Shown: in pieces, positions 1-64,000 of the stretch | Numbering within the stretch: the stretch's first letter is position 1 | How the letters are laid out: the number at the start of each line of letters is the position of its first letter | Assembly (NCBI GenBank): GCA_964511175.1 | Contig: CAZEEI010000001.1 | Span: 23,216-87,215, forward strand | Direction of reading: 5' to 3' | DNA: 64,000 nt | Source of the DNA: an uncultured Pseudomonadales bacterium | Lineage (GTDB): Bacteria; Patescibacteriota; Microgenomatia; UBA1400; UBA1396 | Notes under the pieces: generated by a model | The model's input: only the letters and a program-made list of their open reading frames with translations | Databases searched by the model: none | What the model was told of the DNA's origin: nothing | Translations under genes and position numbers: made by a program

Positions 1-1104
1 GCCGTCTTGATCTGGATCGAGCGAACAAACCCCACTGTCGCTGGAGTCCCACAACTCATTACCGCTGGTTTTGGCGTCATAGAGCCGGAAGATGAAGTTA
101 ATTGGTGTGGTGATAGGAGTAGCGCCAGAGTCGGTTAAACGACCTTGGAAGCTAAGGACGCGGTTGGGCCGGGTTGCCGCGGAGGGGTAGGCGTAACGGG
201 GTGTTACTTCGCTAAAGAACTGCTGGTAGCCAAAAACGCCTACCATAACACAGAACACGAGCAGGATTGCCAAGTGGAGGTAGCTCGCCAAAGCTAAGCG
301 GGAATACCAGGCGTAGAGACCGCGCCAGCCGCCAGGTTGTGCCGCAGGCTCAGGGTCGGCGAAAAGGGATGCCACGGGACCTGGTTTAACCCGGGGTTTG
401 AACCAGGCCAGGGGAATAAAGCGTTCGGCGGTGGTTTGTAAAGTTTGAGTCAGATGGCTAGCCAGAGGATCACTGGGTAGATACTCTTCACGGTGGGCCC
501 AAGCAGTAAAGCGGTGCAAACTTTGCAGACGCTGGCGGAGAGTCCAAGCCGAACGGCCATTTTGCCGTTCTTTCTCGAGATAGGTAGCTATTTTGGGTTT
601 AGTGCAGATATCAACCAGCGGCGCTGCTGGCCAAAAATTGAGAAAAAGACGGACATCTTGTGCATAATTTTGGATGGTAGTTTCTTTGCAACCACTTTTA
701 GTTAGTGCCAAAACAAAGCGTTGAAGTATTTTTCCCCAGGCAAGTTCGTCTTTTGTACTGGTGCCAGGATTAGCTGGCAACTGCCAATTGAGTGATCCCG
801 GACTGACGCTTTGCCAAAACTGTTCGAATTTGCGCAGGGAGGCCAACTTGCGTGCCTGGGTGCTATCCGGAAAACCGTTGTCTTTCAGATAGCGCAAGTA
901 AGCTGCGAAAGTGGTTGGAGTTAGGTTCTCCAGAGGTAAATTGCCTATTTTTTCACTGTGCCAGAGGAAGAAGCGACGTACATCCGAAGCGTAATTTTTG
1001 ACTGTTTTGGCGCTGAGATGGTATTGCCGCAGCCAGTTTACAAACTGCGTTAATCCGGCATCAAAGTCAGAGGGGGGTAAGGTGGGCTTAGGCTTAGTGA
1101 ACAT
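1..1104 (-). CDS. Partial (3' end beyond window start) membrane protein with two tandem phage-integrase N-terminal SAM-like domains, then a TM helix and an extracytoplasmic region
   Basis: Reverse-strand ATG at 1104 (MFTKPKPTLPPSDFDAGLTQFVNWLRQYHLSAKTVKNYASDVRRFFLWH...). A second similar module follows (KETTIQNYAQDVRLFLNFW...RQRLQSLHRFTAWAH), then a hydrophobic helix LHLAILLVFCVMVGVF. The open frame runs off the window edge and is absent from the ORF track because it has no stop. Confidence 0.5.
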   Translation of the reverse strand, partial: MFTKPKPTLPPSDFDAGLTQFVNWLRQYHLSAKTVKNYASDVRRFFLWHSEKIGNLPLENLTPTTFAAYLRYLKDNGFPDSTQARKLASLRKFEQFWQSVSPGSLNWQLPANPGTSTKDELAWGKILQRFVLALTKSGCKETTIQNYAQDVRLFLNFWPAAPLVDICTKPKIATYLEKERQNGRSAWTLRQRLQSLHRFTAWAHREEYLPSDPLASHLTQTLQTTAERFIPLAWFKPRVKPGPVASLFADPEPAAQPGGWRGLYAWYSRLALASYLHLAILLVFCVMVGVFGYQQFFSEVTPRYAYPSAATRPNRVLSFQGRLTDSGATPITTPINFIFRLYDAKTSGNELWDSSDSGVCSLDPDQDG

Positions 1105-1480
1105 GGCAGGTGGTTTCCTCTGGTATTAGACCGGATTAGACCTTATTTAGCATAGGTTTAAAGGAAGGTAATCTCAAGGGATAAACCAGGCTAATTACCA
1201 GGTAGCCAGGCTAAGGCCATGCCGGAATATTAAGAGATAATCGCTTTTTTCACGCAGGATAAAACAGTCGTAACTAACTCAATTTGCGTCAATAACATAG
1301 GGTTATCCCCAATAAAAAGATTGTGGGGAATGTTATATTTGCTTTAAATACAGAACACAAAATGAATCGTCTTAATTCTCTTGAGGAAAATCCACTGTTT
1401 TTAATGATTCTGGTTAGCCCAGATGTAATCTTTTCTAAAGATTCTGGTATTATTGACGCAGTGAGGTATGAAAACAAAAT

Positions 1481-2266
1481 ATGCGTGCGGTAATGCGTGA
1501 GACCTTGGGTTTATTAGCACTGGGTAGCCTGGAAGAACTTTGGCAAGGGCAGATACCCACTCAGCCATTAAGTCTGACCTATCTGGATTTAGCCCAATTG
1601 AGGCCGCGTTATGCCGCCTCTTCTTGGCGAGTGACTCTCAATAAGATGGTTCAGCAACGGCAGATCCTGAAGGTTTACCGCCAAGGAAGAGTGGCTTTCC
1701 AGATAGCCAAACAAGGTTGGCAGGAGTTTCAGGCTTTAAACCCTATTTTTTGGACTCGATTAGAGAGCGAATGGTCCTTGGCCATCTATCGGTCGTTCCG
1801 ACCGCAAAATAAGGCAACTGGCCAGGCTAGAAGGCTACTAGCGCAAGCTGGTTACCAGGTTATTCAGAATGGTATAGCCTGCCGGCCTAATACTACCTAT
1901 TCGGACTACTTACCCAGGCAATTGTCTGATCTGGGCTACAACTTGAGTATAATCTCGTTTTCGCCTAGTGGAGTGCGGTCAACTAGTATCCAAGAATTGC
2001 TCATAACCGGTGAAAGACCGCTCAATCTCCTTAGGGAAAGAGAGAAAATTAGCAGAAACATATCAGAAGTGCTAATGAAACTAAATAGAGATAAAATATT
2101 GAAGAATCAATCAAAAGAACACATTGGCGGTATGCTTATATCGGGTCTAACCTTTATCCAGCGGTTACGTTGGTTTGATCTGGGTGAGGGGGACAGTCAC
2201 GCCGATCTTCTTAACCTCATTAGCCAACTTGATGCTTTAATGCGGCAATATGCGTTAAAAAAATAA
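1481..2266 (+). CDS. Hypothetical protein (possible winged-helix regulator, unverified)
   Basis: 261-aa ORF with no recognisable catalytic motif. Confidence 0.4.
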   Translation: MRAVMRETLGLLALGSLEELWQGQIPTQPLSLTYLDLAQLRPRYAASSWRVTLNKMVQQRQILKVYRQGRVAFQIAKQGWQEFQALNPIFWTRLESEWSLAIYRSFRPQNKATGQARRLLAQAGYQVIQNGIACRPNTTYSDYLPRQLSDLGYNLSIISFSPSGVRSTSIQELLITGERPLNLLREREKISRNISEVLMKLNRDKILKNQSKEHIGGMLISGLTFIQRLRWFDLGEGDSHADLLNLISQLDALMRQYALKK

Positions 2267-2480
2267 GCCTGGAGAGGGGTATAAAATTAACGCAGAGACT
2301 TTTGCAGTAATACTGCGGTATTCACGCGAACCAGGCTGAAAGATCGCCAATATGATGAGGTAATCTGTTTTAAGGATAGGCACTTGATATATTTATATTC
2401 AGTTAAACTTCTTTATATTTATGCGCGTTAATTAAGCGGGAAAACACCAGAGTAAAAACACTTAGTGCAACAATCTGCGT

Positions 2481-3233
2481 TTAATAATTTGGAACCGCCA
2501 GGAAGTCAATTACGGTCTGGTAAGTACCCGCCGCCTGAGAGCCGTTAACCGCAGCTTGGTAGGTGACGGTTAAAACATCATCTTTAACCACCTGGTTATG
2601 CTCGGCTATTACTTGTGGCGATTGGCTATTTTCCCGGTCGGCAAAAGGGCGAAAATAGGTGCCGTTGGTAAAATCCGTCGATCGGTGCACGCCAGCCACG
2701 TTGAAGCCGAAACCGACCTCGCTGGCGCTGTTCCAAACGGCTGCCGTATCGATATCGCAACCGCCGCCACAATCGGCATGAGCAATGTCTGGTGCCATGA
2801 CACCACCTGCCTGGCGCAGTTGATGATCGGCTGCCGCTAGAATGCTGTAGCCGCCAGAGCGGGTAGAAACCACCAGCTGGTTGGTGGCCGTATTAAACAC
2901 GTCCGGAGAAAGGATGCCCAAGTTAATATCTAGTCCCAGAATACGAAAATTAAAACGGGGAATAGCGTAAACATACTGAAATCCGGAGAACACCCGGTAG
3001 CCGGTAGGGTTCAGGCCAAACTGTCCTGGCGCGTTTTGTCCCACGGTGTCGGTTACGGTGTAACCGCCGCCGCTTTTAGTGCCAGAGGTGGTGTTAAAGT
3101 TGCCAAACTGGATGATGTAGCTGTCGGAGCGCATATTTTCCGCCTGAATTAGGGGGGCACTGCCTAAACCAAGACAAATTGCCGCCAATCCTAGAGCGGC
3201 CCAACCTTGCCAACGCGGGCGCAGATAAGACAT
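2481..3233 (-). CDS. Secreted hypothetical protein (N-terminal signal peptide, Gly/Thr/Asn-rich, likely beta-rich)
   Basis: MSYLRPRWQGWAALGLAAICLGLGSAPLIQAENMR... is a signal-peptide-like N-terminus. No TM segments follow. Confidence 0.5.
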   Translation of the reverse strand: MSYLRPRWQGWAALGLAAICLGLGSAPLIQAENMRSDSYIIQFGNFNTTSGTKSGGGYTVTDTVGQNAPGQFGLNPTGYRVFSGFQYVYAIPRFNFRILGLDINLGILSPDVFNTATNQLVVSTRSGGYSILAAADHQLRQAGGVMAPDIAHADCGGGCDIDTAAVWNSASEVGFGFNVAGVHRSTDFTNGTYFRPFADRENSQSPQVIAEHNQVVKDDVLTVTYQAAVNGSQAAGTYQTVIDFLAVPNY

Positions 3234-3923
3234 TTAGGTCTCCTCAACAGCCTCGTCAGGCTGTAAATTGTCTAGAATTCGATCAGCTGATTCTTCCAAA
3301 ATTACCAGCTGCTTAACCACAATGGTGGTATTTTGCGGCGTCAAACTAAGCGACTGACGAACCTGACGTAGTTTGGGCTGTAGGAACCGCCGCAACCAGG
3401 CGGAAAGTCGGGCTTCCTCTTGAGCAATAGCCTCGGTTTCATTTTCCAGTTGGTGAGTTTTCTCCCGAGCTTCGGTAAACTGCTGCCTGGCAAAAATTAA
3501 AAGCGGCAGCAAGAAGGGAAGAGAAAGTAATTCGATTAAATCGGCTTTACCCAAGGGATGAACCGAAGTCCCCCAGAGAAAAATGGTCAGCAGAACCACA
3601 CTAACCAGATTGCCCACCAAAGTAAAACTGAGTGCCCCAAAAAATAGCAGCAAGTGAAAGAGCGGCAGAAAAGGCGACGCAATACTACCAGTGGAGCCAA
3701 CTACCAGGGCAATCGCCGCAGTAAGGAAAGCCGTTTCTAGTGATTGCGGATTGGGTAAAATATGGTGGCCAGCGGCCCGGGACAACCGCTTGGAGATGAA
3801 GAAAATAACCAGTAGGCAGGCGGTCATCTGCAGTGAATACGGGCGCAGATTAGGCAGAGAAACCCAGAGGTACGAAGCAACTAGGGAAACAAACAACAAT
3901 AGCGACTCCAATAGGGCAGGCAT
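3234..3923 (-). CDS. Integral membrane protein with C-terminal coiled-coil/acidic tail
   Basis: Multiple hydrophobic helices, then QQFTEAREKTHQLENETEAIAQEEARL. Its stop abuts the start of the downstream secreted protein (3233/3234), suggesting an operon. Confidence 0.45.
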   Translation of the reverse strand: MPALLESLLLFVSLVASYLWVSLPNLRPYSLQMTACLLVIFFISKRLSRAAGHHILPNPQSLETAFLTAAIALVVGSTGSIASPFLPLFHLLLFFGALSFTLVGNLVSVVLLTIFLWGTSVHPLGKADLIELLSLPFLLPLLIFARQQFTEAREKTHQLENETEAIAQEEARLSAWLRRFLQPKLRQVRQSLSLTPQNTTIVVKQLVILEESADRILDNLQPDEAVEET

Positions 3924-3963
3924 ATGGTTGGCTCAGTTTAACATAAGTGATATCATTGCAGCC

Positions 3964-6546
3964 ATGGCTTACGACCACCGGTCTCTTGAGAAAAAGTATA
4001 CTCAGCAGTGGCGAGAGCAACGTCTCTATGAGCCCGATTTGCGCGCCGCCGCACGGCCTTATTACAACCTCATGATGTTTCCTTATCCCTCGGCAGAAGG
4101 GCTGCACGTGGGTAACATGTATGCCTTTACCGGTGCTGACGTTCACGGCCGGTTTTACCGAATGTTGGGATTTGACGTTTTTGAACCGATTGGTTTGGAT
4201 GGTTTTGGTATTCACTCGGAGAATTACGCCATCAAAGTAGGTCGCCATCCGGCGCAGCAGGCTAAAGTCTCTGAGGATAATTTTTACCGTCAGCTGGGAG
4301 CGATCGGCAATGGATTCGCCTGGGAAGAACGCCTGGAAACTTACGATCCGGAGTATTATCGCTGGACACAGTGGCTGATGATGCAAATGTTCAAGCATGG
4401 TCTGGCTTACAAAGCCGAAGCGGCAGTGAACTGGTGTCCTTTTGACAAAACGGTTTTGGCCGACGAGCAAGTCGAGGACGGGGTGTGCGAGCGCTGTAAA
4501 AATCCGGTCGAGCGGCGCACGATGAGCTCCTGGTTTTTGCGGATTACCGATTATGCGGACCGCTTGTTGGATAATATCGACAATTACGCCTGGCAGGATG
4601 CTGAGGGGAAAACGCACCGCGGTTTGCAGTGGCCTGGTAAAGTGACCACTGCCCAGCGGAACTGGATTGGGCGCACGACTGGCTTGGATATTGATTTTGC
4701 TCTGGAAAATAGCCCGGAAAAAATTACCGTTTGGACTAAGTTTTGGGAAACGATTTTTGGTGTTACATACTTGGTTTTGGCTCCCGAGCATCCATTGGCG
4801 AGCCGCATTGCCAGCCAGTCACAAAAAACGGCTGTGGCGGAGTACATCCACTCGGCTTTGAATCGATCAGAGCAGGACCGTCAGGCTGGCCAGGAAAAAA
4901 GTGGCGTATTTACCGGTGCTTACGCCGTTAATCCGGTTAACGGTGAACGAGTACCTATCTGGATTGCCGACTATGTTTTAACGACTGTTGGAACTGGGGC
5001 GGTAATGGGTGTGCCGGCGCATGATGAGCGAGACTTTGCTTTTGCTCAGAAATTTGGTTTACCGATTATTCAGGTAGTAGCTTACGCTGACCCCCAAATC
5101 AATCAGGCAGTGGCTCGAGGAGAGCGTTCGTATGAGGGGGAAGGAGTACTTCTGCACTCTGGCCAGTTCGACGGACAAGCGGCTTGGGGAGAGGGAAAAA
5201 CGGCCATTCAAAATTGGCTGGTTAACCAAAATTGGGCGCGCGAACGAGTTAATTATCACCTACGCGATTGGCTGATCTCCCGCCAGCGTTACTGGGGGCC
5301 GCCCATTCCGTTAATCTACTGTGAACATTGTGCTGAACAGGGCAAAGGTGAGCGCCCCGAATTGCCTGGCTGGTATGCGGTGCCGGAAGCGGATTTACCG
5401 GTTCTTTTGCCAGAAATTAGCGACTTCAAACCCAAGGGTGACGGTACTTCGCCGCTGGCCAACGCGCCAGACGACTGGAAGTCGGCCGCCTGTCCAGTTT
5501 GTGGCCAACCGGCCAAACGCGAGCTCGATGTTTCCGATACTTTTTTGGATTCGGCTTGGTATTTTCTGCGCTATCCCTGGTTGGGCGAAAACGATCACCC
5601 GTTCGGAACGGTTCTGCCGTTTGAAAACCTCAAGGAGAATCGACCTGGAACGATTCTTCCAGAGGTAGCTGAGCGCCAGAAGCGTTCTCAACTTAGCTGG
5701 TTCCCGGTTGACGCCTATATCGGCGGTGCCGAGCACGCAGTGTTGCACCTGCTTTATGCCCGCTTTGTCACCATGGCTCTGCACGATTGGGGTTATTTAC
5801 CCAGTGATGAACCTTTTCCATTTTTATTCGGCCACGGACTGATCATCAAGGACGGCGCCAAAATGAGTAAGTCGCGCGGCAATGTGGTTAATCCGGACGA
5901 GTATATCGCCAAGTACGGCGCTGACGCTCTGCGTGCCTATCTGATGTTTTTGGGACCCTATGACCAGGGCGGCGACTTTCGCGACACCGGTATGAGTGGC
6001 ATGTACAAGTGGCTGACGCGGATTTGGGATCAATTCAGCCAAATTTCGGGCGAGGCGACTGATCCAGATCTCAAGCGAAAACTCCACCAAGTAATTGCAG
6101 CTAATACCGCTGATCTCTACCAGTTTAAATACAATACCTGTTTAGCTCGGCTTATGGAGGTGGTTAACCTCTGGCGTGAAGGGGAGACGATGGGGCGGCC
6201 GGAAGCGATTATTTTCCTCCAGCTGTTGGCACCGTTTGCGCCGTTTCTAACCGAGGCGCTTTACCAGCAAATTCAGGATAAAAACGGAACGAGTGTGTTC
6301 CATTCGATTCATAGTTCAATTTGGCCGCCAGCTAATTCGGCCCTACTCGAGGCGGAAACAATCCCGATCGCCATTCAGGTCAATGGCAAACTGCGGGGTG
6401 TGATCGAAGTTAATCTGCAGCAGGCAACTGATCAGGAGTTTTTAACAACTAAGGCCAAGCAACACGAAACAGTACAGCGTTTTCTCACCGCCGAATCCAA
6501 AAAAGTTATTGTCGTTCCCGGTAAAATTATCAACTTTGTGATCTAA
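3964..6546 (+). CDS. leuS: Leucyl-tRNA synthetase
   Basis: MAYDHRSLEKKYTQQWREQRLYEPD... class I LeuRS N-terminus with an HVGN (HIGH-type) motif and a KMSKS motif (GAKMSKSRGN). Start chosen at ATG 3964 inside the longer track ORF 3691..6546. Confidence 0.9.
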   Translation: MAYDHRSLEKKYTQQWREQRLYEPDLRAAARPYYNLMMFPYPSAEGLHVGNMYAFTGADVHGRFYRMLGFDVFEPIGLDGFGIHSENYAIKVGRHPAQQAKVSEDNFYRQLGAIGNGFAWEERLETYDPEYYRWTQWLMMQMFKHGLAYKAEAAVNWCPFDKTVLADEQVEDGVCERCKNPVERRTMSSWFLRITDYADRLLDNIDNYAWQDAEGKTHRGLQWPGKVTTAQRNWIGRTTGLDIDFALENSPEKITVWTKFWETIFGVTYLVLAPEHPLASRIASQSQKTAVAEYIHSALNRSEQDRQAGQEKSGVFTGAYAVNPVNGERVPIWIADYVLTTVGTGAVMGVPAHDERDFAFAQKFGLPIIQVVAYADPQINQAVARGERSYEGEGVLLHSGQFDGQAAWGEGKTAIQNWLVNQNWARERVNYHLRDWLISRQRYWGPPIPLIYCEHCAEQGKGERPELPGWYAVPEADLPVLLPEISDFKPKGDGTSPLANAPDDWKSAACPVCGQPAKRELDVSDTFLDSAWYFLRYPWLGENDHPFGTVLPFENLKENRPGTILPEVAERQKRSQLSWFPVDAYIGGAEHAVLHLLYARFVTMALHDWGYLPSDEPFPFLFGHGLIIKDGAKMSKSRGNVVNPDEYIAKYGADALRAYLMFLGPYDQGGDFRDTGMSGMYKWLTRIWDQFSQISGEATDPDLKRKLHQVIAANTADLYQFKYNTCLARLMEVVNLWREGETMGRPEAIIFLQLLAPFAPFLTEALYQQIQDKNGTSVFHSIHSSIWPPANSALLEAETIPIAIQVNGKLRGVIEVNLQQATDQEFLTTKAKQHETVQRFLTAESKKVIVVPGKIINFVI

Positions 6547-6586
6547 CGGTCAGTATTTAGTCAGATTCGCCTGATTTACTGCAAGG

Positions 6587-7237
6587 GTGAAGCAATGGTG
6601 GCGACAATATTGGTTACGCACGGTGCTTGGACTTTCCGGGTTGATAAGTTGTGTCTTGGGAGCAGTTTTTACCTACAAGGCCCACTATGAACACCCGCAG
6701 TATAGTTACTTGCCGGCCGACCAGGAGTGGCGTGATCACTTACACGAAGTAGTTGACTTAGCCCGCCGTCAAACGGATGCGTCCGCTGCCGCCGAACTCC
6801 TGGTTGATGTGGCTGGTGCAGTGGTTAAACCTGGTGTATATCAAGTTAACGCCGGCGGACGCATCCAAGAGGCTATTTTGGCGGCCGGCGGTTTTGCTGT
6901 GGAAGCAGATCAACAATATATCCATCAAAAGCTAAATTTGGCCGACCTACTGCACGACCGTAGCAAAATTTATATTCCCTTTACAGGTGAGATTGATCCG
7001 TCCGTTCAAGCCAACACTGATGCCAGTGTATCAACGACCGAAACTAGTCAGATAGTTAATCTCAATACTGCCAGTAGTATCGAATTGCAGAGTTTGACTG
7101 GAATAGGTGACAAAAGAGCTACGGAAATTATTGCGGCGCGCCCAATTGCTAACGAGCAGGATCTAATTGCCCGCACTAGTATCGGCGCAAGTATTTTGAC
7201 TAATATTATTGCTGATGGATTTACTTTGACATATTAA
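6587..7237 (+). CDS. comEA: Competence protein ComEA (SLBB domain plus helix-hairpin-helix DNA-binding domain)
   Basis: N-terminal TM anchor. C-terminal VNLNTASSIELQSLTGIGDKRATEIIAARP is an HhH motif typical of ComEA. Confidence 0.8.
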   Translation: MKQWWRQYWLRTVLGLSGLISCVLGAVFTYKAHYEHPQYSYLPADQEWRDHLHEVVDLARRQTDASAAAELLVDVAGAVVKPGVYQVNAGGRIQEAILAAGGFAVEADQQYIHQKLNLADLLHDRSKIYIPFTGEIDPSVQANTDASVSTTETSQIVNLNTASSIELQSLTGIGDKRATEIIAARPIANEQDLIARTSIGASILTNIIADGFTLTY

Positions 7238-7515
7238 TATTAACGAATAATAAGCAAATATGAATAATATCAACGCAAAATAGTGAAGAGAAATAAAAAA
7301 GGAGATAATTTTCGAAAATGATAAAAATTAACGCAATATGATTTATAAATACAAAAAACGAGTTTTACTTGGCTTTTAATGATTAAGTAAGGTTGGTTTT
7401 CGACAGTTTACGGCGATTTTGCTAATCACTGTTGATTGGATAAAAAACCTTATTGAAAAGGAAGAAAAGATGAAATTACTTATTTCTGTTTCGGTTTTTA
7501 ATCGGAAAGATAAAA

Positions 7516-8409
7516 ATGGTTGATGTTTTGGCTGATGCTCAAGCATTGGGAGCGGGCCTCTTGATAGGCAATGACCGCGGGTTGTCGTCGTCTGCCAACC
7601 AGCTTTTCCAGGCTGCCAGTATCCAGCACCTCACTGCAGCCAGCGGGGCTAATCTGGGTTTGGCGGTCTGGCTGGCTGGGCCACTACTTTATCCCTGGAA
7701 TTACCGACTCAAACACCTGGGCAAAGGGATAGTTTACGCTGTTTACTGGCTAATCGCCGGCGGTAGCGGCTCTCTTTGGCGGGCGTCAGTGATGGCCTTA
7801 TTATTATGGTTTAGCCACTGTTTAGGTCGTAAAACGGCTCAATGGTATGTCTGGTTGTTCACTATCTTGGTGGGCCAACTAAGTAATGTTTCTTATTACC
7901 GCACCAAGGGATTCTGGTTGTCGGCCGCCGCGGTACTAGGAATGTTGTTTTCACAGAAAGTTAAGCCAGGTGAAAATTACATGGCCTTATTACCGCAATG
8001 GCAAAGGTGGGTTAAAAGCTTATTTTTGCCTATATATTTTGGCTTAATAGTGACTATCTTTGTGTTACCTTTTCTTTGGCAATTCTTCGGTCAATTAAGC
8101 CTCAACAGCGCTTTTTCCACCGCTTTAGCTTCGCCTTTTATTTTCCCCCTACAGTTGACCGCCTTATTTTTCTTCGGGTCTCAGCATTTTCTCAGGTGGG
8201 TAGCGCCTTGGTTGGCTCTATGCCTAGTCGGAGAATACCGTCTTTTTACCCACTTCATTAGGCAATTTGTTAATTTTATCCAATCCAGTTGGTTTGTTTT
8301 GTTTTCGGTAATGAGTTTAATTGTGGCGCTGAGGTTAGGTTTTCGGGTTTGCCGATTAATTCAACAACAACGATACTGCCAAAAGCGATATCAAATATGG
8401 CAAGTTTGA
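7516..8409 (+). CDS. comEC: ComEC/Rec2 N-terminal polytopic competence-domain portion
   Basis: Multi-TM competence-domain-like sequence. Ends at TGA 8407-8409, overlapping the next ORF, which is in a different frame. Confidence 0.55.
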   Translation: MVDVLADAQALGAGLLIGNDRGLSSSANQLFQAASIQHLTAASGANLGLAVWLAGPLLYPWNYRLKHLGKGIVYAVYWLIAGGSGSLWRASVMALLLWFSHCLGRKTAQWYVWLFTILVGQLSNVSYYRTKGFWLSAAAVLGMLFSQKVKPGENYMALLPQWQRWVKSLFLPIYFGLIVTIFVLPFLWQFFGQLSLNSAFSTALASPFIFPLQLTALFFFGSQHFLRWVAPWLALCLVGEYRLFTHFIRQFVNFIQSSWFVLFSVMSLIVALRLGFRVCRLIQQQRYCQKRYQIWQV

Positions 8410-9272
8410 TGTTCAGCGCCAATCGCTTAGGTTTACTAATTGGCGGCGGATTGTGTTTAGTTGGTTGGTTTATGGCGGCTACTCAGCCAATTTATCCCCA
8501 AGTGATAGCTTGTGACGTAGGTCAAGGAGACGCGATCCTCCTGCGCTATGGTACAGTTGCGGTTTTAGTAGATGTTGGACGGAAACAAGGCATCTTGCCC
8601 TGTCTAAGATATAAGCTTGCTTTGGGGCAGACCAGCATCCAAACAGTTCTTCTCACCCATTGGGACGATGATCATATCGGGGCTTTTTCGGATGTAGCGG
8701 CGGCCTACCGGATTGGAACAGTGATTAGTAACCCGAACATTAAGGACTCAACTACCGCTCAACAAGTGGTTGAAACAATTAAGCAGGCCAGGGTAAATTT
8801 GACTCCCAGTCCGGGCGATGAACTGGTTTTCCCGGGCGGCAGGGTTCGTTTTGTCTGGTCGGCAACAGCGATAAGCGATCCCGCCACCAATACAACCGAA
8901 AATGATCGTTCCATTGGGATAGTGGCTAGCTTTAAAAGTTTCGGGTTTTTAGGTCTAGGTGACCTAGAGTGTGCCTCAGAATTAGCAGTCTCTAACTTAC
9001 CTCTGCTAATTTCGACGCCAATTTTAAAAATATCGCACCATGGGTCAAAAACATCATCTTGCACTCCTTTTATCGCTAAAATTGAGCCCGAAATAGCGAT
9101 CCTCTCGGTTGGTGAGGATAATAAGTATGGTCATCCCGCAGCAGAAATTTTAGCGATTTTGCGCGACCAGGCGACAACGGTTTTACGTACCGACCAGCTG
9201 GGTAGCCTGGAGATCCAGAGGAAAGGGAAAAATTGGTTATGGCGTTCGCAGCGTTGGTCAAACAGTGATTAA
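8397..9272 (+). CDS. comEC: ComEC/Rec2 C-terminal metallo-beta-lactamase domain portion
   Basis: TM helix, then VIACDVGQGDAILL...LLTHWDDDHIGAF...ISHHGSKTSS MBL motifs. Starts at ATG 8397, overlapping the upstream ORF by 13 nt in another frame. Confidence 0.6.
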   Translation: MASLMFSANRLGLLIGGGLCLVGWFMAATQPIYPQVIACDVGQGDAILLRYGTVAVLVDVGRKQGILPCLRYKLALGQTSIQTVLLTHWDDDHIGAFSDVAAAYRIGTVISNPNIKDSTTAQQVVETIKQARVNLTPSPGDELVFPGGRVRFVWSATAISDPATNTTENDRSIGIVASFKSFGFLGLGDLECASELAVSNLPLLISTPILKISHHGSKTSSCTPFIAKIEPEIAILSVGEDNKYGHPAAEILAILRDQATTVLRTDQLGSLEIQRKGKNWLWRSQRWSNSD

Positions 9273-9423
9273 TTAAAGTTGACAAATCCAACTGCAAATA
9301 TTGGGATTAAAACGTTTATTATTTATTTCGGGTTTAATCTGTATCGGGTAAAGTTTGGGATTTTTAATTAATAAAGTTTTTTGTTGCAAGACATAAAGAT
9401 ACTAATATATAAAATATGGGATT

Positions 9424-10821
9424 CTATGTTACTGAATGATGATAAAAAAATATAGATATCAATATTAGGATATATGAACCAGTCAATAAGCTTACGGCGA
9501 AGTGATCCAGAGAAAAAATGGGTACAAAACTCATTAATAAAATAAGATAAAAAGAGTACAAATAGTTAACAGAAAATGAAAAAGATAAGAGTAAAATAAT
9601 TGTCCCAATTCCTAAATCAATAACAAGAGATAAGAGAGAGGAGTGGATTGGTTGCAGGAATCTACCCTGGAAAAGAGCAATATTAGCATTTGCCGCTAGC
9701 CGTACATTTTGATTCAATCCTTCCCCCCAAATAATCCAGTGAGGCCAGGCTTGGCAAGACGATTTTAATAAGTCAGCTCGCCGGATAAACGAGGGGGCGG
9801 GTAGGTAATTTTGTCCCAAGATCACTACTGCCTGCCAGACAAGAGTACCTAAAATAATGAAGGCAACCGGTAGTATTAGACGTATTTTGGGTTGATTTTT
9901 AAGCCAAGTATTTAAGTTCCGCCTCTGATGATAAAGAATAAAAAGGAGCGGCAAAGAAGCCAAGGCAGTTATTGATTCGGTAATTACGATGGTTGAAAAA
10001 AAGATAATTATTAGCAATAAAATACCTATAGATAAATGTTTTTTTTTGAAAAGCTGGGTCCAAGCGTAGACCACACCCACCACCATCCAGGCGGCTAAGA
10101 TATTAGGGTGAGGAGTGCTGCCATAGGGTAAGCTCCGCACCATTGGCCAGAAATCACTGGTGGCAAGAAAGGAGCTGGCTCGGAACACTGGCTCACCAAA
10201 AAGCCAATAAGGCCCTAGCGATTTTTGGAAAAAGAATTGATACCAAGCCAAAAATGCCTGTAGCAGGACACTACCAATTACCGCCGATGACAAATGTTTT
10301 TGTACCCAGGTTCGATTTTGCGACCAAAATAACAGTAATAGGCCAGGACCGGTTAGCCAGCCTAGTAAAAACAGCAGGGAAGCCAGCGGTCGATCAGTGG
10401 TAAAACTGCGGCCAATTATCATTAAAATCAGCCCAAAGGTTAAGACAATTCTGCTCCGCAAACCAAAAAACGTCAAAATAAGCCGCACAGTGGTTTTACC
10501 TCTGGCAACTAACCGCTTTGCTGACACCTTTTGAGTTATTTGATAATAGTTCAACAACCACAGCAACCAAATCAGTAGAGAACTGACGTATAGTTTGGGC
10601 GCCCAATAATCGATGAACACACCATTTAAATAAGACCAAGCCGGACGACTAACCGCAAAAAGATTGATTGGCAAAAACAAAACTGCTAGATAAAATACCA
10701 CTAGCTTAATGTTTTCGATATTAATATATCTTTTGATGTTAATAATTATACTCATAACACTATAAGTAATGTTTGATAGAGTATATATCATCATTGTTTC
10801 TCGATTAATCTCACGATACAA
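9424..10821 (-). CDS. Polytopic membrane protein, O-antigen ligase/Wzy-like or glycosyltransferase-like (uncertain)
   Basis: 465 aa with at least 10 hydrophobic helices. The C-terminal third is encoded in very AT-rich DNA. Confidence 0.4.
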   Translation of the reverse strand: MYREINRETMMIYTLSNITYSVMSIIINIKRYINIENIKLVVFYLAVLFLPINLFAVSRPAWSYLNGVFIDYWAPKLYVSSLLIWLLWLLNYYQITQKVSAKRLVARGKTTVRLILTFFGLRSRIVLTFGLILMIIGRSFTTDRPLASLLFLLGWLTGPGLLLLFWSQNRTWVQKHLSSAVIGSVLLQAFLAWYQFFFQKSLGPYWLFGEPVFRASSFLATSDFWPMVRSLPYGSTPHPNILAAWMVVGVVYAWTQLFKKKHLSIGILLLIIIFFSTIVITESITALASLPLLFILYHQRRNLNTWLKNQPKIRLILPVAFIILGTLVWQAVVILGQNYLPAPSFIRRADLLKSSCQAWPHWIIWGEGLNQNVRLAANANIALFQGRFLQPIHSSLLSLVIDLGIGTIILLLSFSFSVNYLYSFYLILLMSFVPIFSLDHFAVSLLTGSYILILISIFFYHHSVT

Positions 10822-10830
10822 TCAACCACG

Positions 10831-12105
10831 ATGCATTACCAGGTTACTACTCTCAATACAGGCGCTACTTTAATTCAGGTACCGATGGCTGGAGTTAACA
10901 GTGTCACGGTTTTGGCACTAGTTAACGCCGGTCGTCGTTACGAACCAGACTCTCTGGTAGGCATTTCCCACTTCTTAGAACACCTGGTTTTTAAGGGAAC
11001 AGCTAATTACCCGGATGCCCAGGTTTTGTCCGCGGCGATCGATGAACTAGGGGGAGTTTTTAACGCTTTTACTTCCAAAGAGTACACCGGCTATTACGTA
11101 AAATTGGCCGCTCGCTTCATGGATCGGGCACTGGATGTAGTTACCGACATGCTGTGCGCGCCCAAGCTCCGCCAAACTGATATCGATCGGGAAGTGGGAG
11201 TCATTGTTGAGGAAATTAATATGTATGAAGACATGCCGATGCGCAACATCAGTGATGTTTATGATGAACTAATGTTTGCCGGTTCTAACCTGGCTGGGCG
11301 TATTTTGGGTACTAAGGATAGTGTTCGGACGATTAAATCAGCCGACTTTCGCCAGTACATGCAGGATTGGTATGGTTTCCGCAATGTGGTAATCGTGGTG
11401 GCCGGCAGTGCCACCCAAGTTGAAGCCAAAGGCTTGGTGGCACAAATCGAAAAAATGCTAGCCAAAGGCGGCACAACGCGTCAGTCGCACCAACAATCTG
11501 AATATTGGGGGGCTAAATATGGTGCTAAGCGAACGCGGATAATCTACAAAGAAACCGAACAAGCCCACTTTATCATGGGCTATCCAGGCTTAGCCCGCAC
11601 TGATCAGCGTCGTTATCCATTAACCGTTCTGACTACTCTCATGGGCAAAACCATGAGCTCGCGCCTTTTTACGGAAATACGCGAAAAACGCGGTCTTTGC
11701 TACTACGTACGCAGCGAGGCGGATTTTTTCCACGACGTTGGTACTTTTGGTGCCGCCGCCGGAGTTGACCCGCAACGCTTGCAAGAGGCTGTCTCGGCGG
11801 TTTTGGCCGAGTTTCAGAAGATGATCAGCACTCAGCCAGTTACTAAAGCGGAGGTAGAAGCCGCCAAACAAAACCTGATTGGCAGTTTGGCTTTAGATCT
11901 GGAAGATTCACAAAGTATGGCCTCTTGGTACGGCATGAAGCAGTTGTTAGAAGAAAAAGTAGAGACTGAGGCGGAAGTAGTAGCCCAAATTGAAGCCGTT
12001 ACCACGGCAGAAGTTCAAACAGTTGCCCAAGCACTGATTCATCCGGAGGAACTACGTTTTGCTTTAATTGGACCTTTCCATGAGGGAGAAGTTAAAATCG
12101 AGTAA
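10831..12105 (+). CDS. M16-family (pitrilysin/insulinase-like) zinc peptidase
   Basis: Inverted zinc motif HFLEHLVFKGT (HxxEH) near the N-terminus; 424 aa. Confidence 0.8.
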   Translation: MHYQVTTLNTGATLIQVPMAGVNSVTVLALVNAGRRYEPDSLVGISHFLEHLVFKGTANYPDAQVLSAAIDELGGVFNAFTSKEYTGYYVKLAARFMDRALDVVTDMLCAPKLRQTDIDREVGVIVEEINMYEDMPMRNISDVYDELMFAGSNLAGRILGTKDSVRTIKSADFRQYMQDWYGFRNVVIVVAGSATQVEAKGLVAQIEKMLAKGGTTRQSHQQSEYWGAKYGAKRTRIIYKETEQAHFIMGYPGLARTDQRRYPLTVLTTLMGKTMSSRLFTEIREKRGLCYYVRSEADFFHDVGTFGAAAGVDPQRLQEAVSAVLAEFQKMISTQPVTKAEVEAAKQNLIGSLALDLEDSQSMASWYGMKQLLEEKVETEAEVVAQIEAVTTAEVQTVAQALIHPEELRFALIGPFHEGEVKIE

Positions 12106-12124
12106 GAACAACGAAAGGAAAAAG

Positions 12125-12592
12125 ATGCAAAAATCAGCAGTTTTAGTTAAACCAGATGGTTTGCAACGCGGCTTAATCGGGGAGATCATTTCCCGGTTTG
12201 AGCGCAAGGGTTTAAAGCTGGCCGGAATTAAGATGATCCAGTTAACCGATGAGATTCTGGATGAGTGGTATTCTCACCACAAAGATAAGCCATTTTTCCC
12301 TAAGTTAAAGGGATTTATGATGCAAACACCGATTGTCGCCATGGTTTGGGAGGGGGTCGATGCCATTGATACCATCCGTCAACTGGTTGGTATTACCAAA
12401 AGCCGGGCTGCTGAAGCCGGTTCGGTACGGGGCGACTTAGCCATGTCGATGTCCAATAATCTAATCCATGCTTCTGACAGCACGCAGGCTGCCCAACGCG
12501 AAATAGGGCTGTTGTTTGGCGAGGAAGATATTTTTACCTACGTGAGTGCGACCGACGTACTGGTTTATAGCGATGAAGAACGCGACCTTTAG
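12125..12592 (+). CDS. ndk: Nucleoside diphosphate kinase
   Basis: AVLVKPDGLQRGLIGEIISRFERKGLKL...NLIHASDS with the catalytic His region. Start at ATG 12125 after an AAAGGAAAAAG RBS. Confidence 0.85.
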   Translation: MQKSAVLVKPDGLQRGLIGEIISRFERKGLKLAGIKMIQLTDEILDEWYSHHKDKPFFPKLKGFMMQTPIVAMVWEGVDAIDTIRQLVGITKSRAAEAGSVRGDLAMSMSNNLIHASDSTQAAQREIGLLFGEEDIFTYVSATDVLVYSDEERDL

Positions 12593-13553
12593 GGTGTAAC
12601 CCTCCAGGCGTGGAGTGCAAATGGGAACCTCCTCTCCCTCTTAATTCGGCCCACCAGACGCCTAGGGCAACCAAGGCTAAGGCCACCATTACACCAGGCG
12701 TGACCGGTTCGTGGAGAAAAAACACGGCCAGAGGCACGTAGAAGATTGGTTCCAGGTAAGTAAATAAGCCGGCCTCAGAAGCCTCCATGTTATTTTGGCC
12801 AATAATATAGGCGGTTAAGCCGATAATCGAACCAAATGTTGCCATATAAAGACTGGACCAGCCCACAATCGGCTGCTGCAACTGCTGCCAGCCAATCGAC
12901 ACCAACTCGTTAAAGTTTAAGCCGAGTTTAAACATCGAAAGACCGGCAAAACATACCATGCCAACGTAAAAACTAATCGTGGTGACAAAAAATTTAGGCA
13001 GTTTTTGATAGTATTTTTTGGCCAGCAGCAAGGCGGCGGCCATAATGAAATTGTAAGCAACGACCAAAGCGTTACCGCTAAAAGAAACCCGGTCCACCAA
13101 CATCTGTCCGTCGAGTAGGGGTTCAATGGCCAGAAAGAGCGTACCACTCAAAGCTAGACCCAAACCAATCCATTCGCGTTTTTCCTCTTTTTCGTGTAAG
13201 AAAATAATGCCACCGAGCGTCAAAAAAAAGGGCAGAGTGGTGACGATCAAACTGGCTTCTAGTGAAGAAGTGCGGTCTAGTCCTTCATATAAAACACTTA
13301 GAGCCAGTACAGTGCCCAGTAGTTCAATGCCGACAATACGGGGAATGTAGCGGATTAACCGCCGCTGTCGCCAAAGGTACCAAACTAAAATCGGCGTAGA
13401 AAGGATTGCCGCCAAAACATAGCGGTAAAGCAAGAATTGAAAGGGGGTAGTAACGGAGAGCGCCGGTTTCACAATGGGCAGAGCCACACCCCAAACGGCA
13501 ACATTAATCAGCAGAAAAATTACGCCGATAGTACGTGGTCGTAAGGCAGGCAT
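12534..13553 (-). CDS. EamA/DMT-family transporter (about 10 TM)
   Basis: Two repeated 5-TM halves typical of the drug/metabolite transporter superfamily. Start at MPALRPRT (13553). The 3' end overlaps the ndk 3' end by 59 nt. Confidence 0.6.
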   Translation of the reverse strand: MPALRPRTIGVIFLLINVAVWGVALPIVKPALSVTTPFQFLLYRYVLAAILSTPILVWYLWRQRRLIRYIPRIVGIELLGTVLALSVLYEGLDRTSSLEASLIVTTLPFFLTLGGIIFLHEKEEKREWIGLGLALSGTLFLAIEPLLDGQMLVDRVSFSGNALVVAYNFIMAAALLLAKKYYQKLPKFFVTTISFYVGMVCFAGLSMFKLGLNFNELVSIGWQQLQQPIVGWSSLYMATFGSIIGLTAYIIGQNNMEASEAGLFTYLEPIFYVPLAVFFLHEPVTPGVMVALALVALGVWWAELRGRGGSHLHSTPGGLHPKGRVLHRYKPVRRSHSRR

Positions 13554-13600
13554 GCAGTCATTGTAGCCTATGCTATAGTGATGAGAAGTAGGGAGATACG

Positions 13601-13957
13601 ATGCCACCACGACTATACGAGGGTCCAAAAAAAGAGCCGATTCCGGAAAATAGCTGCTGGATGTGTTTAGGGCAGGTTAAAGTTTCGACTGATCTAAACA
13701 CTAATACTGCCTTGTTATTCAATAGCCTGGAAGCGGGGAAGAAATACTTAAATTACGGAGTTTTGGCGCACGAAAGTGTAGTTCCAGTGCCACAGTATGC
13801 GCGTATTTACCTGGCAACAACCAATGAAATAAGGGTATCAGCTTTTTCTGCCACCGCCGATCGCTGTCTAATCGAGATTACGACCGGAAATTACGCTGGT
13901 AAATTTGCCATTATTTCTGCCGATAACTTTGACAGTCAATTAACACCAGTAAAATAA
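13601..13957 (+). CDS. Hypothetical protein
   Basis: 118-aa ORF with no recognisable motif. Confidence 0.3.
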   Translation: MPPRLYEGPKKEPIPENSCWMCLGQVKVSTDLNTNTALLFNSLEAGKKYLNYGVLAHESVVPVPQYARIYLATTNEIRVSAFSATADRCLIEITTGNYAGKFAIISADNFDSQLTPVK

Positions 13958-13976
13958 TCCATAGGGCTAGCGAAGT

Positions 13977-14687
13977 TTAATCCCGCAGCTTTTCGTAGGG
14001 CCGGATTTGGTAATCATTTGGCCAGAAATAATAGAGCGTAGCATGTTCTTCGTCATTGATTTCGAAAGCCACTATAGTGCCATCGTCAAAGGTGATTAGT
14101 CCGTGATCATTATCGCCGCCTCTTCTGATTTCAATAATTCCGAGCGCATGGCCACCGATTATTAAGCAGGTTTTCGGCTTTAAGTCCTCTATTGCCATAA
14201 TGCTAGTGACAAATTTGTAACCCTCCGGTGCCGATCCTCGGCGGAACCACCCCACTTGTTGGTCAATCTGATTACCAAGACGAGATTGCCGAAGAGCCAT
14301 CCTCTTTCCCGGGGAATTAGCGTCAGCTAACCGCGCCTGCCAAATACGCAATTCATTGCCATAGGAGTACATCGGGTGAGAACCGGGGGGAACGAGTGCG
14401 ATCGACATCGCATCATGGCGTAACGCCTCTAATTTTAAAAGAACCATAAGCTCAAACATTTCTGAATCTTTCAAAATGGGTAAAATGATTTCTGGTAACA
14501 AAAACCTCGCGAAATAATCAACCCGCAAATTGTTCGAATCAACTGATTGTTCTCCTGCCCGCCGCAAGATACGGTCAATGAATTCAATTAGACCAGGGGT
14601 TTCTGCCTTTGGGTCAAATTCGACCAAAAGGCCACCTTGTTGCTTTTCTTTTACTGCGGGTTTATGAGTAGGCATAAAAACCTCCAA
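13977..14687 (-). CDS. Hypothetical protein
   Basis: 236-aa ORF with no recognisable motif. Lies next to the 3' side of tRNA-Pro. Confidence 0.4.
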   Translation of the reverse strand: MEVFMPTHKPAVKEKQQGGLLVEFDPKAETPGLIEFIDRILRRAGEQSVDSNNLRVDYFARFLLPEIILPILKDSEMFELMVLLKLEALRHDAMSIALVPPGSHPMYSYGNELRIWQARLADANSPGKRMALRQSRLGNQIDQQVGWFRRGSAPEGYKFVTSIMAIEDLKPKTCLIIGGHALGIIEIRRGGDNDHGLITFDDGTIVAFEINDEEHATLYYFWPNDYQIRPYEKLRD

Positions 14688-14711
14688 TTAACTTTGTGAC
14701 CATCATACACT

Positions 14712-14787
14712 TGGTCGGGATGACTGGACTCGAACCAGCGACCTCAGCGTCCCGAACGCTGCGCGCTACCATCTGCGCTACATCCCG
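14712..14787 (-). tRNA. tRNA-Pro (anticodon CGG), CCA encoded
   Basis: Reverse complement gives CGGGATG-TA-GCGC-AGATGGTA-GCGC-G-CAGCG-TTCGGGA-CGCTG-AGGTC-GCTGG-TTCGAGT-CCAGT-CATCCCG-A-CCA. This folds as a cloverleaf with U33, anticodon CGG and G37. Confidence 0.85.
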
Positions 14788-14829
14788 TATTCAGCCTCGA
14801 CATTATAACGCAGTTCTCCCTAAAATAAG

Positions 14830-15507
14830 ATGAGGAGGAGTGTGACATCAACTAAAACTAATTTTTTTATTGGTGAAGTAATCGGCATAGGGTGGCAGGC
14901 GTGGCGACGACAGCCCTTACAATTAAGCGGTATTGTGGCGGCGGCGCTGTTGATACCGTACTTACCGGCAACAATCGGTATGGCTTTGGGTGACGAAGCT
15001 GGCTGGTTAACGGTTTTTCTTTTGTTGGGGATGTGGGGATTGGCTTTCCTGATTAATTTAGGTCTCTTACGCGTGTCGCTGAAAGTGACTGATGGTCAGC
15101 CAGTACAGTGGTTGGATTTATTTGCCGAATGGCGTCTACTGCCGCGTTTAGGGTTGGCTACCGGATTATATTTATTAGTGGTGTTAGGTGGCTGTCTAAT
15201 GTTTATTATTCCCGGGATAGTTTGGGCGATTGGACTGCAGTATTATCCCTGGCTGATACTCGAGGGATATGGTCCGGTGGCCGCCCTACAAGAGAGTGCT
15301 CGCCTAACGGTGGGTCACAAGTGGGACTTACTAGCTTGGCACTGGGTGAGTCAACTAATTATTATTTTGGGCATTTTTAGTTTGGGTTTAGGCCTATTAG
15401 TGGCAATGCCAGTGGTTTTAGTGGCTAATACTGCATTGTATCGGTGTCTGCAGGCCATAAGAAAGGAAGTTTATGTCAGGAAAAAGAATGAGAAGAAATG
15501 TTCTTGA
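14830..15507 (+). CDS. Integral membrane protein (hypothetical)
   Basis: Four to five hydrophobic helices and a basic C-terminus. Confidence 0.45.
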   Translation: MRRSVTSTKTNFFIGEVIGIGWQAWRRQPLQLSGIVAAALLIPYLPATIGMALGDEAGWLTVFLLLGMWGLAFLINLGLLRVSLKVTDGQPVQWLDLFAEWRLLPRLGLATGLYLLVVLGGCLMFIIPGIVWAIGLQYYPWLILEGYGPVAALQESARLTVGHKWDLLAWHWVSQLIIILGIFSLGLGLLVAMPVVLVANTALYRCLQAIRKEVYVRKKNEKKCS

Positions 15508-15790
15508 GCGATACAGGTTTGATTCTAATCACCCTAAGACCCCGGCCGAAATTGCGGCCAGCTTAGCAAACTTATTGTCAGATTTTACGGAAAAGAGTTT
15601 TCGGCCAGGCGGACAAGTTATCGACCAGTGGCTGCAACCTTGGTTGGACAGTTTTCTTAATAGTAATGCCAACACACAGCTCGTCTTATTAAGAGAAGCT
15701 TTACAAGGGTGGGGTTTCACCATTAGTTGGGTTTTAGACAGTACCTCTCGCAAACTACTAAGTTTAACCTTTAAACAGCTATTGCGTTAA
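15473..15790 (+). CDS. Small hypothetical protein, paralog 1 of a tandem pair
   Basis: Shares the PKTPAEIAASLANLLSDF / PNTPAEIAASLVELLSGF motif and an identical RBS+start context (aggaagtNtATG) with the next gene. Confidence 0.4.
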   Translation: MSGKRMRRNVLERYRFDSNHPKTPAEIAASLANLLSDFTEKSFRPGGQVIDQWLQPWLDSFLNSNANTQLVLLREALQGWGFTISWVLDSTSRKLLSLTFKQLLR

Positions 15791-15856
15791 GTTAAGAGGC
15801 AAATAACTAGACAAATCCTGACTCAACTGAGACAATCCGGTTCAGGAAGGAAGTCT

Positions 15857-16201
15857 ATGCCAGGAAGAATTGGTTTCGAAAAGTTTGAATTTGATCCCGA
15901 CCGACCGAATACTCCGGCCGAAATCGCGGCCAGTTTGGTGGAATTATTATCCGGTTTTAGCGGCAGGACTTTCCCGCCAGATAGCCCGGTTATCAATCAG
16001 TTACAACGCTGGTTGGATAGTTTTAGTGATGGCGCTACTGGTTTTGCACAACTTCAGCAAGTGAGAGCTGCTTTAGGAGAACAAGGTGTTTTGGTTCATT
16101 GGAACTTATATGGTACACCGGATAAATTACGCCTATATAGTATGGAGATTAACCAATTACCGCGTCTGAGGGAAGCTAATGGGACGGCGTTGTGCCGCTA
16201 A
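15857..16201 (+). CDS. Small hypothetical protein, paralog 2 of a tandem pair
   Basis: See paralog 1. 114 aa. Confidence 0.45.
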   Translation: MPGRIGFEKFEFDPDRPNTPAEIAASLVELLSGFSGRTFPPDSPVINQLQRWLDSFSDGATGFAQLQQVRAALGEQGVLVHWNLYGTPDKLRLYSMEINQLPRLREANGTALCR

Positions 16202-16211
16202 TTTGGCGTAT

Positions 16212-16943
16212 ATGTCTCAGAATAAGAGTATAAAAAAACTGTTATTGATTTTGCTGGTAGCGGCAGGTTTGGGGACGATAGTTTGGTGGAAACAAAACAG
16301 TAAAATACCCCCACAACATTCCGTCACCGGAACAGAAACTCCTCAGCAAGAAGACATGGCGGCTATCAGATCCTTCATGGGTAATCCAAATCTGGAATTG
16401 ACGTTTATTAACACTGATTTGCCGCTGCCATATTTTAGAGTTGGTAAAGTTACCAAGATAGATAGTGGCGAAAATATGGAGGTTGTCGAGGCTTGGATTC
16501 GTAAGGTCAACATCTATGACCAAAAGGAATTAATTGACGGAGAATGTTCCGTCTACGAATTTAATACTGATGCCAGAAGTCACAATTTGACAGCCGTAAT
16601 CATCCGCGGTTTACGGCAAAGTGAAATTGAAGACTGGAAAAATTCGGGTACATTTTGCAACTTAAATTCGGGCAGCACTCAAAAGTTAACTAAAACTGAA
16701 GCGGAAACTATTGCTATGGTTTATCTTAAGCGTGCCTTACCTAACTTTGAACAGATTAAAGACCAGTTTGTTTATTCGATACAAAATAATGGTGAGTCAC
16801 ACGAATGGCTGTGGGAAGACAGGAATTACCAATTGTCGGAAGAATTAGATAGCCGACCATACCCCAATCCAGTCATTCGCATATCCGTTCATAGTAGTAG
16901 CGAGATCCAGTACTGGAATACTATATCGCTCTTTGAGAATTGA
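16212..16943 (+). CDS. Membrane-anchored hypothetical protein (N-terminal TM, extracytoplasmic domain)
   Basis: MSQNKSIKKLLLILLVAAGLGTIVWW is a signal anchor. Start chosen at ATG 16212 inside track ORF 16179..16943. Confidence 0.45.
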   Translation: MSQNKSIKKLLLILLVAAGLGTIVWWKQNSKIPPQHSVTGTETPQQEDMAAIRSFMGNPNLELTFINTDLPLPYFRVGKVTKIDSGENMEVVEAWIRKVNIYDQKELIDGECSVYEFNTDARSHNLTAVIIRGLRQSEIEDWKNSGTFCNLNSGSTQKLTKTEAETIAMVYLKRALPNFEQIKDQFVYSIQNNGESHEWLWEDRNYQLSEELDSRPYPNPVIRISVHSSSEIQYWNTISLFEN

Positions 16944-16949
16944 ACACTG

Positions 16950-17117
16950 ATGATTAACGTTATAAGCGATATGAAAAAGAAAATCTTTATTGCGGTATTA
17001 GCATTGCTTTTTGTTCTTGGATTAGCCTGGTTTTTTGCGATCGAAGACTGTGTGGTGAACAGGAGAGACTTCGGAATTCCTACCGATTGGGCGACAATTA
17101 AAGACTGTAGCTACTAA
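16950..17117 (+). CDS. Possible small secreted or membrane peptide (55 aa)
   Basis: MINVISDMKKKIFIAVLALLFVLGLAWFFAIEDC... has a hydrophobic N-terminus. It is below the track size cutoff and speculative. Confidence 0.2.
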   Translation: MINVISDMKKKIFIAVLALLFVLGLAWFFAIEDCVVNRRDFGIPTDWATIKDCSY

Positions 17118-17126
17118 GCGATTTTG

Positions 17127-17198
17127 TGCTCCTGCCGGGAATCGAACCTGGATCTGGCGCTTAGGAGGCACCCGTTCTATCCATTGAACTACAGGAGC
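17127..17198 (-). tRNA. tRNA-Arg (anticodon CCT)
   Basis: Reverse complement gives GCTCCTG-TA-GTTC-AATGGATA-GAAC-G-GGTGC-CTCCTAA-GCGCC-AGAT-CCAGG-TTCGATT-CCCGG-CAGGAGC-A. One A-C mismatch in the T-stem. CCA is not encoded. Confidence 0.7.
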
Positions 17199-17217
17199 GA
17201 TAAAGTAGTAGTTTGTA

Positions 17218-18576
17218 TCACTTTAGATCGATAGTATACAGGTTTTCCGGCGTTATTGCCTCTTGGTTAAAATTAGTCAACATCAGCAGACTCGAACCAT
17301 TGGGCCAGGGATAAACAAAATCATGGTTGAACGGACCAGAATAAACCCGCACGGGATTGCCGCCATCGTACTCCATGATGGTAATCGCATTTTGGTCATG
17401 GGTAATAATGTGGCTCGAGTCGGGAAACCACTGGTAACCATGGGTATAAAGCGGGCTGTGATAGCGCTGGAAATTAATAACCGAATTAAGCGGTTTAGCG
17501 GTTTGGAGACGCAGGAAGGCAGCAGGCGAGGCTTGCAATGAAAGCGGTTGCTTGCTGTCCAAATCAGTAGCCAAAAGCTGTTTAGTGGCGCCAGGAATAA
17601 ACGCGCCAAGATCGGTGCCGATCCGAAACTGACGGTCTTCGTCACGGTCATAAACATAAATGCCGCCCGCTGCCGTAGTTCTTTCCTGGGGCTGAGTGTT
17701 GGAGGCTGGTTTGGCGGGCAGAAGATTGTCCGGTACGGTAAAAATGCTGGTAGCGGTGTACATTAGGTGTTTCTCGTCCGGTGAAAAGTAGGTATTAACC
17801 GCGCTGGTGGTAGCTACTTGTTGCATAAAGTAGGGGAATTTGCTCAGGCGTTCCCGGTCGCGCAAATACATTTCTTCCTCCCACTGCGAGAAAATACTGC
17901 TTAACTGGTAGGAGACATCGGCCTGCTCATCTAGGTCGGTAAGGCGGCTAGGATCCAGTAAAACGCTTTTGTGCGGCGAGATCAGGAGCAGCTGGCCACT
18001 ATTGGGTGACCAGACTATTTGGGTGTCATCTAAAGGGAAGCTGGCCGAAGGTCGTGCAACTTGGCGTGGGCTACGTTGTAGGGCCAGAAGATTATCGGTT
18101 AATTCGAGTACATAAAAACCATTACGGATATCGGCGGAAGCGGAGGCGGTATAGTAGGCCAAATGCTGGCCGTCCGGAGAAGGGACAGGTTTGGCCGCGC
18201 CGGAAAAAGTGAGGGGAGTAAAGCTGGGAGCCGTGGGGAAGAGTAGAGCATTAGCCTGGGTGACCAGCTCTTTTTCAATGACGACGTCTTTTTTCCAGGG
18301 GAGATAGCCATCTTTACTGATTTCAATAGCGTACTGGCCGGGATCTAGGTAAAGGGTATCGTCGGTGGCAGAAGTGAAGCGGCCATTAACCAGCACTCGA
18401 GCGCCGGTAGGTGAAGAATTGGCGACCAGCAGGCCACGACCAGCCACAAGCACATTGCGGGAGGGTCGGTAGCCCTGGGCAAAACGGATCACAATGGCCG
18501 TACCGGTGATAATAATAGCCATTGCGCAAACAGTCCACCAAATGCGCGCGCGAGTATTGGTCATAACCGTATACAA
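17218..18576 (-). CDS. PEGA-domain protein with N-terminal TM anchor and a beta-propeller-like C-terminal region
   Basis: VLVNGRFTSATDDTLYLDPGQYAIEISKDGYLPWKKDVVI is a classic PEGA motif. The real start may be the MTNTRARIWW codon at 18564. Confidence 0.55.
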   Translation of the reverse strand: MYTVMTNTRARIWWTVCAMAIIITGTAIVIRFAQGYRPSRNVLVAGRGLLVANSSPTGARVLVNGRFTSATDDTLYLDPGQYAIEISKDGYLPWKKDVVIEKELVTQANALLFPTAPSFTPLTFSGAAKPVPSPDGQHLAYYTASASADIRNGFYVLELTDNLLALQRSPRQVARPSASFPLDDTQIVWSPNSGQLLLISPHKSVLLDPSRLTDLDEQADVSYQLSSIFSQWEEEMYLRDRERLSKFPYFMQQVATTSAVNTYFSPDEKHLMYTATSIFTVPDNLLPAKPASNTQPQERTTAAGGIYVYDRDEDRQFRIGTDLGAFIPGATKQLLATDLDSKQPLSLQASPAAFLRLQTAKPLNSVINFQRYHSPLYTHGYQWFPDSSHIITHDQNAITIMEYDGGNPVRVYSGPFNHDFVYPWPNGSSLLMLTNFNQEAITPENLYTIDLK

Positions 18577-18587
18577 TTATAGTCGAA

Positions 18588-19385
18588 ATGAGAATGAATG
18601 TGCACAGACTTTTAGCCGCCGACATCTTTTTGTCATTATCGGGTTCAACTGCCTTGACTGCAGCGAGTGGTAAAGCTTTTGCAGTGCCAGTGCGCTTATT
18701 AGTGGAGCTACCTAGTTACCGCATTGTGGCTTTAGGCGAAGAAGCGCGAGCCGTAGAACATGCGGGGATTGGCCGCAGCCGCGTGATTGTGCCGTGTGAT
18801 GAGGTAGAAGTTTTTGATGAGCGGGGTGCCGAAGTGTTTTTGCGCGGGTTGTTTCGTATTGTGCTTGGTTCCGGTTTTTTGCTAAAACCCAAAGTATGGT
18901 TGGCTTTGCCGGGGAGAACTACGCCTTTTATGCAGGAAGTGTGGTTGAAGGTGATCTTGGCGGCCGGCGCCCGCGACGTAGTGCTGGTTAATCCGCTGTT
19001 AGCGATTGCCGCGGGCGCCGGCCTTCCTTTAGATTCCGCACACGGTTATGCGGTGGGCAGTATAACGGATAAAGGAGTCGTTTTAGGATTAGTGGCTTTT
19101 AGTCACGTGCAACAAGAGGTGTGGCAGCCGGTGGAAAGTTCGTCGGCGGAAGTTGCCGACGTCAGTCTCACCGCTTTGTCCCAGGCCTGGCAGAAGTTGC
19201 TACCCCAAGTGCCGGTTGAATTTGCTAGCTCACTGCAGCGGGAAGGGGCAGTGTTGGTTGTGCCAGAGGATTCAGCCGAATGGTCTCAGGCCTATACTAA
19301 TGTTTTGGGTGTGCCGGTTTCGACTTTTGAACGAACCACGGCCGTTTTGGGTCTACGTGCCCTGGCGAAGGAGGAGAATGCGTAA
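18588..19385 (+). CDS. Divergent MreB/actin-fold protein with degenerate nucleotide-binding motifs (265 aa)
   Basis: Aligns to MreB: VALGEEA..., AAGARDVVLVNPLLAIAAGAGLPL is close to the MreB ...[23 protein letters not shown] motif. Phosphate-1 (DIFLSLSGSTAL vs DLGTANT) and phosphate-2 (SITDKGVV vs DIGGGTTE) are eroded. Confidence 0.5.
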   Translation: MRMNVHRLLAADIFLSLSGSTALTAASGKAFAVPVRLLVELPSYRIVALGEEARAVEHAGIGRSRVIVPCDEVEVFDERGAEVFLRGLFRIVLGSGFLLKPKVWLALPGRTTPFMQEVWLKVILAAGARDVVLVNPLLAIAAGAGLPLDSAHGYAVGSITDKGVVLGLVAFSHVQQEVWQPVESSSAEVADVSLTALSQAWQKLLPQVPVEFASSLQREGAVLVVPEDSAEWSQAYTNVLGVPVSTFERTTAVLGLRALAKEENA

Positions 19386-20133
19386 CGCGGTGATTAAGGC
19401 GATCATTAGGCATTGTTTTACTGGTACTGGTCAAGAGTTTCAAGATTGGTGGCAACAACATTTGCAGACAGGTCATGGTTTACAGTTGATTTTTACGCCT
19501 AATCCCGAGCAAAGCGTATTGGCAACCGATAGCGACACATTTCGTGATTGTTTGCTAAGCGGTGATCAGCTATTAGCCGATGGCGCCGGTCTGGTGTGGG
19601 CCTCACGCCTGGAGGGTGTCACCCTCCACCGTATAACCGGTGTGGATATGACGGCTTGGTGGTTGCGGGTAAATCGCCAAGGAAAGGTGTCAACCTTACT
19701 GATTGGCGGCCGCGACAACGTGGCGGCAGATTTGGCGCGCCAAGTTGATCCTGACGACCAGTGGTGCTCTGGTATATCTGGCCACCTCAACGTCGCGGCC
19801 GCCCATGATCCGGCCTATCAAGATCAGATGGCCGATGAAGAACAAGCAATTTTTGACGCGATTAAAAAGAGAAAACCACAAGTAGTATTAGTTGCCTTTG
19901 GCGCTCCATGGCAGGAAGAGTTTTTATGTCGTCATCGGGAACAACTGGCCAAACTAGGCGTCAAAATAGCGATGGTCTGCGGTGGGGCTTTCGATTATCT
20001 CACCGGTCAAGCACCGCGCGCTCCTGGCTGGTTGCGGGCGATTGGCCTGGAATGGCTGTTTCGGTTATGGCAAGAACCCTGGCGCTGGCGGCGACAACTA
20101 CGGTTAATACGCTTCATTCACCTGGTGGTGTAA
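19378..20133 (+). CDS. WecG/TagA-family (GT26) glycosyltransferase
   Basis: LLADGAGLVWASRLEGVTLHRITGVDM aligns to the conserved ADGMGVVWAARLLG...RVAGSDL region of WecG/TagA. Start ATG 19378 overlaps the upstream stop. Confidence 0.7.
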   Translation: MRNAVIKAIIRHCFTGTGQEFQDWWQQHLQTGHGLQLIFTPNPEQSVLATDSDTFRDCLLSGDQLLADGAGLVWASRLEGVTLHRITGVDMTAWWLRVNRQGKVSTLLIGGRDNVAADLARQVDPDDQWCSGISGHLNVAAAHDPAYQDQMADEEQAIFDAIKKRKPQVVLVAFGAPWQEEFLCRHREQLAKLGVKIAMVCGGAFDYLTGQAPRAPGWLRAIGLEWLFRLWQEPWRWRRQLRLIRFIHLVV

Positions 20134-20142
20134 ACTAATCAC

Positions 20143-21186
20143 ATGCAGAATGATGTTTTACCAACCGCACCAAATATAAATGATACTTTCCACGATGCAG
20201 AGATCAGCAAGCCAATACAGAGACCGTCTGTTCCAGCAACTCAATCGAAATGGTTAATATCGATTTTAGTAGGAGCTCTAATAGTGATTACTGGCGTAGC
20301 TGTCTGGTTTGCCTATCAAAATCGGCAATTGAAACAAGAACAAGCTCTATTTAATCAACCAAGTCCTACGCCAACCACGGTGTTAAATGCTACTTCGGCT
20401 AACCTGCCAATATCATGGCAAGCTAGTGTTTTAGGTAGGCTTTCTTTTCAATATCCAAGCGATTGGCAGATCAAAGTTACTAATCCGGGAAAACAGTTAA
20501 TAATTAAGCCCATCTCTGGTTCAGATATCGATATTTCGATTTATACCATCGATAACCCCCAGGATTTGTCTTTGTCAGAATTCGGTAGTGATTGGGAAAT
20601 GAAACCAAACCTTTATAGCCCCACTGCTGAAGCAAGAATAGTTTCGGGGATTACTGGCTATTATCAAGAAAACCAGCATTGTGAACCGTCGCTTTGTGAT
20701 AAATTAGCGGTCTCTTATCAACAAAAAATATACGTAGTCACCATTGCTTACCAAGGCATTGATAGCGCGGATATTAATCAGAGAGTACAAACTTACCGAC
20801 CTATTTTCCAACAAGTCATTTTGAGTTTGAAGTTTGTCGGCCAAGCAGAAATTTCTAGTAATAAAGAATCTTTGCTTCAAGTGGTTGATGGCTATCTCTC
20901 CGCCCTAATGAAAGGCGATGTGGGTATGGCCACGAATTTTTTGGCCGAAGAAGTTAAAGACGAGACTTTTGCCAATTGGTACCAAGGGTACGAAAAATAT
21001 AAAACGTACGAAGTTCTGAATAAGTTTCATTCCGCACAAGAAGAAATCGATTTCTATAATCAAGATCAGGTCACTTTAACAGTCAAGCTCTATGAGGACA
21101 ACGACCGGGAGGGGAATAAAGCGCAGTTAACGTTCCGCAAGGCGGATGGTAATTGGAAAACCTTGACTTGGTATTTGTTCCCCTAA
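20143..21186 (+). CDS. Membrane-anchored hypothetical protein with extracytoplasmic domain
   Basis: TM segment WLISILVGALIVITGVAVWFAY, then a 280-aa soluble region. Confidence 0.45.
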   Translation: MQNDVLPTAPNINDTFHDAEISKPIQRPSVPATQSKWLISILVGALIVITGVAVWFAYQNRQLKQEQALFNQPSPTPTTVLNATSANLPISWQASVLGRLSFQYPSDWQIKVTNPGKQLIIKPISGSDIDISIYTIDNPQDLSLSEFGSDWEMKPNLYSPTAEARIVSGITGYYQENQHCEPSLCDKLAVSYQQKIYVVTIAYQGIDSADINQRVQTYRPIFQQVILSLKFVGQAEISSNKESLLQVVDGYLSALMKGDVGMATNFLAEEVKDETFANWYQGYEKYKTYEVLNKFHSAQEEIDFYNQDQVTLTVKLYEDNDREGNKAQLTFRKADGNWKTLTWYLFP

Positions 21187-21213
21187 CGAGAATATCCCGT
21201 ATAGGTTATAGTT

Positions 21214-21432
21214 TTACTCCGAGAGGGAGTTTCCTTCAATGCCCAGCAACCAGAGAACCGCTTCTTTGCGGTAGCGTCGGTCGCCGCGCGAATTAATCCG
21301 GATAGCTGGCAACTTGCCCCGTTTACCCCAGCGTTTCACCGTCAGAGGAGAGACGCGCAAAAGCTGAGCTACCTCACGCACCGTTAATAGGTCAGGCAAA
21401 TTGTTGATGTCTAGTTTGAGGTCATCGCTCAC
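21214..21432 (-). CDS. Helix-turn-helix DNA-binding protein (excisionase/MerR-like HTH)
   Basis: LLTVREVAQLLRVSPLTVKRWGKRGKLPAIRI is an HTH_17-type motif. 72 aa. Confidence 0.5.
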   Translation of the reverse strand: MSDDLKLDINNLPDLLTVREVAQLLRVSPLTVKRWGKRGKLPAIRINSRGDRRYRKEAVLWLLGIEGNSLSE

Positions 21433-21504
21433 GGAGGCTCCTTTGTTTCTGTCTCAATTTATATCCCAGCGTAGCAGAGAGGACGAAACCATGTCAATAC
21501 GAAA

Positions 21505-21526
21505 GGGCCGCCCGATCGGGCGGCCC
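21505..21526 (-). terminator. Rho-independent terminator downstream of rplL
   Basis: The perfect palindrome GGGCCGCCCGATCGGGCGGCCC sits immediately 3' of the rplL stop and is followed by a T-rich run on the minus strand. Confidence 0.55.
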
Positions 21527-21556
21527 TGACTTGAGTACTTACTCAACACCTCGAAC

Positions 21557-21937
21557 TTATTTAAGCTCGACGGCGGCGCCAGCTTCTTCCAGCACCTTTT
21601 TCGCGTTGTCAGCATCTTCTTTTTTAGCGCCTTCCAACACGACCTTGGGAGCGGACTCCACAAAGGTTTTGGCTTCGGCCAGACCGAGGTCAGGCTTAAG
21701 CGTACGGACCGCCTTGATAACGGCGATCTTGTTAGCACCGGCATTAGCCAGCACTACGTCAAATTCGGTTTTTTCCGCAGCAGCTTCGCCAGCGGCGGCG
21801 CCAGGCATGGCACCAGCCATCATGACGGGAGCGGCTGAAACGCCGAATTCTTCTTCGAGAGCCTTAACGAGTTCGGAAACTTCCATTAAAGAAAGTTTCT
21901 TCACGGCCTCAACGATGGACTGAACGTTGTCAGACAT
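21557..21937 (-). CDS. rplL: Ribosomal protein bL12 (L7/L12)
   Basis: [36 protein letters not shown]... with an Ala-rich hinge and conserved C-terminal domain. Confidence 0.9.
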
Positions 21938-21957
21938 ATTTTTTCCTTTCGTTTCCT

Positions 21958-22464
21958 TTATTGCTTATTGGCAACCGCAGTTAATACTCGTACCAGCGAG
22001 CCTGGTACCGCTTCCAACACGTTGCGCAGGCCGTAGGCCGGACCCTGCAGGCGTTGGAGTAACATCGTGATTAGTTCACTACGTCCCGGCACCTTAGAGA
22101 GTGTTTCCACTTCCGCGACCGAGAGCAGTTTGGCTTCTAACCAACCACCTTTGATTTCCGGCAGATCGTTATCAGCCATGAATTTAGTCATGGCTTTCAA
22201 AGCCGAAACTTCATCTTCGTAAGAAAAGAGCGTCAACAACTGATCTTGCAGCACACCGGCTAAACCCTCTGGTTTACCCAAGGCAATGTTGAGCAGGCGA
22301 TTACGGGTAATAACGATTTCACCGCCGGCTTCCTTGACGGCACGGCGCAGTTTAGTTTGCTGGCTAACGTCAAGACCAGAATACTTAGCAAACACGACCG
22401 ACTTGGCGCGGGCTAATTTTTCCTGTAACTCGGCAACTGCCTGAATTTTGGCTTGGCTAGGCAT
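21958..22464 (-). CDS. rplJ: Ribosomal protein uL10
   Basis: L10 family sequence, 168 aa, immediately upstream of rplL. Confidence 0.9.
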
Positions 22465-22676
22465 AAATGTCCTTTATTATTTTGGGCGACACGACCGAAA
22501 AAAGGAAAAAGTGCGGCTCATAGCGAGCGAAACTATTTTCTCTCCTCGGCACAATGTCGGTGCTTTCTTTGGATCGAGAACTGAATTATAGCAGAAAAAT
22601 GCGACTAAACAAGGTTAAAAGAGAAAATCAACCCTTCTTGCCAAAGTATTACTTTTTTAGTAAAGTATTACCAATT

Positions 22677-22922
22677 ATGAACGGTATTACTACTATTACC
22701 AGTAAAGGCCAGGTAGTTATTCCTAAGTCGATTCGGGATCAGTTTGGCCTCAAGCCCGCCAGCAAAGTGCAGTTTATGGTTAAAGATCAAACTATTTTTT
22801 TGCGTGTACAGCCCTCGGTTAGAGACATCATGGGATCGCTATCAACGTCACGTCGCCTCAATCGCCAACAAGAAAAAAGCGCTTTTGCTCAAGCGGTTAT
22901 TGATGATGTACAGGATAAATGA
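22677..22922 (+). CDS. AbrB/MazE/SpoVT-type antitoxin (VapB-like)
   Basis: ITSKGQVVIPKSIRDQFGLKPASKV swapped-hairpin motif. Start ATG 22677 inside track ORF 22554..22922. Confidence 0.6.
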   Translation: MNGITTITSKGQVVIPKSIRDQFGLKPASKVQFMVKDQTIFLRVQPSVRDIMGSLSTSRRLNRQQEKSAFAQAVIDDVQDK

Positions 22923-23275
22923 CGATCTTAGACACAAGTGCTGTTTTGCGTTTTCTTTTACGAGACGATCGGGAGAAAGCCGAGCAGGTAGCTTTGGTTT
23001 TAGAAAATGAATCGTCAATATTTATTCCGCAGGCAGTTTTTATTGAACTCGATTTTGTGTTGCGTAAAAGTTACCGAATTTCCCGTTCGGACGTAGCTTA
23101 TCAACTCAGTAGTTTGAGCGATCTGCCCAACGTCAAAACTGACCCAGAGACCCGCGTTGCTTTAACCATTTATTTGGGTACCAATTTGAGTTTAGCCGAT
23201 TGTTTCGTTTTGGCGTACGCTCATGGCCAGAGCTTGTGTTCTTTTGATGTCGATTTAATGAAAAACCGCTACTAA
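22919..23275 (+). CDS. PIN-domain toxin (VapC-like)
   Basis: MTILDTSAVLRFLL..., 118 aa, start overlapping the antitoxin stop (ATGA). Confidence 0.65.
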   Translation: MTILDTSAVLRFLLRDDREKAEQVALVLENESSIFIPQAVFIELDFVLRKSYRISRSDVAYQLSSLSDLPNVKTDPETRVALTIYLGTNLSLADCFVLAYAHGQSLCSFDVDLMKNRY

Positions 23276-23979
23276 ATCGTCGTCTGAACTTTAATTCCCG
23301 GACTCATGCTGGAAGCAATCGTCAACTTAAGAATACTGTTAGGCGGCAGAGCGGCCAACAAAGCTTGGAGGTTAGCCACCAGTTCTTCACTAGGCTGGCT
23401 AACTTTACCTAGACGCACGTGCATTAAGGGCGCCTTTTTCTCGCCGCGCAGGGTGGCCGCGCCACCTTGCAGCTGAGCTTTCTTAGCTTCCGGATCCGAT
23501 GTAACGGTGCCGGTTTTAGGATTGGGCATCAAACCTTTGGGTCCCAACAAGCGAGCAAACTTGGCGAGCTTAGGCATTAGTTCCGGTGTGGTTAATAACA
23601 CGTCAAACTCAACTTTACCTTCGGCCAAATCAGCTAAAATGGCGTCACTGGCAATCGCCACCCGCACCTCTTTACCGGTAGAGTGGGGGAAAGTGACGTC
23701 CACTGGCTTGAGTTCACGTTTCAAGTTGAGATGAGCGCTAACCGTACCGCCAAATTTGGCATAAGAAGTGGTTTTGAGTAATTCAATCGCTTGAGTAATG
23801 GGGTAAACCTGAGTGCGGTCGACCATACTGCGGGCTTCAACGTATTTTTTACCGCGTACCCGGCTACGTTTGGCTGGTGCCGCAACTGCCGCTACTTCTG
23901 CCGTTTCGGTGGCTTCAGCTTCTACCTCAGACGGTTCGGTTGTAGTTTCAATTTGTTTTTCTTCAGTGATATCCGTCAT
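23272..23979 (-). CDS. rplA: Ribosomal protein uL1 with an acidic N-terminal extension
   Basis: ...KFGGTVSAHLNLK...GKVEFDVLLTTPELMPKLAKFARLLGPKGLMPNPKTGTVT... L1 family. Confidence 0.9.
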   Translation of the reverse strand: MTDITEEKQIETTTEPSEVEAEATETAEVAAVAAPAKRSRVRGKKYVEARSMVDRTQVYPITQAIELLKTTSYAKFGGTVSAHLNLKRELKPVDVTFPHSTGKEVRVAIASDAILADLAEGKVEFDVLLTTPELMPKLAKFARLLGPKGLMPNPKTGTVTSDPEAKKAQLQGGAATLRGEKKAPLMHVRLGKVSQPSEELVANLQALLAALPPNSILKLTIASSMSPGIKVQTTI

Positions 23980-23987
23980 AATTCTCC

Positions 23988-24413
23988 TTACTCAGTCACC
24001 TTCACACCCATACTACGTGCGGTACCTTTAACCATGCTCATTACTGCTTCAAGATTAACGGCGTTAGTATCCGCCACTTTTGCCTCAGCAATTTTATGTA
24101 CTTGATCAGACGTTAAAGTACCAACCTCTTGAGTACCAGCGGTAGCAGCGCCTTTCTTAAGGTTGATTTCCTTCATAATCATGGCCGAAACCGGAGCCAA
24201 TTTGAGCTCGAAAGTAAAGGAACGGTCTTCAAAAACCGTAATCAAGGCAGGAATAACTTCACCGCGGCGATCCTTGGTTTTCTCATTGTACTGGTTACAG
24301 AACTCCATGATGTTGATACCAGCTTGTCCCAGAATAGGACCAACCGGCGGGGCAGGGTTAGCCGCACCACCGCGTAAGTTTAGTTTTAAGACAGCTTTAA
24401 CTTTTTTTGCCAT
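23988..24413 (-). CDS. rplK: Ribosomal protein uL11
   Basis: MAKKVKAVLKLNLRGGAANPAPPVGPILGQAGINIMEFCNQYNEKT... Confidence 0.9.
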   Translation of the reverse strand: MAKKVKAVLKLNLRGGAANPAPPVGPILGQAGINIMEFCNQYNEKTKDRRGEVIPALITVFEDRSFTFELKLAPVSAMIMKEINLKKGAATAGTQEVGTLTSDQVHKIAEAKVADTNAVNLEAVMSMVKGTARSMGVKVTE

Positions 24414-24608
24414 AAGACTCCCTATTTAGCTTTCGCTTAACCAAAAACGGAAACACCCGAAAAAGTTTAGACATTTGGTTGAGTTGTCACGCTATCAACC
24501 AAAGTATGTTTTTCGCGTTACCGCTCCTTCCATAATCGAGTGACTTGGAAGTGACGGTAGTATATCATAACTTTAAGGAGCTAATCGAAGTTAATTTGCA
24601 GTCGATGA

Positions 24609-24956
24609 CTAAAAATTAGCCTGTTGATGCCGATAAGGATTTTCGGGATCATCTAACCAGGCGTCTCTCTCCGACTCGGAAAGTCCACGTACCGTGACGT
24701 TTTTAGCTACGTAGGGGCGATCAATAAGATGAACCATTTCGCCAATACGCTGGTGCAATGCCGCTTCGGTAACGGAGGAAGCCCGGTCAAGAGACCAAAA
24801 TAGCTGTCTTTTTTCGGGTTCGTCGCGTTTAAATACTTCCCAGGTCATCAAAATGTAATCGTATTTCTGGCCAGCCTCTCTTTGATCCCAGAACTCGACG
24901 ACCTTCTTTGGTCTTCTGGCTCTTTCAGGATGTAATAAGTCTTTGAAAAATCTCAT
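24609..24956 (-). CDS. Hypothetical protein, paralog of the adjacent gene (115 aa)
   Basis: MRFFKDLLHPERARR...KNVTVRGLSESE, a paralog of MRSFKDLLRPREKKG...KNVSVYGLSASE. Confidence 0.4.
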   Translation of the reverse strand: MRFFKDLLHPERARRPKKVVEFWDQREAGQKYDYILMTWEVFKRDEPEKRQLFWSLDRASSVTEAALHQRIGEMVHLIDRPYVAKNVTVRGLSESERDAWLDDPENPYRHQQANF

Positions 24957-24960
24957 AACA

Positions 24961-25314
24961 TTAATGACTTTCGTCAGATTGAATTTCTAGCCAGGAATAG
25001 AAATCAAGTTGAGAATCTTGCCAATCATGCCATTCCGATGCGGAAAGACCATAGACAGAAACATTTTTAAGCACCTTAGGACGAACTATGTTTTGAGCGG
25101 CGAAACCATATTGTTTTCTAATAGCCTCAAGGGTTCTGTTTGGGGAATTGGCACGATCGGAATAAGCGTAAAAACTCCGTTCTTCTGGTTTAGAAGGATC
25201 AAATGTCTCACAAGTAACGACGACAAAATCGTAAGATTTTCCAGGCTCCCTTAAATCAAGAATCTCAATTCCTTTTTTCTCTCTTGGTCGCAGTAAATCT
25301 TTAAAAGAGCGCAT
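24961..25314 (-). CDS. Hypothetical protein, paralog of the adjacent gene (117 aa)
   Basis: See the previous feature. Located between nusG and rplK. Confidence 0.4.
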   Translation of the reverse strand: MRSFKDLLRPREKKGIEILDLREPGKSYDFVVVTCETFDPSKPEERSFYAYSDRANSPNRTLEAIRKQYGFAAQNIVRPKVLKNVSVYGLSASEWHDWQDSQLDFYSWLEIQSDESH

Positions 25315-25321
25315 GCTTTAA

Positions 25322-25972
25322 TTATAACTTGCTAACCTGGAGGAAATCCAATTCCACTGGTGTTTCGCGGCCAAAAATAGAGACAAGTACGGTAACTTTG
25401 CCTTTGCCCTCGTCAATACTATCGACTGAGCCGATGAAGTCGGTAAATGGACCTTCCACAATCTTGACCGCTTCGCCCACACTGAAGTTAGCTTTGTAGC
25501 TGGCCACGCCTTGGGACATGAATTTCTGGATAGCTTCGACTTCTTGTTTGGGCAGGGGAGTGGGTTTGGTACCCACGCCGACAAATCCGGTAACACCAGG
25601 GGTGGTACGGACACAGAGCCAGGATTCATCGGTGAGAACGAGACGGATCAAAATGTAGCCCGGGAAAATCTTTTCCTTAATGGCGCGTTTTTGACCACGG
25701 CGGATTTGGATTTTTTCTTGAGTGGGAATCAGAACTTCAAAAATAAAACCGGCCAAACCCATCGTTTCCACGCGTTGCTTCAGAGTGTGGGCAACTTTGT
25801 TTTCGTGGCCGGAATAAGTATGAACCACGTACCACTTGGCGCGGCGCTTGGTTTTCTCTTCTTCGCTGAGATCCGAAATCATGACGTGGCTAGTGCTTTT
25901 TGCCACGGTTTCCTGCGATTCTGGCGCTTCCAGATCGTTGGTGGGATTGGTTAATTGTTGGTCGTCAGACAT
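25322..25972 (-). CDS. nusG: Transcription termination/antitermination factor NusG (with acidic N-terminal extension)
   Basis: KWYVVHTYSGHENKVAHTLKQRVE... NGN domain and a C-terminal KOW domain (GEAVKIVEGPFTDFIGSV). Confidence 0.85.
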   Translation of the reverse strand: MSDDQQLTNPTNDLEAPESQETVAKSTSHVMISDLSEEEKTKRRAKWYVVHTYSGHENKVAHTLKQRVETMGLAGFIFEVLIPTQEKIQIRRGQKRAIKEKIFPGYILIRLVLTDESWLCVRTTPGVTGFVGVGTKPTPLPKQEVEAIQKFMSQGVASYKANFSVGEAVKIVEGPFTDFIGSVDSIDEGKGKVTVLVSIFGRETPVELDFLQVSKL

Positions 25973-25997
25973 ATTTCCTTATAATTTTGTCTTATTT

Positions 25998-26201
25998 TTA
26001 TAACCCGAGCACTATTGCGGCCAGCCGGCTGAACACGAAGTCCATAGCGCCGATAACTACGGCGGCTACTCCCACTACCACAACTACCACCACGGTGAGG
26101 CGGCGGGTAGATGAGGCGTCCGGCCAAGATACTTTTCGCATCTCTTCGAGTACGCCGCGGGGGTAAGCCTTCAACTCCGACCACAAAGTACGCAAGGTCA
26201 T
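25998..26201 (-). CDS. secE: Preprotein translocase subunit SecE
   Basis: 67 aa. ELKAYPRGVLEEMRKVSWP followed by a single TM helix. Conserved position upstream of nusG. Confidence 0.7.
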   Translation of the reverse strand: MTLRTLWSELKAYPRGVLEEMRKVSWPDASSTRRLTVVVVVVVGVAAVVIGAMDFVFSRLAAIVLGL

Positions 26202-26262
26202 GAAGCGGCATTATACCATAGCGCTTGGCCTAGGTTGGTGTATCAAAATGGCCAAAACCGAT

Positions 26263-26345
26263 AGTTGTACAACTATGATCTGGTAGAACCTTTTCGGTAG
26301 AGACTAGACTTGAGGTAAGTTGTACAACTGTTGGTTTGGCTGGTT
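26263..26345. repeat. Copy A of a ~85-bp intergenic repeat unit bounded by two AGTTGTACAACT 12-bp palindromes spaced 55 bp apart
   Basis: About 88% identical to 56280..56362. Sits in the divergent secE/galU intergenic region. Confidence 0.6.
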
Positions 26346-26418
26346 TTGATAGATAAGCCCGAACCAGATTTTCGCCAGGATTCTCCAATAAAGCGGCCTT
26401 CTGTTATACTGGTTTCCT

Positions 26419-27303
26419 ATGAGTCAAACCATTCGTAAGGCCGTAATCCCGGCCGCCGGGTTCGGAACCCGTTTTCTGCCCCAAACCAAAGCCATGCCCA
26501 AGGAAATGTTACCCATTGTGGATAAGCCGGTTATCCAGATTGTGGTGGAGGAGTTGGCCAGCGCCGGTATTACCGAGATCGTGATTGTTACCGGCTACCA
26601 TAAGCGTTCGATCGAAGACCACTTTGACCACAACTTTGAATTGGAACACGAACTGGAGAAATCAGGTAAGACCAGCTATCTGCAGGAGTTGGAGCGAATT
26701 AACAACTTGGCCAATTTTTATTATATTCGACAGAAAGGGCCTAAAGGTAACGCTACCCCAATCCTGAATGCCCGGGAAATCATCGGCAATGAGCCATTTA
26801 TTGTTTTTTGGGGCGACGACTTCATCACCGCCGAACCATCACGAGCCAAGCAGTTAATTGCCGCCTACGAAAAGTATGGCACGACCATTCTAGGGGGAAT
26901 TGCCGCCAATAAGGACGAAGATTACAACCGTTACGGTTTTGCCGGCGGTGAGCGGCTGGAAGATGGGGCGATTCGGGTTAATCAATTAATTGAGAAACCA
27001 GGAAAAGAAAACGCCCCCTCTGATTTAGGCATTGTTTCCGGCCAAATTTATAACCCGGATATTTTTGACGCCATCGAGGAAGCCAATTTCCGCCGCCAAG
27101 AGGGTAAGGAGCTGGTTTATATTGATGCGATCAATGTTTTGCGCGAACGCGGCGAAACGGTTCACGCTATTCCAGTAGTGGGTGGCAAGTTTTATGATTG
27201 CGGCAACGTGCTGGAATATCTCAAGACCGTAATCGAAATGGGTCTGCAGGAAGAGAAAATTGGGCCCAGTTTGCGGGCTTGGCTGCAGCAGTTGCAAACG
27301 TAG
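26419..27303 (+). CDS. galU: UTP-glucose-1-phosphate uridylyltransferase
   Basis: KAVIPAAGFGTRFLPQTKAMPKEMLPIVDKPVIQ is the nucleotidyltransferase signature. Confidence 0.8.
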   Translation: MSQTIRKAVIPAAGFGTRFLPQTKAMPKEMLPIVDKPVIQIVVEELASAGITEIVIVTGYHKRSIEDHFDHNFELEHELEKSGKTSYLQELERINNLANFYYIRQKGPKGNATPILNAREIIGNEPFIVFWGDDFITAEPSRAKQLIAAYEKYGTTILGGIAANKDEDYNRYGFAGGERLEDGAIRVNQLIEKPGKENAPSDLGIVSGQIYNPDIFDAIEEANFRRQEGKELVYIDAINVLRERGETVHAIPVVGGKFYDCGNVLEYLKTVIEMGLQEEKIGPSLRAWLQQLQT

Positions 27304-27394
27304 GCATGTATTAAAAAAGTTTTTCGTGTAACTTTCACCGTTGTCTTGGTGGCGCGTGGGGTGTATCTCCTTTCTTGACTAAGATATACTACTT

Positions 27395-27505
27395 TCAGTT
27401 GTCAAGAGAGGTGGCGAGGCGCTCGACCTGAGACCCACCCAGCAACCGAGCCGGTTTTCCCCGGTCGCGGTGCTCCCGAGCCCGCAGGGCGGCGACAAGC
27501 CTTCG
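27395..27505 (+). promoter_or_regulatory. SAM-I (S-box)-like riboswitch in the metK 5' leader
   Basis: P1 arms GTTGTC...GACAAG. TCAAGAGAGGTGGCGAGG matches the consensus UCAAGAGNGGCGGAGGGA. CCCAGCAACC matches CCCGGCAACC. A CCGG...CCGG P3 hairpin and GGTGC are present. About 20 nt separate P1 from the RBS and ATG. Confidence 0.55.
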
Positions 27506-27519
27506 GAAGAAAGGGAAAA

Positions 27520-28623
27520 ATGAGCCAATTTTGGGCGGCGGAGTCAGTTTGCGCTGGTCACCCCGATAAGGTTTGTGACCAAGTTTCCGATGCGATTGTT
27601 GACGCGGCGTTGGTCGCCGACCCACAGGCGCGGGTGGCGGTAGAGACGTTAGTGACGGCCAACCAGATTGTACTGGCCGGTGAAGTAGCCGCACGCGGCG
27701 AGTTGGATTTTCGGGCGATTGCTCGGCAGACAATTAAAGAATTGGATTACATTGATCCTTGCGCTGGTTTTACTTACCGTTCACCGCTGTTGTTGCGGAT
27801 CCACAGCCAAAGTTTGGATATTGCCCAAGGAGTTGACGGTGGTGGGGCGGGTGACCAGGGGATTATGTTTGGTTACGCTTGTACCGAAACGCCTGAGCTG
27901 ATGCCTTTGCCGATTACCTTGGCGCACCGTTTGGCTGAGCGCCTAGATCAGTTGCGTCAAACGGAACTGTCTTACCTGCGCCCGGATGGCAAAACCGAAG
28001 TCTTGGTTCGCTACGATCGCGGTCGGCCGACGGGGATAGAACGTGTGGTTTTGGCGGTGCCGCATGATCAGACTATCGAACCTACGGTGGTAAAAGTTGC
28101 TCTAATTAAAAGGGCAATCCAACCAGTGTTGGCCGAGTATGGTTGGTCAGCGCCTGGTCCACGTTCAATTATTCTCAATGGTACAGGCCGTTGGGAGTGG
28201 GGCGGACCGGCAGCGGATACCGGTGTCACTGGGCGGAAAATTGTGGTTGATGCCTACGGCCAGGCAGCGCGGGTGGGTGGTGGTGCATTTTCTGGGAAAG
28301 ATCCAACTAAAGTCGACCGCTCCGGTGCCTACGCGGCGCGCTTTTTAGCCAAGAACATTGTTGCAGCAAAACTAGCCAAGAAATGCGAGATCCACCTTAG
28401 TTACGTCATCGGCCGCCGCGCGCCGCTAACGGTGCAGATCGAGACTTTTGGTACCGAAACAAAAGCCAATCACCTAGTTCAATCTTTCGCCAAGGGATTG
28501 CTTAACTTATCGGTTCCCGGCATTATTTACGGTCTCCAACTACGCCAGCCCATCTACCGCCAGACGGCGGCTTACGGCCATTTTGGCCGAGCTGGATTCC
28601 CGTGGGAGGTTGTGCTAAATTGA
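27520..28623 (+). CDS. metK: S-adenosylmethionine synthetase
   Basis: ESVCAGHPDKVCDQVSDAIVDAAL... and GGGAFSGKDPTKVDRSGAYAAR are MetK signatures. Confidence 0.9.
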   Translation: MSQFWAAESVCAGHPDKVCDQVSDAIVDAALVADPQARVAVETLVTANQIVLAGEVAARGELDFRAIARQTIKELDYIDPCAGFTYRSPLLLRIHSQSLDIAQGVDGGGAGDQGIMFGYACTETPELMPLPITLAHRLAERLDQLRQTELSYLRPDGKTEVLVRYDRGRPTGIERVVLAVPHDQTIEPTVVKVALIKRAIQPVLAEYGWSAPGPRSIILNGTGRWEWGGPAADTGVTGRKIVVDAYGQAARVGGGAFSGKDPTKVDRSGAYAARFLAKNIVAAKLAKKCEIHLSYVIGRRAPLTVQIETFGTETKANHLVQSFAKGLLNLSVPGIIYGLQLRQPIYRQTAAYGHFGRAGFPWEVVLN

Positions 28624-28625
28624 AG

Positions 28626-28757
28626 ATGACCCGTCAGGTTATGTTGAGGTATTCATTCCTCGATAGTTTGCTTACGGGAGGAGCCGTGTCCCTCAAAAGA
28701 CCGTCCACCCACCTGGATTTTTCCGGGGGCAATGCACTCAACATGCTGACGGGTCAT
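28626..28757. repeat. Imperfect inverted repeat (~22-bp arms ATGACCCGTCAGG..TTGAG / CTCAA..CTGACGGGTCAT) flanking ~90 bp just after metK
   Basis: Left arm 28626..28648 and right arm 28737..28757 are reverse complements apart from a short indel. Confidence 0.5.
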
Positions 28758-29089
28758 TTTATTGGGAAGAGAGCGCTGACCTGCCGCAAAATTTCCACTA
28801 GTTTCTGTTCAGTCAAATAACCGGCCGACTTTTGGATGATCGTTGTTTCCGCAGTAAATAGCTTGTCTGGTCGAGCATAACTGGTTAGCGGTAAACTACC
28901 TTGGCGAAAATCGCTAGCTTGGATTCTAATCGCCAGTCGGCTCGAGTAAGGTTTGGAAGTTATTTGACACAGAATAAAGTTACCGAACTCGGCTTGAGCC
29001 AAAACCAAAGCTGGTCGTCGCTTCTGACCGCGTAAATCGGAAAACGGGAAAGTGACGACCACTATCTGTCCAATTACAAATCGGCCCAC
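28754..29089 (-). CDS. MazF/PemK-family endoribonuclease toxin
   Basis: GQIVVVTFPFSDLRGQKRRPALVLAQ has the conserved MazF/PemK N-terminus. 111 aa. Confidence 0.7.
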   Translation of the reverse strand: MGRFVIGQIVVVTFPFSDLRGQKRRPALVLAQAEFGNFILCQITSKPYSSRLAIRIQASDFRQGSLPLTSYARPDKLFTAETTIIQKSAGYLTEQKLVEILRQVSALFPIK

Positions 29090-29301
29090 GCCTCCTCCTC
29101 CTCAGGACGGTTCCAGTCGGTAGCTAAAACCGATTCACTTAAACGGGCTTGGCGGGCGGTTATTGGTTTGATTGGTCTAATGCGCAGTTCGCCCGCCTTG
29201 ACCTTAATCTCTACGTCCTTAACGATACCGCTTTCAGCCAGCAATACTTTAGGAATACGGATACCGCGGGAATTACCAATGGAAATGATCGTGGTTTGCA
29301 T
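29074..29301 (-). CDS. AbrB/MazE-type antitoxin
   Basis: IISIGNSRGIRIPKVLLAESGI swapped-hairpin. 75 aa, overlapping the toxin start. Confidence 0.6.
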   Translation of the reverse strand: MQTTIISIGNSRGIRIPKVLLAESGIVKDVEIKVKAGELRIRPIKPITARQARLSESVLATDWNRPEEEEAWADL

Positions 29302-29366
29302 AAGTAGTCACATTGTATGTACATATGCGCTGATGTCAAGGATGATATAATTCTGGAATATTGTTT

Positions 29367-29438
29367 TGCCTTCGTAGCTCAGGGGTAGAGCGCATTCTTG
29401 GTAAGAATGAGGTCCTGGGTTCAAATCCCAGCGAAGGC
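29367..29438 (+). tRNA. tRNA-Thr (anticodon GGT)
   Basis: GCCTTCG-TA-GCTC-AGGGGTA-GAGC-G-CATTC-TTGGTAA-GAATG-AGGTC-CTGGG-TTCAAAT-CCCAG-CGAAGGC-T. The 10-mer TCTGGAATAT occurs at 29351-29360 and again at 29438-29447. Confidence 0.85.
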
Positions 29439-29449
29439 TCTGGAATATA

Positions 29450-30241
29450 TTAACGTGATAAGTAACGAGTTTTCTTTCCGAGTTTGCAATCTAAACAATA
29501 TCGGAAAAAAAGGGCAAAAATCATATCGGCACCACCTTGTTTTGTTGCCTCCTCAATTAATGCCTCGATATCTTCCACAGTCACATACTCAAGTAATCCC
29601 AGCGACAATTTTTCTTGAGTGTCTAACTCCTGCCAAACACCAAGATTTTGCGCAATTTGAACATAAAAACGCTGAGCCATTTCGAGAATGACCGTTTCAT
29701 TTGGTCTCAGGGGTCTATCACTGCCCGAATTAAATATAGCATTAGCGTATCCGGATAATATTCTCATGAGCTGTTCTTGCTCCGAGCGTGAAGTTAGTTC
29801 CAAAAGAAAAGATTGTCCCTTGTTTGACTCTGGATGATTGGTTTTTTTTCTTGGTCGTGCCGACATTTTTTTACTACCCTTACGGGCTAGGCAGTATTTG
29901 AACAATTCGACATTATATCCAATGTGTTCTTTCTCAGCTTGTTGGACTAGTGCTTGCAACTCTTCTGGGGTTACATATTCGAGTAAACCCATGGTGGCCT
30001 TCAAATGTGTACTAACTTGGTCAAAGACACCAAGATTTTGCGCAATCTGAATATAAAGACGCTGAGCCATGGCTAGAGTAATATTTTGCCTTGAGTCAGG
30101 AGGGCTGTTGGTAGTTTTGGTAAATAAATAACTGGCGCGGTCGGCCATTATTCTCATGAGCTGTTCTTTCTCTGATTGTGAAGTTAGCTCCAAAGCCAGA
30201 AAAGAATTATTTTCACGCTCATGGTTATTAATTGCAGTCAT
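29450..30241 (-). CDS. Hypothetical protein built from two ~125-aa internal repeats
   Basis: ELTSQSEKEQLMRIMADRA...LAMAQRLYIQIAQNLGVF...LLEYVTPEELQALVQQAEK is repeated as ELTSRSEQEQLMRILSGYA...LEMAQRFYVQIAQNLGVW...LLEYVTVEDIEALIEEATK. Confidence 0.45.
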   Translation of the reverse strand: MTAINNHERENNSFLALELTSQSEKEQLMRIMADRASYLFTKTTNSPPDSRQNITLAMAQRLYIQIAQNLGVFDQVSTHLKATMGLLEYVTPEELQALVQQAEKEHIGYNVELFKYCLARKGSKKMSARPRKKTNHPESNKGQSFLLELTSRSEQEQLMRILSGYANAIFNSGSDRPLRPNETVILEMAQRFYVQIAQNLGVWQELDTQEKLSLGLLEYVTVEDIEALIEEATKQGGADMIFALFFRYCLDCKLGKKTRYLSR

Positions 30242-30254
30242 TTCTACCCCGAAA

Positions 30255-30905
30255 CTAAATGTGATTTATTGTAACACTATGAATCAATCCCACCCCGCCA
30301 AAGATAATCGCCTGCAACCCTGCCACCAGTGGTCCTAATAGATAACTGATGGGAGAGGCGCCGCCTGCCCAGGGAAAAATCAATAAAAGCAAAATCAGGA
30401 AACCGTAGCGTTCCAGTGTTAAATCGAATTCGTAAGCTAATTCACGCGGCAGGAAAGCAGTTAGCACTTTGCCGCCGTCGAGTGGGTGAATCGGCAGCAG
30501 ATTAAAAACTGCCAAAATTAAATTAATGTGGATTAGAAAGGAAATTACCACCATGGGCAAGGGAATTAGTGGGGAAAATAAAGCGACCAGGAAGGCAAGA
30601 GTAATGTTGGCGAGGGGGCCGGCCGCGGCGATCAGCGCAGCGTCACGACGGGGCGAACTAAGGTTGTAGGGGTCAAACACGACCGGCCGGCCCCAACCGA
30701 AGCCGAAAACCAGCAAGAATAAAGTACCGGCAGGATCAAGGTGGGCCAGGGGATTTAATGACAAGCGACCTTGGGCGCGGGGGGTTGGGTCACCCAGTTT
30801 ATCGGCCATCAGGGCATGGCAAAACTCATGGACAGTTAATGAAAGCACTAAACTAACTGCTAACACCAAAAAGGCGAGGGGGCTAGTAAAGAGGACGTCA
30901 AGCAT
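30255..30905 (-). CDS. M50-family (site-2 protease-like) membrane metalloprotease
   Basis: HEFCHAL (HExxH) in a TM helix plus LDGG in a downstream helix. 216 aa. Confidence 0.65.
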   Translation of the reverse strand: MLDVLFTSPLAFLVLAVSLVLSLTVHEFCHALMADKLGDPTPRAQGRLSLNPLAHLDPAGTLFLLVFGFGWGRPVVFDPYNLSSPRRDAALIAAAGPLANITLAFLVALFSPLIPLPMVVISFLIHINLILAVFNLLPIHPLDGGKVLTAFLPRELAYEFDLTLERYGFLILLLLIFPWAGGASPISYLLGPLVAGLQAIIFGGVGLIHSVTINHI

Positions 30906-30969
30906 ACGGCCATTCTACCATCGGTGAAGTCATGGTATACTACCTCCTCGACTAAAACGAAGGAAACTT

Positions 30970-31248
30970 ATGGCGCAAATCTACAGTATCGTCAAGAAAA
31001 ATACCGTGCGGCACAACCGCGCCGTGGCGAAGTCTGGCAAACACAGCATAATCGACTTAGGCAAGCATGTTATGGTGCCAGCACAGCGGACCATTAGTTA
31101 TGGTCACGTAGTTTCGCATGCCAAGAACCGTACGCCGCACCGCCGTATGCCTAATTTGCGCGTAGTGCATGTTTTAGTGGATGGTGTAAAGAAAGCTTTA
31201 CGTCTTTCTGCTAGTGACACGCGTACTTTCAAAAAATTAACTGCGTGA
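30970..31248 (+). CDS. rpmB: Ribosomal protein bL28 (start uncertain; the core may begin at ATG 31072)
   Basis: GHVVSHAKNRTPHRRMPNLRVVHVLVDGVKKALRLSASDTRTFKK matches the L28 pattern GNNVSHxNxKTKRRFxPNLQ.... Confidence 0.5.
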   Translation: MAQIYSIVKKNTVRHNRAVAKSGKHSIIDLGKHVMVPAQRTISYGHVVSHAKNRTPHRRMPNLRVVHVLVDGVKKALRLSASDTRTFKKLTA

Positions 31249-31262
31249 TATAGTTCGTTTCA

Positions 31263-31547
31263 ATGGATAGTCCAGACAGACGGTTACATTTATATTCGGT
31301 AGTTGGGTTTAAGGGTGTTCTCGAATTAATTGGTAGTGCGACCTCGCTACCAGAGGTGATTAGCCTAATCCTTTCCCAAGCGCCGCGCGACGTTTCTCAA
31401 TCAGTGGTAATTGATTTGCAAGCCAAAAAGGCTTTATTGGTGCCTTTTAACCAGGAAGCATTAGTGATTGATGTTTCTTTATTGGTGTTTCTCGACAAAA
31501 TTATTCCTGGTTGGCAGCGAGTTCAATTACTGAACGAATTGTTCTAA
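31263..31547 (+). CDS. Hypothetical protein
   Basis: 94-aa ORF downstream of rpmB. Confidence 0.3.
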   Translation: MDSPDRRLHLYSVVGFKGVLELIGSATSLPEVISLILSQAPRDVSQSVVIDLQAKKALLVPFNQEALVIDVSLLVFLDKIIPGWQRVQLLNELF

Positions 31548-32503
31548 ACCGCTCTTTCACCTTCGTATTGATAATGATCAACGACTAATTTCTCCGATGA
31601 TTCGAGGTGTACTGCCAAGATTTTTTGGCGAACATTGGCCCGGCTCTGGTAATTAGGCACAATAGTCCAAATCCCTGGCCAAGGCGAGAGGGCGCGAACG
31701 GCTCTTTCGATTAAGACGGCAGGGGCAAGACCAGGTTGTTGCGTTAAAACTTCCGCTAAAACCGGTCCGAGATTTTCAACTATGTACATATTCAGTGAAT
31801 GTGGTGCAACAGATCCTTTTTGCAGCTGCACCAAAAGCGAATACGGAATGTATCCGTCTTGGCGCGAAAGTCTTCTAGCAATCGGCGTTGTTGATTTGGC
31901 TGGTTGAGCTTGTTCAGTTGGCGCGGCGGCGTATTCAGCTAAAATATCGGCCAGCTGGGCAGCCACCAAAACAAAAGCCTTTTGGTAGTAGGAAGCGGCG
32001 GTTTCGGTTGAATCAATTTTAAAAGGCAGAGCGCGAATAATTGGTCCCTCATCCATGCCGGCGGTCATACGCATAACCGTAACAGCTGATGTGGCTTCAC
32101 CGTAAAGCAGGACAAATTGAGCCGGTGAACTGCCCCGGTATTTAGGTAAAGCCGAAGGGTGGACATTAATTGGCGCCAAACGAGGCAGAGATAGCAGCCA
32201 ATCTGGTACTAAATAGCCAAAGTCCACAACCAGTAGAAAATCGACGGGTGCTTGTTTGGAGAGATCGTCCATTAGGGGGCGCAGTGATTTGGCCACATTA
32301 AATACTGGTATTTTTTGGGTGCGAGCCCAAATTTCGACCGGCGTGGCAGTTAGCTGTTGATTGCGGCCGATCGGTCGGGCGACGGGAGTTACCGCCCAAT
32401 TAACCTGCCAGCGCGGGTCGTTAGCTAGGGCTGTGGCACAGGCTACGCTGCGCTCTGTGGTGCCACAAAGACCAACGCGCCAGATAGGGTTCGATTGATT
32501 CAT
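31544..32503 (-). CDS. fmt: Methionyl-tRNA formyltransferase
   Basis: INVHPSALPKYRGSSPAQ is the formyltransferase signature. 319 aa. Confidence 0.85.
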   Translation of the reverse strand: MNQSNPIWRVGLCGTTERSVACATALANDPRWQVNWAVTPVARPIGRNQQLTATPVEIWARTQKIPVFNVAKSLRPLMDDLSKQAPVDFLLVVDFGYLVPDWLLSLPRLAPINVHPSALPKYRGSSPAQFVLLYGEATSAVTVMRMTAGMDEGPIIRALPFKIDSTETAASYYQKAFVLVAAQLADILAEYAAAPTEQAQPAKSTTPIARRLSRQDGYIPYSLLVQLQKGSVAPHSLNMYIVENLGPVLAEVLTQQPGLAPAVLIERAVRALSPWPGIWTIVPNYQSRANVRQKILAVHLESSEKLVVDHYQYEGERAV

Positions 32504-33078
32504 AACGCCCTAGCTATTTGCGGATCAATTTCGACTAATTGACCTTTTTCTTCCTGATAGAGCACCTGTCCTTGGGTCAGAATGTGATCTGTGAAGAGGA
32601 TGCCGTCCAGGTGGTCCAATTCGTGCTGGACAACTCGGCCGATAAAATCGAAAAAAGTTTCGGTGTGATAAAGCGAAAGTTCGCCAGTTTCGGTAAGAGT
32701 TTGAAATTCAAGCGTTACCCACTCGGGACGAGCGACCGGACCGTAAAGATAAGGGATAGAGAGGCAGCCTTCCAGGTCAGCCTTGCGGGGATTCATGCCG
32801 GTAACCAGCCGATCGGCTCGATCGACCAGACGAGGATTGAAAAAATAACGGATAAATGGCTGGTCACTTTGGCCGGAGTCCAAGTGAGTCACAAAAATGC
32901 GCCAAGGAGTATCAACCTGCGGCGCTGCCAAACCCACCCCCGTTGGATTTTCGGCCCGCTGTAGAACTTCGCCCAAAGCTTTGGCAAAGGAGATGACTTT
33001 TTTGTCCGCCAAGGTTATCGGCTTGGCAACTTGCCGCAAAGCAGTATGGGGGGCAACCACTATTTTTGGTGATTTCAT
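32500..33078 (-). CDS. def: Peptide deformylase
   Basis: GVGLAAPQV, EGCLSIP and QHELDHLDG are the three PDF motifs. Confidence 0.85.
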   Translation of the reverse strand: MKSPKIVVAPHTALRQVAKPITLADKKVISFAKALGEVLQRAENPTGVGLAAPQVDTPWRIFVTHLDSGQSDQPFIRYFFNPRLVDRADRLVTGMNPRKADLEGCLSIPYLYGPVARPEWVTLEFQTLTETGELSLYHTETFFDFIGRVVQHELDHLDGILFTDHILTQGQVLYQEEKGQLVEIDPQIARAL

Positions 33079-33085
33079 GGAGCTA

Positions 33086-35185
33086 TTATAACCTTTTACC
33101 GGAAATGGAGGCTTCGATTACTTTCAACCGCTCGGTGGCGAACTCCTCGCCAGGCTTAAGCTGGAGAATTTTTTGATATTGGTCAACGGCGGCTGACCAA
33201 TCTCCGGCCGACTCCAAAAACTGGCCAAACTCGTGTCGAGCCTCTTCATAGTTGGGCTTAAGAGTGATGGCTTGGGTGAAGGCGGCGCGGGCGTCGTCGT
33301 TGCGGTGGAGACCACCCAGGATTACGGCACGATTAAAGTAAATTTGGGGATCAGTAGGAGCCAATTGTGCGGCCTGTTCGAGAGCGGCGAGTGCTTCGTC
33401 GTAGTAGCGGGGATCCAGCTTGGCCAAATAAAGGAACACTTTGGCGCGTGATTTCCAAAAAGACAGATGTACCGGATTGAGGGTAACAGCGCGATTAGTG
33501 GCAGCAATGGCTTCGTTGCCTAGTTGGGCTGCAATGGTGGCATCGGTTGGTGCGGCAGCGGTGGCTAAATTCGCCATAAAAGTAGCGGCTTCATCCCAAT
33601 ATAGAGCTTCGCGGGAGGCGCGCTGAGTGAGTTGTTGGAAAAGCTGATAGGCGATGAGTGGCTGTTGGCGCAGTACTTGGCGCTTAGCTTGCGCGAGTAG
33701 TCGGTCATTGGCCCAGGTTCGACAAACTGATAGTAAGGCCAAACCGGTAGCCAGACCCACAACGAGGGTTAGTAGCGAAGAACCGTCCAACTCTACTTCC
33801 CATTCGTCTGAGATCCGATCTCGTTTTAGGGTTACACCCTCCAGGCGTGATGTAGCGGCAGATTCGATCTCATTGATAAAAATCCAAGCCGGCATGAGGA
33901 AGAAAAGAACACCTACCGTTACCGTGGAAAAACCGAAAAAGTTTGATACGGCTAATGCTAGGTAACTGGCCAAAATAGCTGTCGCCAGGGTATTGTGCCG
34001 CCGCAGTAACTGCCAAATCACCGCCCCCATGAGCGTTAGGAGAGCAATGAGTCCAACCGCGCCGGTGGTGGCAAGCGCGTTAAGAAATTCATTGTGCGCT
34101 TTGTTATAGAGAAAATTCCATTCGGACACGGTGTTGTGGGCCAGGGGGCGGTCACGGTAGTAACTATAGGCGAAGGTTTCCACACCGGAACCAAAGAGTG
34201 GGTATCGCTGCCAGACGGCCAAAGCCCCGGACCAAACGATTTGGCGAATAGCACCAGAGTTGGTGCCGCCGTTTTCTAGAACGGTGCCGACCGAAGGAGC
34301 GGCGGGACGCTCAATGGTAGCGGCGGATGGTGGTGAGCTAGGTGAAAAGCGGGCGATCCATTTGAAAGCAGTCGGCGTAAAGGGAGTGCCAAAAAGGAGG
34401 GCAAGAATAACAAATGACGCCAGGAGGGTTACACCCTGAGCAATCCCACGCCTGGAGGGTGACACCCTCAGCCAGACGGCACCGCTAGCGACAAATCCTA
34501 GCAGGCCAGAACGCGAGCCGGTAAATAGCAATACAGTGAAAAACAGCGGTATGCTGGCGGCGCTTAACCAACGTTCCAATTTGGTTCGAGATTGTTGCCA
34601 GAGCCACAACGATAAAGGTAGCAACATAATCAAGTAGGCGGCCAACCAATTAGGCTGGCCAAGAGTGCCAAAGACCCGCGTTTGTACATCCTGTACCCAG
34701 CAACTTACCGAAAATTCACCCGTGATTAAAACGCAGCTTGGCGAAACACCAAAATGTTCCGGTAGGGCATAAAGAGCCACACCAATACCGGCATAAACCA
34801 CTGAACGCACGAGCGGTTTTAGATCATGCCGATCCAAATTACTGACCGCCGCAAAATAAAGTGTTAAGTAGGCTAAAGTCGAAAGCAGTCCGCCGTGGAA
34901 ACGCGAATAATAGCCGAAGATACTGGTGGCAACGTGAATCGAAGTAACTGTGGAAAGCAACTGACTAGTAAGGAAGAAAATGATCGGCCAAAACAAAAGA
35001 GTCCGCTGAAAGATAATTTTTTTAGCCCGAATCATTCGGACCAACCATAAGCCGGCAATCAGGCTGGTGTAGGCGTAAACCAGCATCATTTTATTGAATT
35101 CGAACAGTTCTTCATTGACCGCCGTGAAAGCAAAGGGGACGGTGATTACTAAGGCAGAAAACAACCAAACAATGGCACGGCGCAT
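33086..35185 (-). CDS. O-antigen ligase (Wzy_C)-like polytopic membrane protein fused to C-terminal TPR repeats
   Basis: N-terminal ~12 TM region with NKAHNEFLNALATTG. C-terminal TPR-like repeats (AAFTQAITLKPNYEEARHEFGQFLESAGDWSAAVDQYQKILQLKP). Contains copies of the dispersed GC-rich palindromic repeat (33828-33850, 34420-34468). Confidence 0.6.
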   Translation of the reverse strand: MRRAIVWLFSALVITVPFAFTAVNEELFEFNKMMLVYAYTSLIAGLWLVRMIRAKKIIFQRTLLFWPIIFFLTSQLLSTVTSIHVATSIFGYYSRFHGGLLSTLAYLTLYFAAVSNLDRHDLKPLVRSVVYAGIGVALYALPEHFGVSPSCVLITGEFSVSCWVQDVQTRVFGTLGQPNWLAAYLIMLLPLSLWLWQQSRTKLERWLSAASIPLFFTVLLFTGSRSGLLGFVASGAVWLRVSPSRRGIAQGVTLLASFVILALLFGTPFTPTAFKWIARFSPSSPPSAATIERPAAPSVGTVLENGGTNSGAIRQIVWSGALAVWQRYPLFGSGVETFAYSYYRDRPLAHNTVSEWNFLYNKAHNEFLNALATTGAVGLIALLTLMGAVIWQLLRRHNTLATAILASYLALAVSNFFGFSTVTVGVLFFLMPAWIFINEIESAATSRLEGVTLKRDRISDEWEVELDGSSLLTLVVGLATGLALLSVCRTWANDRLLAQAKRQVLRQQPLIAYQLFQQLTQRASREALYWDEAATFMANLATAAAPTDATIAAQLGNEAIAATNRAVTLNPVHLSFWKSRAKVFLYLAKLDPRYYDEALAALEQAAQLAPTDPQIYFNRAVILGGLHRNDDARAAFTQAITLKPNYEEARHEFGQFLESAGDWSAAVDQYQKILQLKPGEEFATERLKVIEASISGKRL

Positions 35186-35228
35186 GACGCCAGGTTAACA
35201 AATCCGTCAGAGTTTGTACAATGAGGAC

Positions 35229-36149
35229 ATGACGATCAGTATCGGTGGGGCGTATATCCGCATTTGGCGGCCGCGGCGCGGCTTAGCGGCAGAGGTACCG
35301 GCGGTAGTAGTACTTGATCAAGATGGGGCGATTATCGCTTTGGGCGACGCGGCCGCTCAGATGGAAGGCAAAACCTCTCATCAACAACAATTGGTGCGTT
35401 CCTTCTTTGGTGATCAAATTATTCATCGCGATGGTTTACGTGCTTTAATCCGTTTGGCTCTGGCGAAAGCGATCGAGTCCGACCAAGCCCGCTGGTGGGA
35501 AAGATTACGTTTAAACATCGCTGTGCCACCCACGGTTTCGCCACTGCACCGCGATTGGCTGCAGCGCACGGTGCGAGAAGCTGGTGGTGGTTGGTTGAAT
35601 TCACTTGATCCCTGGTCCCACTTGCTGCCGCACAACAGTCAGCGTCGGACGGATGTGGTACCGGTGCATGGTGTGTTGGACTGGGGTTTTTCGGGTGTAC
35701 GAGCCGCCCTTTATGTGGGCGATCAATTAGTAGCTAGTCAGAGTAATAGCCAATGGGGGTTGAGGCAACTTTGTGAAAAAATGGTTATTGCGGAACAAGC
35801 TAAAACACACCGCCTTTTTCCTCAGTCGGCCCTCTATAACCAGGAGTGGGGTTTAGCTTACACCGGTTTCGATACGGCAAAAGCACGGCCAATTTTAGCA
35901 ACGCTATCCGCCGAAGTGAAACAAACCACTCAGGTTGAGGGAGTTAAGGCGATTGGTCAAATGCTGATCACCCTGCAAAATCGTCTAACGCCAGAACAGA
36001 CGTCTTTTTTGCCGCAACATGGCTGGTTGGTGGTAGGTGGCGCGGCCAACCTTTTTACTGATTTAGATCATTGGAGCCAAAAATTGGGGGCCCCCCTGAC
36101 AGTAGCCGTAGGACCCACTTACGCCGTACTGAAGGGTTTAGGAGATTAA
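35229..36149 (+). CDS. Divergent MreB-like actin-fold protein
   Basis: ISIGGAYIRIW...VVVLDQDGAIIALGDAAAQMEGKT...LVVGGAANLFTDLD aligns to MreB phosphate-1, N-terminal and adenosine motifs, but with degenerate residues. First gene of the mreB-mreC-mreD-PBP2 block. ATG 35229 preferred over the TTG at 35214. Confidence 0.55.
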   Translation: MTISIGGAYIRIWRPRRGLAAEVPAVVVLDQDGAIIALGDAAAQMEGKTSHQQQLVRSFFGDQIIHRDGLRALIRLALAKAIESDQARWWERLRLNIAVPPTVSPLHRDWLQRTVREAGGGWLNSLDPWSHLLPHNSQRRTDVVPVHGVLDWGFSGVRAALYVGDQLVASQSNSQWGLRQLCEKMVIAEQAKTHRLFPQSALYNQEWGLAYTGFDTAKARPILATLSAEVKQTTQVEGVKAIGQMLITLQNRLTPEQTSFLPQHGWLVVGGAANLFTDLDHWSQKLGAPLTVAVGPTYAVLKGLGD

Positions 36150-36937
36150 TGCGCGTTGAGTCACCGACCTACTTTTTACGTTTAGGGATAGTTGTGGCTG
36201 TATCGGTGGCCTTTTTGTTGGGCCAACAGGGCGGCTTGGTCGGACCGCTCCGCGGCCTAATCATGATCAGCTTGCGGCCTGGCTGGGCGGCAGCACAGGC
36301 TTACGCGCAAATCAGACAAACCGTTTACGCCGATTGGCTGTTTTTGACCCAAGGGGGCAGCCGTCTCGCCGCCGCCGAACACGAACTAGCGCGTCAGCAG
36401 GTAGCAGCAGAAGTAGTAGCCGAACTAACTAAAGAAAATGCATTATTGCGTCAAGAGTTGGGTAGAGTAGTGCCTGAGCAGGCCATCTACCGTTTCTATG
36501 GCGGTGGTACCAATTGGTTTATTGACGGTGGTTGTCGTCAGGGAGTGCAACCTGGGGCACCAGTTCTCTACGAAGGGGCACTAGTCGGGCAGATTGATAA
36601 AGTAGAAGCCAACTTTAGTAGTGTCCAAACTATTATGGATCGTAGCTTCCGTTTACCGGTAGAGGTGGGTACAGCTTCAGCTCAGGGCCTATTTATGGTG
36701 TCGCGTGGTGCACCGGAAGTATCGCAATTAGCCGCCGACCAACCTCTATCAACCGGCGACCAAGTGATTAGCTTAGGTTTTGCCCAAGTACCACCCCACT
36801 TAATACTAGGCAAAGTCACCATTATTCAAACTGAAGCTGGTACCGGTATGGCGCGGGCGATTGTGGAACCCACTTTCTCACCGGCAGCTATATCCTGGGT
36901 GCGGGTGCCGCGCGAAAAGGATCAAACGTGTTTTTAA
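36149..36937 (+). CDS. mreC: Rod shape-determining protein MreC
   Basis: N-terminal TM anchor, a coiled-coil (QQVAAEVVAELTKENALLRQEL), then a beta-rich domain. Start ATG overlaps the upstream stop (TAATG). Confidence 0.6.
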   Translation: MRVESPTYFLRLGIVVAVSVAFLLGQQGGLVGPLRGLIMISLRPGWAAAQAYAQIRQTVYADWLFLTQGGSRLAAAEHELARQQVAAEVVAELTKENALLRQELGRVVPEQAIYRFYGGGTNWFIDGGCRQGVQPGAPVLYEGALVGQIDKVEANFSSVQTIMDRSFRLPVEVGTASAQGLFMVSRGAPEVSQLAADQPLSTGDQVISLGFAQVPPHLILGKVTIIQTEAGTGMARAIVEPTFSPAAISWVRVPREKDQTCF

Positions 36938-37383
36938 AAACTTGGCACCAATACTACTCGACTATGCGCCGACCCTTCTTGTTGGTGGTCGGTTTATGGT
37001 TGGTTTTGCCGTCGGCGGTAATTTTTGGTTGGCCCGTTTTGCTCTGGTGGATGGCCCGCCTACTGAGTCGATCGGCCGGTTCTTGGTTGACGGTTTTTCT
37101 GGTAATAGTCCTTGGTTTGCAGACCGATTTGTTAACTCAGCAACCGCTGGGTGTGGACATTTTGCTGTTTGGCGGTACTTTAGCCTGGTTGGAATTGTGG
37201 CAGCCTAGTGCCGTAGATTGGCGCGCGCCACTGGGCGATGTGGTTTGGGGCGGTATTTTTAGCAGTATCTTCTTTCTAATCAACCATACATTGGTTTGGT
37301 CCCGCTGGTGGCCGCAAATGATGATCCTAGTCGGGGTCAATTTAATAACGGGGGGCCTGACACTGTGGTGGCGAAGAAAATAA
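36928..37383 (+). CDS. mreD: Probable rod shape-determining protein MreD (small polytopic membrane protein)
   Basis: Position after mreC and before PBP2. 151 aa with 4-5 hydrophobic helices. Confidence 0.4.
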   Translation: MFLKTWHQYYSTMRRPFLLVVGLWLVLPSAVIFGWPVLLWWMARLLSRSAGSWLTVFLVIVLGLQTDLLTQQPLGVDILLFGGTLAWLELWQPSAVDWRAPLGDVVWGGIFSSIFFLINHTLVWSRWWPQMMILVGVNLITGGLTLWWRRK

Positions 37384-39026
37384 GCCTAGGCTTTGGTTGC
37401 GTTATTAGTGTGTTATGGCTAGTGCTGATAGCGCGCGCCGTTTGGCTACTGAGCCAACATGATCACTACTTACGTTTAGCCGAAAGAAACCGTTTATTGC
37501 GACAAATTATCCGGGCACCGCGGGGTTTAATTAGCGATCGGCAAGGAGTAATTTTAGCCGGTAATGAATTACACTATAGCGAGGTCAAGACAGTGGATGG
37601 CGAACTGCGGGAATATCCCTTAACCAAAGAGGCAGCTCTACCATTACTAGCCACCGCCCCAGCTAGTGTGCGTACTAGTTACCAGCGCACCTATCCCTTA
37701 GGACCAATTACGTCTCAACTAGTTGGTTATGTTGACCAACCAGCCGATTCGGAAGCGGTTATTACTGGGCGTACCGGAATCGAACACCTCAAACAAACTC
37801 AACTGGCCGGACAGGACGGGATAGCAGTTTATGAGCGCAATGCTTTGGGTCAGGCCACCCGCATCTTGCGCCAACAAGCAGCTGTGAAAGGGGAAGACCA
37901 GTCGCTTACTATTGATGCTGAACTGTCACAGGTGGCCTGGGAAGCTCTAGGTAAGCACCGCGGTGCCGTAATTGTGAGTGTTCCCCAAACCGGCGAAATT
38001 CTCACCGCCATTAGCAGTCCCAGTTTTATTCCCGAGATAAATCCCAGTCAGGCAGTAATCGATCAGTGGTCGGCTGATCGTAATATCGGTAAGGTAGCTC
38101 CTAGCCTGGTAGCAGCACTGGATTGGCCGGACAATCCCTTTCTTTACCGGCCACTGGCGGCGCAGTATCCGCCCGGTTCGATTTTCAAAATAGTAACGGC
38201 CTTAGCCGGTTTGGAGTACGACGCCATTACTGCGGATACTCAAGTGCGTGACGAGGGTGTCCTTAAAGTAGGTGACTTTCAGTACACCAACTGGTACTGG
38301 AATCAGTACGGTCGAGTGGAAGGAGACATTGCCGTGGTGCGGGCTCTGGCTCGCAGTAACGATATTTTTTTCTATAAAGTGGCGGAGTGGGTGGGGCCGG
38401 AGCGCTTAGCCCAGTTTGCCCGGCTACTGGCTTTGGGTCAGCGCACTCAGCACGTTCTGAGTGGCGAACGCGCCGGTTTGGTGCCAGATCCAGGCTGGAA
38501 ACAACTGCATTTTGGTGAATCCTGGTATTTAGGCAACACCTATCACATGGGTATTGGCCAGGGCGATGTGCTAACCACGCCCTTGCAGTTATCGGTACTC
38601 CTCAGTACGGTAGCCGCCCGCGGGCGGCGCTGCGAACCGCGTTTTCTATTGAATCAGCTCAGCTCCTGTGCCGAAGTTTCTTTGGATAGTGACTCACTAG
38701 CGCTGGTGGTACAGGGTTTGCGCCAAGTTTGCAGTGCTGGCGGCACGGCTTTTCCTTTTTTTACTACACCTTATGACGTTATGGGTAAAACCGGAACAGC
38801 GGAGTTTGGCGCTCCAGATGAAGAAGGCCAGCGTCCCACCCATGGTTGGTTTACGGTAGCGGCCAGCCATCGCGATCGTCAGCCGCCGGACACACCTGAT
38901 TTCACTGCCGAAATAGTAGTGACGGTGTTAATTGAATCGGACGAAATTAAAATTTTTCAGGAAGGATCCGGCGATGCCGCACCGGTAGCCAAAACAATTC
39001 TCGACTGGTGGTACCAAAATCGGTAA
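37296..39026 (+). CDS. mrdA: Penicillin-binding protein 2 / peptidoglycan D,D-transpeptidase (start uncertain)
   Basis: SxxK (GSIFKIVTA), SxN (RSNDIFFY) and KTG (GKTGTAEF) motifs. N-terminal TM and a dimerisation-domain-like region. Confidence 0.8.
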   Translation: MVPLVAANDDPSRGQFNNGGPDTVVAKKISLGFGCVISVLWLVLIARAVWLLSQHDHYLRLAERNRLLRQIIRAPRGLISDRQGVILAGNELHYSEVKTVDGELREYPLTKEAALPLLATAPASVRTSYQRTYPLGPITSQLVGYVDQPADSEAVITGRTGIEHLKQTQLAGQDGIAVYERNALGQATRILRQQAAVKGEDQSLTIDAELSQVAWEALGKHRGAVIVSVPQTGEILTAISSPSFIPEINPSQAVIDQWSADRNIGKVAPSLVAALDWPDNPFLYRPLAAQYPPGSIFKIVTALAGLEYDAITADTQVRDEGVLKVGDFQYTNWYWNQYGRVEGDIAVVRALARSNDIFFYKVAEWVGPERLAQFARLLALGQRTQHVLSGERAGLVPDPGWKQLHFGESWYLGNTYHMGIGQGDVLTTPLQLSVLLSTVAARGRRCEPRFLLNQLSSCAEVSLDSDSLALVVQGLRQVCSAGGTAFPFFTTPYDVMGKTGTAEFGAPDEEGQRPTHGWFTVAASHRDRQPPDTPDFTAEIVVTVLIESDEIKIFQEGSGDAAPVAKTILDWWYQNR

Positions 39027-39063
39027 GAATTGAGTCAGATTTGCAGCTTACAGTTAAGTAAGT

Positions 39064-40242
39064 ATGGCAAAAATTACCCAACGCGATCTGGCGATTATTT
39101 TGCGCTCAGCTTATCCGGCTTCTTTTTGGACAGTACGCACATTGGTTGCCTTGGCTGAGCGGCATGGTGCCGAACAAGTTGATCGCTGGTGGCAAAACGG
39201 TCAGGTTGAAGTTTTTCGCCAGGGCTGCGTTGATTTATTGACCAAAAATGCGCTTACCGAAACTTTAGCACAGCGTGAACTCACCCGTTTAAACCATTTT
39301 TTTCAACAACAACGTTGGCAATCTTTGGCAACACTGCAGAAATATTGGCACCGGCAAAACCAACTTTTGGCTCGCCGCGGCATTATTATCACTACCTTTT
39401 TTGATCCAAATTGGCCGATTCGCTTAAACGAATTGGTGGAGCCGCCTAGCGTTTTATGGAGCACGCGCCCCTTAGCTCCATTACTGGATCGTCCTTGTTT
39501 GGCGGTAGTGGGGACGCGTTCGCTGACTTATTATGGCCGCCGTGCGGCGACTTATTTTGGCAGGGTTTTAGGCGGCGACTACGGTATAACGATTGTATCT
39601 GGTTGTGCGCGGGGAGCTGATTGGACAACCCAAGCGGCGGCCTTGCGCGCCGGCGGGCAGAGCATTGGTTTATTAGGTTGTGGCATCACTTACCCGCCGG
39701 CGCGCTGTCAGGAAGTACCCGCTGATTCCCGGTTGGCGCTAGTTTCCGAGTTTGCTCCTTTTTCCCATAGTGCCAAATGGTATTTTCCCTTCCGCAACCG
39801 CTTAATTGCCGGCTTAGCCCAAAGTGTGCTAGTGATTGAAGCCGGGGAACATAGCGGCAGTTTTATCACTATCCAAGCCGCGCGCGAGCAAAACAAAACG
39901 GTAATGATCCTCAGTCAGCCTTTTTTTAATGACAACACTCATGCTCTCCAGGCTTTGGCTGGTGAGGGTAGCGCCCGTGTAGTGGTGCGTCCGGAGAATG
40001 TTTTGGAAGAGTTGGGTATCAAAGGTAAATCTGGTCAGCCGCTACCAACTCTCCCAAAAGTTTTGGTTTTGGCTCAAAATGAAGCCGAACAACAAGCACT
40101 TACCGCACTCTACCAACGCGGCGGTCAAGCTTTTGCTAGTGATTTATCCGCCTGGAAACAGGCCTGTCTTAGCCTGGAAGCACGCGGCTTAATTAGCGAA
40201 CAACTAGGTGTCTATCAGCTTTCAGGTATGATACAGTCTTAA
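39064..40242 (+). CDS. dprA: DNA processing protein DprA (Smf) with N-terminal extension
   Basis: LAVVGTRSLTYYGRRAATYFGRVLGGDYGITIVSGCARGADWTTQAAALRAGGQSIGLLGCGI is a DprA Rossmann-like signature. Confidence 0.8.
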   Translation: MAKITQRDLAIILRSAYPASFWTVRTLVALAERHGAEQVDRWWQNGQVEVFRQGCVDLLTKNALTETLAQRELTRLNHFFQQQRWQSLATLQKYWHRQNQLLARRGIIITTFFDPNWPIRLNELVEPPSVLWSTRPLAPLLDRPCLAVVGTRSLTYYGRRAATYFGRVLGGDYGITIVSGCARGADWTTQAAALRAGGQSIGLLGCGITYPPARCQEVPADSRLALVSEFAPFSHSAKWYFPFRNRLIAGLAQSVLVIEAGEHSGSFITIQAAREQNKTVMILSQPFFNDNTHALQALAGEGSARVVVRPENVLEELGIKGKSGQPLPTLPKVLVLAQNEAEQQALTALYQRGGQAFASDLSAWKQACLSLEARGLISEQLGVYQLSGMIQS

Positions 40243-40245
40243 TTT

Positions 40246-42321
40246 ATGAACCTCGTTGTTGTGGAATCACCAACTAAAGCGAAAAAACTTTCCCAATATT
40301 TGGGCAGTGATTTTGTGGTTGAAGCCTCGCGCGGCCACGTGCGTGACTTGCCCAAAAGCAAATTAGGAGTCGATGTCGAAGCCAATTTTCAACCCACTTA
40401 CCAACCACTGCATGGTTCGGCGGGAATTATTAAAAAATTAGGTAGCCTGGCCAAAAAGGCTGACCAACTTTATTTGGCCACCGACCCGGACCGGGAAGGG
40501 GAGGCGATTGCCTGGCACTTGTTGGAAGCTTGGGATAACGCCAAACTGAGGCAAAAAGCGCGGCGCGCCGTGTTCCACGAAATTACCAAAGAAGCGGTAC
40601 TTACCGCCATTGCCAAGCCGCAAGACCTCAACCTTGATTTGGTAGACGCGCAACAGGCGCGCCGCGTGCTGGATCGGTTGGTGGGTTACAAACTATCACC
40701 AGTTTTATGGAAGAAGGTTCGCCGCGGTTTATCGGCTGGCCGGGTGCAATCAGTAGCTCTGCGCCTGATTGTGGAACGTGAACTGGAAATCGAGGCTTTC
40801 CAGCCAGAAGAGTATTGGGAAGTCGATTTAGAACTCAGTGCCGGTAAAAATAACTTTTTGGCACGTGTCGTAGAGTTTAATGGCCAACCCTTTGCACCCA
40901 AACAACAGACCGATGTGGAGAAAGTAACCAGCTGGGTTCGGCAGGGAATATATTTAGTCGAAAGCAACGAAAAAAAACAGCGCTCGCGCCGTCCTTTTGC
41001 ACCATTTACCACTTCAACCTTACAACAGGCAGCCGCTAACCGTCTGGGGTACAGTGCCAAACGGACGATGCAATTAGCGCAACAGCTTTATGAAGAGGGT
41101 TGGATTACTTACCACCGTACTGACTCAACCGCTTTGTCTGGGCAGGCTCTCAATTTAGCGCGTACTTACATCGAAAAAGAATATGGCGCGCGGTACCTGC
41201 CGGAAAAACCCAACTTTTTCGCTACTAAGAGCAAAAATGCCCAGGAAGCACACGAAGCGATTCGTCCCACTAGCGCTCAGCCCAAGCTTGGTGAAAATGG
41301 TAAGTTTTCCGGTCCACACGCCAAGCTTTACGACCTTATTTTCCGCCGGTTTATCGCCAGCCAGATGTCGTTGGCACTGTACGATCAGACCACTATCACC
41401 ATCAAAGGCTCGGCGGACAAGCAACACCTGCGTGCTCGCGTCACCGGCTCCATTGTGTTGCACGATGGTTGGACAAAATTATTCCCCGGTGGTGAAGACG
41501 TAATTTTGCCAGACATTAAACCGGAAGATCCGTTGGATTTTCAGCGGGTCGAAGCTGCCCAGAAATTTACCCAACCGCCACCGCGTTTTAATGATGCTTC
41601 ACTAGTCAAAGAGCTGGAGAAGCGGGGGATTGGTCGGCCTAGTACTTATGCTTCGATCATTTCGGTCATTATCGACCGCGGCTACGTGGAACGGGAAAAC
41701 AAGGCTTTTCGACCTACTTTAGTGGGACGGACGGTGATTAAATTCCTTAATCAGAACTTTCCAGAAATTATCGATTACAACTTTACCGCCAACATGGAAG
41801 ACGATTTGGACGAAATTGCTTTAGGTCATAAAAAATGGCAGGCAGTAATAACGGCTTTTTATGATCCTTTTGCTACTAAGTTAGCTAAAGTAGAAAAAGA
41901 AGCGGAGCGTTTGCCGGTACCGTTGGAGCCGCTCAATCAATCCTGTCCCAAGTGCGGTGTCGACGAAGCAACCTGGAAAAAACTAACCGATCAATACCAA
42001 ACGCTGGCCAGCCTGACTCCAGCTCAACGCGATGCTATCAAACCGCGGGAAAGTGAACATGGGGAGTTAGTAATACGAATGGGCCGCTTTGGTAAGTTTA
42101 TTTCCTGTTCCCGTTATCCGGACTGCGAGTACACCGACAAATACCTCGAATCGATCGATATGTCCTGTCCGCAGTGTGGCGAGGGTGAAGTAGTGGTAAA
42201 AAAGACGAAGAAGGGGCGGACCTTTTACGGTTGCTCCCGTTATCCGGATTGCGATTTTGCCAGTTGGAACAAACCTAAACCAGCCAAAGACCAAGAGACC
42301 CAAACCAAGGCAGAAGCATGA
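40246..42321 (+). CDS. topA: DNA topoisomerase I with C-terminal zinc-ribbon repeats
   Basis: MNLVVVESPTKAKKL...ATDPDREGEAIAWHL Toprim domain. C-terminal CPKCG.../CPQCGEG.../GCSRYPDC zinc fingers. Confidence 0.9.
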   Translation: MNLVVVESPTKAKKLSQYLGSDFVVEASRGHVRDLPKSKLGVDVEANFQPTYQPLHGSAGIIKKLGSLAKKADQLYLATDPDREGEAIAWHLLEAWDNAKLRQKARRAVFHEITKEAVLTAIAKPQDLNLDLVDAQQARRVLDRLVGYKLSPVLWKKVRRGLSAGRVQSVALRLIVERELEIEAFQPEEYWEVDLELSAGKNNFLARVVEFNGQPFAPKQQTDVEKVTSWVRQGIYLVESNEKKQRSRRPFAPFTTSTLQQAAANRLGYSAKRTMQLAQQLYEEGWITYHRTDSTALSGQALNLARTYIEKEYGARYLPEKPNFFATKSKNAQEAHEAIRPTSAQPKLGENGKFSGPHAKLYDLIFRRFIASQMSLALYDQTTITIKGSADKQHLRARVTGSIVLHDGWTKLFPGGEDVILPDIKPEDPLDFQRVEAAQKFTQPPPRFNDASLVKELEKRGIGRPSTYASIISVIIDRGYVERENKAFRPTLVGRTVIKFLNQNFPEIIDYNFTANMEDDLDEIALGHKKWQAVITAFYDPFATKLAKVEKEAERLPVPLEPLNQSCPKCGVDEATWKKLTDQYQTLASLTPAQRDAIKPRESEHGELVIRMGRFGKFISCSRYPDCEYTDKYLESIDMSCPQCGEGEVVVKKTKKGRTFYGCSRYPDCDFASWNKPKPAKDQETQTKAEA

Positions 42322-42881
42322 TGTACTCGGACACTGATATTTTACAGGCGATCAAATCCGGTGAATTAGTCATTGAGCCGCTGCAGCGGCGGCATATATC
42401 TGGTGCTACGGTTGACTTAACCCTACATCCGCGGTTCCGTGTTTTTCATACTACCCACTTAACCCACATCGATGTCAAAAAAGAATTTGACGTTACCGAA
42501 CCGGTCGAAGTAGCCGCCGACGGTTCGTTTATTCTGCACCCAGGTGAGTTTGTTTTAGGCAGTGTAGCGGAGAAAATAACGCTTTCCGCTAAACTAGCCG
42601 CCATCATTGAGGGCCGCTCCAGTTTGGGGCGAATTGGCCTCATTGTGCACGCCACCGCCTCTTTGGTAGAGCCTAACTGGAGCGGCCCGCTCACTTTGGA
42701 AATGAGCAACATTAGCAGTTTGCCGATCAAGCTTTACGCTGGCATGCGGATCGCTAAATTAGCGGTGATCGAATTAAAATCGCCAGCTAGTGACCGGTAC
42801 AATGCCCAGGCTAAATACCAAAATCAGGAAGCGCCCACACCTTCCCGGATTTGGCAGGATTTCCAGCCGCAGCAGGATTGA
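42318..42881 (+). CDS. dcd: dCTP deaminase
   Basis: ILQAIKSGELVIEP...TVDLTL...AAIIEGRSSLGRIGL is the Dcd/dUTPase-fold family signature. Confidence 0.8.
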   Translation: MMYSDTDILQAIKSGELVIEPLQRRHISGATVDLTLHPRFRVFHTTHLTHIDVKKEFDVTEPVEVAADGSFILHPGEFVLGSVAEKITLSAKLAAIIEGRSSLGRIGLIVHATASLVEPNWSGPLTLEMSNISSLPIKLYAGMRIAKLAVIELKSPASDRYNAQAKYQNQEAPTPSRIWQDFQPQQD

Positions 42882-42925
42882 GGCTCGGGGCTGGTTGGGT
42901 ATATTAAAAACTGTTTTTTGTCATT

Positions 42926-42977
42926 TTGTACAAAATCGACGGTTAACTTGTACAACAACCTGGCCTAAATTGTACAA
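42926..42977. promoter_or_regulatory. Array of three TTGTACAA palindromes with exact 22-bp centre-to-centre spacing, upstream of dut
   Basis: Sites at 42926-42933, 42948-42955 and 42970-42977. The same motif and spacing recur at 52648-52699. Confidence 0.55.
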
Positions 42978-43013
42978 AAGAGCAGAAACGTGTTTTTGAA
43001 ATATAGGGGGACT

Positions 43014-43448
43014 ATGAATAAAATCAAACTTCGCATCAAATTATTCGACACTAGTTTACCCGTGCCGGCCTACCAAACGCCCGGTTCAGTTGGTTTTGAT
43101 TTGTATGCTCGCGAGGAAACCATTATTCCGCCTGGTGAGATTAGGTTAGTGCCGCTGAACATTGCTATTGAACTGCCGCCCCAGCACTGGGCTTTGCTGG
43201 CGGCGCGCTCCTCGCTCCAGAAAAAAGGGCTAATTTTAGCTAATGGCATTGGGGTGGGGGACAGTGATTACTGCGGCGATAACGACGAGTACCGTGCCGC
43301 CCTCTGGAATCATAGTACGACTGGCGTAATCATTGCCAAGGGCGAGCGCATTGTCCAAATGTTAATTTTGCCTTACACGCGGCCAGAGTTCGGGTTAGTT
43401 ACGCATTTAGGCCACACTGATCGAGGTGGTTTTGGCAGCACTAATTAG
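43014..43448 (+). CDS. dut: dUTP diphosphatase
   Basis: GSVGFDLYA...LLAARSSL...GVGDSDYCGD...RGGFGSTN are dUTPase motifs. Start ATG 43014 after an AGGGGG RBS. Confidence 0.85.
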   Translation: MNKIKLRIKLFDTSLPVPAYQTPGSVGFDLYAREETIIPPGEIRLVPLNIAIELPPQHWALLAARSSLQKKGLILANGIGVGDSDYCGDNDEYRAALWNHSTTGVIIAKGERIVQMLILPYTRPEFGLVTHLGHTDRGGFGSTN

Positions 43449-43593
43449 TAAAGTTTCCCGCAAAAACTGCTGGTAAAAATGCTTTTAACGGATGCATTCG
43501 TGTTCTGTTTGTGACGTGCTAGTTTGATGTGGTTGACGCCCTTTAGGACAACATTTAGCGTAAGGGAGTAGGCAATTCACCTACAGCTAGTGT

Positions 43594-44628
43594 ATGAACA
43601 GTTTAAATCCAGAAAATCGTCGTCGCCAAGTTAGGCTGGCTTTAGCCACCCAAGCACAATGGGAAAGTGATCGTGGCTTTGCCAATCATCATAGTTTGGA
43701 GGAATTAGAAATTGCGGAAGACCTACCCGCTTTGGAGAAACTGCCTATCGAGGGTATTCTAGCCACTATTCTTGATGAATTTTTAGAGCTATATGAAGCG
43801 ATCATTCATCCCGAACCTAAAGAGGCAGAGCTATTAGAGCTAGCCGACGCCGCCGCCTTTGCTTTACGACTTTACGCGGAGTTACTGAAAGTTCGTGACG
43901 AACGGGGAGCCACTTACTCCCAAGCCGAATTTCGACAGATGACTCAATTAGTATCCCAGGCTATGCTGGCAGGAGAAGTGGTAGAGTTTGCCAATATTGA
44001 ACGAAGTATGTCGGAAAAAGACACTATTCTCACCGACCTGCGACAATTGATGACCGTGGTCTTGAAAACCTATTGTCATTTGGTTGGTATTGAGATACCG
44101 GAGGCCGAGTTAGTGGCTATAGTCGAAGACGTTGGTAACATTGCGGGCGCCTTATTACTGGAAGGTGGGGAAATAACAAAATTAGTGAGAGCGAGTTTAC
44201 TTCAATTGATGCTAAGACCGATTGTTCAGGCTAGTCCTGACGGGCATGCCACCGTAGTTAATCCCCAAGCTTCGGAGGAGGTGATGCTTGATGCCTACGC
44301 GGCAATCGAAGAGTTTGCCCGCAAACATTATGGTTACGAAAACTTATGGCTGCTGGTGGGCTCACTTTATTCGCCGCCGGTTGGTAAAAATGTTTTAAAT
44401 TATCCTTATCCTTTGCCTGAAGGTGTGGATTCTTATCGTGAATTTAAGTTAATACGTAATCATTTCCCAGGCAGAGTGATTCCTTTAGATTATGATGTTT
44501 ATCGAGATACTCCTCAGGCCTACATTCGACGCTGGGAATTCAATCATCCTGGCCAAAGCTTTACTACTGATTTTATGATTCAAGCCAGAATACCCAATTT
44601 TGATAGTATTGCTGCCGAATTGCGATAA
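43594..44628 (+). CDS. Hypothetical protein with a possible MazG-like all-alpha NTP-pyrophosphatase N-terminal region
   Basis: ILDEFLELYEAI...EAELLELADAAAFALRLYAEL resembles the MazG E-x2-E...E-x2-D layout. 344 aa, sitting between dut and tmk. Confidence 0.35.
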   Translation: MNSLNPENRRRQVRLALATQAQWESDRGFANHHSLEELEIAEDLPALEKLPIEGILATILDEFLELYEAIIHPEPKEAELLELADAAAFALRLYAELLKVRDERGATYSQAEFRQMTQLVSQAMLAGEVVEFANIERSMSEKDTILTDLRQLMTVVLKTYCHLVGIEIPEAELVAIVEDVGNIAGALLLEGGEITKLVRASLLQLMLRPIVQASPDGHATVVNPQASEEVMLDAYAAIEEFARKHYGYENLWLLVGSLYSPPVGKNVLNYPYPLPEGVDSYREFKLIRNHFPGRVIPLDYDVYRDTPQAYIRRWEFNHPGQSFTTDFMIQARIPNFDSIAAELR

Positions 44629-44653
44629 GCTATTAGCAGCAGGAAGGTAACTT

Positions 44654-45301
44654 ATGAATCAACATCCAGATCACCAAGGTTGGCTAATTTCCTTTGAGGG
44701 CGGCGAGGGTGCCGGTAAATCGGTGCAGATTAAGTTACTGCGGGATCACTTGCATTCTTGCGGCCAAGACGTGGTGGTTTTGCGCGAGCCAGGTGGTACG
44801 ACCATTTCTGAACAGATCCGTGAGGTAGTGCTTTCGGCCAAAAACGTGGGTATTGCTTACACTACGGAGGTGTTATTGTTCCAAGCAGCCCGCGCCCAAC
44901 TGTACCGCGAAATTGTTTTACCGAGTCTACAGGTAGGCAAAATTGTGTTAATGGACCGAACGCGCGACTCTTCCGTGGTGTACCAGGGTATGGTGCGCGG
45001 TTTTGGGGTAGATTTAATCGAACAGCTCAACAACATTTCTACCGAAAGCACCTATCCCGATATTACCTTTCTGCTCAATGTTACGCCGGAAGTCGGCCTG
45101 GAACGACGCCACGGTACCGATAAAATGGATCGTTTAGACATGGAGTCACGTGATTTCCACGAGAGCGTGCGCCAAGCTTATTTACAAGTAGCCGAACAAG
45201 ATACGCGTGGCCGGTGGGTAGTGGTTGACGCCGATCGCTCCATTGAGTCTATGGAAGCAGACATTTGGAAAGAAGTGCACCGCCGGGGAGTGTGCGCTTG
45301 A
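44654..45301 (+). CDS. tmk: Thymidylate kinase
   Basis: LISFEGGEGAGKSVQ P-loop, REPGGT and LMDRTRDSSVVYQG. Confidence 0.85.
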   Translation: MNQHPDHQGWLISFEGGEGAGKSVQIKLLRDHLHSCGQDVVVLREPGGTTISEQIREVVLSAKNVGIAYTTEVLLFQAARAQLYREIVLPSLQVGKIVLMDRTRDSSVVYQGMVRGFGVDLIEQLNNISTESTYPDITFLLNVTPEVGLERRHGTDKMDRLDMESRDFHESVRQAYLQVAEQDTRGRWVVVDADRSIESMEADIWKEVHRRGVCA

Positions 45302-46149
45302 GGCGCATCGGGGCGCATTTAACATCAGCCGGCGGGCCAGAACGCGCGGTGGATCGTGCCTTAGCCATTGGTGCTGATTGTTTGCAGATTTTTTCTGGGT
45401 CGCCGCGGGCGTGGGCCCGCCGGCCGCTGCACGAGGATGGGTTAAGATCTTTCCAAAAATACAGTTTAGAACATGATATTCGGCCAATCTTCGTACACGC
45501 TTTATATTTAGTGAACCTAGCAAGCGACCAAACAGAACTTGTGCAAAAGTCGGTAAAAGTATTGATTCATGATTTAAAGTTTGGGGCAGGTTTTAATTCG
45601 GCCGGGGTAGTAGTCCATCTAGGTTCCCATCAGGGGAGGGGTTGGCTGGCTGTCAGAGAGAATGTTGCTTTGCTAATTAAAAAAATCATCGACGAAGCCG
45701 CAGCTGATACGCCATTTTTAATCGAAAACTCAGCCGGCCAAAACGGTAAACTCTGTTCCGATCTAAGCGAAGTTCGTTGGTTGCTAGATACGGTGGCGCG
45801 GCCCAGCCTAGGCTGGTGCTACGACACCTGCCACGGCTGGGCCGCGGGTTACTACGCCTCCCAACCACAGTTAGGCGGCAAAAACTTATTAACAGAAGTG
45901 GATCGGTTAGAACTTTGGCCAACTTTGCGTTGTCTTCACGTCAATGATTCGCGTGATCCCTTCGGCGATGGGCGCGACCGGCACGATAATATCGGCAAAG
46001 GACAGATCGACTTGACGGAGTTTAAGATGCTGTTAAATCATGCCCAAGCACAAGAGATACCGATTATTACGGAAGCGCCAGGCTTGGATGGCAATGGACC
46101 TGATAGCTATAATCTAGAAGAAATTAAAAAACTAGTTAGCGTCGTTTAG
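45265..46149 (+). CDS. nfo: Endonuclease IV (AP endonuclease family 2); the true start is probably the GTG/TTG near 45292-45298
   Basis: RIGAHLTSAGG..., HALYLVNLAS, VVHLGSH, LIENSAGQ and DTCHGWAAGY are the xylose-isomerase-like TIM-barrel Nfo motifs. Confidence 0.8.
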   Translation: MERSAPPGSVRLRRIGAHLTSAGGPERAVDRALAIGADCLQIFSGSPRAWARRPLHEDGLRSFQKYSLEHDIRPIFVHALYLVNLASDQTELVQKSVKVLIHDLKFGAGFNSAGVVVHLGSHQGRGWLAVRENVALLIKKIIDEAAADTPFLIENSAGQNGKLCSDLSEVRWLLDTVARPSLGWCYDTCHGWAAGYYASQPQLGGKNLLTEVDRLELWPTLRCLHVNDSRDPFGDGRDRHDNIGKGQIDLTEFKMLLNHAQAQEIPIITEAPGLDGNGPDSYNLEEIKKLVSVV

Positions 46150-46882
46150 CTTTTTCTGACTGACGTTCACTACGTTCGCCTAAATCTAATGCGAGCTTGA
46201 CTTGAGTTGCGGCGACTTCATCTTGTAATCGAGTAATACGAGCGTAATGTTCTTCTTGAGCCTGCTGTTTAGCTACTATTTTTAGTTCTTGTTTTTGGTA
46301 ACGGCGCCGCGATCGTTGTAGCCGTCGAGTACCGGCTAAAACACGGTTGGCTACCAAAGTGGGGTTCACTGTTTGCAGATTAGTATCCTCATTCGCCGCC
46401 AGAGCGATTATTTTTTGACGGGCTGCTGTATATTTTTCTCCGATTGGCGTTTCTGCTGTACAATCAAGTAATGTGCAAGCTATTGTCACCACCAAACAGG
46501 CTGCAAATAATCCCGGGTAGAGCTCTATTTTCTCATCATAGGTAAGTGCAGAAACTTTAAGGATCAAAAAAAGAGCGGCTGGTGTAACCAACGTGAGTAT
46601 TAAACGAGCGAACCTACGGTCTCTCCGAGCATCACGGTATTCTTGGCAAACTTCGATCGCCTGTTGCAATTCAACAGGTAGATCCTGCCATTCAGCATCA
46701 CGTTGGGACTGTATTGCTGCTGCTAACTCATTAGCTCGAGGAGTAGAGCCAGAATTCAGTGGTGCAGTTGCTAGTTCAAGTAAACTTTCGTTCCAAGTTT
46801 GTCCGTCATCACGCGAGTAATCTACGATCAAAACTTCTTCTGGCGCAAGTTCGGATTGCTTTTCTAATAATTGATGTCTCAT
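46136..46882 (-). CDS. Paralog A of a 4-gene tandem family: N-terminal soluble domain (IEVCQEYRDAR motif), two TM helices, basic coiled-coil C-terminus
   Basis: Shares an N-terminal h-h-D/E-Y-x-x-DDG motif and an I-x-x-CQEY-x-x-AR motif followed by 2 TM with paralog B. 248 aa. Confidence 0.5.
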   Translation of the reverse strand: MRHQLLEKQSELAPEEVLIVDYSRDDGQTWNESLLELATAPLNSGSTPRANELAAAIQSQRDAEWQDLPVELQQAIEVCQEYRDARRDRRFARLILTLVTPAALFLILKVSALTYDEKIELYPGLFAACLVVTIACTLLDCTAETPIGEKYTAARQKIIALAANEDTNLQTVNPTLVANRVLAGTRRLQRSRRRYQKQELKIVAKQQAQEEHYARITRLQDEVAATQVKLALDLGERSERQSEKAKRR

Positions 46883-47640
46883 GACTCGTCGATTCCAAGT
46901 CGAGCCCGAGCCTCATCTAACGCTTTCGCTTTTTCGAGAAATAGGGTTTGAGCTGCCTCTTTAGTTTGTTGTTTACGACGGCGGTGATCAGTATCCTGTT
47001 TTTGTTGGCGCAAATCACGTTGCAGAGAGCGGGTGCCGCTCAGAATACGGTCGACAAACCGATCTGGATCAGAGGTGTAAGGGCTAAGACCTAGTTGTTC
47101 AGCCAGCACTAAAACTTCATCGCGGGCTTGCTGATATCTTGTTTTGACTCGTGTGATGCTCTGTGCCAAAGCATCAGCGGGAAGGCTAGCCAAAGAATCA
47201 AGATCATTGTCGGTGGGGCCAGTGTACTTTGCGGAAGTGGCAATACCGCGTGCCAGTGAATAAGCGATTAAAGCAACAAATGGTACGCAGGCTACTTCGG
47301 TAGTAGACAGGGGCGCCCGAGAAATTATGGCCAGTAGCGGCAAAATTATCGACAGCAAAATTAAAAAGGGTAAATAGGAGTCCCGCTTATATTGAAAGCG
47401 AGCCTCTTGATATTCTTGGCAAACTTCGATTATCTGACGTAATTGAGCTGGTATTTCAACCATTTCGCCGTTAGCTGATTGGCTCCGTAGTGAGTCCTGA
47501 TAGTTGGCGATTAGGTCGGCGACTACCTGGTCGATTTCCAGATCGGAGTCAACTTGTTCTGTCTCTGGATTAGCGAAAGGGCTTGCGCCATCATCGATGC
47601 CATATTCATCAATCAGAACTTCGTGATGTTGGAGTTTCAT
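46879..47640 (-). CDS. Paralog B of the tandem family (253 aa)
   Basis: EVLIDEYGIDDGASP...LRQIIEVCQEYQEARFQY..., 2 TM, then a basic C-terminal region. Its stop overlaps the start of paralog A. Confidence 0.5.
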   Translation of the reverse strand: MKLQHHEVLIDEYGIDDGASPFANPETEQVDSDLEIDQVVADLIANYQDSLRSQSANGEMVEIPAQLRQIIEVCQEYQEARFQYKRDSYLPFLILLSIILPLLAIISRAPLSTTEVACVPFVALIAYSLARGIATSAKYTGPTDNDLDSLASLPADALAQSITRVKTRYQQARDEVLVLAEQLGLSPYTSDPDRFVDRILSGTRSLQRDLRQQKQDTDHRRRKQQTKEAAQTLFLEKAKALDEARARLGIDES

Positions 47641-47695
47641 AACGTCCTATATTATATCATAATAGACGTAACCCGGCAGAGATTAGGGAACTTAA

Positions 47696-48191
47696 TTATC
47701 GGAAACGTTTAGCGCTTTTACTAATGCGTTTGGCGGCGGCCTTAGCGTCAATAGTCTTAGGGTCAAGCGTATCGCCAGCTATTCGTTTAGCTACTTTTTG
47801 GCCGGCTGTCCGCACTTTGGCCCCGGAAAGATCGTCAAACAATCCTCCCATTAACTCATTAGTTCCCTCAAAGTTATTGTTTCCGGCTAATATGTCTCCC
47901 CAGCACGACATGGCTTCAAAAAGGAATATGGCAAAACCAAGTCCACCCAAGCCAGCCAGCAGCATTTCCGGTCTGAATTTGCCATCGATCATAGTTAATG
48001 AACTAATAACCGCTAAAACCAAGAAATAAAGTGAAGGCGCGGTCATGACGGGCCTCCTGGTATTCTTGGCAAGCTTGGATAGTTTCCTGTAACGGCTTGG
48101 GCAAATCGTAAAAGTCAGCAAATGTAGGGCTATTTATTTGTTGAGTTAATCGATCGACTTCCTCTTGATTTTGCTTTGACATAGTCATCAA
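47696..48191 (-). pseudogene. Paralog C of the tandem family, split by an apparent 1-nt frameshift
   Basis: ORF 48003..48191 carries LQETIQACQEYQEARHDRAF then stops. The TM and C-terminal portion continues in another frame (47696..48046) from ...PSLYFLVLAVISS. Confidence 0.4.
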
Positions 48192-48212
48192 ATTATAGCA
48201 TACCCAGTCAGT

Positions 48213-48653
48213 TTAATAACGCTTAGCCTTGTTGGGATCAGACCCGTCTTTGCCGAAATATCGATCAAAAGCTGCTTGTGCTCCAAGGTGGTAGAGAGGT
48301 GGGTGCTCGTTTTCTGCTGGCAATTGACCGCCACTAGCGGCAACAAAATCGCGTACAAAATCCGCGGTTTTGGAGTAAACCTGATCAATTGCTAACTTTT
48401 GGATTATGGCAGTAATCCGTTCATTAGCTTGTTGATGTTGTTTGTGAGGTCGTTTTACCAAAGATAGCCATTTTGAGCGTCGTGAGGTAGTTTGGTATGC
48501 GCGGCAGGCATCAACGATTTCCCAGTAAAAATAAAGGTTGTCGGTTTTCAATTGGTCAACCAGGTCTGATAAATTAAATTTAGGTTGTTCGCCATCATGG
48601 TAAGAATAGTCTTCAACGAGAATTTCACCATGACGCAAGTTATTTTTTAACAT
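48213..48653 (-). CDS. Paralog D of the tandem family (soluble, 146 aa, no TM)
   Basis: GEILVEDYSYHDGEQP...YFYWEIVDACRAYQTTSRR retains both family motifs but lacks the TM segment. Confidence 0.45.
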   Translation of the reverse strand: MLKNNLRHGEILVEDYSYHDGEQPKFNLSDLVDQLKTDNLYFYWEIVDACRAYQTTSRRSKWLSLVKRPHKQHQQANERITAIIQKLAIDQVYSKTADFVRDFVAASGGQLPAENEHPPLYHLGAQAAFDRYFGKDGSDPNKAKRY

Positions 48654-48719
48654 GGCTTTAGTATAGCAATAAGTTAAAGATTGGATTAATCGCTATGGCT
48701 GAACGTATATAATCCAATC

Positions 48720-49643
48720 ATGGCGACGCGTTTCGACGGGCGATTGTTTGCCCAACAAAAATTAGACCAGGTAGCGCAACAAACGGCGGCTTGGTCTTTA
48801 CAAGTTGGCCGTCGGCCTAAACTAGTTTCGCTATTTCCCTATGAAGATCACGCCAGCGTGATGTACACCAAACTCAAACAAAAGGATGCTGAATCGGTAG
48901 GGGTGGAGTATGAAGCTCAACCGTTGTCTCTGCGCGCGCCGCGGCAGGAATGGTTAACTGCGGTTCACGCCGCGGCGCGCCATCCTAAAGTCGACGGTAT
49001 CCTGGTGCAAAAACCAGCCGCCCAGCGTTTTTTAGAAGTTAGGGGTGGCAAGTACACTCAATTTACTAACTGGTGGTCCGGTATTGCCGAAAGTATCCCG
49101 GTGGCTAAAGACGTTGACGGTTTGGCGCCGGTTTCCTTATTTCATCTTCAGCAACTATCCGAGCAAACTGTCCAGGGCAAGTGTCTGCCTGTAGATAATC
49201 TCGATGACTTTATTTTGCCGGCCACGGCTCAGGCAGTGATCGATATAGCCCTCGATTTGAGTTGGCAACTCACCGCACTGCGACAGAAAAAAGTTATGAT
49301 TATTGGTCGTTCGGTAATTGTTGGCCAGCCAGCGGCGTACGGTTTTCGTTTACTAGGTATCGATTGTGATTTAATTTCCTCAAAAAGTAACCTAGCCGCT
49401 ATCTTGCCAGGAGCCGATCTGATTGTTTGCGCTTCCGGTCAAGCCGATTTGATTCAGGGCAACTGGGTGAAATCTAAGGCTATTCTCATTGATGTTGGCG
49501 CCCCGCGGCCGGAGTTTACCGCAGCTTGTTATGAACGGTCAGCTAGCTGGACGCCAGTGCCGGGAGGCGTGGGGCCGGTTACCCGCGCCTGTTTGTTGGA
49601 AAACTTGGTTAAGCTCTTACATGCTACAATCAACCAGGACTAG
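48720..49643 (+). CDS. folD: Bifunctional methylenetetrahydrofolate dehydrogenase/cyclohydrolase
   Basis: DGILVQKP and TPVPGGVGPVT are FolD signatures. Confidence 0.75.
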   Translation: MATRFDGRLFAQQKLDQVAQQTAAWSLQVGRRPKLVSLFPYEDHASVMYTKLKQKDAESVGVEYEAQPLSLRAPRQEWLTAVHAAARHPKVDGILVQKPAAQRFLEVRGGKYTQFTNWWSGIAESIPVAKDVDGLAPVSLFHLQQLSEQTVQGKCLPVDNLDDFILPATAQAVIDIALDLSWQLTALRQKKVMIIGRSVIVGQPAAYGFRLLGIDCDLISSKSNLAAILPGADLIVCASGQADLIQGNWVKSKAILIDVGAPRPEFTAACYERSASWTPVPGGVGPVTRACLLENLVKLLHATINQD

Positions 49644-49680
49644 ACCAACGGTAACCAGCCGAGAAAAAAAGGAGTAATCT

Positions 49681-50409
49681 ATGGGCGAAATTAACCAACT
49701 TAAGTATCCGCGTATTTTACTAAAAATATCCGGGGAATCCTTAGCAGGAGGCCGCGATTATGGTCTCGATACCGATTTTTTAGATTATTTAGCCCAGGAA
49801 ATTGAGCAAGCTGCCCAGGCGGGGGCGCAAATTGCGATTGTTCCCGGCGGCGGTAACTTGATGCGCGGCGCCAAAGCCAGCAATGATGCACAAATGGATC
49901 GGGCTACAGCTGACTACATGGGCATGTTGGCCACAGTTTTCAACGGCCTGGCTCTCCAGGATGCCCTCGAACGCCACGGACTCAATACCCGTTTAATGAG
50001 CGCCATTACCATGATCGAAGTAGCCGAGCCTTTCATCCGTCGTCGCGCCATTCGCCACTTAGAGAAGGGGCGGATTGTCATTTTGGGTGCCGGAACTGGT
50101 TTGCCATTTGTTACTACCGACACTGGTGCGGCGCTGCGCGGTTTGGAACTAAAGTGTGATGCTATTCTCAAAGCCACCAAAGTAGATGGTGTGTATGATG
50201 ATGACCCGATGACCAATCCCCAGGCAAAGAAATTTGATACCCTGCCTTATCGGGAAGCGTTGATTAACGACAAGATTAAAATCATGGACGATTCGGCCAT
50301 TACGCTGTGTCGGGACAGCAAAGTACACATCGTGGTATTTAACGTCTATACGCCAGGCAATTTGCTCAAAGTGGTACAAGGCGAGTCAATAGGCACGGTA
50401 GTCTGCTGA
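49681..50409 (+). CDS. pyrH: UMP kinase
   Basis: RILLKISGESLAG...IVPGGGNLMRG...ILGAGTGLPFVTTDTGAALRG. Confidence 0.9.
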   Translation: MGEINQLKYPRILLKISGESLAGGRDYGLDTDFLDYLAQEIEQAAQAGAQIAIVPGGGNLMRGAKASNDAQMDRATADYMGMLATVFNGLALQDALERHGLNTRLMSAITMIEVAEPFIRRRAIRHLEKGRIVILGAGTGLPFVTTDTGAALRGLELKCDAILKATKVDGVYDDDPMTNPQAKKFDTLPYREALINDKIKIMDDSAITLCRDSKVHIVVFNVYTPGNLLKVVQGESIGTVVC

Positions 50410-50422
50410 AAGAACGACCAAA

Positions 50423-51253
50423 ATGACCAGCCGAACTGAGGGTTTTTTCTTCCGCAATAGTCGTGCGGCGCTATGTGAGCTTCTTCAAATTAAGGATTTA
50501 ACTGAAATCGATAGGGTAGATACTATTACTTTACCTGATGCAGTAGGTGATCCGATGCGACAAGCAGTAGCGGAAACACTACGCGATCCTGAGGCACGCG
50601 AACGTGATTTAAGTTTTCAATACCAAGATGGGCGAACTGTTTTGACCAATAAATTGGTTGGTTCTGAACTTAATTTAACGGCGCTTACCTCTAATAAAAC
50701 TTTAGGAACGTCGACTCAATATTCGCTTGCAGAATTACTGCACGAGACAGTTAAAATTTATTTTGGGCAACCCAAGTTTATTGCGGCTCATACCCATCCT
50801 GCTCTCACCCTAGATTTTTTACAACGACACGGGATACCAGCTAGCTCCCTGTACACCCATAAGGAGCAAGGTATTGCCCTAGATATGCCAGCACTAGTGG
50901 CTCTTTTTAGTGACCATGCTCTTTATCCCAGCGATGGTGATATCGCTAATTTAGTAAGTAACGTGCGCTACTGGCGCAATCAACTCATTGGTTCCCAGCA
51001 AGGTTTGGTTTTAATCATCAATCCCTCTTTCCACATGCCAGTGCGGGCTAAAGCACTTGGTATTCGGGAGTACAATGCCGCGGCGCAAGTGGCCGTTGTC
51101 CAGTACATGAAAAGTTTAGCTCAGCATAATCCTCACAAGGAGGATTTTCACCAGGCCAAACAACAAGCTTTATGCCGCTTTGCCAATCAAAATGGTTTAC
51201 TGGTTTTTATGGGCGACGATTTTCGTCATAATTCATTAAAAAGATTACGCTGA
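50423..51253 (+). CDS. Hypothetical protein
   Basis: 276 aa. Contains AAHTHPA, but the full JAB/MPN metalloprotease motif is not satisfied. Confidence 0.35.
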   Translation: MTSRTEGFFFRNSRAALCELLQIKDLTEIDRVDTITLPDAVGDPMRQAVAETLRDPEARERDLSFQYQDGRTVLTNKLVGSELNLTALTSNKTLGTSTQYSLAELLHETVKIYFGQPKFIAAHTHPALTLDFLQRHGIPASSLYTHKEQGIALDMPALVALFSDHALYPSDGDIANLVSNVRYWRNQLIGSQQGLVLIINPSFHMPVRAKALGIREYNAAAQVAVVQYMKSLAQHNPHKEDFHQAKQQALCRFANQNGLLVFMGDDFRHNSLKRLR

Positions 51254-51371
51254 GAGTCTTTTTAGTGTGATATACTATCGCTTCGGTAAAAACTAACACC
51301 TCGCGGCGCAACCTTGCCGCACCAGCGGTGATTCGCGAGGGAGGGCCCAGTTGGGCGGAAAAAGGAGCAAT

Positions 51372-52163
51372 ATGGTGGCAACCAAGAAAAAAGCCCCAAG
51401 CAAAAAAAGTGAAACCCCGGTGGTAACAGCCCCGGAGGCGCCAGTAGTAACTGTAGTAACAGAAGAAGTGGCTCCGGCCATCGATCTCAAAGCTTTACTG
51501 GAGGCAGGCGTCCATTTTGGTCACCAAGCACAGCGCTGGAACCCTAAAATGAGTTCCTTTATCTATGACACCAAAGATGGTGTGCATATTTTCGATTTAG
51601 TCAAAACCGCGGCACAGCTCGAAAAAGCCATGGTTTTTGTGCGCCAGTTGGGCAAGCAGGGTAAAACCGTAGTTTTTGTCGGTACCAAGCGCCAGGCTCA
51701 GGATTTAGTCACGGCTGCGGCACAATCGGTAGGAGCAATGTACATCACCGCGCGTTGGTTGGGCGGTCTGATTACCAACTGGGAACAAGTTAGTAAATCG
51801 ATCAGCAAAATGAACGATATTAAAAAAGGCTTAGCCGAAGGTAAATACGATCAATACACCAAATACGAACGCACTCAACTTCAAAAAGAGGTGGATCGCT
51901 TATCTCGTTTCTTAGGTGGAGTCGCTGATCTCAAAACGGTGCCGGACGCAATTTTTGTGGTGGATGTTTCCGAAGAGGCCGTAGCCGTTAAAGAAGCCAA
52001 AATTGCCGGTGTGCCGATTATCGCCCTAGTGGATAGCAATGGTAATCCGGAAGATATCGACTACATTATTCCTGGTAACGATGATGCCGTGTCGGCGATT
52101 CAAATCATTGTTAATTTGGTTGTCCAGGCTTATGGTGAAGGCAAAAAGATGGGGAGAAAATAA
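51372..52163 (+). CDS. rpsB: Ribosomal protein uS2
   Basis: LLEAGVHFGHQAQRWNPKM...VVFVGTKRQAQ.... Start ATG 51372 after an AAAGGAG RBS, with a Lys/Pro-rich N-terminal extension. Confidence 0.9.
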   Translation: MVATKKKAPSKKSETPVVTAPEAPVVTVVTEEVAPAIDLKALLEAGVHFGHQAQRWNPKMSSFIYDTKDGVHIFDLVKTAAQLEKAMVFVRQLGKQGKTVVFVGTKRQAQDLVTAAAQSVGAMYITARWLGGLITNWEQVSKSISKMNDIKKGLAEGKYDQYTKYERTQLQKEVDRLSRFLGGVADLKTVPDAIFVVDVSEEAVAVKEAKIAGVPIIALVDSNGNPEDIDYIIPGNDDAVSAIQIIVNLVVQAYGEGKKMGRK

Positions 52164-52164
52164 T

Positions 52165-52614
52165 ATGGCGTTGGCAATGGACCTGATTAAGCAGCTGCGC
52201 GAGGAAACTGGCGCGGGTGTAATGGACGCCAAAAAAGCATTGCAGGACGCCGACAATGATTTGGCCAAAGCCCGTCAGTTAGTCGCCGAACGCGGCCTGG
52301 CCAAAGCCGATAAAAAAGCAGATCGCGAAACCAAAGAAGGCTATGTTGGCGTTTATGTGCATGCCAACGGTAAAATCGGCGCTATGGTCAGTCTTTTGTG
52401 CGAAACCGATTTTGTGGCGCGTAACGACGAATTTCAAACTTTAGCGCGGGAATTAGCGATGCAAGTGGCCAGCATGGAACCGGCCAACGTTGCCGAGTTA
52501 CTGGATCAGGAATATATTCGCGATGGTCGACGAGTGGGCGACATGGTGAAGAGTTTGTCCGGCAAGATTGGTGAGAATATCGTAGTGGGCGAGATTTACC
52601 GATTAATGATCTAG
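52165..52614 (+). CDS. tsf: Elongation factor Ts, short form (149 aa)
   Basis: MALAMDLIKQLREETGAGVMDAKKAL UBA-like N-terminus. A single-core-domain EF-Ts. Confidence 0.8.
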   Translation: MALAMDLIKQLREETGAGVMDAKKALQDADNDLAKARQLVAERGLAKADKKADRETKEGYVGVYVHANGKIGAMVSLLCETDFVARNDEFQTLARELAMQVASMEPANVAELLDQEYIRDGRRVGDMVKSLSGKIGENIVVGEIYRLMI

Positions 52615-52647
52615 TGGCCAATATTTCAAAATAGCCAAAACCGCCTA

Positions 52648-52699
52648 TTGTACAAAAAGAACATCTGTTTTGTACAAAATGGCTGATCAAATTGTACAA
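52648..52699. promoter_or_regulatory. Second array of three TTGTACAA palindromes at exact 22-bp spacing (convergent tsf / membrane-gene intergenic region)
   Basis: Sites at 52648-52655, 52670-52677 and 52692-52699. Confidence 0.55.
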
Positions 52700-52732
52700 C
52701 TATCGGTTTTTGGGTTTTCAATATATTTCCCT

Positions 52733-53674
52733 TTATCGCCGACCGCGATTTAACCAACCAACCAGCAGAATCATTGCCAGCCAAGCCCACCAGAAAACCG
52801 GCAGGGGATTGGTGTAGAACACATTGATCAGGGTTTGCACTGTTTCCGCCGGCCAGAGCACAATTAAGCCCAGGCCATAACTGCGTTGGTAAGATAAACG
52901 CATCCCAAAGATGCTGAGCAGTGATTTAGCAATCCAGGCGTACAAAATAAGGCCGATTAGGCGCAGAATAAGTAGCCCGATCCACCGCCAGCTAAACCAA
53001 ACAAAAGTAAGAATCCGCGCCGCCTCAGCCAAGAAAGAGTTCCAATCAGCGTCATGATCGGCCAAGCTAGAGCGATCCAAGTGCCAGGATTGATCGTCAA
53101 GCCAATCGGTTAAATTAGTAGTCTGCTCGTCGCCAGTTACACCAGATATAGTTATGGTTTCACCGGTAATAAACAATAAACTGTGATGCGGATTAGTTGG
53201 TTGGTCGGTAGTATCGAAGATAGCCAAATAAGATGGCAAGTCAGAGCGCTTGGCTAAAAACGAGGGGTAGGGCACATTCAAAGACTGATTTGGCGTGACT
53301 GTCAAACGATGATTTTGGTAATTAAAACTCAAGTCGCTGGGCCAATCGCGCTGCAGATTAGTCCAAGTTTCCTGCCAATTAGTGAGGAGTCGAGGGCGGG
53401 TGACTAGAACAAAATGTAAAGTTGACACAACCGCCAAAAGTAAATAAACAACCAAAAGTGTTACCAATTTGGTTTGGCGTGGCAGGCGGCTCAGTTGAGG
53501 ATAGGCGGCTACGTCGGTTAATGAGCGCCAGTAGTGCTGAAGTGGTTGGAAAAATAAGGAAAGCAATCGCATGCTGTCACTATTGTAACGCCTTTTCGTT
53601 GTAGAATAGGAGACAGCCAAGAGAAGAGGAGGATGCCGAGCATGTATCTTGATGATTTTCGCGAAAAAGCCCAA
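52733..53674 (-). CDS. Hypothetical membrane protein
   Basis: 313 aa with an N-terminal TM, a soluble middle region and C-terminal TM helices. Confidence 0.4.
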   Translation of the reverse strand: MGFFAKIIKIHARHPPLLLAVSYSTTKRRYNSDSMRLLSLFFQPLQHYWRSLTDVAAYPQLSRLPRQTKLVTLLVVYLLLAVVSTLHFVLVTRPRLLTNWQETWTNLQRDWPSDLSFNYQNHRLTVTPNQSLNVPYPSFLAKRSDLPSYLAIFDTTDQPTNPHHSLLFITGETITISGVTGDEQTTNLTDWLDDQSWHLDRSSLADHDADWNSFLAEAARILTFVWFSWRWIGLLILRLIGLILYAWIAKSLLSIFGMRLSYQRSYGLGLIVLWPAETVQTLINVFYTNPLPVFWWAWLAMILLVGWLNRGRR

Positions 53675-54199
53675 AAAGTAATCGATCGTCTCAAGGACGA
53701 ACTGCGCACCATTCGCACCGGCCGCGCTCAGCCGTCGCTGGTGGAGAATGTTGAAGTAGAAGTAGCATCATACGGTGGGACTCGGCTCAAGCTGAAAGAG
53801 TTAGCTGCCATTGCTGCGCCTGATCCTTCCCTGTTGACCATTCAGCCTTTCGATCCTGGTGTGATCAAAGATATCGAACGGGCTTTTCAGGTAGCCAATC
53901 TAGGTTTCAGTCCGGCCGTTGATAAGAATTTGATTCGTTTGCCCCTGCCACCTCTGACCCAGGAGCGCCGCGAACAACTGGCTAAGACGGTTGACCAAAA
54001 AGCCGAAGAGGCGCGCGTATCCCTACGTCATCAACGTGGCGAAAGTAAAAAAGACATTGAAAATCAAAAGGATGAGGGTGGGATTAGTGAAGACGATATT
54101 GCCCGCGAAGTGGTAACACTGCAGAAACTGGTGGATGAGTTTAATGATCAAATTGATCAATTGAGTGTGGAAAAGAAGGAAGAATTGAAGCAGGTCTAG
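53642..54199 (+). CDS. frr: Ribosome recycling factor
   Basis: MYLDDFREKAQKVIDRLKDELRTIRTGRAQPSLVENVEVE... Confidence 0.9.
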   Translation: MYLDDFREKAQKVIDRLKDELRTIRTGRAQPSLVENVEVEVASYGGTRLKLKELAAIAAPDPSLLTIQPFDPGVIKDIERAFQVANLGFSPAVDKNLIRLPLPPLTQERREQLAKTVDQKAEEARVSLRHQRGESKKDIENQKDEGGISEDDIAREVVTLQKLVDEFNDQIDQLSVEKKEELKQV

Positions 54200-54217
54200 C
54201 ATCTGCCGTAACTAATT

Positions 54218-55330
54218 ATGTTGATCGGTACCATTGTTTGGTTCTTGTTATTGTTGTCCTTGCTGGTGATCATTCATGAGTTGGGTCATTTTTTAATGGC
54301 TAAGTGGGCAGGGGTGCATGTGCCCGAATTTGGCCTGGGTTATCCGCCTAAAGTTCGTGATCTATTCCAGCGTTGGGGTACAGTATTTTCGCTTAATGCT
54401 ATTCCAGTAGGTGGCTTTGTACGTTTGTATGGCGACGACAGCGAAACTATCGCTCCGGATTTGTTGGAAGCTGGTCGAAGTAAGCAGGAGATGTTCGCTT
54501 ACCAGTCGCGCAGTAAAAGATTAATTATTGTTTTAGCTGGTGTAGTAGTTAATTTTGTATTTGGCATTGCCGCCTTCGCTTTGCTATTTTCCTTTATTGG
54601 TATTCCTACCCAGCGTGAATTGGTAGCGATTACCGAAATTACAACTGATTCGCCGGCTCAAGCCGCGCAATTTCAAACTGGCGATTTAATTTTATCGTGG
54701 CAAGCCGAAGGGGAAGCGGCAATGAAGATTAAAAGTTCATCAGAATTAATCGAAGTTATCGATCAGCACCGCGGCGAAACCGTGTCGATTCTAGTACAGC
54801 GGGAGGGGGCAGAGGTATGGCTGCGCCCCACTTTGCGAACCGAAAAAACCGCTACAGCAGGTTTATTGGGTGTTGGGCTTAGCGATAGCGAGCTGCGCTT
54901 TTACCCCTGGTGGCAGATGCCTTGGCGAGGAGCTTGGCAGGGCTGGCAGGACTCACTGCAGTTGAGCCGAATGATCCTCCAGTCCTTGGGCGAAATGTTA
55001 GCGCGGTTGGTGTTGAAGGGAGAAGTGCCCAAGGACATTTCTGGACCGGTGGGTATTGTTAATCAGGCTTACCAAGTTGGTGTACTCCAACAAGGTATTT
55101 TGGGCTCGGTGCATTTTGCCGGACAGTTGTCAGTGAACTTGGCCATTATGAATTTACTACCGATTCCCGCCCTGGATGGCGGACGAGCCTTGTTTATTCT
55201 GATGGAGAGAGTGATTGGGCCGGAGCGGCGCCGACGCTGGGAGGGAAAAGCCAATACGGTCGGTTTTCTCTTTTTGTTAACTCTGATCTTGCTGGTAACG
55301 GTTAAAGATATAATTGGTTTGTTTAGTTAA
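54218..55330 (+). CDS. rseP: RIP metalloprotease RseP (M50 with PDZ)
   Basis: IIHELGHFLMAKWAGV (HExxH) and a C-terminal NLLPIPALDGG. Confidence 0.8.
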   Translation: MLIGTIVWFLLLLSLLVIIHELGHFLMAKWAGVHVPEFGLGYPPKVRDLFQRWGTVFSLNAIPVGGFVRLYGDDSETIAPDLLEAGRSKQEMFAYQSRSKRLIIVLAGVVVNFVFGIAAFALLFSFIGIPTQRELVAITEITTDSPAQAAQFQTGDLILSWQAEGEAAMKIKSSSELIEVIDQHRGETVSILVQREGAEVWLRPTLRTEKTATAGLLGVGLSDSELRFYPWWQMPWRGAWQGWQDSLQLSRMILQSLGEMLARLVLKGEVPKDISGPVGIVNQAYQVGVLQQGILGSVHFAGQLSVNLAIMNLLPIPALDGGRALFILMERVIGPERRRRWEGKANTVGFLFLLTLILLVTVKDIIGLFS

Positions 55331-55335
55331 AAATT

Positions 55336-56238
55336 ATGGGTAAAATGGTTATTTTTTATCAAGCCGATCACTGGCGCAATAATGCAGCGCCTGAGCTGAT
55401 AACAGAAATTACCTGGGAAGCCGGTTGGTATCCCAATGGGGAACAATATTTGCATCTTAATAATGCCAGCGCCAGCGCGGTCGACGATCTGACTATTTTA
55501 GCCGGATTCCACGACCACGAGCCGTTAGACCAACAATTGATGCGCCTGTGGTTGTTGTTGGAAGTAGCGCGGCGGACGGCGACGGGTCAATTGCGCTTAT
55601 TCATACCATATCTGCCTTACAGTCTGCAGGATCGAGATGTGCGAGGAGGCGACGCCGCCGCCGCGCCAGCAATCGGTAAAATTATTGCCGCTTTAGGTGT
55701 GGACCAAGTTAGCGTGATAGATGCGCATAGTCCAAGTACTGTAGCTAGTTGGTCAGTACCGGTACGCAACCTGGATAGTAATCCCTTACTGGCTGCGGCG
55801 GTTGGCACTCATTTAGCCGGACGTAATTTAGCCGTGGTAGCACCAGACAGCGGGGCCGCGGCGAAGGCTAAGGCCATGAGCAACCTTCTGAAGACACCTT
55901 TTTACCAGTTCAACAAAGTGCGCCGCGGCCCCGGCGACGTAACGATTGATGGCAGTCTGGCGGACTGCGTGGCCGACACGGTTCTATTAGTGGACGATCT
56001 AGTAAATACGGGCGGCACCCTGATTGAAACCGCCAGGATTGTGCACCAGCAATGCCCGTCGGCGCAAATAGTGGTGGTGGCGACCCATGCTTTACTAGCC
56101 AACCAAGCTTGGGAGAGGTTGCAGGCGGTTGGTATTGGACAAGCCTTTTTTACCAACTCGTATTTTTCAGCACCACTGCGAATGAGTAAGCAGACTAACT
56201 TGCCAATAGTTGATATCGGAAGTCTTTGGTTGAGCTAG
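55336..56238 (+). CDS. prs: Ribose-phosphate pyrophosphokinase (PRPP synthetase)-like
   Basis: LFIPYLPYSLQDRD (PY.GY.RQDR-like) and the PRTase motif VLLVDDLVNTGGTL. Confidence 0.7.
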   Translation: MGKMVIFYQADHWRNNAAPELITEITWEAGWYPNGEQYLHLNNASASAVDDLTILAGFHDHEPLDQQLMRLWLLLEVARRTATGQLRLFIPYLPYSLQDRDVRGGDAAAAPAIGKIIAALGVDQVSVIDAHSPSTVASWSVPVRNLDSNPLLAAAVGTHLAGRNLAVVAPDSGAAAKAKAMSNLLKTPFYQFNKVRRGPGDVTIDGSLADCVADTVLLVDDLVNTGGTLIETARIVHQQCPSAQIVVVATHALLANQAWERLQAVGIGQAFFTNSYFSAPLRMSKQTNLPIVDIGSLWLS

Positions 56239-56279
56239 AGATTTTCAGTAGGAATGTTTCAAAAACCCAAAAACCAGTA

Positions 56280-56362
56280 GTTGTACAACTATGATCTTGT
56301 GGAGCCTTTTCGGTTGAGGCTGGACTCGAGGTAAGTTGTACAACTGTTGGTTTTGGTCATTT
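56280..56362. repeat. Copy B of the ~85-bp repeat unit bounded by AGTTGTACAACT palindromes
   Basis: About 88% identical to 26263..26345. Sits in the convergent prs / HAD-gene intergenic region. Confidence 0.6.
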
Positions 56363-56375
56363 TGATATATGCTGT

Positions 56376-57020
56376 CTAATCTAGGTATGGCCACAAAGCC
56401 ATGAGGTTGCGTTCGTGAACACAATACTGCGCTAAAGAGGCCACCTCTTCCCGCCACGTAACACCGCCAAAATAAATGAAGCGATCGGCAATTAATCCGG
56501 CTTCATAGTCCGATATCCCATCACCAATTACGGCGGTGGGGCCGGGATTATTTTTTCTGATTTGAGTAACGATTTGTTGTTTGCCGAGATTACGCCAGAG
56601 AGGTATCGAACGGTCGAGCTCCCGGAATTTGCCGGATTCTGTGAAGAGTAGGTGATTGGCGAAAACATTTTCTCGGGGAATAGCTAAATAATCGGTCAGC
56701 GGATAAATACATTCAACATAGCCACCAGTTACCACAAAAATATTAGCCGAATGAACTCGTAAATGATGCAGTAGCCTTCTAGTACCTGGCGTCACATTCT
56801 GTTGATATAGTTGACCGATTATTTCTAATTCCGATTTGGTTGGTTGAAGCAAAGTTAAACGCTTAAGAAAAATTTTCTCCAGCAGTATTTTGCCGCTCAT
56901 AGCCTGATTAGTCAGCCGCTCAATCTGCGGACGCATTTTTTTCAATTCACCCAATTGGTCAATACCCTCAATGGTTGACAAAGTACTGTCTAGATCAAAA
57001 ACAACATTTGTAAACTTCAT
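56376..57020 (-). CDS. HAD-superfamily hydrolase (phosphoserine-phosphatase-like subfamily IB)
   Basis: VVFDLDSTL motif I. A later GDGISD motif. Confidence 0.6.
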   Translation of the reverse strand: MKFTNVVFDLDSTLSTIEGIDQLGELKKMRPQIERLTNQAMSGKILLEKIFLKRLTLLQPTKSELEIIGQLYQQNVTPGTRRLLHHLRVHSANIFVVTGGYVECIYPLTDYLAIPRENVFANHLLFTESGKFRELDRSIPLWRNLGKQQIVTQIRKNNPGPTAVIGDGISDYEAGLIADRFIYFGGVTWREEVASLAQYCVHERNLMALWPYLD

Positions 57021-57171
57021 AATTCCTTTCAAGATTGATTAAATGTCAAAAATACCGCCACCGGCGGAAAACTAAACAAGCAAACGAAATACCTCGTTCG
57101 CTCTAACGGGAGGAAGAGGAAAAGACTATCTGGAAGGCAAAAAAGGCCTTAATCATAACTGCATCATTCTA

Positions 57172-57486
57172 TCATACTTTCGATGGCTTAATTTTACTTT
57201 TAACAGCATAAGCAAATAATCGAATAATCGGCCGATTCTCCTTGGTGTAAATATCTCTGACTCCCAATGTCGCTTGACAATGCGGGCAGACTAAACATTC
57301 TTGGTTGTCGTCTAATAATTTAGGATTAACAATCCGATCAAGATACATTCTTTTTAAAGGTCCAGATCCATCTTTTTGATAATGGCAGACGGGTGTGTCA
57401 CAAGTAGCACAGTCAATTTGTAGTAAACGACTCCATCCACCCCGATTTTGACGATATTGGTCATTAATTAGTGGCATCAGCGTCAT
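57172..57486 (-). CDS. Small zinc-ribbon protein (hypothetical)
   Basis: CATCDTPVCH ... CLVCPHC are paired CxxC motifs. 104 aa. Confidence 0.35.
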   Translation of the reverse strand: MTLMPLINDQYRQNRGGWSRLLQIDCATCDTPVCHYQKDGSGPLKRMYLDRIVNPKLLDDNQECLVCPHCQATLGVRDIYTKENRPIIRLFAYAVKSKIKPSKV

Positions 57487-57512
57487 TATATACCTGCTAT
57501 TTTAAAGGGTGT

Positions 57513-57983
57513 TTATTTTGCAAAACTACCAATTATCGGATTAGACACCATTTGGAAATCCACATATTTCATGCGAATAGAAACAGAATGCGATCCAGCA
57601 CTAAAAAATATTTCTTTTTCATTTCCCAGCTTAGTATCCACATATAAAGGAATATTAAATAGGTTGCCAAAAGGGGGGACAGCCCCTATTTCCACTCCGC
57701 TAATTTTCTGCACCTCCTCAGGAATAGCCAGCGCCAAATTTTTAACTTTGATTAACTTTTTAATTTTTTGGAAATCGACTTTATCTTCGCCGGAAACAAC
57801 CACCATTAATGGTTTACCGTCGCCCAAGAGGATGAGAGCCTTAGTTCCCTGCGACAAACTTGCTCCAACCATTTTGGCGGCCTTGACAGAATTAAACACG
57901 GCCGGATGTTCAACCAGATTGTAGGCGACTCCTGTTTCCCGCAATAGGTCAATGATTTTTTCCGACAAAACTTTTTCTTTCAT
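57513..57983 (-). CDS. YbaK/ProX-family aminoacyl-tRNA deacylase
   Basis: KALILLGDGKPLMVVVSGEDKVD...VPPFG is typical of the YbaK/ProX editing domain. Confidence 0.7.
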   Translation of the reverse strand: MKEKVLSEKIIDLLRETGVAYNLVEHPAVFNSVKAAKMVGASLSQGTKALILLGDGKPLMVVVSGEDKVDFQKIKKLIKVKNLALAIPEEVQKISGVEIGAVPPFGNLFNIPLYVDTKLGNEKEIFFSAGSHSVSIRMKYVDFQMVSNPIIGSFAK

Positions 57984-59161
57984 TTATCACCATTCATTAC
58001 GAAGTAGCTATCACTAACCTGGCCTCGTTTTTTGGCAGAACCGTCAAAACGGTCAGCATTAAAGAAGGCGGCTAATTCCGGATAAGTAGAGCTGGTTTCC
58101 AAAATTGATTCGGCCAGTAGTTTACCCAAAACCGGGAAATGTTTATAACCGGTGCCGCTAAAACCGCTGGCAACGTAATAATTGGGTAGCTTGGTTTGGC
58201 CAACAATCGGGTAATAATCTGGAGTGATATCGATGCAGGAATCAAAGCCGCCCAGACTAATGGCATGGCTGAAGTCAGGTAGACGTTGGCTGATTTGTTC
58301 AAAATATTGCTTAATCATTGGCAAGCGGAAAAGTAATTCGCCGGCATTATGCGGCGCAATTTGCTGGTTTAAGTCCAGCGCCACGCTGCTGACATCCACA
58401 AATTCCGGATGGGGAATAAGATAAAACAAATTCACAAAATCAGCGATGGCGATTTGGGTGTTGCGCATTTGAAGCGGCAAACGGTAAAAGCAGTTAGTAA
58501 TGTTGATTACTTTGACCGGCAATTTCAGATCGAGAAACCGGTTAATCGTGTTGGTTGCCGCCGCTGTGGCGTTACATACCTTAATCGCTTCAATGGTGTC
58601 CTGTTCAGTAGCGACGATAAAACCAGCACCCCTGGTTCTAACATCGATAACTGGGCAATTTTCCCTAATTTCTACACCATGTTGACGACACTGATCAAGC
58701 AGATAACCGATAGTGCGCACCGGATTTAAATAGCCGGCCTGCGGATCGTAACCGGCGCAGGTGTTGGTGACGTTCAAGTCAGGATAAAGCGCTTTGATGG
58801 CCTGCTCTTCTAAGTATTGGGCCTCGATACCCAGTGATTGTAAAAGCTGCACGTTATCTTGCATGGCCTGGCTTTGGTCCAGGGAGTTGAGAACTAATAA
58901 TCCTTTGCGGACATACTGCAATCGGTTTTTTGACCGACCGAGGCGGCGTAAAGCTAAGTAACTTTCGTGGGCGGAAAAAGCCATTTCCTTAGCATTGTAA
59001 AAATGACGTACCAAGCCGCAACACTGACCAGTTTGGCCGGCGCCGGCGATTTGCTTTTCCAAAACTATGATGTGGTATTTGTCGCTAACCCTTTTAGCCA
59101 ACTCTAAGGCCGTAGCTAAACCGGTACTGCCGGCGCCGATAATAACGATGTTTTTTAACAT
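57980..59161 (-). CDS. FAD-dependent oxidoreductase (DAO family)
   Basis: IVIIGAGSTGLATALELAK is a Rossmann GxGxxG FAD motif. About 390 aa. Confidence 0.7.
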   Translation of the reverse strand: MLKNIVIIGAGSTGLATALELAKRVSDKYHIIVLEKQIAGAGQTGQCCGLVRHFYNAKEMAFSAHESYLALRRLGRSKNRLQYVRKGLLVLNSLDQSQAMQDNVQLLQSLGIEAQYLEEQAIKALYPDLNVTNTCAGYDPQAGYLNPVRTIGYLLDQCRQHGVEIRENCPVIDVRTRGAGFIVATEQDTIEAIKVCNATAAATNTINRFLDLKLPVKVINITNCFYRLPLQMRNTQIAIADFVNLFYLIPHPEFVDVSSVALDLNQQIAPHNAGELLFRLPMIKQYFEQISQRLPDFSHAISLGGFDSCIDITPDYYPIVGQTKLPNYYVASGFSGTGYKHFPVLGKLLAESILETSSTYPELAAFFNADRFDGSAKKRGQVSDSYFVMNGDK

Positions 59162-59181
59162 AATTGTCCTTTTCAAATTAA

Positions 59182-59204
59182 AAGCCCCCTGGGAGAGGGG
59201 GCTT
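59182..59204 (-). terminator. Rho-independent terminator (AGCCCCCT-GGGAG-AGGGGGCT) downstream of the 59334..60362 gene
   Basis: GC-rich 8-bp stem flanked by T-runs on both strands. Confidence 0.6.
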
Positions 59205-59333
59205 AGTTTTAGTTAATTGATTTTTTTATGCCACCGCTCCTCTTTTGCCACCAATAATGTATCGCCAAGCTGCCAAAAGCGGTGAATTAGAGATAAGTAT
59301 TTGGCAAAACTGGTTTTTCATATTAGTCGGTTT

Positions 59334-60362
59334 CTAGATACTGGCAAACAGGGGAATAACTTGATTAAGGGTATCAATGTGCAAGTTGCCCAGGACGTTG
59401 TTCATCAGAGTGGCATGCCGTTTAACCGGTTTTTCTGTGTTATTAGTTAGAGTCAAGGCAAAGCCTTTTTGTGCCCGGGCGGGTCGGGTAATACGACTAC
59501 GAAATCCCTGTCGCGTAAAGACGCGAGCCAGATTAGGCGCATTAAACCAAGTCGATAAAAATACCGCTTGATCACGACGACTTGTATTGCGTGGTTCTTT
59601 ACTAATTAAAACGCGCATACCAATCAGATCAGGATGTTTTTGTGCATAGCTTTTGAGAGTAGCGCGAATAGCATTTAAATTATGGCGGTGCTGGCTACTA
59701 TCATAATCCACTACCGGAGTACCTTCGCTAAAAGTGCCGTTAGCAAAGAAAAGAGGTATGATTTGCGTCTGATGACCCAGAATTTCACTCATACCACCAG
59801 CATATTCGTCCAATCCCGCCTCTTCACCCGTGGTTTCTCGATCAATCTTCATTAGACAAGTTAAATCATATAATCCTAAGGTGACCGATCCGGCTTGTTC
59901 ATTAGGAGACAACGGTACTTGCTCCAGCGAACCAACAATACATTGGTGGTTCTTAATAATACCTTTTTGTTGGAGCAATCCCAGATTGCGACGAGCGGCT
60001 TGGATAAATTGGGGAGCAATATCAATAGCTGTTACTTTATCGATTAAAATATTTTTACCGAGTAAGCTCTCTGCTTCACCCAGCGCGGTGATTTCGCGTT
60101 TAGCCGTTGCCGATCCTAAAAAGACCAAATCTAAATTGTTACCCACTTGTTGGTAAGTTTTGGCCAATTCCTGAGCAACCAAACTAATCTCTTCTTGTTC
60201 AAAAAGACCAACCGAAGAAGGGGCACCCTCGATAGCTGTCACTGGCACGTCGCTCCACATTCGGACAATGCTTTCTGCCAACAGTCCTAGAGCAGTTGTG
60301 GATTGGGCTTGGTTCTTAATTTCCGAGCTGGGTTTTGTCTTTAAAGCGTCAGGTTTAGTCAT
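59334..60362 (-). CDS. Putative SAM-dependent methyltransferase, EgtD/Methyltransf_33-like (tentative)
   Basis: DLVFLGSATAKREITAL resembles the EgtD LVELGSGTSEKTR motif. Start ATG 60362 after a GGAG RBS. Confidence 0.35.
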   Translation of the reverse strand: MTKPDALKTKPSSEIKNQAQSTTALGLLAESIVRMWSDVPVTAIEGAPSSVGLFEQEEISLVAQELAKTYQQVGNNLDLVFLGSATAKREITALGEAESLLGKNILIDKVTAIDIAPQFIQAARRNLGLLQQKGIIKNHQCIVGSLEQVPLSPNEQAGSVTLGLYDLTCLMKIDRETTGEEAGLDEYAGGMSEILGHQTQIIPLFFANGTFSEGTPVVDYDSSQHRHNLNAIRATLKSYAQKHPDLIGMRVLISKEPRNTSRRDQAVFLSTWFNAPNLARVFTRQGFRSRITRPARAQKGFALTLTNNTEKPVKRHATLMNNVLGNLHIDTLNQVIPLFASI

Positions 60363-60504
60363 TTTTCTCCTCAGTGTAGCTATTCTGCATAGACTAATTC
60401 TATTCAAACTATCTGTTTTTACCACATCAATCAACTCTCGTCAATAAGTAGGTTAATCTCGTCTAAGAAGAGTGATACAATAAAAGCAATTGTCGAACCA
60501 ATCG

Positions 60505-60715
60505 GTGACAGGTTGGTTACACGAATTCCTAGTTCGTGGTTCCGTAGGGAGGGCAGGTGAGGAACCGGTAAGCTAACTCATCCGGCTGGTTGGTCGTTAC
60601 GCAACTTAATGAGCTTGGCCTTAGCCAAGAAAAGTCAGGTGGTACCACGGTTTGTCCGCCGTCCTGGCAAGCACTAGCAAAGTAGTGTTTGCGGGGACGG
60701 TTTTTAAAGTTAGGA
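60505..60715 (+). promoter_or_regulatory. T-box-like leader upstream of the tRNA-binding protein and proS
   Basis: AGGTGGTACCACGG (60637-60650) matches the T-box consensus AGGGUGGUACCGCGG. It overlaps a long hairpin plus TTTTT (60654-60705) that could act as terminator or antiterminator. A Stem-I-like GGTTCC...GGAACC hairpin lies upstream. Confidence 0.45.
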
Positions 60716-60724
60716 GAGGGTGCT

Positions 60725-61060
60725 ATGGCCACATATGATGATTTTGCTAAACTCGATATTCGAGTGGGAAGGGTGATTGCTGTCGAAGATTTTCCACAGG
60801 CGCGTAAACCAGCTTATAAACTCACAATCGATTTTGGTCCCGAAATTGGTCAGAAACGTTCGAGTGTCCAAATAACTAAGCACTATCGGCAAGAGGAACT
60901 AATCGGTAAACAGGTTTTAGGAGTGGTAAATTTTCCACCGCGCCAAATCGGTTCTTTTCTATCCGAAGTCTTAACACTCGGCGCGCCCGATATCGACGGA
61001 GCTTGTATTTTAATTAGGCCGGATAAAGAAGAGGCGACAATTGGGGGGAAACTGTTTTAA
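60725..61060 (+). CDS. tRNA-binding protein (CsaA/Trbp111-like OB-fold)
   Basis: FAKLDIRVGRVIAVEDFPQARKPAYKLTIDFG is typical of the MetRS-C/EMAP-like tRNA-binding domain. Confidence 0.65.
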   Translation: MATYDDFAKLDIRVGRVIAVEDFPQARKPAYKLTIDFGPEIGQKRSSVQITKHYRQEELIGKQVLGVVNFPPRQIGSFLSEVLTLGAPDIDGACILIRPDKEEATIGGKLF

Positions 61061-61072
61061 GATAAGGAAGTT

Positions 61073-62509
61073 ATGATTGATTCGGCCAACGCTCGTCTCA
61101 AAAAAAAATCGGAAAACATGTCGGAGTGGTATACCGATGTTATTTTGCGCGCCCAGTTGGCCGACTATGCCCCGGTCAAGGGTTGTATGGTGTTGCGTCC
61201 TTATGGTTACGCTCTCTGGGAAAATATTCAAAAGGAGTTGGATCCCAAACTTAAGCAACTCGGTTGCCAAAATGCCTATTTTCCGTTGTTTATTCCTCAG
61301 TCACTGCTGCAGCGCGAAAGCGAACACGTGGAAGGTTTTGCCCCGGAAGTAGCGGTGGTGACCCATGCTGGCGGGAAACAACTTGAGGAGCCACTGATTG
61401 TTCGGCCGACTTCGGAAACCATCATGTATGAGATGTACCATAAATGGATTCAGTCTTATCGGGATTTGCCATTGGCTCTTAATCAATGGAATAACGTCGT
61501 GCGCTGGGAAAAGCGAACTTACTTTTTCCTGCGAACCACTGAATTTCTCTGGCAAGAAGCGCACACGGCCCATGCCACTCACGCTGAAGCACAGAAAATG
61601 GTTCTGGATGGTTTGCACGCCTACGCCGAATTAGCGGAAAACTTTTTAGCCATGCCAGTAGTTAAAGGTGTCAAAAGCGAATCAGAGAAGTTTGCCGGTG
61701 CCTTCCAGACCACCACCATTGAAGCAATGATGCCAGACGGTAAGGCGCTGCAAAGTGGCACCAGCCATGATTTGGGTCAAAACTTTGCGCAGGCTTTTAA
61801 CATTACCTTCCAGGATCAAAACGGTGACAATCAATTTGTCTGGCAGACTAGTTTTGGTTTGTCTACCCGTATTTTGGGTGGTCTGATCATGACCCATGGC
61901 GACGATAAAGGCTTGGTTTTTCCGCCTAAGGTAGCGCCAATTCAAGTCATGATTTTACCGGTGCGCACCGATGATTACCGCTTAGTAGAATTTGCCCATT
62001 TGCTGGAAGCTCGTTTACTCAAGCGGGGGGTCCGGGCAGCCGTGGATGAGCGGAATAAACTTTCCTTAGGTTACCGGATTAATGATGCCGAACTTAAGGG
62101 TATTCCGCTGCGTTTGGAAGTCGGTCCGCGTGAATTAGCCGCCGCCGAAGTCCAGTTGGCCGTTCGTCACTTGGGCGAAAAGAGGGGATTATCGGTAGAG
62201 CATTTCGAAGAAGGAGCACAAAAACTATTAACTTGGATTCAGGAAGATATGCTGGCGCGGGCTAAACAAAGAATGCAGGACAATACCCATGATGCCCATT
62301 CGCAAGCCGAATTTGAAGAAATTATGCGCACCACTCGCGGTTTTATTCGGGCCTATTGGGACGAAACAGCCGTTACGGAAGCCAAGATTAAGGAGCTCAC
62401 TAAGGCTACCACGCGCTGTGTGCCGCTAGATGAGCCGGAGAGTGAGGGGACTGATATTTTCTCCGGTCAACCGGCCAAAAGACGCTGGTTGTTTGCGCAA
62501 GCCTACTAA
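61073..62509 (+). CDS. proS: Prolyl-tRNA synthetase, archaeal/eukaryotic-like type
   Basis: SEWYTDVILRAQLADY...VRPTSETIMYEMYHKWIQSYRDLP...FQTSFGLSTR are class II ProRS motifs. C-terminal zinc-binding-like domain. Confidence 0.9.
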   Translation: MIDSANARLKKKSENMSEWYTDVILRAQLADYAPVKGCMVLRPYGYALWENIQKELDPKLKQLGCQNAYFPLFIPQSLLQRESEHVEGFAPEVAVVTHAGGKQLEEPLIVRPTSETIMYEMYHKWIQSYRDLPLALNQWNNVVRWEKRTYFFLRTTEFLWQEAHTAHATHAEAQKMVLDGLHAYAELAENFLAMPVVKGVKSESEKFAGAFQTTTIEAMMPDGKALQSGTSHDLGQNFAQAFNITFQDQNGDNQFVWQTSFGLSTRILGGLIMTHGDDKGLVFPPKVAPIQVMILPVRTDDYRLVEFAHLLEARLLKRGVRAAVDERNKLSLGYRINDAELKGIPLRLEVGPRELAAAEVQLAVRHLGEKRGLSVEHFEEGAQKLLTWIQEDMLARAKQRMQDNTHDAHSQAEFEEIMRTTRGFIRAYWDETAVTEAKIKELTKATTRCVPLDEPESEGTDIFSGQPAKRRWLFAQAY

Positions 62510-62553
62510 AGTTGTGATTGACCAATACACATATTTGTGTGTACAATTCGGCC

Positions 62554-62859
62554 ATGAATATTAATGCGGCTCGTCAAATACAGTATTGGCAGGATTTATC
62601 GGCCGGTTTGTTGTTGGGTAAGGTTAAGGCAGATCGACGTCTCCAAGTGAAGATGCCTAGCCAAGTGGTGGTCCAACTGGACGCCTTGTTTCCTGATGTT
62701 GACCGTAGTTTTGTCTTAACCCAGCTGGCGGTTAATGCCATTGCTCAGGAATTAAAATTTCACGACAGGGAGGCGTTGCGTTCTTTGGCTAGTGCCGAAC
62801 AGAGTGGTTTAGATGACATGTTGGTTTATCTGGAGAAAAGGGATGCCGAGTCAGACTAA
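62554..62859 (+). CDS. Putative antitoxin partnered with the downstream PemK/MazF toxin
   Basis: Small acidic protein immediately upstream of, and overlapping, the toxin gene. Confidence 0.35.
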   Translation: MNINAARQIQYWQDLSAGLLLGKVKADRRLQVKMPSQVVVQLDALFPDVDRSFVLTQLAVNAIAQELKFHDREALRSLASAEQSGLDDMLVYLEKRDAESD

Positions 62860-63196
62860 CCCTGTTTTGCCGAAGGCAGGCGATATTTTTCTCGTTAAGT
62901 TTCATCCGGGGTATGGAACGGAGTTGCGCAAGTACCGGCCGGCAGTGATTGTTTCGGATCGAGTTACCTTGGCCGACCAGCGCTTTGCCCTCATCGCTCC
63001 TTTAACCACCAGTACTAAAATTTTTCATCCTCGGACAGAATTAACCATTAAGCGCAATCCTGCTTTAGAAAAAGATTCGGTTTTATTATGCTGGTATTTA
63101 TGGACAATTGATGTTGATCGATTGGTAAGAAAATTAGGTAGTTTAAGTTTGACCGATCAACATAAGATGACTGAGATGCTACGCGATTTATTTTAG
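62843..63196 (+). CDS. PemK/MazF-family toxin
   Basis: PKAGDIFLVKFHPGYGTELRKYRPAVIVS is the MazF/PemK signature. Confidence 0.65.
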   Translation: MPSQTNPVLPKAGDIFLVKFHPGYGTELRKYRPAVIVSDRVTLADQRFALIAPLTTSTKIFHPRTELTIKRNPALEKDSVLLCWYLWTIDVDRLVRKLGSLSLTDQHKMTEMLRDLF

Positions 63197-63401
63197 GATA
63201 CCGTCCTAGAACAAATAATTTTGTCCAGGCTAAAATTAGTTATACGCCGTAAGATGGGCTTTTTTACCGCGTATACAACCCGAAGAAAAATGCTACTATA
63301 CATCTTAGTCCAACCCGGTGAGGGGAGAAGTATCACCACTCGCAAGAGATGGTGATACTTTGTTTTAATAGTCTTATTATTATGAGTCGGCGGTCGCCTT
63401 T

Positions 63402-64000
63402 ATGACCAAGGATCAGCGCCAATTTTTTCCCGATTTTCTCCGAACCCTGGCCATTATTGGCGTAGTAGCGATTCATGCTGACACCATCACTAGTTCTTTT
63501 ACCAATTATGTCGGCGGCATCTCTTGGTGGTTGGTCAATATAGTGGTGTCTTTTTCCCGGGCAGCCGTACCCCTGTTTATCATGTTAAGCGGTTACCTAC
63601 TTTTGTCGCGAGATCGCGATTATTCGTCAGCCGAAATTCGCCACAAAGTAGGGCACCGGATTGGCATACCGCTGATTTTTTGGACAGGAGTCTTTTATTT
63701 TTGGGAAGTTTTTTGGCGGAAAGGCAAGCTAGAGTGGCTATCGGTTGGCCGGCAAATTCTTTCCGGTAATATTTTTCACCTTTATTTTTTAGTAATCATG
63801 ATCGGTTTATATTTAGCCACTCCTTATTTACGTCGCCAGATCAGTAAAATCAGTATGCGACAGCTGTGGGTCATTATTGTGGTGATTTTTAGTGTTGATT
63901 TTCTGGGGGAATTAACCAGTTATTTATTTTTTAATACTTCTTTAGCCACCGGGGCCATTTTTTACTTTCTGCCTTATACGGCCTATTTTTTAAGCGGTTA
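63402..64000 (+). CDS. Partial acyltransferase-3 (OatA-like) family membrane protein; 3' end beyond the window
   Basis: Open frame from ATG 63402 with no stop before the window end (FFPDFLRTLAIIGVVAIHAD...). Polytopic. Confidence 0.55.
   Translation, partial: MTKDQRQFFPDFLRTLAIIGVVAIHADTITSSFTNYVGGISWWLVNIVVSFSRAAVPLFIMLSGYLLLSRDRDYSSAEIRHKVGHRIGIPLIFWTGVFYFWEVFWRKGKLEWLSVGRQILSGNIFHLYFLVIMIGLYLATPYLRRQISKISMRQLWVIIVVIFSVDFLGELTSYLFFNTSLATGAIFYFLPYTAYFLSG

Follow-up and report, generated by a model that had tools for sequence, protein, structure and literature searches.

The window, by which we mean the whole 64-kb stretch of DNA analysed here, belongs, to judge from labelled homologues and gene content, to a Woesebacteria-like candidate phyla radiation (CPR) genome and carries a dispersed repeat that we interpret, with a probability of roughly 55%, as a hairpin mini-element of the REP/REPIN or MITE kind whose family is specific to a subclade of Woesebacteria-like CPR bacteria. 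Four properties make the repeat fit such elements: its stem covaries, its units form 31-33 nt arrays with long hairpins, it arrives as block insertions, and it overlaps stop codons in one polarity. Its copies survive at the least harmful places, mostly exactly on stop codons in a single polarity and, in the window genome, also in tolerant protein loops inside ORFs.

The motif ACGCCTGGAGGGTNNNACCCT matches the window exactly at four places (12591-12611 on the minus strand, 19605-19625 on the plus strand, 33828-33848 on the minus strand and 34448-34468 on the plus strand) and with one mismatch at a fifth (34417-34437, plus strand), whereas dinucleotide shuffles lead one to expect 0.03 matches. 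This exact and one-mismatch matching recovered all five sites at the positions given in a preliminary description of the sequence and bears out its view that the repeat is dispersed and not a product of chance. A search of the window with nhmmer and a nine-copy profile returned no further degenerate copies. The copies (c1 to c5) and their host genes are as follows.

12125-12592, plus strand: nucleoside diphosphate kinase (NDK), a host gene whose native stop codon overlaps c1
12534-13553, minus strand: EamA-family transporter, host gene of c1
12588-12615, plus strand: c1, hairpin unit AGGGTGTAACCCT (12591-12603) followed by the tail CCAGGCGTGGAG
19378-20133, plus strand: WecG/TagA-family glycosyltransferase, host gene of c2
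19601-19628, minus strand: c2, within WecG/TagA and antisense with respect to the unit-then-tail polarity; the plus-strand reading is CCTCACGCCTGGAGGGTGTCACCCTCCA
33086-35185, minus strand: Wzy_C (O-antigen ligase-like) plus TPR protein, host gene of c3, c4 and c5
33825-33851, plus strand: c3, within the Wzy_C+TPR gene, unit AGGGTTACACCCT (33828-33840) followed by the tail CCAGGCGTGAT
34414-34472, minus strand: two-unit array of c5 and c4, within the Wzy_C+TPR gene in sense orientation, units at 34425-34437 and 34456-34468 with a 31-nt period

The copies measure 23-29 nt and the doublet 55-59 nt. They had been described as identical over at least 20 nt, which is too strong: 20-22 of 23 positions are identical, with longest common exact runs of 14-17 nt, and what differs among the window copies is confined to a 3-nt loop. 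That the copies are alike by chance, arose by a recent local duplication or are an artefact of assembly or polishing has practically no chance of being right, and is refuted by the shuffles, by the position of the copies in three loci that are unrelated and lie as far as 22 kb from one another, and by an independent short-read assembly (Logan SRR8925802, L013) that contains the same three copies in the Wzy/TPR gene, so that the repeat is no assembly artefact. In addition, the motif is not limited to the loci of the window and also occurs in other genomes, from other samples and studies.

Each unit in the window consists of a 13-nt hairpin, AGGGT-NNN-ACCCT, and an unpaired tail, CCAGGCGTG(A/G)G. 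The preliminary description had instead proposed two full arms of CCACGCCTGGAGGGTGT, which are present in no copy; the palindrome is a stem of 5-8 bp around the 3-nt loop, with CACGCCTGG attached to one side as an unpaired tail. The best palindrome of the set is that of c2 (8 bp + 3 + 8 bp, 19610-19628). Across the family the unit reads RRGGT-NNN-ACCYY, often extended by CTG/CAG, with a conserved single-stranded tail on one side, which is CCAGGCGTGAGG in the window genome and CCAGAG... in other relatives. In all 22 units the 5-bp stem is paired, and its two sides change together within and between genomes: counted without any requirement of complementarity, AGGGT/ACCCT occurs 12 times, AAGGT/ACCTT 8 times and a mixed form once. 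Both stem variants are found together within single genomes (L009, L024), even within one element, and the loops are free to vary, reading TAC, AAG and TTC at the orthologous NDK site. Elements comprise one to three units, with a spacing of 31-33 nt in all multi-unit elements, and the latter form long hairpins whose folds have z-scores between -2.9 and -6.1 (for L024, L030 and L025 16322/16353, -19 to -29 kcal/mol and z of -5 to -6). The single-unit folds reach -5.7 kcal/mol for c3 (z about -1), -7.3 for c1 (z -1.2) and -10.9 for c2 (z -2.3). In Rfam 15 no family was matched; gathering scores were reached by tRNAs only, and the elements gave sub-threshold chance matches. An intrinsic (Rho-independent) terminator was rejected on the grounds that a T-run 3' of the hairpin is absent at every window copy and that the fold of c1 is as weak as given above.

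A symmetric unit of this type could also be the binding site of a dimeric DNA-binding protein, such as an operator, a site for a nucleoid or partition protein or a recombinase core site, in which case the palindrome would represent two half-sites and the covariation a change of specificity. The core, GGGTGWCACCC / GGGTCWGACCC, is indeed symmetric even at positions that are unable to pair in a 3-nt loop (pair 12-14), and the recurrence of the units at 31-33 nt corresponds to about three helical turns. We nevertheless regard this explanation as very improbable: a single genome, and even a single element, can contain different stem variants (L024, L009), the palindrome carries an asymmetric conserved tail, most sites lie on stop codons or inside genes and not in promoters, and no candidate regulator adjoins them.

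The same repeat family is present in five related metagenomic genomes. L025 has six units in 22 kb, L024 and L030 carry three-unit elements of ~75 nt with terminal inverted units (19-nt arms in L024), and L031 and L032 are also carriers. A 14-nt tail-plus-stem sequence, CACGCCTGGAGGGT, is identical in four genomes with GC contents from 47 to 59%; two relatives have a CCAGAG-type tail and AAGGT stems in its place, and others lack the element. Exact-motif scans of a genome collection that does not include the source genome, and of metagenome and viral collections, yielded chance-level singletons in high-GC organisms, with the exception of one Woesebacteria MAG with four matches; the family loci L002, L005, L007 and L009 come from the Woesebacteria MAG MFD05674. 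A relaxed unit pattern had 0 matches in ~81 kb of related CPR DNA (L034-L036, L026, L033 and the ~7.5 kb by which the Logan contig extends past the window). All loci except the NDK/EamA junction are lineage-specific, and block insertions of 45-53 nt are seen in the relatives. The only clear in-frame insertion is found at the def/fmt junction, where L025, compared with L026, has 45 additional nucleotides (15 codons) in fmt.

Eight of the 17 loci have a unit that overlaps the stop codon of a real gene (150 codons or longer), and the order is then always stop, hairpin, tail. At c1, the NDK stop codon TAG (12590-12592) shares the first two bases of the unit, and the NDK C-terminus (...DEERDL-stop) is identical in L031. 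EamA ends in ~30 non-conserved residues (about 12534-12640) that result from reading through c1 into NDK antisense. The proposal that the copies are embedded in coding sequences needs correction for c1, which is not within conserved coding sequence: it overlaps the NDK stop and lies in this C-terminal read-through. The element occupies the same place in L031 and L032 and is absent in L030; where one or two units separate the EamA and NDK stops in the carriers, the stops of L030 overlap. Three diverged genomes keep the NDK-end copy in this position, and in all of them its stem and tail are intact while its loop varies. The EamA tail peptide reads SRLEGKTL or SRLEGFTL in the relatives versus STPGGLHP in the window, and since these peptides differ at a shared element, it is the DNA that is conserved and not the peptide.

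The position of the hairpin raises the possibility of a host cis-regulatory element, in which an RNA hairpin located at the stop would serve as a transcription terminator, shield the mRNA 3' end or tune the termination of translation, and would be maintained by selection with the intragenic copies as by-products. The overlap with real stops in a constant polarity to the upstream gene and the retention of the NDK-end copy in three diverged genomes are consistent with such a role, and L005 and L007 share a TATAMT GAATTCAT stretch that comes after the element and lies shortly before the next gene or tRNA. SPRITE and other known terminator-like repeats resemble the present family in being repeated hairpins at gene 3' ends (PMC10969869); here, however, there is no T-tract 3' of the hairpin, the stop codon itself is overlapped, and many copies are intragenic or antisense. 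In the window, two copies are antisense to their host gene (for c3, because the Wzy_C+TPR gene is on the minus strand) and two others are internal in sense orientation. The single-unit stems of c1, c2 and c3 are weak, and L030 does without an element at NDK. A stop-codon hairpin as a general gene-end feature of the window genome was rejected, as it is found at 3 of 67 genes versus 3.4 expected at random positions. Taken together, we consider the cis-regulatory explanation unlikely. Alternatively, the repeat may be a putative mobile unit of roughly 31 nt that specifically targets stop codons. If the anchoring reflects a choice of target, it would be an unusual insertion specificity, and if it reflects function, a new gene-end signal.

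Four of the five window units lie within the TagA and Wzy/TPR ORFs, and these intragenic copies bring no net gain in length. On the plus strand c2 supplies the codons A-S-R-L-E-G-V-T-L-H, which replace the native TagA sequence codon for codon with no indel relative to the six closest homologues, and L024 and L033 have unrelated orthologous DNA at the loop codons. As judged from these alignments, c2 is a patch replacement, and because no indel is present we agree with the preliminary description that it is not a simple insertion. Likewise, c3 is length-neutral compared with the closest orthologue, and the region of c4 and c5 is shorter. Since c2 and c3 both came without a change in length, a simple insertion explains neither. 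The c3 copy encodes T-S-R-L-E-G-V-T-L-K in a variable loop of the Wzy_C+TPR protein, so that, as previously stated, identical nucleotides encode SRLEGVTL in this gene and in WecG/TagA. The array of c5 and c4 encodes W-L-R-V-S-P-S-R-R-G-I-A-Q-G-V-T-L-L-A-S, the entire inter-helix loop, and is a direct and not an inverted repeat of unit plus tail.

Placement inside genes is also known from DNA uptake sequences (DUS/USS), and the window encodes ComEA (6587-7237), ComEC (7516-9272) and DprA (39064-40242), as had been noted when an uptake signal was first suggested. According to this explanation, the competence machinery would prefer DNA with CACGCCTGGAGGGT..., and the motif would accumulate by drive and recombination, also in genes, and at gene ends would double as a hairpin in the manner of inverted DUS pairs. 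The family shares with DUS/USS a conserved motif found in both orientations, in and outside genes, and a further point in favour of an uptake signal is the identity of the 14-nt tail-plus-stem over the GC range of four genomes. Moreover, new DUS copies have been reported to face unrelated orthologous sequence, as the TagA copy does without an indel, and DUS pairs often lie 3' of genes as hairpin terminators (PMC2397512). The density is about ten-fold lower, however, with ~1 locus per 18 kb in the source genome (4 loci in 71.5 kb seen) versus a spacing of roughly 1.1-1.5 kb for neisserial DUS (PMC2397512). In addition, what is conserved is a hairpin that shows compensatory changes and whose two stem variants can occur side by side in one genome (L009, L024), units form 31-nt periodic arrays of two or three that arrive as 45-53 nt blocks, the element has another tail (CCAGAG...) in some other close relatives and is missing from others, and the overlap with stop codons is exact and of one polarity. 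We know of no DUS or USS with the last property. Because of the low density, the structural covariation and the block insertions, the uptake signal is poorly supported; we do not favour it and consider it improbable. We would assign a similarly small probability to the idea that the hairpin plus tail is a self-recognition tag for a conserved trans-acting CPR machine, in its most novel version a signal for DNA uptake or self-DNA that is read by the ComEA/ComEC/pilus system and doubles as a gene-end hairpin. Such a tag, if real, would mean that uptake sequences also occur outside Proteobacteria, in organisms believed to rely on scavenged DNA.

Returning to the mini-element, we propose that new copies are made, or existing ones homogenised, by a process that would recognise the folded hairpin plus the tail. 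A candidate is an HUH/Y1-type enzyme acting in trans, as in REP/RAYT systems; template switching or short-patch conversion between copies could also serve. Recognition of hairpin and tail would hold the stem and tail constant while the loops drift, and a hairpin at a gene end may also act on the mRNA 3' end.

No transposase or recombinase was detected in the window (the four host ORFs and another 40 ORFs by Pfam, the rest by precomputed domains), and no RAYT (Y1/HUH transposase) among the window ORFs or the annotated flanks of the loci. There is no consistent target-site duplication across the copies; a flanking 12-nt direct repeat occurs at c3 only, and a 7-nt repeat at c2 is within chance. 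These absences count against a mini-element, as do the length-neutral c2 and c3, the direct doublet and the location of four of the five window units in ORFs.

Conserved palindromic cores, doublets that form hairpins, compensatory changes and singlets as remnants are hallmarks of REPINs (PMC3116915). The present family resembles REP/REPIN in its imperfect palindromes, which are short and conserved and have an asymmetric conserved flank, in the long-hairpin doublets of the relatives with compensatory stem changes and singlets beside them, and in keeping a consensus within a lineage while single loci turn over (PMC3116915). It differs in its smaller units (13-nt core, about 26-31 nt in total), in the overlap of many copies with a stop codon in fixed polarity, and in the lack of a RAYT in the window or the locus flanks. 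Whereas REPs are extragenic by definition, four of the five window units are in ORFs and the fifth is on the NDK stop within the EamA read-through. Inverted doublets with a long hairpin, the replicative unit of REPINs, are found in L024, L030 and L025, and the sole doublet of the window is direct. REPs usually number tens to hundreds in a genome, and a RAYT gene commonly has REPs on its flanks. To our knowledge, REP/RAYT systems have been described mainly in Proteobacteria and not in CPR. MITEs typically have terminal inverted repeats, a target-site duplication and a length of 50-500 bp; terminal inverted units are present in L024 and L030, and the window copies fall below this size range.

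The Rickettsia palindromic elements (RPEs) are alike in that palindromic repeats are tolerated in frame in surface or loop regions of unrelated housekeeping genes, and in that different proteins receive an identical peptide from identical nucleotides (PMC10969869). RPEs are, however, about 100-150 bp long and add a peptide segment, whereas the window copies show no net gain in length, and an in-frame insertion of the RPE kind is represented here only by the fmt copy of L025. Elhai et al. reportedly described, in 2008, cyanobacterial small dispersed repeats (SDRs) of 21-27 nt. SDRs, which are mentioned in PMC3116915, are similar as mobile-looking repeats of about 20-30 nt with a common predicted hairpin and compensatory changes. 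They differ in phylum and sequence and are tied to heptamer arrays, HIP1 and nested insertions. We are not aware of stop-codon anchoring having been described for SDRs. The cyanobacterial HIP1 context was rejected, as GCGATCGC is absent from the window.

CPR genomes are tiny and tightly packed, and, with almost no intergenic space, the copies sit precisely on stop codons or in protein loops. Our targeted literature search found no description of repeat families in CPR bacteria. If the repeat is a mini-element, the family would show that REP/MITE-type hairpin mini-elements persist in CPR bacteria and are preserved as DNA sequence in genomes whose GC contents differ widely. The intragenic copies rewrite short peptide segments of housekeeping enzymes, and the motif is both a practical lineage marker and a cause of spurious similarity, over short stretches, among genes that are unrelated.

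The repeat is real and non-trivial. The window contains four exact copies of ACGCCTGGAGGGTNNNACCCT and one with a single mismatch, against 0.03 expected from dinucleotide-preserving shuffles:

12591-12611, minus strand, exact copy c1
19605-19625, plus strand, exact copy c2
33828-33848, minus strand, exact copy c3
34448-34468, plus strand, exact copy c4
34417-34437, plus strand, copy c5 with one mismatch

A tolerance of three mismatches to ACGCCTGGAGGGTNNNACCCT added no copies in the window, and a profile search detected no weaker ones there. The preliminary description had the copies identical over at least 20 nt, but the exact runs they have in common are 14-17 nt, and their central three bases differ (GTC, GAC, GTA, TAC and TAC). 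The three copies of the Wzy/TPR gene also appear in an assembly made independently from short reads (Logan SRR8925802, L013), and the repeat is therefore not an assembly artefact.

Each copy in the window is a 13-nt hairpin, AGGGT-NNN-ACCCT (the unit), with a one-sided tail, CCAGGCGTG(A/G)G, after it and often CTG before it on the other side. The two arms of CCACGCCTGGAGGGTGT proposed earlier occur in no copy; at its longest, the palindrome is 8+3+8 (19610-19628). The units at 34425 and 34456, each with its tail, are repeated directly at a period of 31 nt.

Among 185,579 species genomes scanned, the motif gave 12 matches, which is the chance level save for four in Candidatus Woesebacteria MFD05674.bin.2.125 (the MAG), and metagenome and viral scans returned high-GC singletons only, or zero. 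Further family members were found in the DNA surrounding homologues of the host proteins:

L025, ENA contig with a 63% Wzy orthologue: six units AAGGTCWGACCTT in 22 kb
L024, SRR25419747: one three-unit element
L030, SRR25419747: one three-unit element
L031, JGI 3300037424, GC 59%: element at the NDK/EamA junction
L032, SRR22388142, GC 56%: element at the NDK/EamA junction

Units were absent from L026, L033 and the window flanks, as well as from 51 kb of more distant relatives (L034-L036), which limits the family to a subclade and puts the background rate of the relaxed pattern at about zero. Across the family, units within an element are spaced 31-33 nt without exception, and multi-unit elements fold into a single long hairpin (z -2.9 to -6.1). 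When stems were counted without requiring complementarity, 12 were AGGGT/ACCCT, 8 were AAGGT/ACCTT, the latter found in three different genomes or contexts, and one was mixed (a G·T). The inner positions switch symmetrically (GGGTG.CACCC in the window, GGGTC.GACCC in the MAG) while the loops are free to vary. Four genomes with GC from 47 to 59% have the tail CCAGGCGTGAGG unchanged, and two other relatives have CCAGAG... in its place. That the repeat is the binding site of a putative dimeric protein seems very improbable to us. In two loci of the MAG (L005 3917-3950 and L007 7005-7040), a two-unit element is followed by a common GTATA(C/A)TGAATTCAT, which resembles a -10 box and immediately precedes a gene start and tRNA-Trp; from this likeness, an outward promoter may be part of some elements.

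The elements arrive as blocks and often sit at stop codons. At the def/fmt junction, the only part of L025 whose reading frames are reliable (Topoisomerase I, PBP and other genes there are split into many small ORFs, as expected with uncorrected long-read indels), a 45-nt in-frame insertion of two units follows ATGAAG when compared with L026 (MKIGICGTT), and it begins on the def stop codon. With all sequences taken in and real genes of at least 150 codons considered, the first 1-2 bases of the tail-bearing unit complete a stop codon at 8 of 17 loci (NDK in the window, L031 and L032, def in L025, ribosomal protein L1 in L024, and three genes of the MAG), always in the order stop, hairpin, tail, where chance, as estimated from gene density, would account for roughly 1 in 1,000 loci. 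That the repeat is a host gene-end RNA element is unlikely; hairpins at stop codons are not general in the window, where 3 of 67 genes have one and random positions would give 3.4. The window fmt has seven additional N-terminal codons relative to L026, and at its 5' end, at the same def/fmt junction where L025 has its two-unit element, AACCCTATCTGGCGCG (32476-32491, minus strand) weakly and not significantly resembles the half element ACCCTCCAGGCGTG; judged by sequence, it may be a decayed copy.

At the NDK/EamA junction, L030 lacks the element and the two stop codons overlap by 4 nt, while one unit is present in the window (c1; ctt TAG GGT...), one in L032 and two in L031. The unit overlaps the NDK stop codon in all three and leaves the NDK C-terminus (...DEERDL) unaltered. 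In the window, c1 lies where the convergent EamA gene reads through at its C-terminus, over ~30 residues that are not conserved. This read-through of the element gives SRLEGKTL or SRLEGFTL in L031 and L032 and STPGGLHP in the window, implying that it is the nucleotides that are preserved, not the peptide. The three genomes have the same stem and tail and each a different loop. The junction copy goes back either to a single old insertion kept by constraint or to repeated insertion into the same stop codon; the EamA identities of the window to L030, L031 and L032 (65%, 61% and 59%) are compatible with both.

The window comes from a CPR genome and is compactly filled with housekeeping genes (LeuRS, ComEA, split ComEC, NDK, ribosomal proteins, NusG, MreB/C, PBP, DprA, Topo I, def and fmt). 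The best homologues are labeled Woesebacteria, Microgenomates, Pacebacteria or Patescibacteria, and the window encodes no transposase or recombinase. In WecG/TagA, c2 codes for SRLEGVTL, the peptide that c3 also gives in the Wzy_C+TPR protein, where c4 and c5, in the opposite orientation to c3, code for the loop RVSPSRRGIAQGVTLL. The TagA site has exactly the same length in the six closest homologues (WASRLKGKPVAR, AARLLGKKLER and so on), and outside the S-R-L codons, DNA at the orthologous position in two relatives agrees with the element no better than about chance. Copy c2 thus replaces a patch of sequence codon for codon, which could have come about by short-patch conversion from another copy or by insertion with an equal deletion. 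Both Wzy/TPR sites are in hypervariable loops: at c3 the loop is as long as in an orthologue with 58% identity, and at c4/c5 every homologue has a longer one. No intragenic copy in the window shows a net insertion. A 12-nt direct repeat, AGATCCGATCTC / AGATTCGATCTC (33811-33822 and 33860-33871, 49 nt apart, 11/12 identical, each palindromic on its own), flanks c3 and has no counterpart at any other copy; either chance or the remnant of a target duplication may account for it.

We consider REP/REPIN- or MITE-like elements the best explanation, with a probability of roughly 55%. Such elements share with the repeat a conserved hairpin whose stem shows compensatory changes, a conserved tail on one side, freely varying loops, singlets next to long-hairpin doublets or triplets, block insertions, lineage-specific loci and a consensus stable across genomes (PMC3116915, PMC10969869). 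The family would be mobilised by a hairpin-recognising enzyme, a gene for which was not seen in ~72 kb of the genome. Rickettsia palindromic elements likewise have intragenic copies tolerated in frame, but the intragenic copies here are far smaller and add no length. The DNA uptake signal suggested by the preliminary description appears quite improbable: competence genes are encoded, the motif is kept across genomes, and new DUS (DNA uptake sequences) comparably face unrelated orthologous sequence and form gene-end hairpins (PMC2397512), yet the repeat is about ten-fold less dense than DUS, its conserved property is structure with coexisting stem variants, it comes as blocks and periodic arrays, and close relatives have a different tail or no element. 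The repeat is best filed as a new variant, in CPR genomes, among the small palindromic repeat elements of bacteria, with two unusual traits: exact stop-codon anchoring in a single polarity and length-neutral copies within housekeeping genes.

The window contains a second, intergenic repeat family, with the palindrome TTGTACAA (11 sites against 1.25 expected), and other features:

26239-26354, 42900-43003, 52626-52727 and 56253-56370: copies of the TTGTACAA family
7516-8409 and 8289-9272: split ComEC, Competence-domain ORF and metallo-beta-lactamase ORF, overlapping by ~120 nt
22554-23275, 28754-29089 and 62518-63196: type II toxin-antitoxin genes (MazE/PIN, PemK twice)

Two TTGTACAA-family copies are ~115 nt long and 84% identical to one another; in each, the inverted arms measure 34 nt and a distance of 55 nt separates two TTGTACAA. 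The remaining two have three TTGTACAA each at 22-nt spacing. The copy at 56.3 kb is a break point of short-read contigs, and the family might represent an array of operators or a MITE. The ComEC split is probably not a sequencing error because L030, L031, L034 and L036 share the two-gene arrangement. The toxin-antitoxin genes are scattered between ribosomal and housekeeping genes.

Follow-up and report, generated by a model that had tools for sequence, protein, structure and literature searches.

The 64,000-nt stretch of DNA analysed here (the window), from a Microgenomates-type bacterium of the candidate phyla radiation (CPR) with a small genome, carries two minus-strand tRNA genes, tRNA-Pro (anticodon CGG, 14712-14787) and tRNA-Arg (anticodon CCT, 17126-17198), and the five plus-strand ORFs between them raise the question of whether they form an islet inserted at a tRNA. 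Both tRNAs were detected by ARAGORN and by Rfam (RF00005, 66.9 bits for tRNA-Pro and 61.6 bits for tRNA-Arg), and the Rfam scan returned no other RNA family. The layout given by the first-pass annotation, two minus-strand tRNAs bracketing five genes of unrecognised function, was confirmed for both tRNAs and all five ORFs, none of which scores above the curated cut-offs of Pfam, NCBIfam, PADLOC or PHROGs.

Four Patescibacteria relatives (L001, L002, L003 and L006) share the order M16 peptidase, NDK, EamA, tRNA-Pro, membrane protein, tRNA-Arg and PEGA protein. In each of the four, tRNA-Pro is in the syntenic position, tRNA-Arg adjoins the PEGA gene, and a DUF975-like membrane gene is the only gene between the tRNAs. 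The closest sequenced relatives of the window show 50-61% identity in core proteins, including the PEGA protein. Contigs identical to that of the window occur in the samples SRR8925802 and SRR8925769. Three genes, tRNA-Pro(cgg), the membrane gene and tRNA-Arg(cct), make up a conserved unit within a syntenic Microgenomates-type Patescibacteria backbone, and the two tRNAs are its left and right boundaries. The gap between the tRNAs is 2338 nt in the window, compared with 779-1185 nt in the relatives.

The membrane gene of this unit (14830-15507, plus strand) encodes a 225-aa polytopic protein with 26-35% identity to its four syntenic homologs. The window protein gives sub-threshold matches to UPF0259 and GPDPase_memb, the homologs give sub-threshold matches to these two and to DUF975, and the nearest NCBIfam model is YciC (E 4.7e-4). 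These matches are partial but consistent, covering the C-terminal transmembrane helices and an IIPGI motif. Because all scores (16-31 bits) lie below the curated thresholds (30-35 bits), membership in DUF975/YciC (UPF0259)/GPDPase_memb is not established. The first-pass annotation had treated the whole five-gene block as the islet; the membrane gene is in place in all four relatives, and it therefore belongs to the core unit and not to the insertion.

The remaining four ORFs, here called parA, parB, p254 and p55, all run in one direction and constitute an added, lineage-specific block of ~1.65 kb (15473-17117), flanked by the core membrane gene and the tRNA-Arg 3′ end. None of them has a tblastn match in the syntenic interval or the 20-kb loci of the relatives. 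This presence/absence polymorphism within conserved flanks, with four of the five genes missing from the slot in all four relatives that have the same tRNA pair, agrees with the earlier proposal that the interval is a site of gene turnover. Conservation of the same gene set in relatives, which the first-pass annotation had named as the observation that would speak against its proposal, was not found.

Parsimony over the four genomes and identity matrices were used to judge when the event took place and in which direction. The window lineage is not the outgroup among the five genomes, since L006 is the most distant in four of six core proteins. An ancestral five-gene arrangement, from which the relatives lost the four extra genes, would therefore require at least three independent losses. 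Differential loss of this kind gains some plausibility from the reduced nature of CPR genomes, which often lose genes, from the small number of comparable genomes (four, all distant, with 50-61% identity in the PEGA protein) and from the weakly atypical composition of the block. However, parA, parB and p55 have no counterpart in sets of 1.84 to 5.8 billion proteins, and the p254 homologs found elsewhere are never in the inter-tRNA slot. We regard the ancestral arrangement as quite unlikely, and the block appears to be a gain in the window's lineage. Composition does not serve as proof of transfer because the deviation is too weak: the GC content of the block is 41.8% compared with 47.7% for the window (4th percentile), the GC3 z-scores of its genes range from -0.5 to -1.25, and p254 has z(GC) -2.0 and z(GC3) -0.9.

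With extra genes near tRNA-Arg and unrelated ORFs in neighbouring slots, the locus behaves as a small accessory-gene turnover hotspot. The second variable slot lies between EamA and tRNA-Pro, where the window has a 236-aa ORF (13977-14687, minus strand) with no match in Pfam, NCBIfam, PADLOC or PHROGs and no homolog in the loci of L001-L007. The same slot in L001 is occupied by a 310-aa ORF unrelated to that of the window.

The 3′ end of tRNA-Arg points toward the added block, and att-like repeats of the tRNA 3′ ends had been suggested as a check. None were found. A search with the terminal 20 nt at the 3′ end of each tRNA, allowing up to 3 mismatches, retrieved a single occurrence of each in the window, and a direct-repeat search yielded chance-level repeats of 11-13 nt only. 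No recombinase or integrase was detected by Pfam, NCBIfam or PHROGs among all ORFs in 13601-18576. Because att-like repeats and an integrase are both missing, the block is not a classical tRNA-integrated island, and site-specific integration into a tRNA is unlikely. The search for an insertion mechanism returned neither a recombinase nor repeats, and similarity to other loci at the DNA level ends with the CDS. A phage or plasmid origin was also considered and rejected, as no match was found in IMG/VR, INPHARED, PLSDB, PHROGs or PADLOC.

The first two genes of the block are tandem paralogs that encode soluble orphan proteins: parA (15473-15790, plus strand; 105 aa, pI 10.3), the older of the two, which begins 35 nt before the membrane gene ends, and parB (15857-16201, plus strand; 114 aa, pI 5.3). 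Their paralogy, proposed in the first-pass annotation from a common motif, is supported by BLASTP (45% identity over 98 aa, E 9e-22), and TPAEIAASL is present in both. Two further details of that annotation did not hold. The start contexts, AGAAAGGAAGTTTATGTCAGGAAAAA and AGGAAGGAAGTCTATGCCAGGAAGAA (family D3), are similar and not identical, agreeing at 22 of 26 positions, and the duplication is old and not recent, because synonymous sites are saturated (pS 0.70, dS ~2; pN 0.31) and dN/dS is ~0.2; DNA identity is ~60%, and 51% at third positions. A constraint on translation initiation is the better reading of the conserved RBS/start context.

When 1.84 billion proteins were searched exhaustively with HMMER, only parA and parB themselves and one weak repeat protein were returned; for parA, the sole find among the 1.84 billion representatives was itself (P0071). 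The single weak profile match, P0072, was rejected as a homolog because it is a five-fold repeat protein that shares only a TPxEIxAA-type helix motif. The two sequences alone gave a fairly confident AF2 fold, and the predicted topology of parB, alpha-beta-alpha-alpha-beta-beta, resembles the winged-helix order H1-S1-H2-H3-S2-S3. The modelled fold of the pair is thus possibly winged-helix-like.

The last ORF of the block is p55 (16950-17117, plus strand), whose end is separated from the tRNA-Arg 3′ end by 8 nt. The possible 55-aa peptide of the first-pass annotation is present as an ORF, and we list it as a candidate gene for a small membrane or secreted peptide. It has a hydrophobic N-terminal segment and two Cys residues in a repeated I-E/K-D-C motif. 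Its sole database match is itself, apart from a weak sub-threshold match to DUF6520 (E 0.0056), and it is doubtful that p55 is coding. If parA, parB and p55 were all chance ORFs in spacer or junk DNA, the membrane gene and p254 would be the only real genes. The lack of homologs outside this organism would fit such a reading, as would the disagreement of two gene callers on p55 and on the parA start. Against it, parA and parB retain their protein identity despite saturated synonymous sites, each has the conserved Shine-Dalgarno/start context, and the pair yields the fold described above. That all three are chance ORFs is therefore very improbable, although p55 by itself may be one; parA and parB are probably real genes because they are under purifying selection.

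The third gene of the block, p254 (16179-16943, plus strand; possible alternative ATG start at 16212), encodes a 254-aa bitopic membrane protein. A hydrophobic helix at residues 18-39, preceded by basic residues, forms the N-terminal membrane anchor, and the two invariant Cys residues of the following domain appear to fit an extracytoplasmic location. The predicted ectodomain contains tandem copies of one helix packed on a four-stranded antiparallel sheet, which agrees with the PepSY fold. The first-pass description of a PepSY-like membrane-anchored protein is thus supported by fold comparison, whereas at the sequence level there is no PF03413 (PepSY) match at E up to 0.1 and the family profile has no sequence match in the PDB.

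In contrast to its neighbours, p254 belongs to a strongly conserved, Microgenomates-wide family (48-74% identity across candidate orders). Elsewhere, p254 is typically the last gene of a block of about 6 kb that is opened by a large serine recombinase (Resolvase, Recombinase and Zn_ribbon_recom in Pfam), and it directly follows either a full YceG gene (E 4e-68) or a gene resembling the N-terminal part of YceG/MltG. The latter gene, N221, is similar to the N-terminus of YceG proteins and lies immediately upstream of a p254 homolog in 19 loci; N221 or YceG is upstream in ~23 loci. A serine recombinase is located within 4 kb of a p254 homolog in at least 12 loci, including those of distant homologs (27-35% identity). 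Among the cassette loci compared, nucleotide similarity stops at the p254 stop codon. The arrangement of the window was found in 0 of ~90 p254 loci examined, and the serine recombinase and cassette proteins have no tblastn match within the 64-kb window. A mobile unit with conserved ends around the window copy was rejected, as blastn similarity to homolog loci is limited to the CDS. In an NJ tree, which carries no support values and in which many leaves have flanks too short to score their context, the window p254 groups with other solitary copies in a clade that lies within the cassette-linked ones. The window p254 would then be an orphaned copy that has neither recombinase nor partner beside it and was probably acquired or relocated through illegitimate recombination or the decay of a recombinase-type element.

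These neighbourhoods bear on whether the block could be a decayed classical island, in which an element with an integrase entered at the tRNA-Arg 3′ end before losing its integrase and att repeats. The 8-nt gap by which the block abuts this 3′ end, the frequent position of p254 homologs beside recombinase genes, and the six p254 homologs just downstream of a tRNA-Gln are in favour of this history. However, the window has neither an integrase or recombinase homolog nor a cassette gene, and neither tRNA end is repeated. The linked recombinases are of the serine type, and none was observed beside a tRNA in the cassette loci. A tRNA lies within 300 nt of a p254 homolog in five of 80 metagenome loci, four of which have the same tRNA-Gln arrangement. 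The resulting adjacency of ~6-8% of loci is about the background rate (~5% expected from 0.08 tRNA per kb), so that the idea of p254 as a tRNA-associated mobile gene was rejected and the proposed tRNA association does not extend to the family. A decayed island is unlikely in our judgement.

The five genes, including the membrane gene, are probably co-transcribed, judging solely from their spacing, because they overlap or are separated by gaps of at most 66 nt; promoter and terminator scans of the locus gave chance-level results. This compact arrangement could mean that the genes form one functional envelope operon, a lineage-specific module and not a random accretion, composed of a DUF975-like protein, two cytoplasmic regulators, a PepSY ectoprotein and a small membrane peptide. 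Co-directionality, the membrane or extracytoplasmic nature of three of the five products, and purifying selection on the paralogs are consistent with such a module. The genes co-occur nowhere else, which leaves it without comparative support, and the p254 homologs sit in entirely different neighbourhoods; we find a single operon of this kind decidedly improbable.

On balance, we consider it reasonably probable that a core tRNA unit gained a heterogeneous set of genes in this lineage, with p254 as an orphaned copy. The contents differ in origin: old orphan paralogs, one member of a Microgenomates-wide PepSY-like family, and a doubtful 55-aa peptide. The locus is a variable hotspot where accessory genes turn over in the ordinary way; it is no new type of system and does not challenge current understanding. 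It provides a clean small example of gene-content turnover at tRNA-side slots in highly syntenic, streamlined CPR genomes, without recognisable integration machinery, and parA and parB are candidates for lineage-specific gene birth. Of more interest is a by-product, the uncharacterised Microgenomates family of tandem PepSY-like proteins that recurs together with a serine recombinase and a YceG/MltG-like gene. A more speculative and quite improbable extension is that p254 and its truncated YceG/MltG-like partner constitute a mobile envelope-remodelling module on small serine-recombinase integrative elements of Microgenomates, in which the ectoprotein would restrain a peptidoglycan-cleaving or peptidoglycan-binding partner. 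The window would then hold a domesticated, partner-less copy in a core operon together with two lineage-born orphans, possibly winged-helix regulators, and restraint by p254 could serve, for example, episymbiont attachment, division or competitor exclusion.

The added block resembles tRNA-associated genomic islets and hotspots in being polymorphic beside tRNAs in a conserved backbone, in its hypothetical genes and in its slightly lower GC content. It differs in its tiny size (1.65 kb) and in having neither an integrase nor an att duplication of a tRNA end; moreover, one of the bracketed genes is core, and the tRNA pair belongs to the conserved unit, with no sign of serving as an integration target. 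As in orphan genes expanded by tandem duplication, parA and parB are adjacent and co-oriented, share their RBS/start context and have no homologs outside this organism, but their duplication is ancient.

A short cytoplasmic tail, one transmembrane helix and two extracytoplasmic modules of helix plus beta-sheet give p254 the overall architecture of TseB of B. subtilis and CopD of S. pneumoniae, in which a transmembrane anchor carries two PepSY domains and which function together with PBPs (PMC10653890). Unlike these proteins, with which it has no sequence similarity, p254 has a longer ectodomain (~200 aa compared with ~125 aa), a beta-hairpin and a helix added between its modules, and the two invariant Cys residues, and its family is limited to Microgenomates-type CPR, often on serine-recombinase blocks. 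In YpeB-SleB, the PepSY domains of YpeB embrace and inhibit SleB, a lytic transglycosylase (bioRxiv 10.64898/2026.06.01.729290). YpeB has three modules whereas p254 has two, and the putative partner of p254 is YceG-like and not SleB, with no partner gene adjoining p254 in the window. By analogy with YpeB-SleB and with TseB/CopD and their PBPs, p254 most likely binds an extracytoplasmic cell-wall enzyme and then restrains or chaperones it, a role that we infer from the fold and from gene neighbourhoods in other genomes. If logic of the YpeB-SleB type holds, the family would amount to a mobile means of regulating cell-wall enzymes, in bacteria about whose envelopes very little is known.

Two minus-strand tRNA genes, tRNA-Pro(cgg) (14712-14787) and tRNA-Arg(cct) (17126-17198), were identified by ARAGORN and Rfam (66.9 and 61.6 bits, respectively), and a third tRNA was the only other RNA family found by Rfam in the window. 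Five plus-strand ORFs lie between them: a 225-aa DUF975-like membrane protein gene (14830-15507), two tandem paralogs designated parA (15473-15790, 105 aa) and parB (15857-16201, 114 aa), p254 (16179-16943, 254 aa), and a putative peptide gene, p55 (16950-17117, 55 aa). As proposed in the first-pass annotation, these ORFs have no recognizable function; searches of Pfam, NCBIfam, PADLOC, and PHROGs gave no match at the curated threshold for any of the five. Along the five ORFs there are overlaps of 35 and 23 nt and gaps of 66 and 6 nt, suggesting that parA, parB, p254, and p55 are co-transcribed with the membrane protein gene. The 11-mer ATTGAAGACTG occurs four times (with up to 1 mismatch) within 480 nt, at 16626-16636, 16939-16949, 17040-17050, and 17097-17107. 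In the p55 ORF, a repeated (A/T)-I-(E/K)-D-C motif is specified by two of the copies, and another copy specifies EIEDW in p254; the repetition could be accidental or a remnant of local duplication.

The gene of a PEGA-domain protein adjoins tRNA-Arg (17218-18576, minus strand). A query with this protein against species-representative genomes retrieved seven loci (29-61% identity), all from Patescibacteria/Microgenomates-type MAGs. Four of them (L001, L002, L003, and L006) have a common backbone consisting of an M16 peptidase, NDK, EamA, tRNA-Pro(cgg), a membrane protein, tRNA-Arg(cct), the PEGA protein, and two more genes, and tRNA-Thr(ggt) is located approximately 10 kb away in L002, L003, and L006, as in the window. 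The gap between the two tRNAs is 779-1185 nt in these four loci and 2338 nt in the window. In all four relatives, the gap holds a single gene for a polytopic membrane protein of 208-226 aa, which shares 26-35% identity and an IIPGI motif with the 225-aa protein of the window. The five proteins show consistent, sub-threshold matches to DUF975, GPDPase_memb, and UPF0259/YciC. Because the membrane protein gene stands alone in the gaps of the relatives, and parA, parB, p254, and p55 left no tblastn trace in any of the seven loci, we regard the former as a core gene and 15473-17117 as an added block. The tRNA/membrane gene/tRNA unit is thus conserved, and the four-gene addition is lineage-specific. 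The gene-content variability expected for a site of gene turnover is real, within flanks conserved in four loci, but the membrane protein gene belongs to the core and the variable islet is smaller than had been described.

Neighboring slots also differ. Between EamA and tRNA-Pro, the window contains a 236-aa ORF (13977-14687, minus strand) and a 118-aa ORF (13601-13957, plus strand), neither of which has a family match or a counterpart in the syntenic relatives. The same slot holds an unrelated 310-aa ORF in L001, and an unrelated 323-aa ORF lies between the PEGA gene and tRNA-Arg in L003. These ORFs show that the site, a small accessory-gene hotspot of an ordinary kind in a CPR genome, has several variable slots. 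In L001, tRNA-Arg(cct) (4072-4144) is oriented opposite to that in the window, L002, L003, and L006, whereas the flanking PEGA and membrane protein genes are unflipped, which amounts to a local inversion affecting this tRNA gene alone.

The parA and parB products share 45% identity over 98 residues (BLASTP, E 9e-22) and the TPAEIAASL motif, which bears out their paralogy; their Shine-Dalgarno/start contexts, previously described as identical, match at 22 of 26 positions. Nei-Gojobori analysis gave a pS of 0.70 (saturated, dS about 2), a pN of 0.31, and a dN/dS of about 0.2, and the identity is 51% at third positions and about 60% over the DNA as a whole. Therefore, the duplication is old, contrary to the recent event proposed before, and both copies have evolved under purifying selection, which argues that they are real genes. 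The pI is 10.3 (basic) for ParA and 5.3 (acidic) for ParB. A word-indexed search of 5.8 billion proteins returned only parB itself, and an exhaustive profile search with HMMER against 1.84 billion cluster representatives returned only parB, parA, and one weak match (E 1.9e-5). The hhalign comparison with all neighbor families of p254 homologs yielded nothing. The weak HMMER match, P0072, is a 347-aa protein of the representative library and consists of five tandem repeats of approximately 58 aa (LTPEQRQQV..KELREQGKTPQEIRAAIAEMLKGWGVEVP); it was rejected as a homolog because only a TPxEIxAA-type helix motif is common to these proteins. The core membrane protein has a C-terminal tail (…AIRKEVYVRKKNEKKCS; 15452-15507) that exceeds the tails of three of the four relatives by 13-16 residues. 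The DNA encoding this tail doubles as the RBS and start of parA and has its homolog in the intergenic RBS region of parB, and thus the junction of the added block may have remodeled the 3' end of the core gene.

At least 69 homologs of p254 were found (48-74% identity), and those named are from Shapirobacteria, Beckwithbacteria, Gottesmanbacteria, and the "Patescibacteria group". Their contexts were surveyed in eighty metagenome loci and in sixteen loci retrieved by exact look-up. Only a handful have a tRNA within 300 nt of the homolog (tRNA-Gln followed by p254 in six, tRNA-Gly in one). Given how densely tRNAs occur in these loci, about this many would be expected, and an association of the family with tRNAs was rejected. 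Clustering of the neighboring ORFs revealed a recurrent block of approximately 6 kb in Microgenomates contigs (L020, 619-6705; L041, 451-6711; L043, 686-6711; also L052/L053, L027, L040, and L051). It comprises a large serine recombinase (Resolvase, Recombinase, and Zn_ribbon_recom domains), several small genes on one strand (a DUF5659 protein, an HTH_36-like HTH protein, a small Resolvase-domain protein, and others), and a divergent part in which a 221-aa membrane protein gene is directly followed by the p254 homolog. This membrane protein, found upstream of p254 in 19 loci, is similar to the N-terminal portion of YceG/MltG proteins; in L058 and L085 its position is occupied by a full YceG gene (PF02618, E 4e-68), and YceG genes are close by in L089 and L095. 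A serine recombinase is present within 4 kb of the p254 homolog in at least 12 loci, including distant homologs (27-35% identity). When only loci with 5 kb or more of upstream flank and an identity of 45% or higher are counted, about half carry genes of the block. Outside the window, linkage of the family to a serine recombinase and a YceG-like gene is thus frequent. Among loci that carry this cassette, nucleotide similarity starts at the recombinase and breaks off at the stop codon of p254, indicating that p254 is the terminal gene of a discrete block. The block is a candidate small integrative element.

The p254 of the window falls into a clade of solitary copies (L017, L018, L019, and L028) nested among cassette-linked ones in a neighbor-joining tree without support values. 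Other solitary copies have accessory surroundings, such as an IS3 transposase, PIN/DUF4258 toxins, or an S8 peptidase with an AAA ATPase. In L012 (5001-5768 and 5737-6594), a homolog just downstream of tRNA-Gln(ctg) has its C-terminus replaced after "...IQYWN" by insertion of an IS3-family transposase (rve/HTH_Tnp_1). The closest homolog on a long contig (72% identity; L010/L019, 5747-9037, 335-kb Shapirobacteria contig) is flanked by a MacB-type ABC transporter on one side and a convergent Peptidase_S8 and AAA ATPase pair on the other; the pair looks like a defense-type or accessory module.

Pairwise identities of six backbone proteins place L001 and L003 as sisters, and for four of these proteins L006 is the most divergent; the window is roughly as similar to L001 and L002 as those two are to each other. 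Loss of the block would therefore require at least three events and gain only one, by parsimony on identity matrices and not on a proper tree. A classical tRNA-integrating island is unsupported: family profiles detected no integrase or recombinase among the ORFs from 13601 to 18576, tblastn detected no homolog of the serine recombinase or the other cassette proteins in the 64-kb window, and neither tRNA 3' end is repeated in the window (20 nt, up to 3 mismatches), other repeats being at chance level. DNA similarity to other p254 loci is confined to the coding sequence (16219-16944), and no similarity to phage records, plasmid records, or viral contigs was observed. The GC content of the added block is 41.8%, compared with 47.7% for the window (4th percentile), but the GC3 z-scores are only -0.5 to -1.25. 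In other genomes, the GC content is 36-45% for p254 homologs and 36-42% for their hosts; the window copy (40.9%) is inside the range of the homologs and below its 47.7% host, which is no more than suggestive. No acquisition mechanism is thus visible, and we infer that the block was gained through illegitimate recombination or the decay of an element.

Of the initial interpretation, we retain the variable gene content between the tRNAs and the PepSY-like character of the p254 fold; the recency of the duplication, the extent of the islet, and tRNA-directed integration are not supported. The most interesting by-product is the uncharacterized PepSY-like family with its recombinase/YceG-linked cassette. 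The family alignment contains 19 invariant positions, including two Cys. The AF2 model of p254 (pLDDT 87; mostly above 90 for residues 51-254) shows an N-terminal helix (18-39) and two helix-plus-sheet modules, and the top Foldseek match was 5boi (E 4.8e-3). The earlier description as a PepSY-like membrane-anchored protein is correct at the fold level, although the PepSY profile gave no sequence-level match, and the model shows a predicted tandem PepSY-like fold with a membrane anchor. By analogy, p254 probably acts extracytoplasmically, binding a cell-wall enzyme or serving as its chaperone-inhibitor. This proposed role is based on two precedents: the lytic transglycosylase SleB is embraced and restrained by the PepSY domains of YpeB (bioRxiv 10.64898/2026.06.01.729290), and TseB and CopD, which consist of a TM segment plus two PepSY domains, act with penicillin-binding proteins (PMC10653890). 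Like TseB and CopD, p254 would combine a TM anchor with two PepSY-like modules.

Follow-up and report, generated by a model that had tools for sequence, protein, structure and literature searches.

In the 64,000-nucleotide stretch of DNA analysed here (the window), the flagged sequence is best read as one copy of a lineage-specific, non-coding palindromic interspersed repeat family of the MITE, Correia or REPIN kind. At least five copies were found in about 70 kb of one strain, roughly one per 14 kb, in five different gene contexts. We put at about 0.55 the probability that the copies spread by mobilization in trans and that the responsible protein recognizes them by the dyads they carry. The initial annotation had proposed a small mobile or propagated non-coding element carrying TTGTACAA sites, and this proposal is supported by the additional copies, their unrelated contexts, their absence in relatives and the contig breaks that coincide with them. 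Patescibacteria (CPR) genomes are small, streamlined and usually described as repeat-poor. The elements are placed even between genes that overlap in relatives, which would show recent, active genome remodelling.

Anatomy of the elements and conservation of the dyads

The perfect 12-mer AGTTGTACAACT occurs at 26263, 26318, 56279 and 56334, with a spacing of 55 bp within each pair; 0.04 matches are expected by chance (dinucleotide-preserving shuffles). The paired perfect palindromes that the initial annotation described in both copies are therefore borne out, and the conserved-core string quoted there is correct. Its start for the first copy (26263) also holds, and the second copy starts at 56279 instead of 56280. 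The unit is longer than the ~85 bp assigned to it. A repeat search of the window aligns the two copies over 116 nt at 84% identity (26239-26354 vs 56255-56370), and outside each dyad pair there are additional inverted arms, TATCAAAAtGGCCAAAACC ... GGTTTGGCtGGTTTTGATA. The entire unit is therefore a long imperfect palindrome, of about 117 bp in these copies, with inverted arms of 37 nt. The flagged copy (E1) and its counterpart in the same orientation (E4) are composed as follows:

26238..26354, plus strand: E1, flagged copy, type 1, 117 bp
26238-26262: left arm of E1
26263-26274: first dyad of E1, AGTTGTACAACT
26275-26317: core of E1, 43 nt
26318-26329: second dyad of E1
26330-26354: right arm of E1
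56254..56370, plus strand: E4, type 1, same orientation as E1, 117 bp
56279-56290 and 56334-56345: dyads of E4
56291-56333: core of E4

The family also extends beyond the two copies first counted. A third type-1 copy (E5) lies just outside the window, on contig L165 of the same strain, and two further elements within the window (E2 and E3) share the arms:

42899..43004, unstranded: E2, sister element of type 2, 106 bp, TTGTACAA at 42926, 42948 and 42970 (22-bp period)
52621..52726, unstranded: E3, sister element of type 2, 106 bp, TTGTACAA at 52648, 52670 and 52692 (22-bp period)
L165 13862-13948, reverse orientation: E5, type 1, partial, as L165 ends inside it

Type 1 (E1, E4 and E5; 117 bp) has the order arm, dyad, 43-nt core, dyad, arm. 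Type 2 (E2 and E3; 106 bp) has the order arm, dyad, spacer, dyad, spacer, dyad, arm, and the core is absent. Because the TTGTACAA triplets are flanked by arms like those of E1 and E4, to which the arms of E3 are close, the two are subtypes of one family. The initial annotation was right that the element carries the TTGTACAA site family; the 22-bp triplets at 42.9 and 52.6 kb are not separate from it, being the interiors of the sister elements. Across both subtypes the element is 106-117 bp long, and the 37-nt arm consensus is ATATATCAAAAnnnCCAAAACCnnnAGTTGTACAAct. Nine arms, eight from the window and one from outside it, align to this consensus without any gap, and the inverted repeats that they form are 70-79% complementary. 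Between cores, identity is 84% for E1 and E4, 93% for E4 and E5, and 86% for E1 and E5.

The elements show no sign of coding capacity. Stops occur in most of the six frames, no open frame is common to the copies, and six-frame pseudo-proteins gave no match in a set of 5.8 billion proteins. Their palindromic nature is evident from predicted RNA folding, with plus-strand energies of −51 kcal/mol for E1 (z = −8.2) and −47.6 kcal/mol for E4 (z = −6.8). The minus-strand folds of both are less stable, and the fold of E2 is weaker (z = −3.1). The longest local inverted repeats of the whole window are E4, E1 and E2, in that order.

The dyads are the most constrained part of the element. The window contains 11 TTGTACAA sites where 1.25 would be expected, and 10 of these fall within the four elements. 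Eleven of eleven TTGTACAA sites seen are perfect, with 0 mismatches in 88 dyad positions, while 26% of residues at the 25 outer-arm positions differ from the consensus; at that rate, 88 unchanged dyad positions have a probability of ~2e-12. When only the type-1 copies are considered, none of 60 dyad positions has changed, compared with an arm rate of 18% (P ~5e-6). The spacers between the dyads of E2 and E3 are unrelated, and the 22-bp phasing is nonetheless exact. A hairpin requires complementarity from arm to arm only and has no need of self-complementary sites; the dyads thus resemble sites bound by a dimeric protein. On this ground we infer that the invariant dyads point to recognition by such a protein at sites two helical turns apart. 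The strict conservation of the dyads despite the diverged arms is equally compatible with selection for a host function after insertion.

One TTGTACAA (35214-35221) is solitary and lies outside any element, at or just before the start of an mreB-like gene. It is the only TTGTACAA conserved in the element-free relatives (L144 17525; L146 16359), and it may belong to a TACAAT −10 box.

Other repeats were observed in the window. Two G+C-rich inverted repeats (19702-19806 and 45323-45429) have arms of 26-27 nt with exactly 53 nt between them and sit in coding regions, those of a WecG-like and an AP-endonuclease-like gene. The ORF at 29450-30241 contains internal 390-bp direct repeats (29637-30194). 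Three neighbouring minus-strand ORFs that have no Pfam match (46136-48121) share a 55-nt repeat (46626-48103), a pattern suggestive of tandem paralogues.

Gene contexts, relatives and proposed mobilization

All five copies are intergenic and occupy short gaps between unrelated genes. The gene contexts given in the initial annotation for E1 and E4 are as stated there:

E1: between the start of secE (minus strand; a 67-aa SecE-like ORF) and the start of galU (plus strand), divergent
E2: between dcd and dut
E3: fills a 118-bp gap between tsf (plus strand; rpsB-tsf) and a convergent DUF1189 gene (minus strand)
E4: between a PRPP-synthetase-like (prs-like) gene (plus strand) and a HAD hydrolase gene (minus strand), whose 3' ends converge
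E5: 47 nt upstream of an unrelated methyltransferase gene

E2, E3 and E4 start 6-17 nt past the stop codon of the plus-strand gene. An HMM built from the eight arms of the window recovers exactly those eight arms there and nothing else credible; a weak match at 14463-14496, inside a coding ORF, was discarded as noise.

Contigs of the same strain extend this picture. The Logan contig L165 corresponds to window positions 56339-64000 and continues for another 6.3 kb; E5 is located about 6 kb past the window end. Type-1 copies contain three Logan contig ends: the start of L001 (window 26253), the start of L165 (56339) and the end of L165 (within E5). Such breaks suggest that further near-identical type-1 copies are present in the sample. 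E3 is traversed by contig L161, from a second sequencing run of the same strain, and its sequence is identical there. A family that breaks short-read assemblies is also a practical cause of fragmented MAGs.

The relatives keep the gene order and lack elements at all four window positions, with flanking proteins 71-86% identical (GalU 80-86%, S2 71-83%), a contrast of presence and absence at the between-species level only. Several of the GalU and S2 homologues carry the label of Patescibacteria-group bacteria (Pacebacteria, Woesebacteria). The secE-galU gap measures 61-117 bp in L144 and L147, with no element, and holds an extra gene instead in L198 and L199. In L164, dcd and dut overlap by 4 bp, again with no element. 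L162 has a gap of 2 bp behind tsf and of 23 bp behind prs, and at the prs position the genes overlap in L164. A search of about 126 kb of sequence from five or more related species yielded zero arm or core matches and almost no TTGTACAA. Since the elements are missing at matching sites in relatives, they are lineage-specific additions to short intergenic gaps, and the repeat family appears to be confined to one species-level lineage. The intergenic DNA of the relatives is too diverged to provide a clean empty site.

Some gaps and gene clusters of this region vary in other ways. The nusG-rplK and secE-galU gaps carry different inserted genes in each relative and look like insertion hot spots. 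Toxin-antitoxin genes are found in conserved clusters, with a MazE-like and PIN pair between rplJ and rplA (window 22554-23275) and PemK/MazF-like toxins at window 28754-29089 and L165 6505-6858.

We infer that the elements transpose. We propose that the copies arose via insertion and would have been mobilized in trans by the product of a gene located outside the region seen here, elsewhere in the genome, the likeliest candidates being transposases of the DDE type or the Y1/RAYT type. The self-complementary, invariant TTGTACAA dyads would be the binding sites of this dimeric mobilizing protein, and the A-tract and T-tract arms may provide bending or pairing. Transcripts that cross an inserted element would carry a long hairpin, which could alter 3'-end stability or read-through; in our view this is a side effect and not the reason why the family exists. 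The elements are short, non-coding and dispersed, have terminal inverted repeats and differ in presence between species, as is typical of MITEs, which are less than about 600 bp long. Pfam searches found no transposase, integrase or obvious partner protein in the 64-kb window and no transposase in the adjoining 6 kb. As for a target-site duplication, no consistent direct repeat of at least 3 bp was found, and the element ends are AT-rich (TA/ATAT) and hence ambiguous. The strictly conserved, phased dyads offer a starting point in the search for the protein by which the elements are moved or bound.

A mobilizer of the Y1 type has a precedent in the lineage. L162, the closest relative by S2, encodes a Y1_Tnp (IS200/RAYT-like) protein at 4770-5357, with the palindrome GGGTCGATCCCGGGATCGACCC on both flanks of the gene. 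The same palindrome recurs intergenically after proS (L162 13576) and at contig ends in L162 and L163, so that the whole looks like a classic REP/RAYT arrangement. This Y1 gene with its own REP indicates that REP/RAYT-like systems exist in the lineage, with species-specific repeat sequences. The GGGTCGATCCCGGGATCGACCC REP of L162 is absent from the window and is unrelated in sequence to the elements.

Alternative readings

A narrower possibility is that each element is specifically a REPIN, that is, two inverted REP units mobilized by a RAYT (Y1) through single-stranded hairpins and not a cut-and-paste MITE. The pair of inverted units with a small palindrome in each, the variable interior and the failure to find a clear target-site duplication are what such a system would produce, and the Y1_Tnp gene of the relative, with a flanking REP that recurs intergenically and at contig ends, agrees with it. 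However, tblastn with the Y1 protein of the relative as query detects no homologue in the window or L165. In known REP systems a conserved GTAG-type tetranucleotide adjoins the REP palindrome, and the RAYT gene usually has its own REPs on its flanks. Here, a GTAG in front of the palindrome is seen in just one of nine arms (the left arm of E4), and the other arms have ATAG, ACAG, CTAT or ATTT. The sole palindrome of the unit is 12 nt long with a GTAC centre and would form a very weak hairpin alone. Taken together, we regard the REPIN assignment as unlikely.

It is about equally doubtful that the phased TTGTACAA dyads are operators or nucleoid-protein sites kept because their binding is useful to the host, with mobility secondary or absent. 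The dimeric HTH protein in question would be a regulator, a nucleoid-associated protein or a chromosome-organizing factor. The dyads stay unchanged while the remainder of the element drifts, every site is self-complementary although a hairpin alone does not need this, and the phasing of exactly 22 bp (two helical turns) is kept across unrelated spacers. Arrays of the 10-mer GTTGTACAAC with a period of 22-23 bp occur in other bacteria, so the geometry recurs. Conversely, the sites are missing from the corresponding promoters and gaps in all sampled relatives, and there is therefore no conserved regulon; a set of transcription-factor operators was rejected for this reason. Moreover, of the four elements in the window, two are located between convergent 3' ends and a third within an operon. 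The sole TTGTACAA conserved in relatives, that at 35214, is not an element site, and no candidate binding protein was found.

In the Bacteroidaceae MAG JAKSIZ01, at least 17 copies were found of a repeat in which A7, three GTTGTACAAC sites with a 22-bp period and T7 follow one another, with 12-nt spacers and inverted flanks:

JAKSIZ01 repeat loci: L011, L012, L014, L022, L024, L026, L034, L044, L055
JAKSIZ01 repeat loci, continued: L063, L069, L074, L076, L092, L105, L106, L118

Related GTTGTACAAC arrays are present in Bacteroides, Segatella and Shimia with periods of 23 bp or 32 bp (23 bp in Bacteroides and Segatella). The resemblance of the JAKSIZ01 repeat may be convergent, because the scan demanded the GTTGTACAAC 10-mer. 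In viral contigs, two GTTGTACAAC separated by 12-13 nt occur at 28 loci (L168-L195), compared with 0 for each of three control palindromes. At 27 of the 28, the pair occupies one conserved position inside a small-terminase gene (PF10668, phrog_1889) adjoining terL. These 10-mers are read in two different frames and remain exact from 30% to 59% GC. Examples, together with a related pair in a Clostridium phage, are:

L178 7486-7517: GTTGTACAAC pair
L170 3476-3507: GTTGTACAAC pair
L197 148-179: Clostridium phage CDKM15, palindrome pair GTAGTACTAC at the equivalent place, 22-bp spacing

The paired palindromes in PF10668 genes are probably a terminase recognition site for packaging (pac). The elements of the window are not themselves such pac sites, as they are intergenic and no terS homologue is encoded in the window or L165.

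Other searches found nothing like the elements. Among the matches listed for the pattern GTTGTACAACN{30,60}GTTGTACAAC in a genome collection there were unrelated Bacteroidota, Paenibacillus and other repeats, none of them element-like. In JGI metagenomes, a scan for the two 12-mers at a distance of 38-48 nt matched 24 loci, every one of them an unrelated tandem repeat. Viral scans with two-dyad, three-dyad and arm-plus-dyad patterns gave nothing related, and BLASTN of E1 against phage and plasmid collections gave no match. A full-text literature search for TTGTACAA and GTTGTACAAC returned primers and Gateway att sites only; nothing on the JAKSIZ01 repeat was found with GTTGTACAAC.

It is conceivable, if quite improbable, that the 22-bp-phased TTGTACAA/GTTGTACAAC dyads are a cross-phylum recognition module of one HTH family and that the elements are its dispersed landing pads. 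They might then serve, for example, as pseudo-packaging sites that bias the choice of chromosomal DNA for packaging and transduction, or represent a new class of protein-bound chromosomal repeat instead of plain selfish MITEs.

We consider it similarly improbable that the elements were selected at the RNA level, as bidirectional terminators, insulators or 3'-end stabilizing hairpins for the flanking genes. The hairpins are long and stable, notably in E1 and E4, with A-runs 5' and T-runs 3' of the stem, and the Bacteroidaceae look-alike has the same arrangement of A7, hairpin and T7. Three elements begin shortly after a plus-strand stop codon, E3 and E4 lie between convergent genes, and in three of four elements the plus strand gives the more stable fold. 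However, a scan for consensus terminators was negative in all four window elements, the stems are AT-rich, and the T-runs belong to the stem. E1 and E5 are on the 5' side of genes, where a terminator is needless, and E2 would cut the dcd-dut operon. The relatives cope with gaps of 2-23 bp at matching positions. An intrinsic bidirectional terminator was rejected on the negative scan and the 5' positions of E1 and E5.

The initial annotation had also suggested a small RNA gene; in the form considered here, this gene would be the 43-nt core of the type-1 copies, bounded or processed through the palindromes. Conservation is higher in the core (84-93%) than in the arms, and a stem AGCCU/AGGCU is predicted in E4 and E5; it survives in E1 on the minus strand only, via two G-U wobbles. 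The remaining observations make this idea very improbable. No Rfam family matches, either at the gathering threshold or at E <= 10, where only tRNAs and noise came up. Promoter-like and terminator-like sites are absent from E1 and E4; weak promoter-like matches at E2 and E3 overlap the AT-rich ends. The covariation check that had been suggested gave zero compensatory changes among the predicted pairs, with little power from three type-1 copies. The core is missing from relatives and never occurs outside elements, type-2 elements do without it, and the orientation of E5 to its neighbouring gene is opposite to that of E1.

Several further identities were rejected. The anatomy does not allow a CRISPR array (repeats of only 8-12 nt), an integron attC site or a replication-origin iteron set (there are several chromosomal copies, and the arms are inverted). 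A DNA uptake sequence was rejected on the concentration of 10 of 11 TTGTACAA in four elements. Outside the elements there are 12 occurrences of TGTACA, compared with ~17 by a rough composition-based estimate. The competence and DNA-uptake genes comEA, comEC and dprA are encoded in the window (6587-9272 and 39064-40242), comEC being split into two overlapping ORFs (Competence and Lactamase_B).

Comparison with known systems

Among described repeats, the family read here as mobilized in trans resembles bacterial MITEs, and in particular the Correia elements of Neisseria. Both are non-coding, ~100-150 bp long and bounded by terminal inverted repeats, and in both the whole element can form a hairpin and is dispersed in many intergenic copies, some of them in operons. 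Both also occur as a longer and a shorter subtype with different interiors, end in AT-rich (TA-like) sequence and have a species-specific distribution. The likeness drawn here is one of features, and the elements differ in that no target-site duplication could be demonstrated and no parent IS or transposase was found. To our knowledge, two to three strictly conserved self-complementary dyads at 22- or 55-bp spacing are not a described feature of Correia elements.

REP and REPIN sequences with their RAYT, and mosaics of the BIME type, share with the elements the inverted pairs of short units, the long hairpins, the intergenic position and the combination of conserved units into mosaics with variable interiors. 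Conversely, no RAYT was seen here, GTAG is not conserved, and the palindrome of the unit is only 12 nt long.

The JAKSIZ01 repeat is similar to E2 and E3 in its core palindrome, its three sites at 22 bp, its A/T tracts, its length of ~100 bp and its dispersal. It belongs to another phylum, however; its arms and spacers are unrelated to those of the elements, and its spacers are themselves palindromic. The PF10668 phage site has in common with the elements the GTTGTACAAC 10-mer, the 22-bp spacing and a conservation at the DNA level that implies recognition by an HTH protein. It differs in lying within a coding gene, once per phage, in phages of Firmicutes hosts, and the type-1 elements have a 55-bp spacing. 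We treat this resemblance as an analogy in geometry and not as a relationship, as there is no evidence of a link. The recurrence of the dyad geometry in unrelated bacteria and phages hints at a common solution to DNA recognition.

Follow-up and report, generated by a model that had tools for sequence, protein, structure and literature searches.

Several families of small non-coding repeats are known in bacteria. The Correia elements of Neisseria (CREE/NEMIS), ERIC/IRU and RUP are 100–155 bp long, have terminal inverted repeats, are located between genes and form long hairpins, and the Correia-type elements are present in many copies, also at the 3' ends of genes and in operon junctions, some of them with a site for IHF. 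The REP/BIME sequences of enterobacteria, especially those of the IHF-binding RIP/RIB type, are palindromic extragenic mosaic clusters with a bias towards gene 3' ends, and bind IHF and gyrase. Another kind of array, in which protein sites recur at steps of about two helical turns, is seen in the iterons of theta plasmids and in tripartite phage operators. Small dispersed palindromic repeats are familiar in Proteobacteria and Firmicutes and hardly described in the reduced genomes of the CPR. No published description of the motif treated here, of MITEs in Patescibacteria or of HU-like arrays in Bacteroidota was found in the literature, where a search with the motif is swamped by Gateway attB primers.

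The DNA under study is a stretch of 64 kb from a metagenome-assembled genome, called the window in the following. Its proteins are encoded also on a 240-kb contig at NCBI and in the Logan assemblies of SRR8925802. Its gene content is in keeping with Patescibacteria (CPR), with a short EF-Ts, toxin-antitoxin modules in the ribosomal protein cluster, ComEA, ComEC and DprA, and the named homologues of its TopA are all from Patescibacteria (Pacebacteria, Woesebacteria and "Patescibacteria group"), the closest relatives having 70–77% identity in this protein (P0137-P0142). Four intergenic elements of 104–117 bp are found in the window, and they make up a dispersed-repeat family that is new, consists of small palindromic units and is MITE- or REP-like in kind. 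The elements are similar to Correia, ERIC and RUP in size class, terminal inverted repeats, location in intergenic gaps and hairpin folding, but there is no sequence similarity, and instead of a single host-factor site they have two or three short palindromes on an 11-bp lattice. In REP the base of the stem and a 5' tetranucleotide of the GTAG type are conserved while the loop varies, whereas in the CPR elements it is the centre of the palindrome that stays the same and the outer parts that differ, and no RAYT gene is present in the 70 kb that were read. Iterons and phage operators occur once per replicon beside rep or repressor genes, unlike the CPR elements that are dispersed, bounded by inverted repeats and found also at convergent gene ends.

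The palindrome common to the elements is TTGTACAA. A sequence-only reading of the window had reported two triplets of this 8-mer with exact 22-bp phasing, one upstream of dut and one between tsf and a convergent membrane gene, and both the coordinates and the start-to-start step of 22 bp are confirmed, far beyond what chance would give. TTGTACAA is the commonest 8-mer palindrome of the window, with 11 exact copies against 1.25 ± 1.15 expected from dinucleotide shuffles, and none of 100 shuffles contained 11 or more. When every 8-mer was scanned for phased exact triples with periods of 9–60 bp, the two TTGTACAA arrays were the only ones in the window, and 30 Markov-simulated windows gave none in the same scan. 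A chance origin of the triplets is ruled out by the shuffle counts together with the period scan. A restriction-site effect was also rejected, TGTACA being overall just mildly enriched (23 sites against 13.4 expected) with half of the sites belonging to the elements. Two additional pairs of TTGTACAA, each with its two sites 55 bp apart, had been missed in that reading. Sites with one mismatch are not enriched in the window (29 seen, 31.7 expected), and chance alone should give about one exact site. The single site at 35214 and likewise the near-site at 62539, which had been listed beside the arrays, are therefore best read as noise; neither of them matches the arm profile of the elements described below.

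Both triplets and both 55-bp pairs lie in the four imperfect palindromes (Table 1). Terminal inverted repeats of about 34 nt are common to all four, with arms that are 70–79% complementary, and nine arms, from the four copies in the window and a fifth copy in contig L115, can be aligned to one consensus, TATATCAAAAnnnCCAAAACCnnnAGTTGTACAAC. Every element has one TTGTACAA in each arm. In type A (e26 and e56) the arms are separated by a central hairpin domain of 43 bp, which places the two sites 55 bp apart, and in type B (e42 and e52) a third TTGTACAA is located at the centre of the element, giving steps of 22 + 22 bp. All site spacings (22, 44 and 55 bp) are thus multiples of 11 bp. The TTGTACAA cores of the elements are exact in 10 of 10 cases, and the copies differ by 16–35% elsewhere. 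The sequence between the sites was said to differ between the two triplets, which is correct (family D3, 67–82% identity), and with divergent spacers and exact steps it is the motif and the spacing that are conserved and not a copied block. A search with the arm profile found these four elements and nothing else in the window, with E-values of 4.6e-7 and 2.4e-4 for the arms of e42 and 4.5e-8 and 7.5e-7 for those of e52, and no degenerate copies were detected by it. The gaps occupied are of all three kinds, namely one divergent, one tandem and two convergent, and the elements extend to within 5–18 bp of the stop codons beside them, the one larger distance being that of 64 bp to the start of the NTP-transferase gene.

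Table 1. Location of the palindromic elements in the window, of a second repeat, and of arrays upstream of HU-HIG genes selected by protein similarity. Positions are those of the window, except for the last three rows, where negative numbers are counted from the HU-HIG gene.
Feature	Type	Extent	Sites	Context	Repeat families
e26	type A, 116 bp	26239..26354	TTGTACAA at 26265, 26320, within arms AGTTGTACAACT	divergent gap, nusG operon (-) / NTP-transferase gene (+), neighbours by Pfam	family D1, inverted repeat I5
e42	type B, imperfect palindrome, 104 bp	42900..43003, arms 42900-42933 and 42970-43003	TTGTACAA at 42926, 42948, 42970 (42926..42977), outer two in arms, middle one at element centre	tandem gap, dcd stop 42881 to dut start 43014, element 10 bp upstream of dut start	inverted repeat I8, 74% complementary
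e52	type B, imperfect palindrome, ~107 bp	52621..52727	TTGTACAA at 52648, 52670, 52692 (52648..52699), 22-bp period	convergent gap, tsf stop 52614 / DUF1189 gene stop 52733	arms joined to e26 and e56 at 81-83% (families D5, D7; inverted repeats I2, I6)
e56	type A, 117 bp	56254..56370	TTGTACAA at 56281, 56336	convergent gap, prs stop 56238 / HAD hydrolase stop 56376	family D1, inverted repeat I1; 84% identical to e26
CACGCCTG repeat		12586-12613, 19603-19630, 33828-33850, 34416-34438, 34447-34469			
L144, Haloflavibacter			TTGTACAA, TTGTACAA, TTCTACAA at -119, -97, -75	upstream of HU-HIG	
L146, Polaribacter sp. SA4-12			three (C/T)ACTAGTATA at 22-bp steps, palindrome TACTAGTA	upstream of HU-HIG	
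L147, third HU-HIG orthologue			three to five ATAGTACTAT at 22-bp steps, palindrome TAGTACTA	upstream of HU-HIG	

The elements are repeated also outside the window. In contigs of the source sample, taken from the Logan assemblies of SRR8925802, a fifth copy of type A in inverted orientation is located 6 kb past the window, in contig L115, giving five copies in about 70 kb. One Logan contig ends at 56368 and the next, which at its other end stops within the fifth copy, starts at 56339, both positions being inside e56, and contig breaks inside the type A copies indicate that these are multi-copy, as assemblers usually behave in this way at repeats. Comparison with two relatives shows that the elements were added in this lineage. 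The contigs L141 and L142, with 79% identity in PyrH, share the gene order tmk-nfo-folD-pyrH-rpsB-tsf...frr-M50-prs...proS with the window, and in their 33 kb there is not one TTGTACAA and no match to the arm profile. The stop and start codons of dcd and dut abut in L141 (TTTGAATGAAC) with a junction of about 0 bp, and in the window they are separated by 132 bp, 104 bp of this being e42. The family is compact and anatomically clear, and in this gene-dense genome it has been inserted even at an operon junction. The small size, the non-coding sequence, the terminal inverted repeats, the several dispersed copies and the absence from orthologous sites are features by which MITEs are recognized. 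The triplets are, with little doubt, the cores of a palindromic dispersed-repeat family whose copies are lineage-specific insertions.

As insertions the elements do not represent regulatory sites conserved with dut, tsf or prs. A gene-specific operator, for dut or for the genes next to tsf, would agree with the position of e42 just ahead of the dut start codon and with the three sites at two helical turns, which resemble a tripartite operator. It is very unlikely, however, as e52 and e56 have a stop codon on either side, in convergent gaps that offer no promoter for control, and as the sites belong to a dispersed repeat that is missing from the orthologous regions of the relatives; for the same reasons a promoter operator of the adjacent gene was rejected as a class for the elements.

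In a second sample (Logan SRR8925769) contig_6704 (L002) has dut and e42, with its position 1 corresponding to 42900 in the window, and the contig thus ends exactly at the first base of the left arm of e42. The terminus of e42 may here be the breakpoint of a structural variant, or the agreement may be a coincidence. In JGI metagenomes the type A signature gave no further copies, only unrelated tandem satellites. These contain AGTTGTACAACT (JGI contigs L116-L139), and have repeats of 44–56 bp at about 41–47% GC or of 51 bp at about 58–61% GC. Among viral contigs there was a single match, L140 from IMG/VR, a contig of 68.7 kb in which AGTTGTACAACT is part of an unrelated 11/13-bp tandem repeat, (ATGTACAATAG)n.

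The period of 22 bp is classical for plasmid iterons, and short tandem palindromes are found in centromeres of the parC type, so that a replication origin or a partition centromere could be imagined, and the sequence-only reading had named centromere- and iteron-like sites among its examples. This is the least probable explanation. The loci number at least five in 70 kb of a chromosomal region with housekeeping genes, no rep or par genes were found near the elements by Pfam in the window, and nothing similar to the CPR or the Bacteroidota arrays (see below) is present in 72,556 plasmids and 50,697 phages. Both an iteron-type origin and a partition centromere (parS/parC) were rejected on these grounds.

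A genome-wide scan for the triplets had been proposed as a check of the motif. With one genome per species, 185,579 GTDB species were searched for exact TTGTACAA triplets at 22-bp spacing, which gave 110 loci, against about 0.002 expected by chance; the species of the window was not among the matches. The loci are nearly all in Bacteroidota (Bacteroidaceae, Prevotellaceae, Flavobacteriaceae and Cytophagia) and belong to many unrelated spacer families. Three sites are commonest (79 arrays), followed by four (23) and five (5), with one array each of six and 14 sites, and just 5 of 109 arrays are inside long ORFs. Each Bacteroidota site is part of a longer palindrome with variable outer arms, and complementarity at the five positions outside the core is 47–63%, compared to 26–31% further out. 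The CPR elements have the 8-mer, the 22-bp period, the predominance of three sites, the intergenic location and the frequent inverted flanks in common with these arrays, and e42 and e52 both have three short palindromes at an exact 22-bp period, with the same motif as in most of the arrays. They are from another phylum, though, and no homology between the CPR arms and the Bacteroidota families is found outside the core ± 2 bp, indicating that what is common to both phyla is the motif and the lattice and not the descent of the element.

The association of the arrays with promoters or with convergent gene ends had also been suggested for checking. Convergent, divergent and tandem gaps number 20, 14 and 37, which is about the proportion in random intergenic regions, but flanking genes end towards the array in 69 cases and start from it in 40. 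This location and the 3'-end bias point to REP- or MITE-like sequences, since a promoter operator would be located mainly upstream of genes. No transposase or integrase was found among the 109 genes flanking the non-redundant Bacteroidota arrays.

A Bacteroidaceae MAG, Horse_feces34 (JAKSIZ01, with loci within L004-L112), has about 40 copies of a modular element. Its core is made up of three GAAAGTTGTACAACTTTC units at 22 bp, and it is flanked by two inverted modules in any combination, either GAACGCTTAACTCGAAAAAAAG or its reverse complement GGGTGTCTGTTGGGGGTGGAAAAAAG, giving a BIME-like mosaic. The modular structure with interchangeable flanks is a further likeness to REP/BIME.

The type A elements can form strong hairpins. 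The fold of e26 has -51 kcal/mol on the plus strand (z-score -7.7) compared to -35.5 kcal/mol on the minus strand, and that of e56 has a z-score of -6.4. Type A elements are 9–15 kcal/mol more stable on one strand, an asymmetry caused by G-U pairs. Type B folds are weak, with z-scores of -2.6 to -3.6, the latter being that of e42. At the gathering thresholds Rfam recognized only tRNAs in the window and no element, and relaxed searches gave sub-threshold matches to miRNA hairpins alone. None of the elements was called as a canonical intrinsic terminator in the terminator scan, and the numbers of promoters and terminators predicted in the window are at the shuffle background.

The hairpins might act as RNA, terminating transcription in both directions, stabilising 3' ends or being cut by RNase III, like Correia and REP. 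The strong and strand-biased type A folds are consistent with this, and so are the position of e52 and e56 at convergent gene ends and the 3'-end bias of the Bacteroidota arrays. Yet a hairpin needs neither an invariant 8-mer nor an exact 22-bp spacing with free spacers, the type B folds are weak, there is no terminator call and no Rfam match above trivial hairpin similarity, and termination would do harm at e42, which is located in what was once the junction of a dcd-dut operon. An RNA role is for these reasons improbable as the main function, and a cruciform- or RNA-level role of the long hairpin is a minor alternative.

HU-HIG is essentially a Bacteroidota family. It is also the commonest Pfam family beside the Bacteroidota arrays (PF18291, 8 of 109 neighbour genes), and the array is in all these cases located 86–196 bp upstream of the start codon. 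As an independent test HU-HIG orthologues were chosen by protein similarity alone and their loci were then retrieved (Table 1), and an unbiased scan of periods from 15 to 30 bp selected 22 for each of them. A strong 22-bp triple (score of at least 7 out of 10) is present upstream of 11 of 13 HU-HIG genes, compared to 10 of 821 control genes (1.2%). Loci with such arrays are L011, L026, L030, L035, L042, L060, L062 and L103, selected by pattern, and L144, L146 and L147, selected by protein. They have three to five short palindromes, in most of them TTGTACAA, with an exact period of 22 bp, 75–200 bp upstream of the start codon, and belong to one orthologue group in Flavobacteriia. The architecture is kept throughout and the palindrome differs along with the protein encoded beside it, and this argues for an autoregulatory binding array. 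The palindromes TTGTACAA, TACTAGTA and TAGTACTA are all rich in flexible pyrimidine-purine steps, which would suit proteins that kink DNA. As judged from these gene neighbourhoods HU-HIG is the best candidate for a reader of the lattice in Bacteroidota, although the association may reflect another regulator instead. The cases with alternative motifs are too few for a DNA-recognition code to be drawn from the HU-HIG alignment. Which DNA is targeted by HU-HIG has been an open question from the time of its definition as a family, in 2017, and a lack of sequence specificity was argued for by Burroughs et al. (PMC5499826). The tie of the lattice to one orthologue group gives the testable hypothesis that HU-HIG reads the TTGTACAA, TACTAGTA and TAGTACTA arrays, and also a signature by which the binder in CPR might be found.

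In the about 70 kb that were read, corresponding to about 7% of the genome at a size near 1 Mb, there are no genes for HU, IHF, HU-HIG, transposases or integrases, and a profile of 22 HU-HIG proteins gave no match to the six-frame ORFs of the window, L115, L141 and L142 (best E-value 1.5). The 72-residue HTH protein at 21214-21432, put forward earlier as a possible binder, is encoded on the minus strand and is of a HTH_17/MerR-like family. Together with the antitoxins it makes up all the DNA-binding candidates of the window, and none of these could be linked to the motif.

The TTGTACAA lattice is, on balance, probably a platform for a DNA-binding protein. This is favoured by the invariant cores in flanks that diverge by 16–35% and by the fit of the spacings to the 11-bp lattice, and a function by the hairpin only would not need exact cores and spacing, which favours a protein that reads double-stranded DNA on one face of the helix. 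The earlier suggestion of an ordered array of several dimers stands in this respect as the best reading of the invariant phased cores, whereas a gene-specific operator, a centromere or an iteron is not supported. The repeat family has spread into short intergenic gaps of this Patescibacteria genome, and dimers of one DNA-binding protein would bind cooperatively, all of them on one face of the helix. By analogy with HU-HIG in Bacteroidota this protein is more likely an architectural, DNA-bending protein of the host than a transposase, and effects on the neighbouring genes, such as insulation, termination or local folding of the DNA, would be secondary to the binding.

A purely selfish MITE is another explanation to be considered. 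A transposase encoded in another part of the genome would then bind or cut at TTGTACAA, the elements would have no function for the host, and the phasing would come from the assembly of the transposase on two ends. The terminal inverted repeats, the small size, the several intergenic copies and their absence from relatives are all as expected for such an element, and TA adjoins 7 of 9 termini, as in elements of the IS630/mariner type. The intact cores could also be understood, since only copies with intact sites would transpose and selection for transposition competence would thus preserve them. No transposase is encoded in the 70 kb, however, there is no autonomous element with matching terminal repeats in the window or in L115, and neither transposase nor integrase is found beside the Bacteroidota arrays. 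A third central site, as in type B, and arrays of 4–6 sites are atypical of the terminal repeats of MITEs. The AT-rich termini (TATATC...) make a possible target-site duplication ambiguous, and the conservation of the HU-HIG upstream array in several genera looks more like function than parasitism. We regard a purely selfish origin as possible but rather unlikely, and a platform for a host protein as the preferred reading.

The core of the elements is unusual in being a short palindrome on an exact 11/22-bp lattice that recurs in unrelated sequence families of Bacteroidota. A wider reading, which at present is speculative and has a low probability, is that a class of architectural proteins binds specifically and cooperatively to short palindromes placed on a lattice of exactly 22 bp, and that a protein of the HU-HIG type together with the repeats makes up a system found across phyla. 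TTGTACAA would be the commonest palindrome of this system, replaced by TACTAGTA or TAGTACTA in some lineages. In Bacteroidota the binders would be expanded, orphan HU-HIG paralogues that regulate their own expression through the upstream array, and that also occupy the REP-like arrays dispersed at gene ends. The binder in CPR would have been acquired horizontally, possibly from a Bacteroidota host or neighbour by way of the competence system, or else the geometry would be convergent. If true, this would be an unrecognised system of a sequence-specific nucleoid protein and a dispersed repeat in two phyla.

A second repeat, unrelated to the elements, is present in the window in five copies on both strands (Table 1). 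It consists of CACGCCTG followed by a 15-bp palindrome, GAGGGTG-W-CACCCTC, and three of the copies are inside an ORF with Wzy_C/TPR domains (33086-35185). The region 46136-48653 on the minus strand contains four hypothetical genes that have no Pfam match and share repeated segments (family D2, at 46626, 47399 and 48049). The cluster is located between nfo and folD, which are adjacent in L141 and L142, and it looks like a lineage-specific insertion of small paralogous genes.

A leader of about 230 nt is conserved upstream of the tRNA_bind/proS genes, at 60636-60650 in the window, 19800-20070 in L141 and 10640-10900 in L142. It contains a T-box-like motif, GGTGGTACCACGG, and ends with a terminator-like hairpin followed by a T-run. 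In Rfam no family is above threshold for the leader of the window and that of L142, and it may be a divergent T-box.

A duplication with an offset of 390 bp (29637-29804 and 30027-30194, 77–88% identity) is internal to an ORF of 263 residues without Pfam match (29450-30241, minus strand). Three toxin-antitoxin modules are encoded among core genes in the window, namely a MazE-PIN pair between rplJ and rplA, inside the L11-L1-L10-L7/L12 cluster (22554-23275), a MazE-MazF pair beside tRNA-Thr (28754-29301), and an antitoxin with PemK at 62518-63196.
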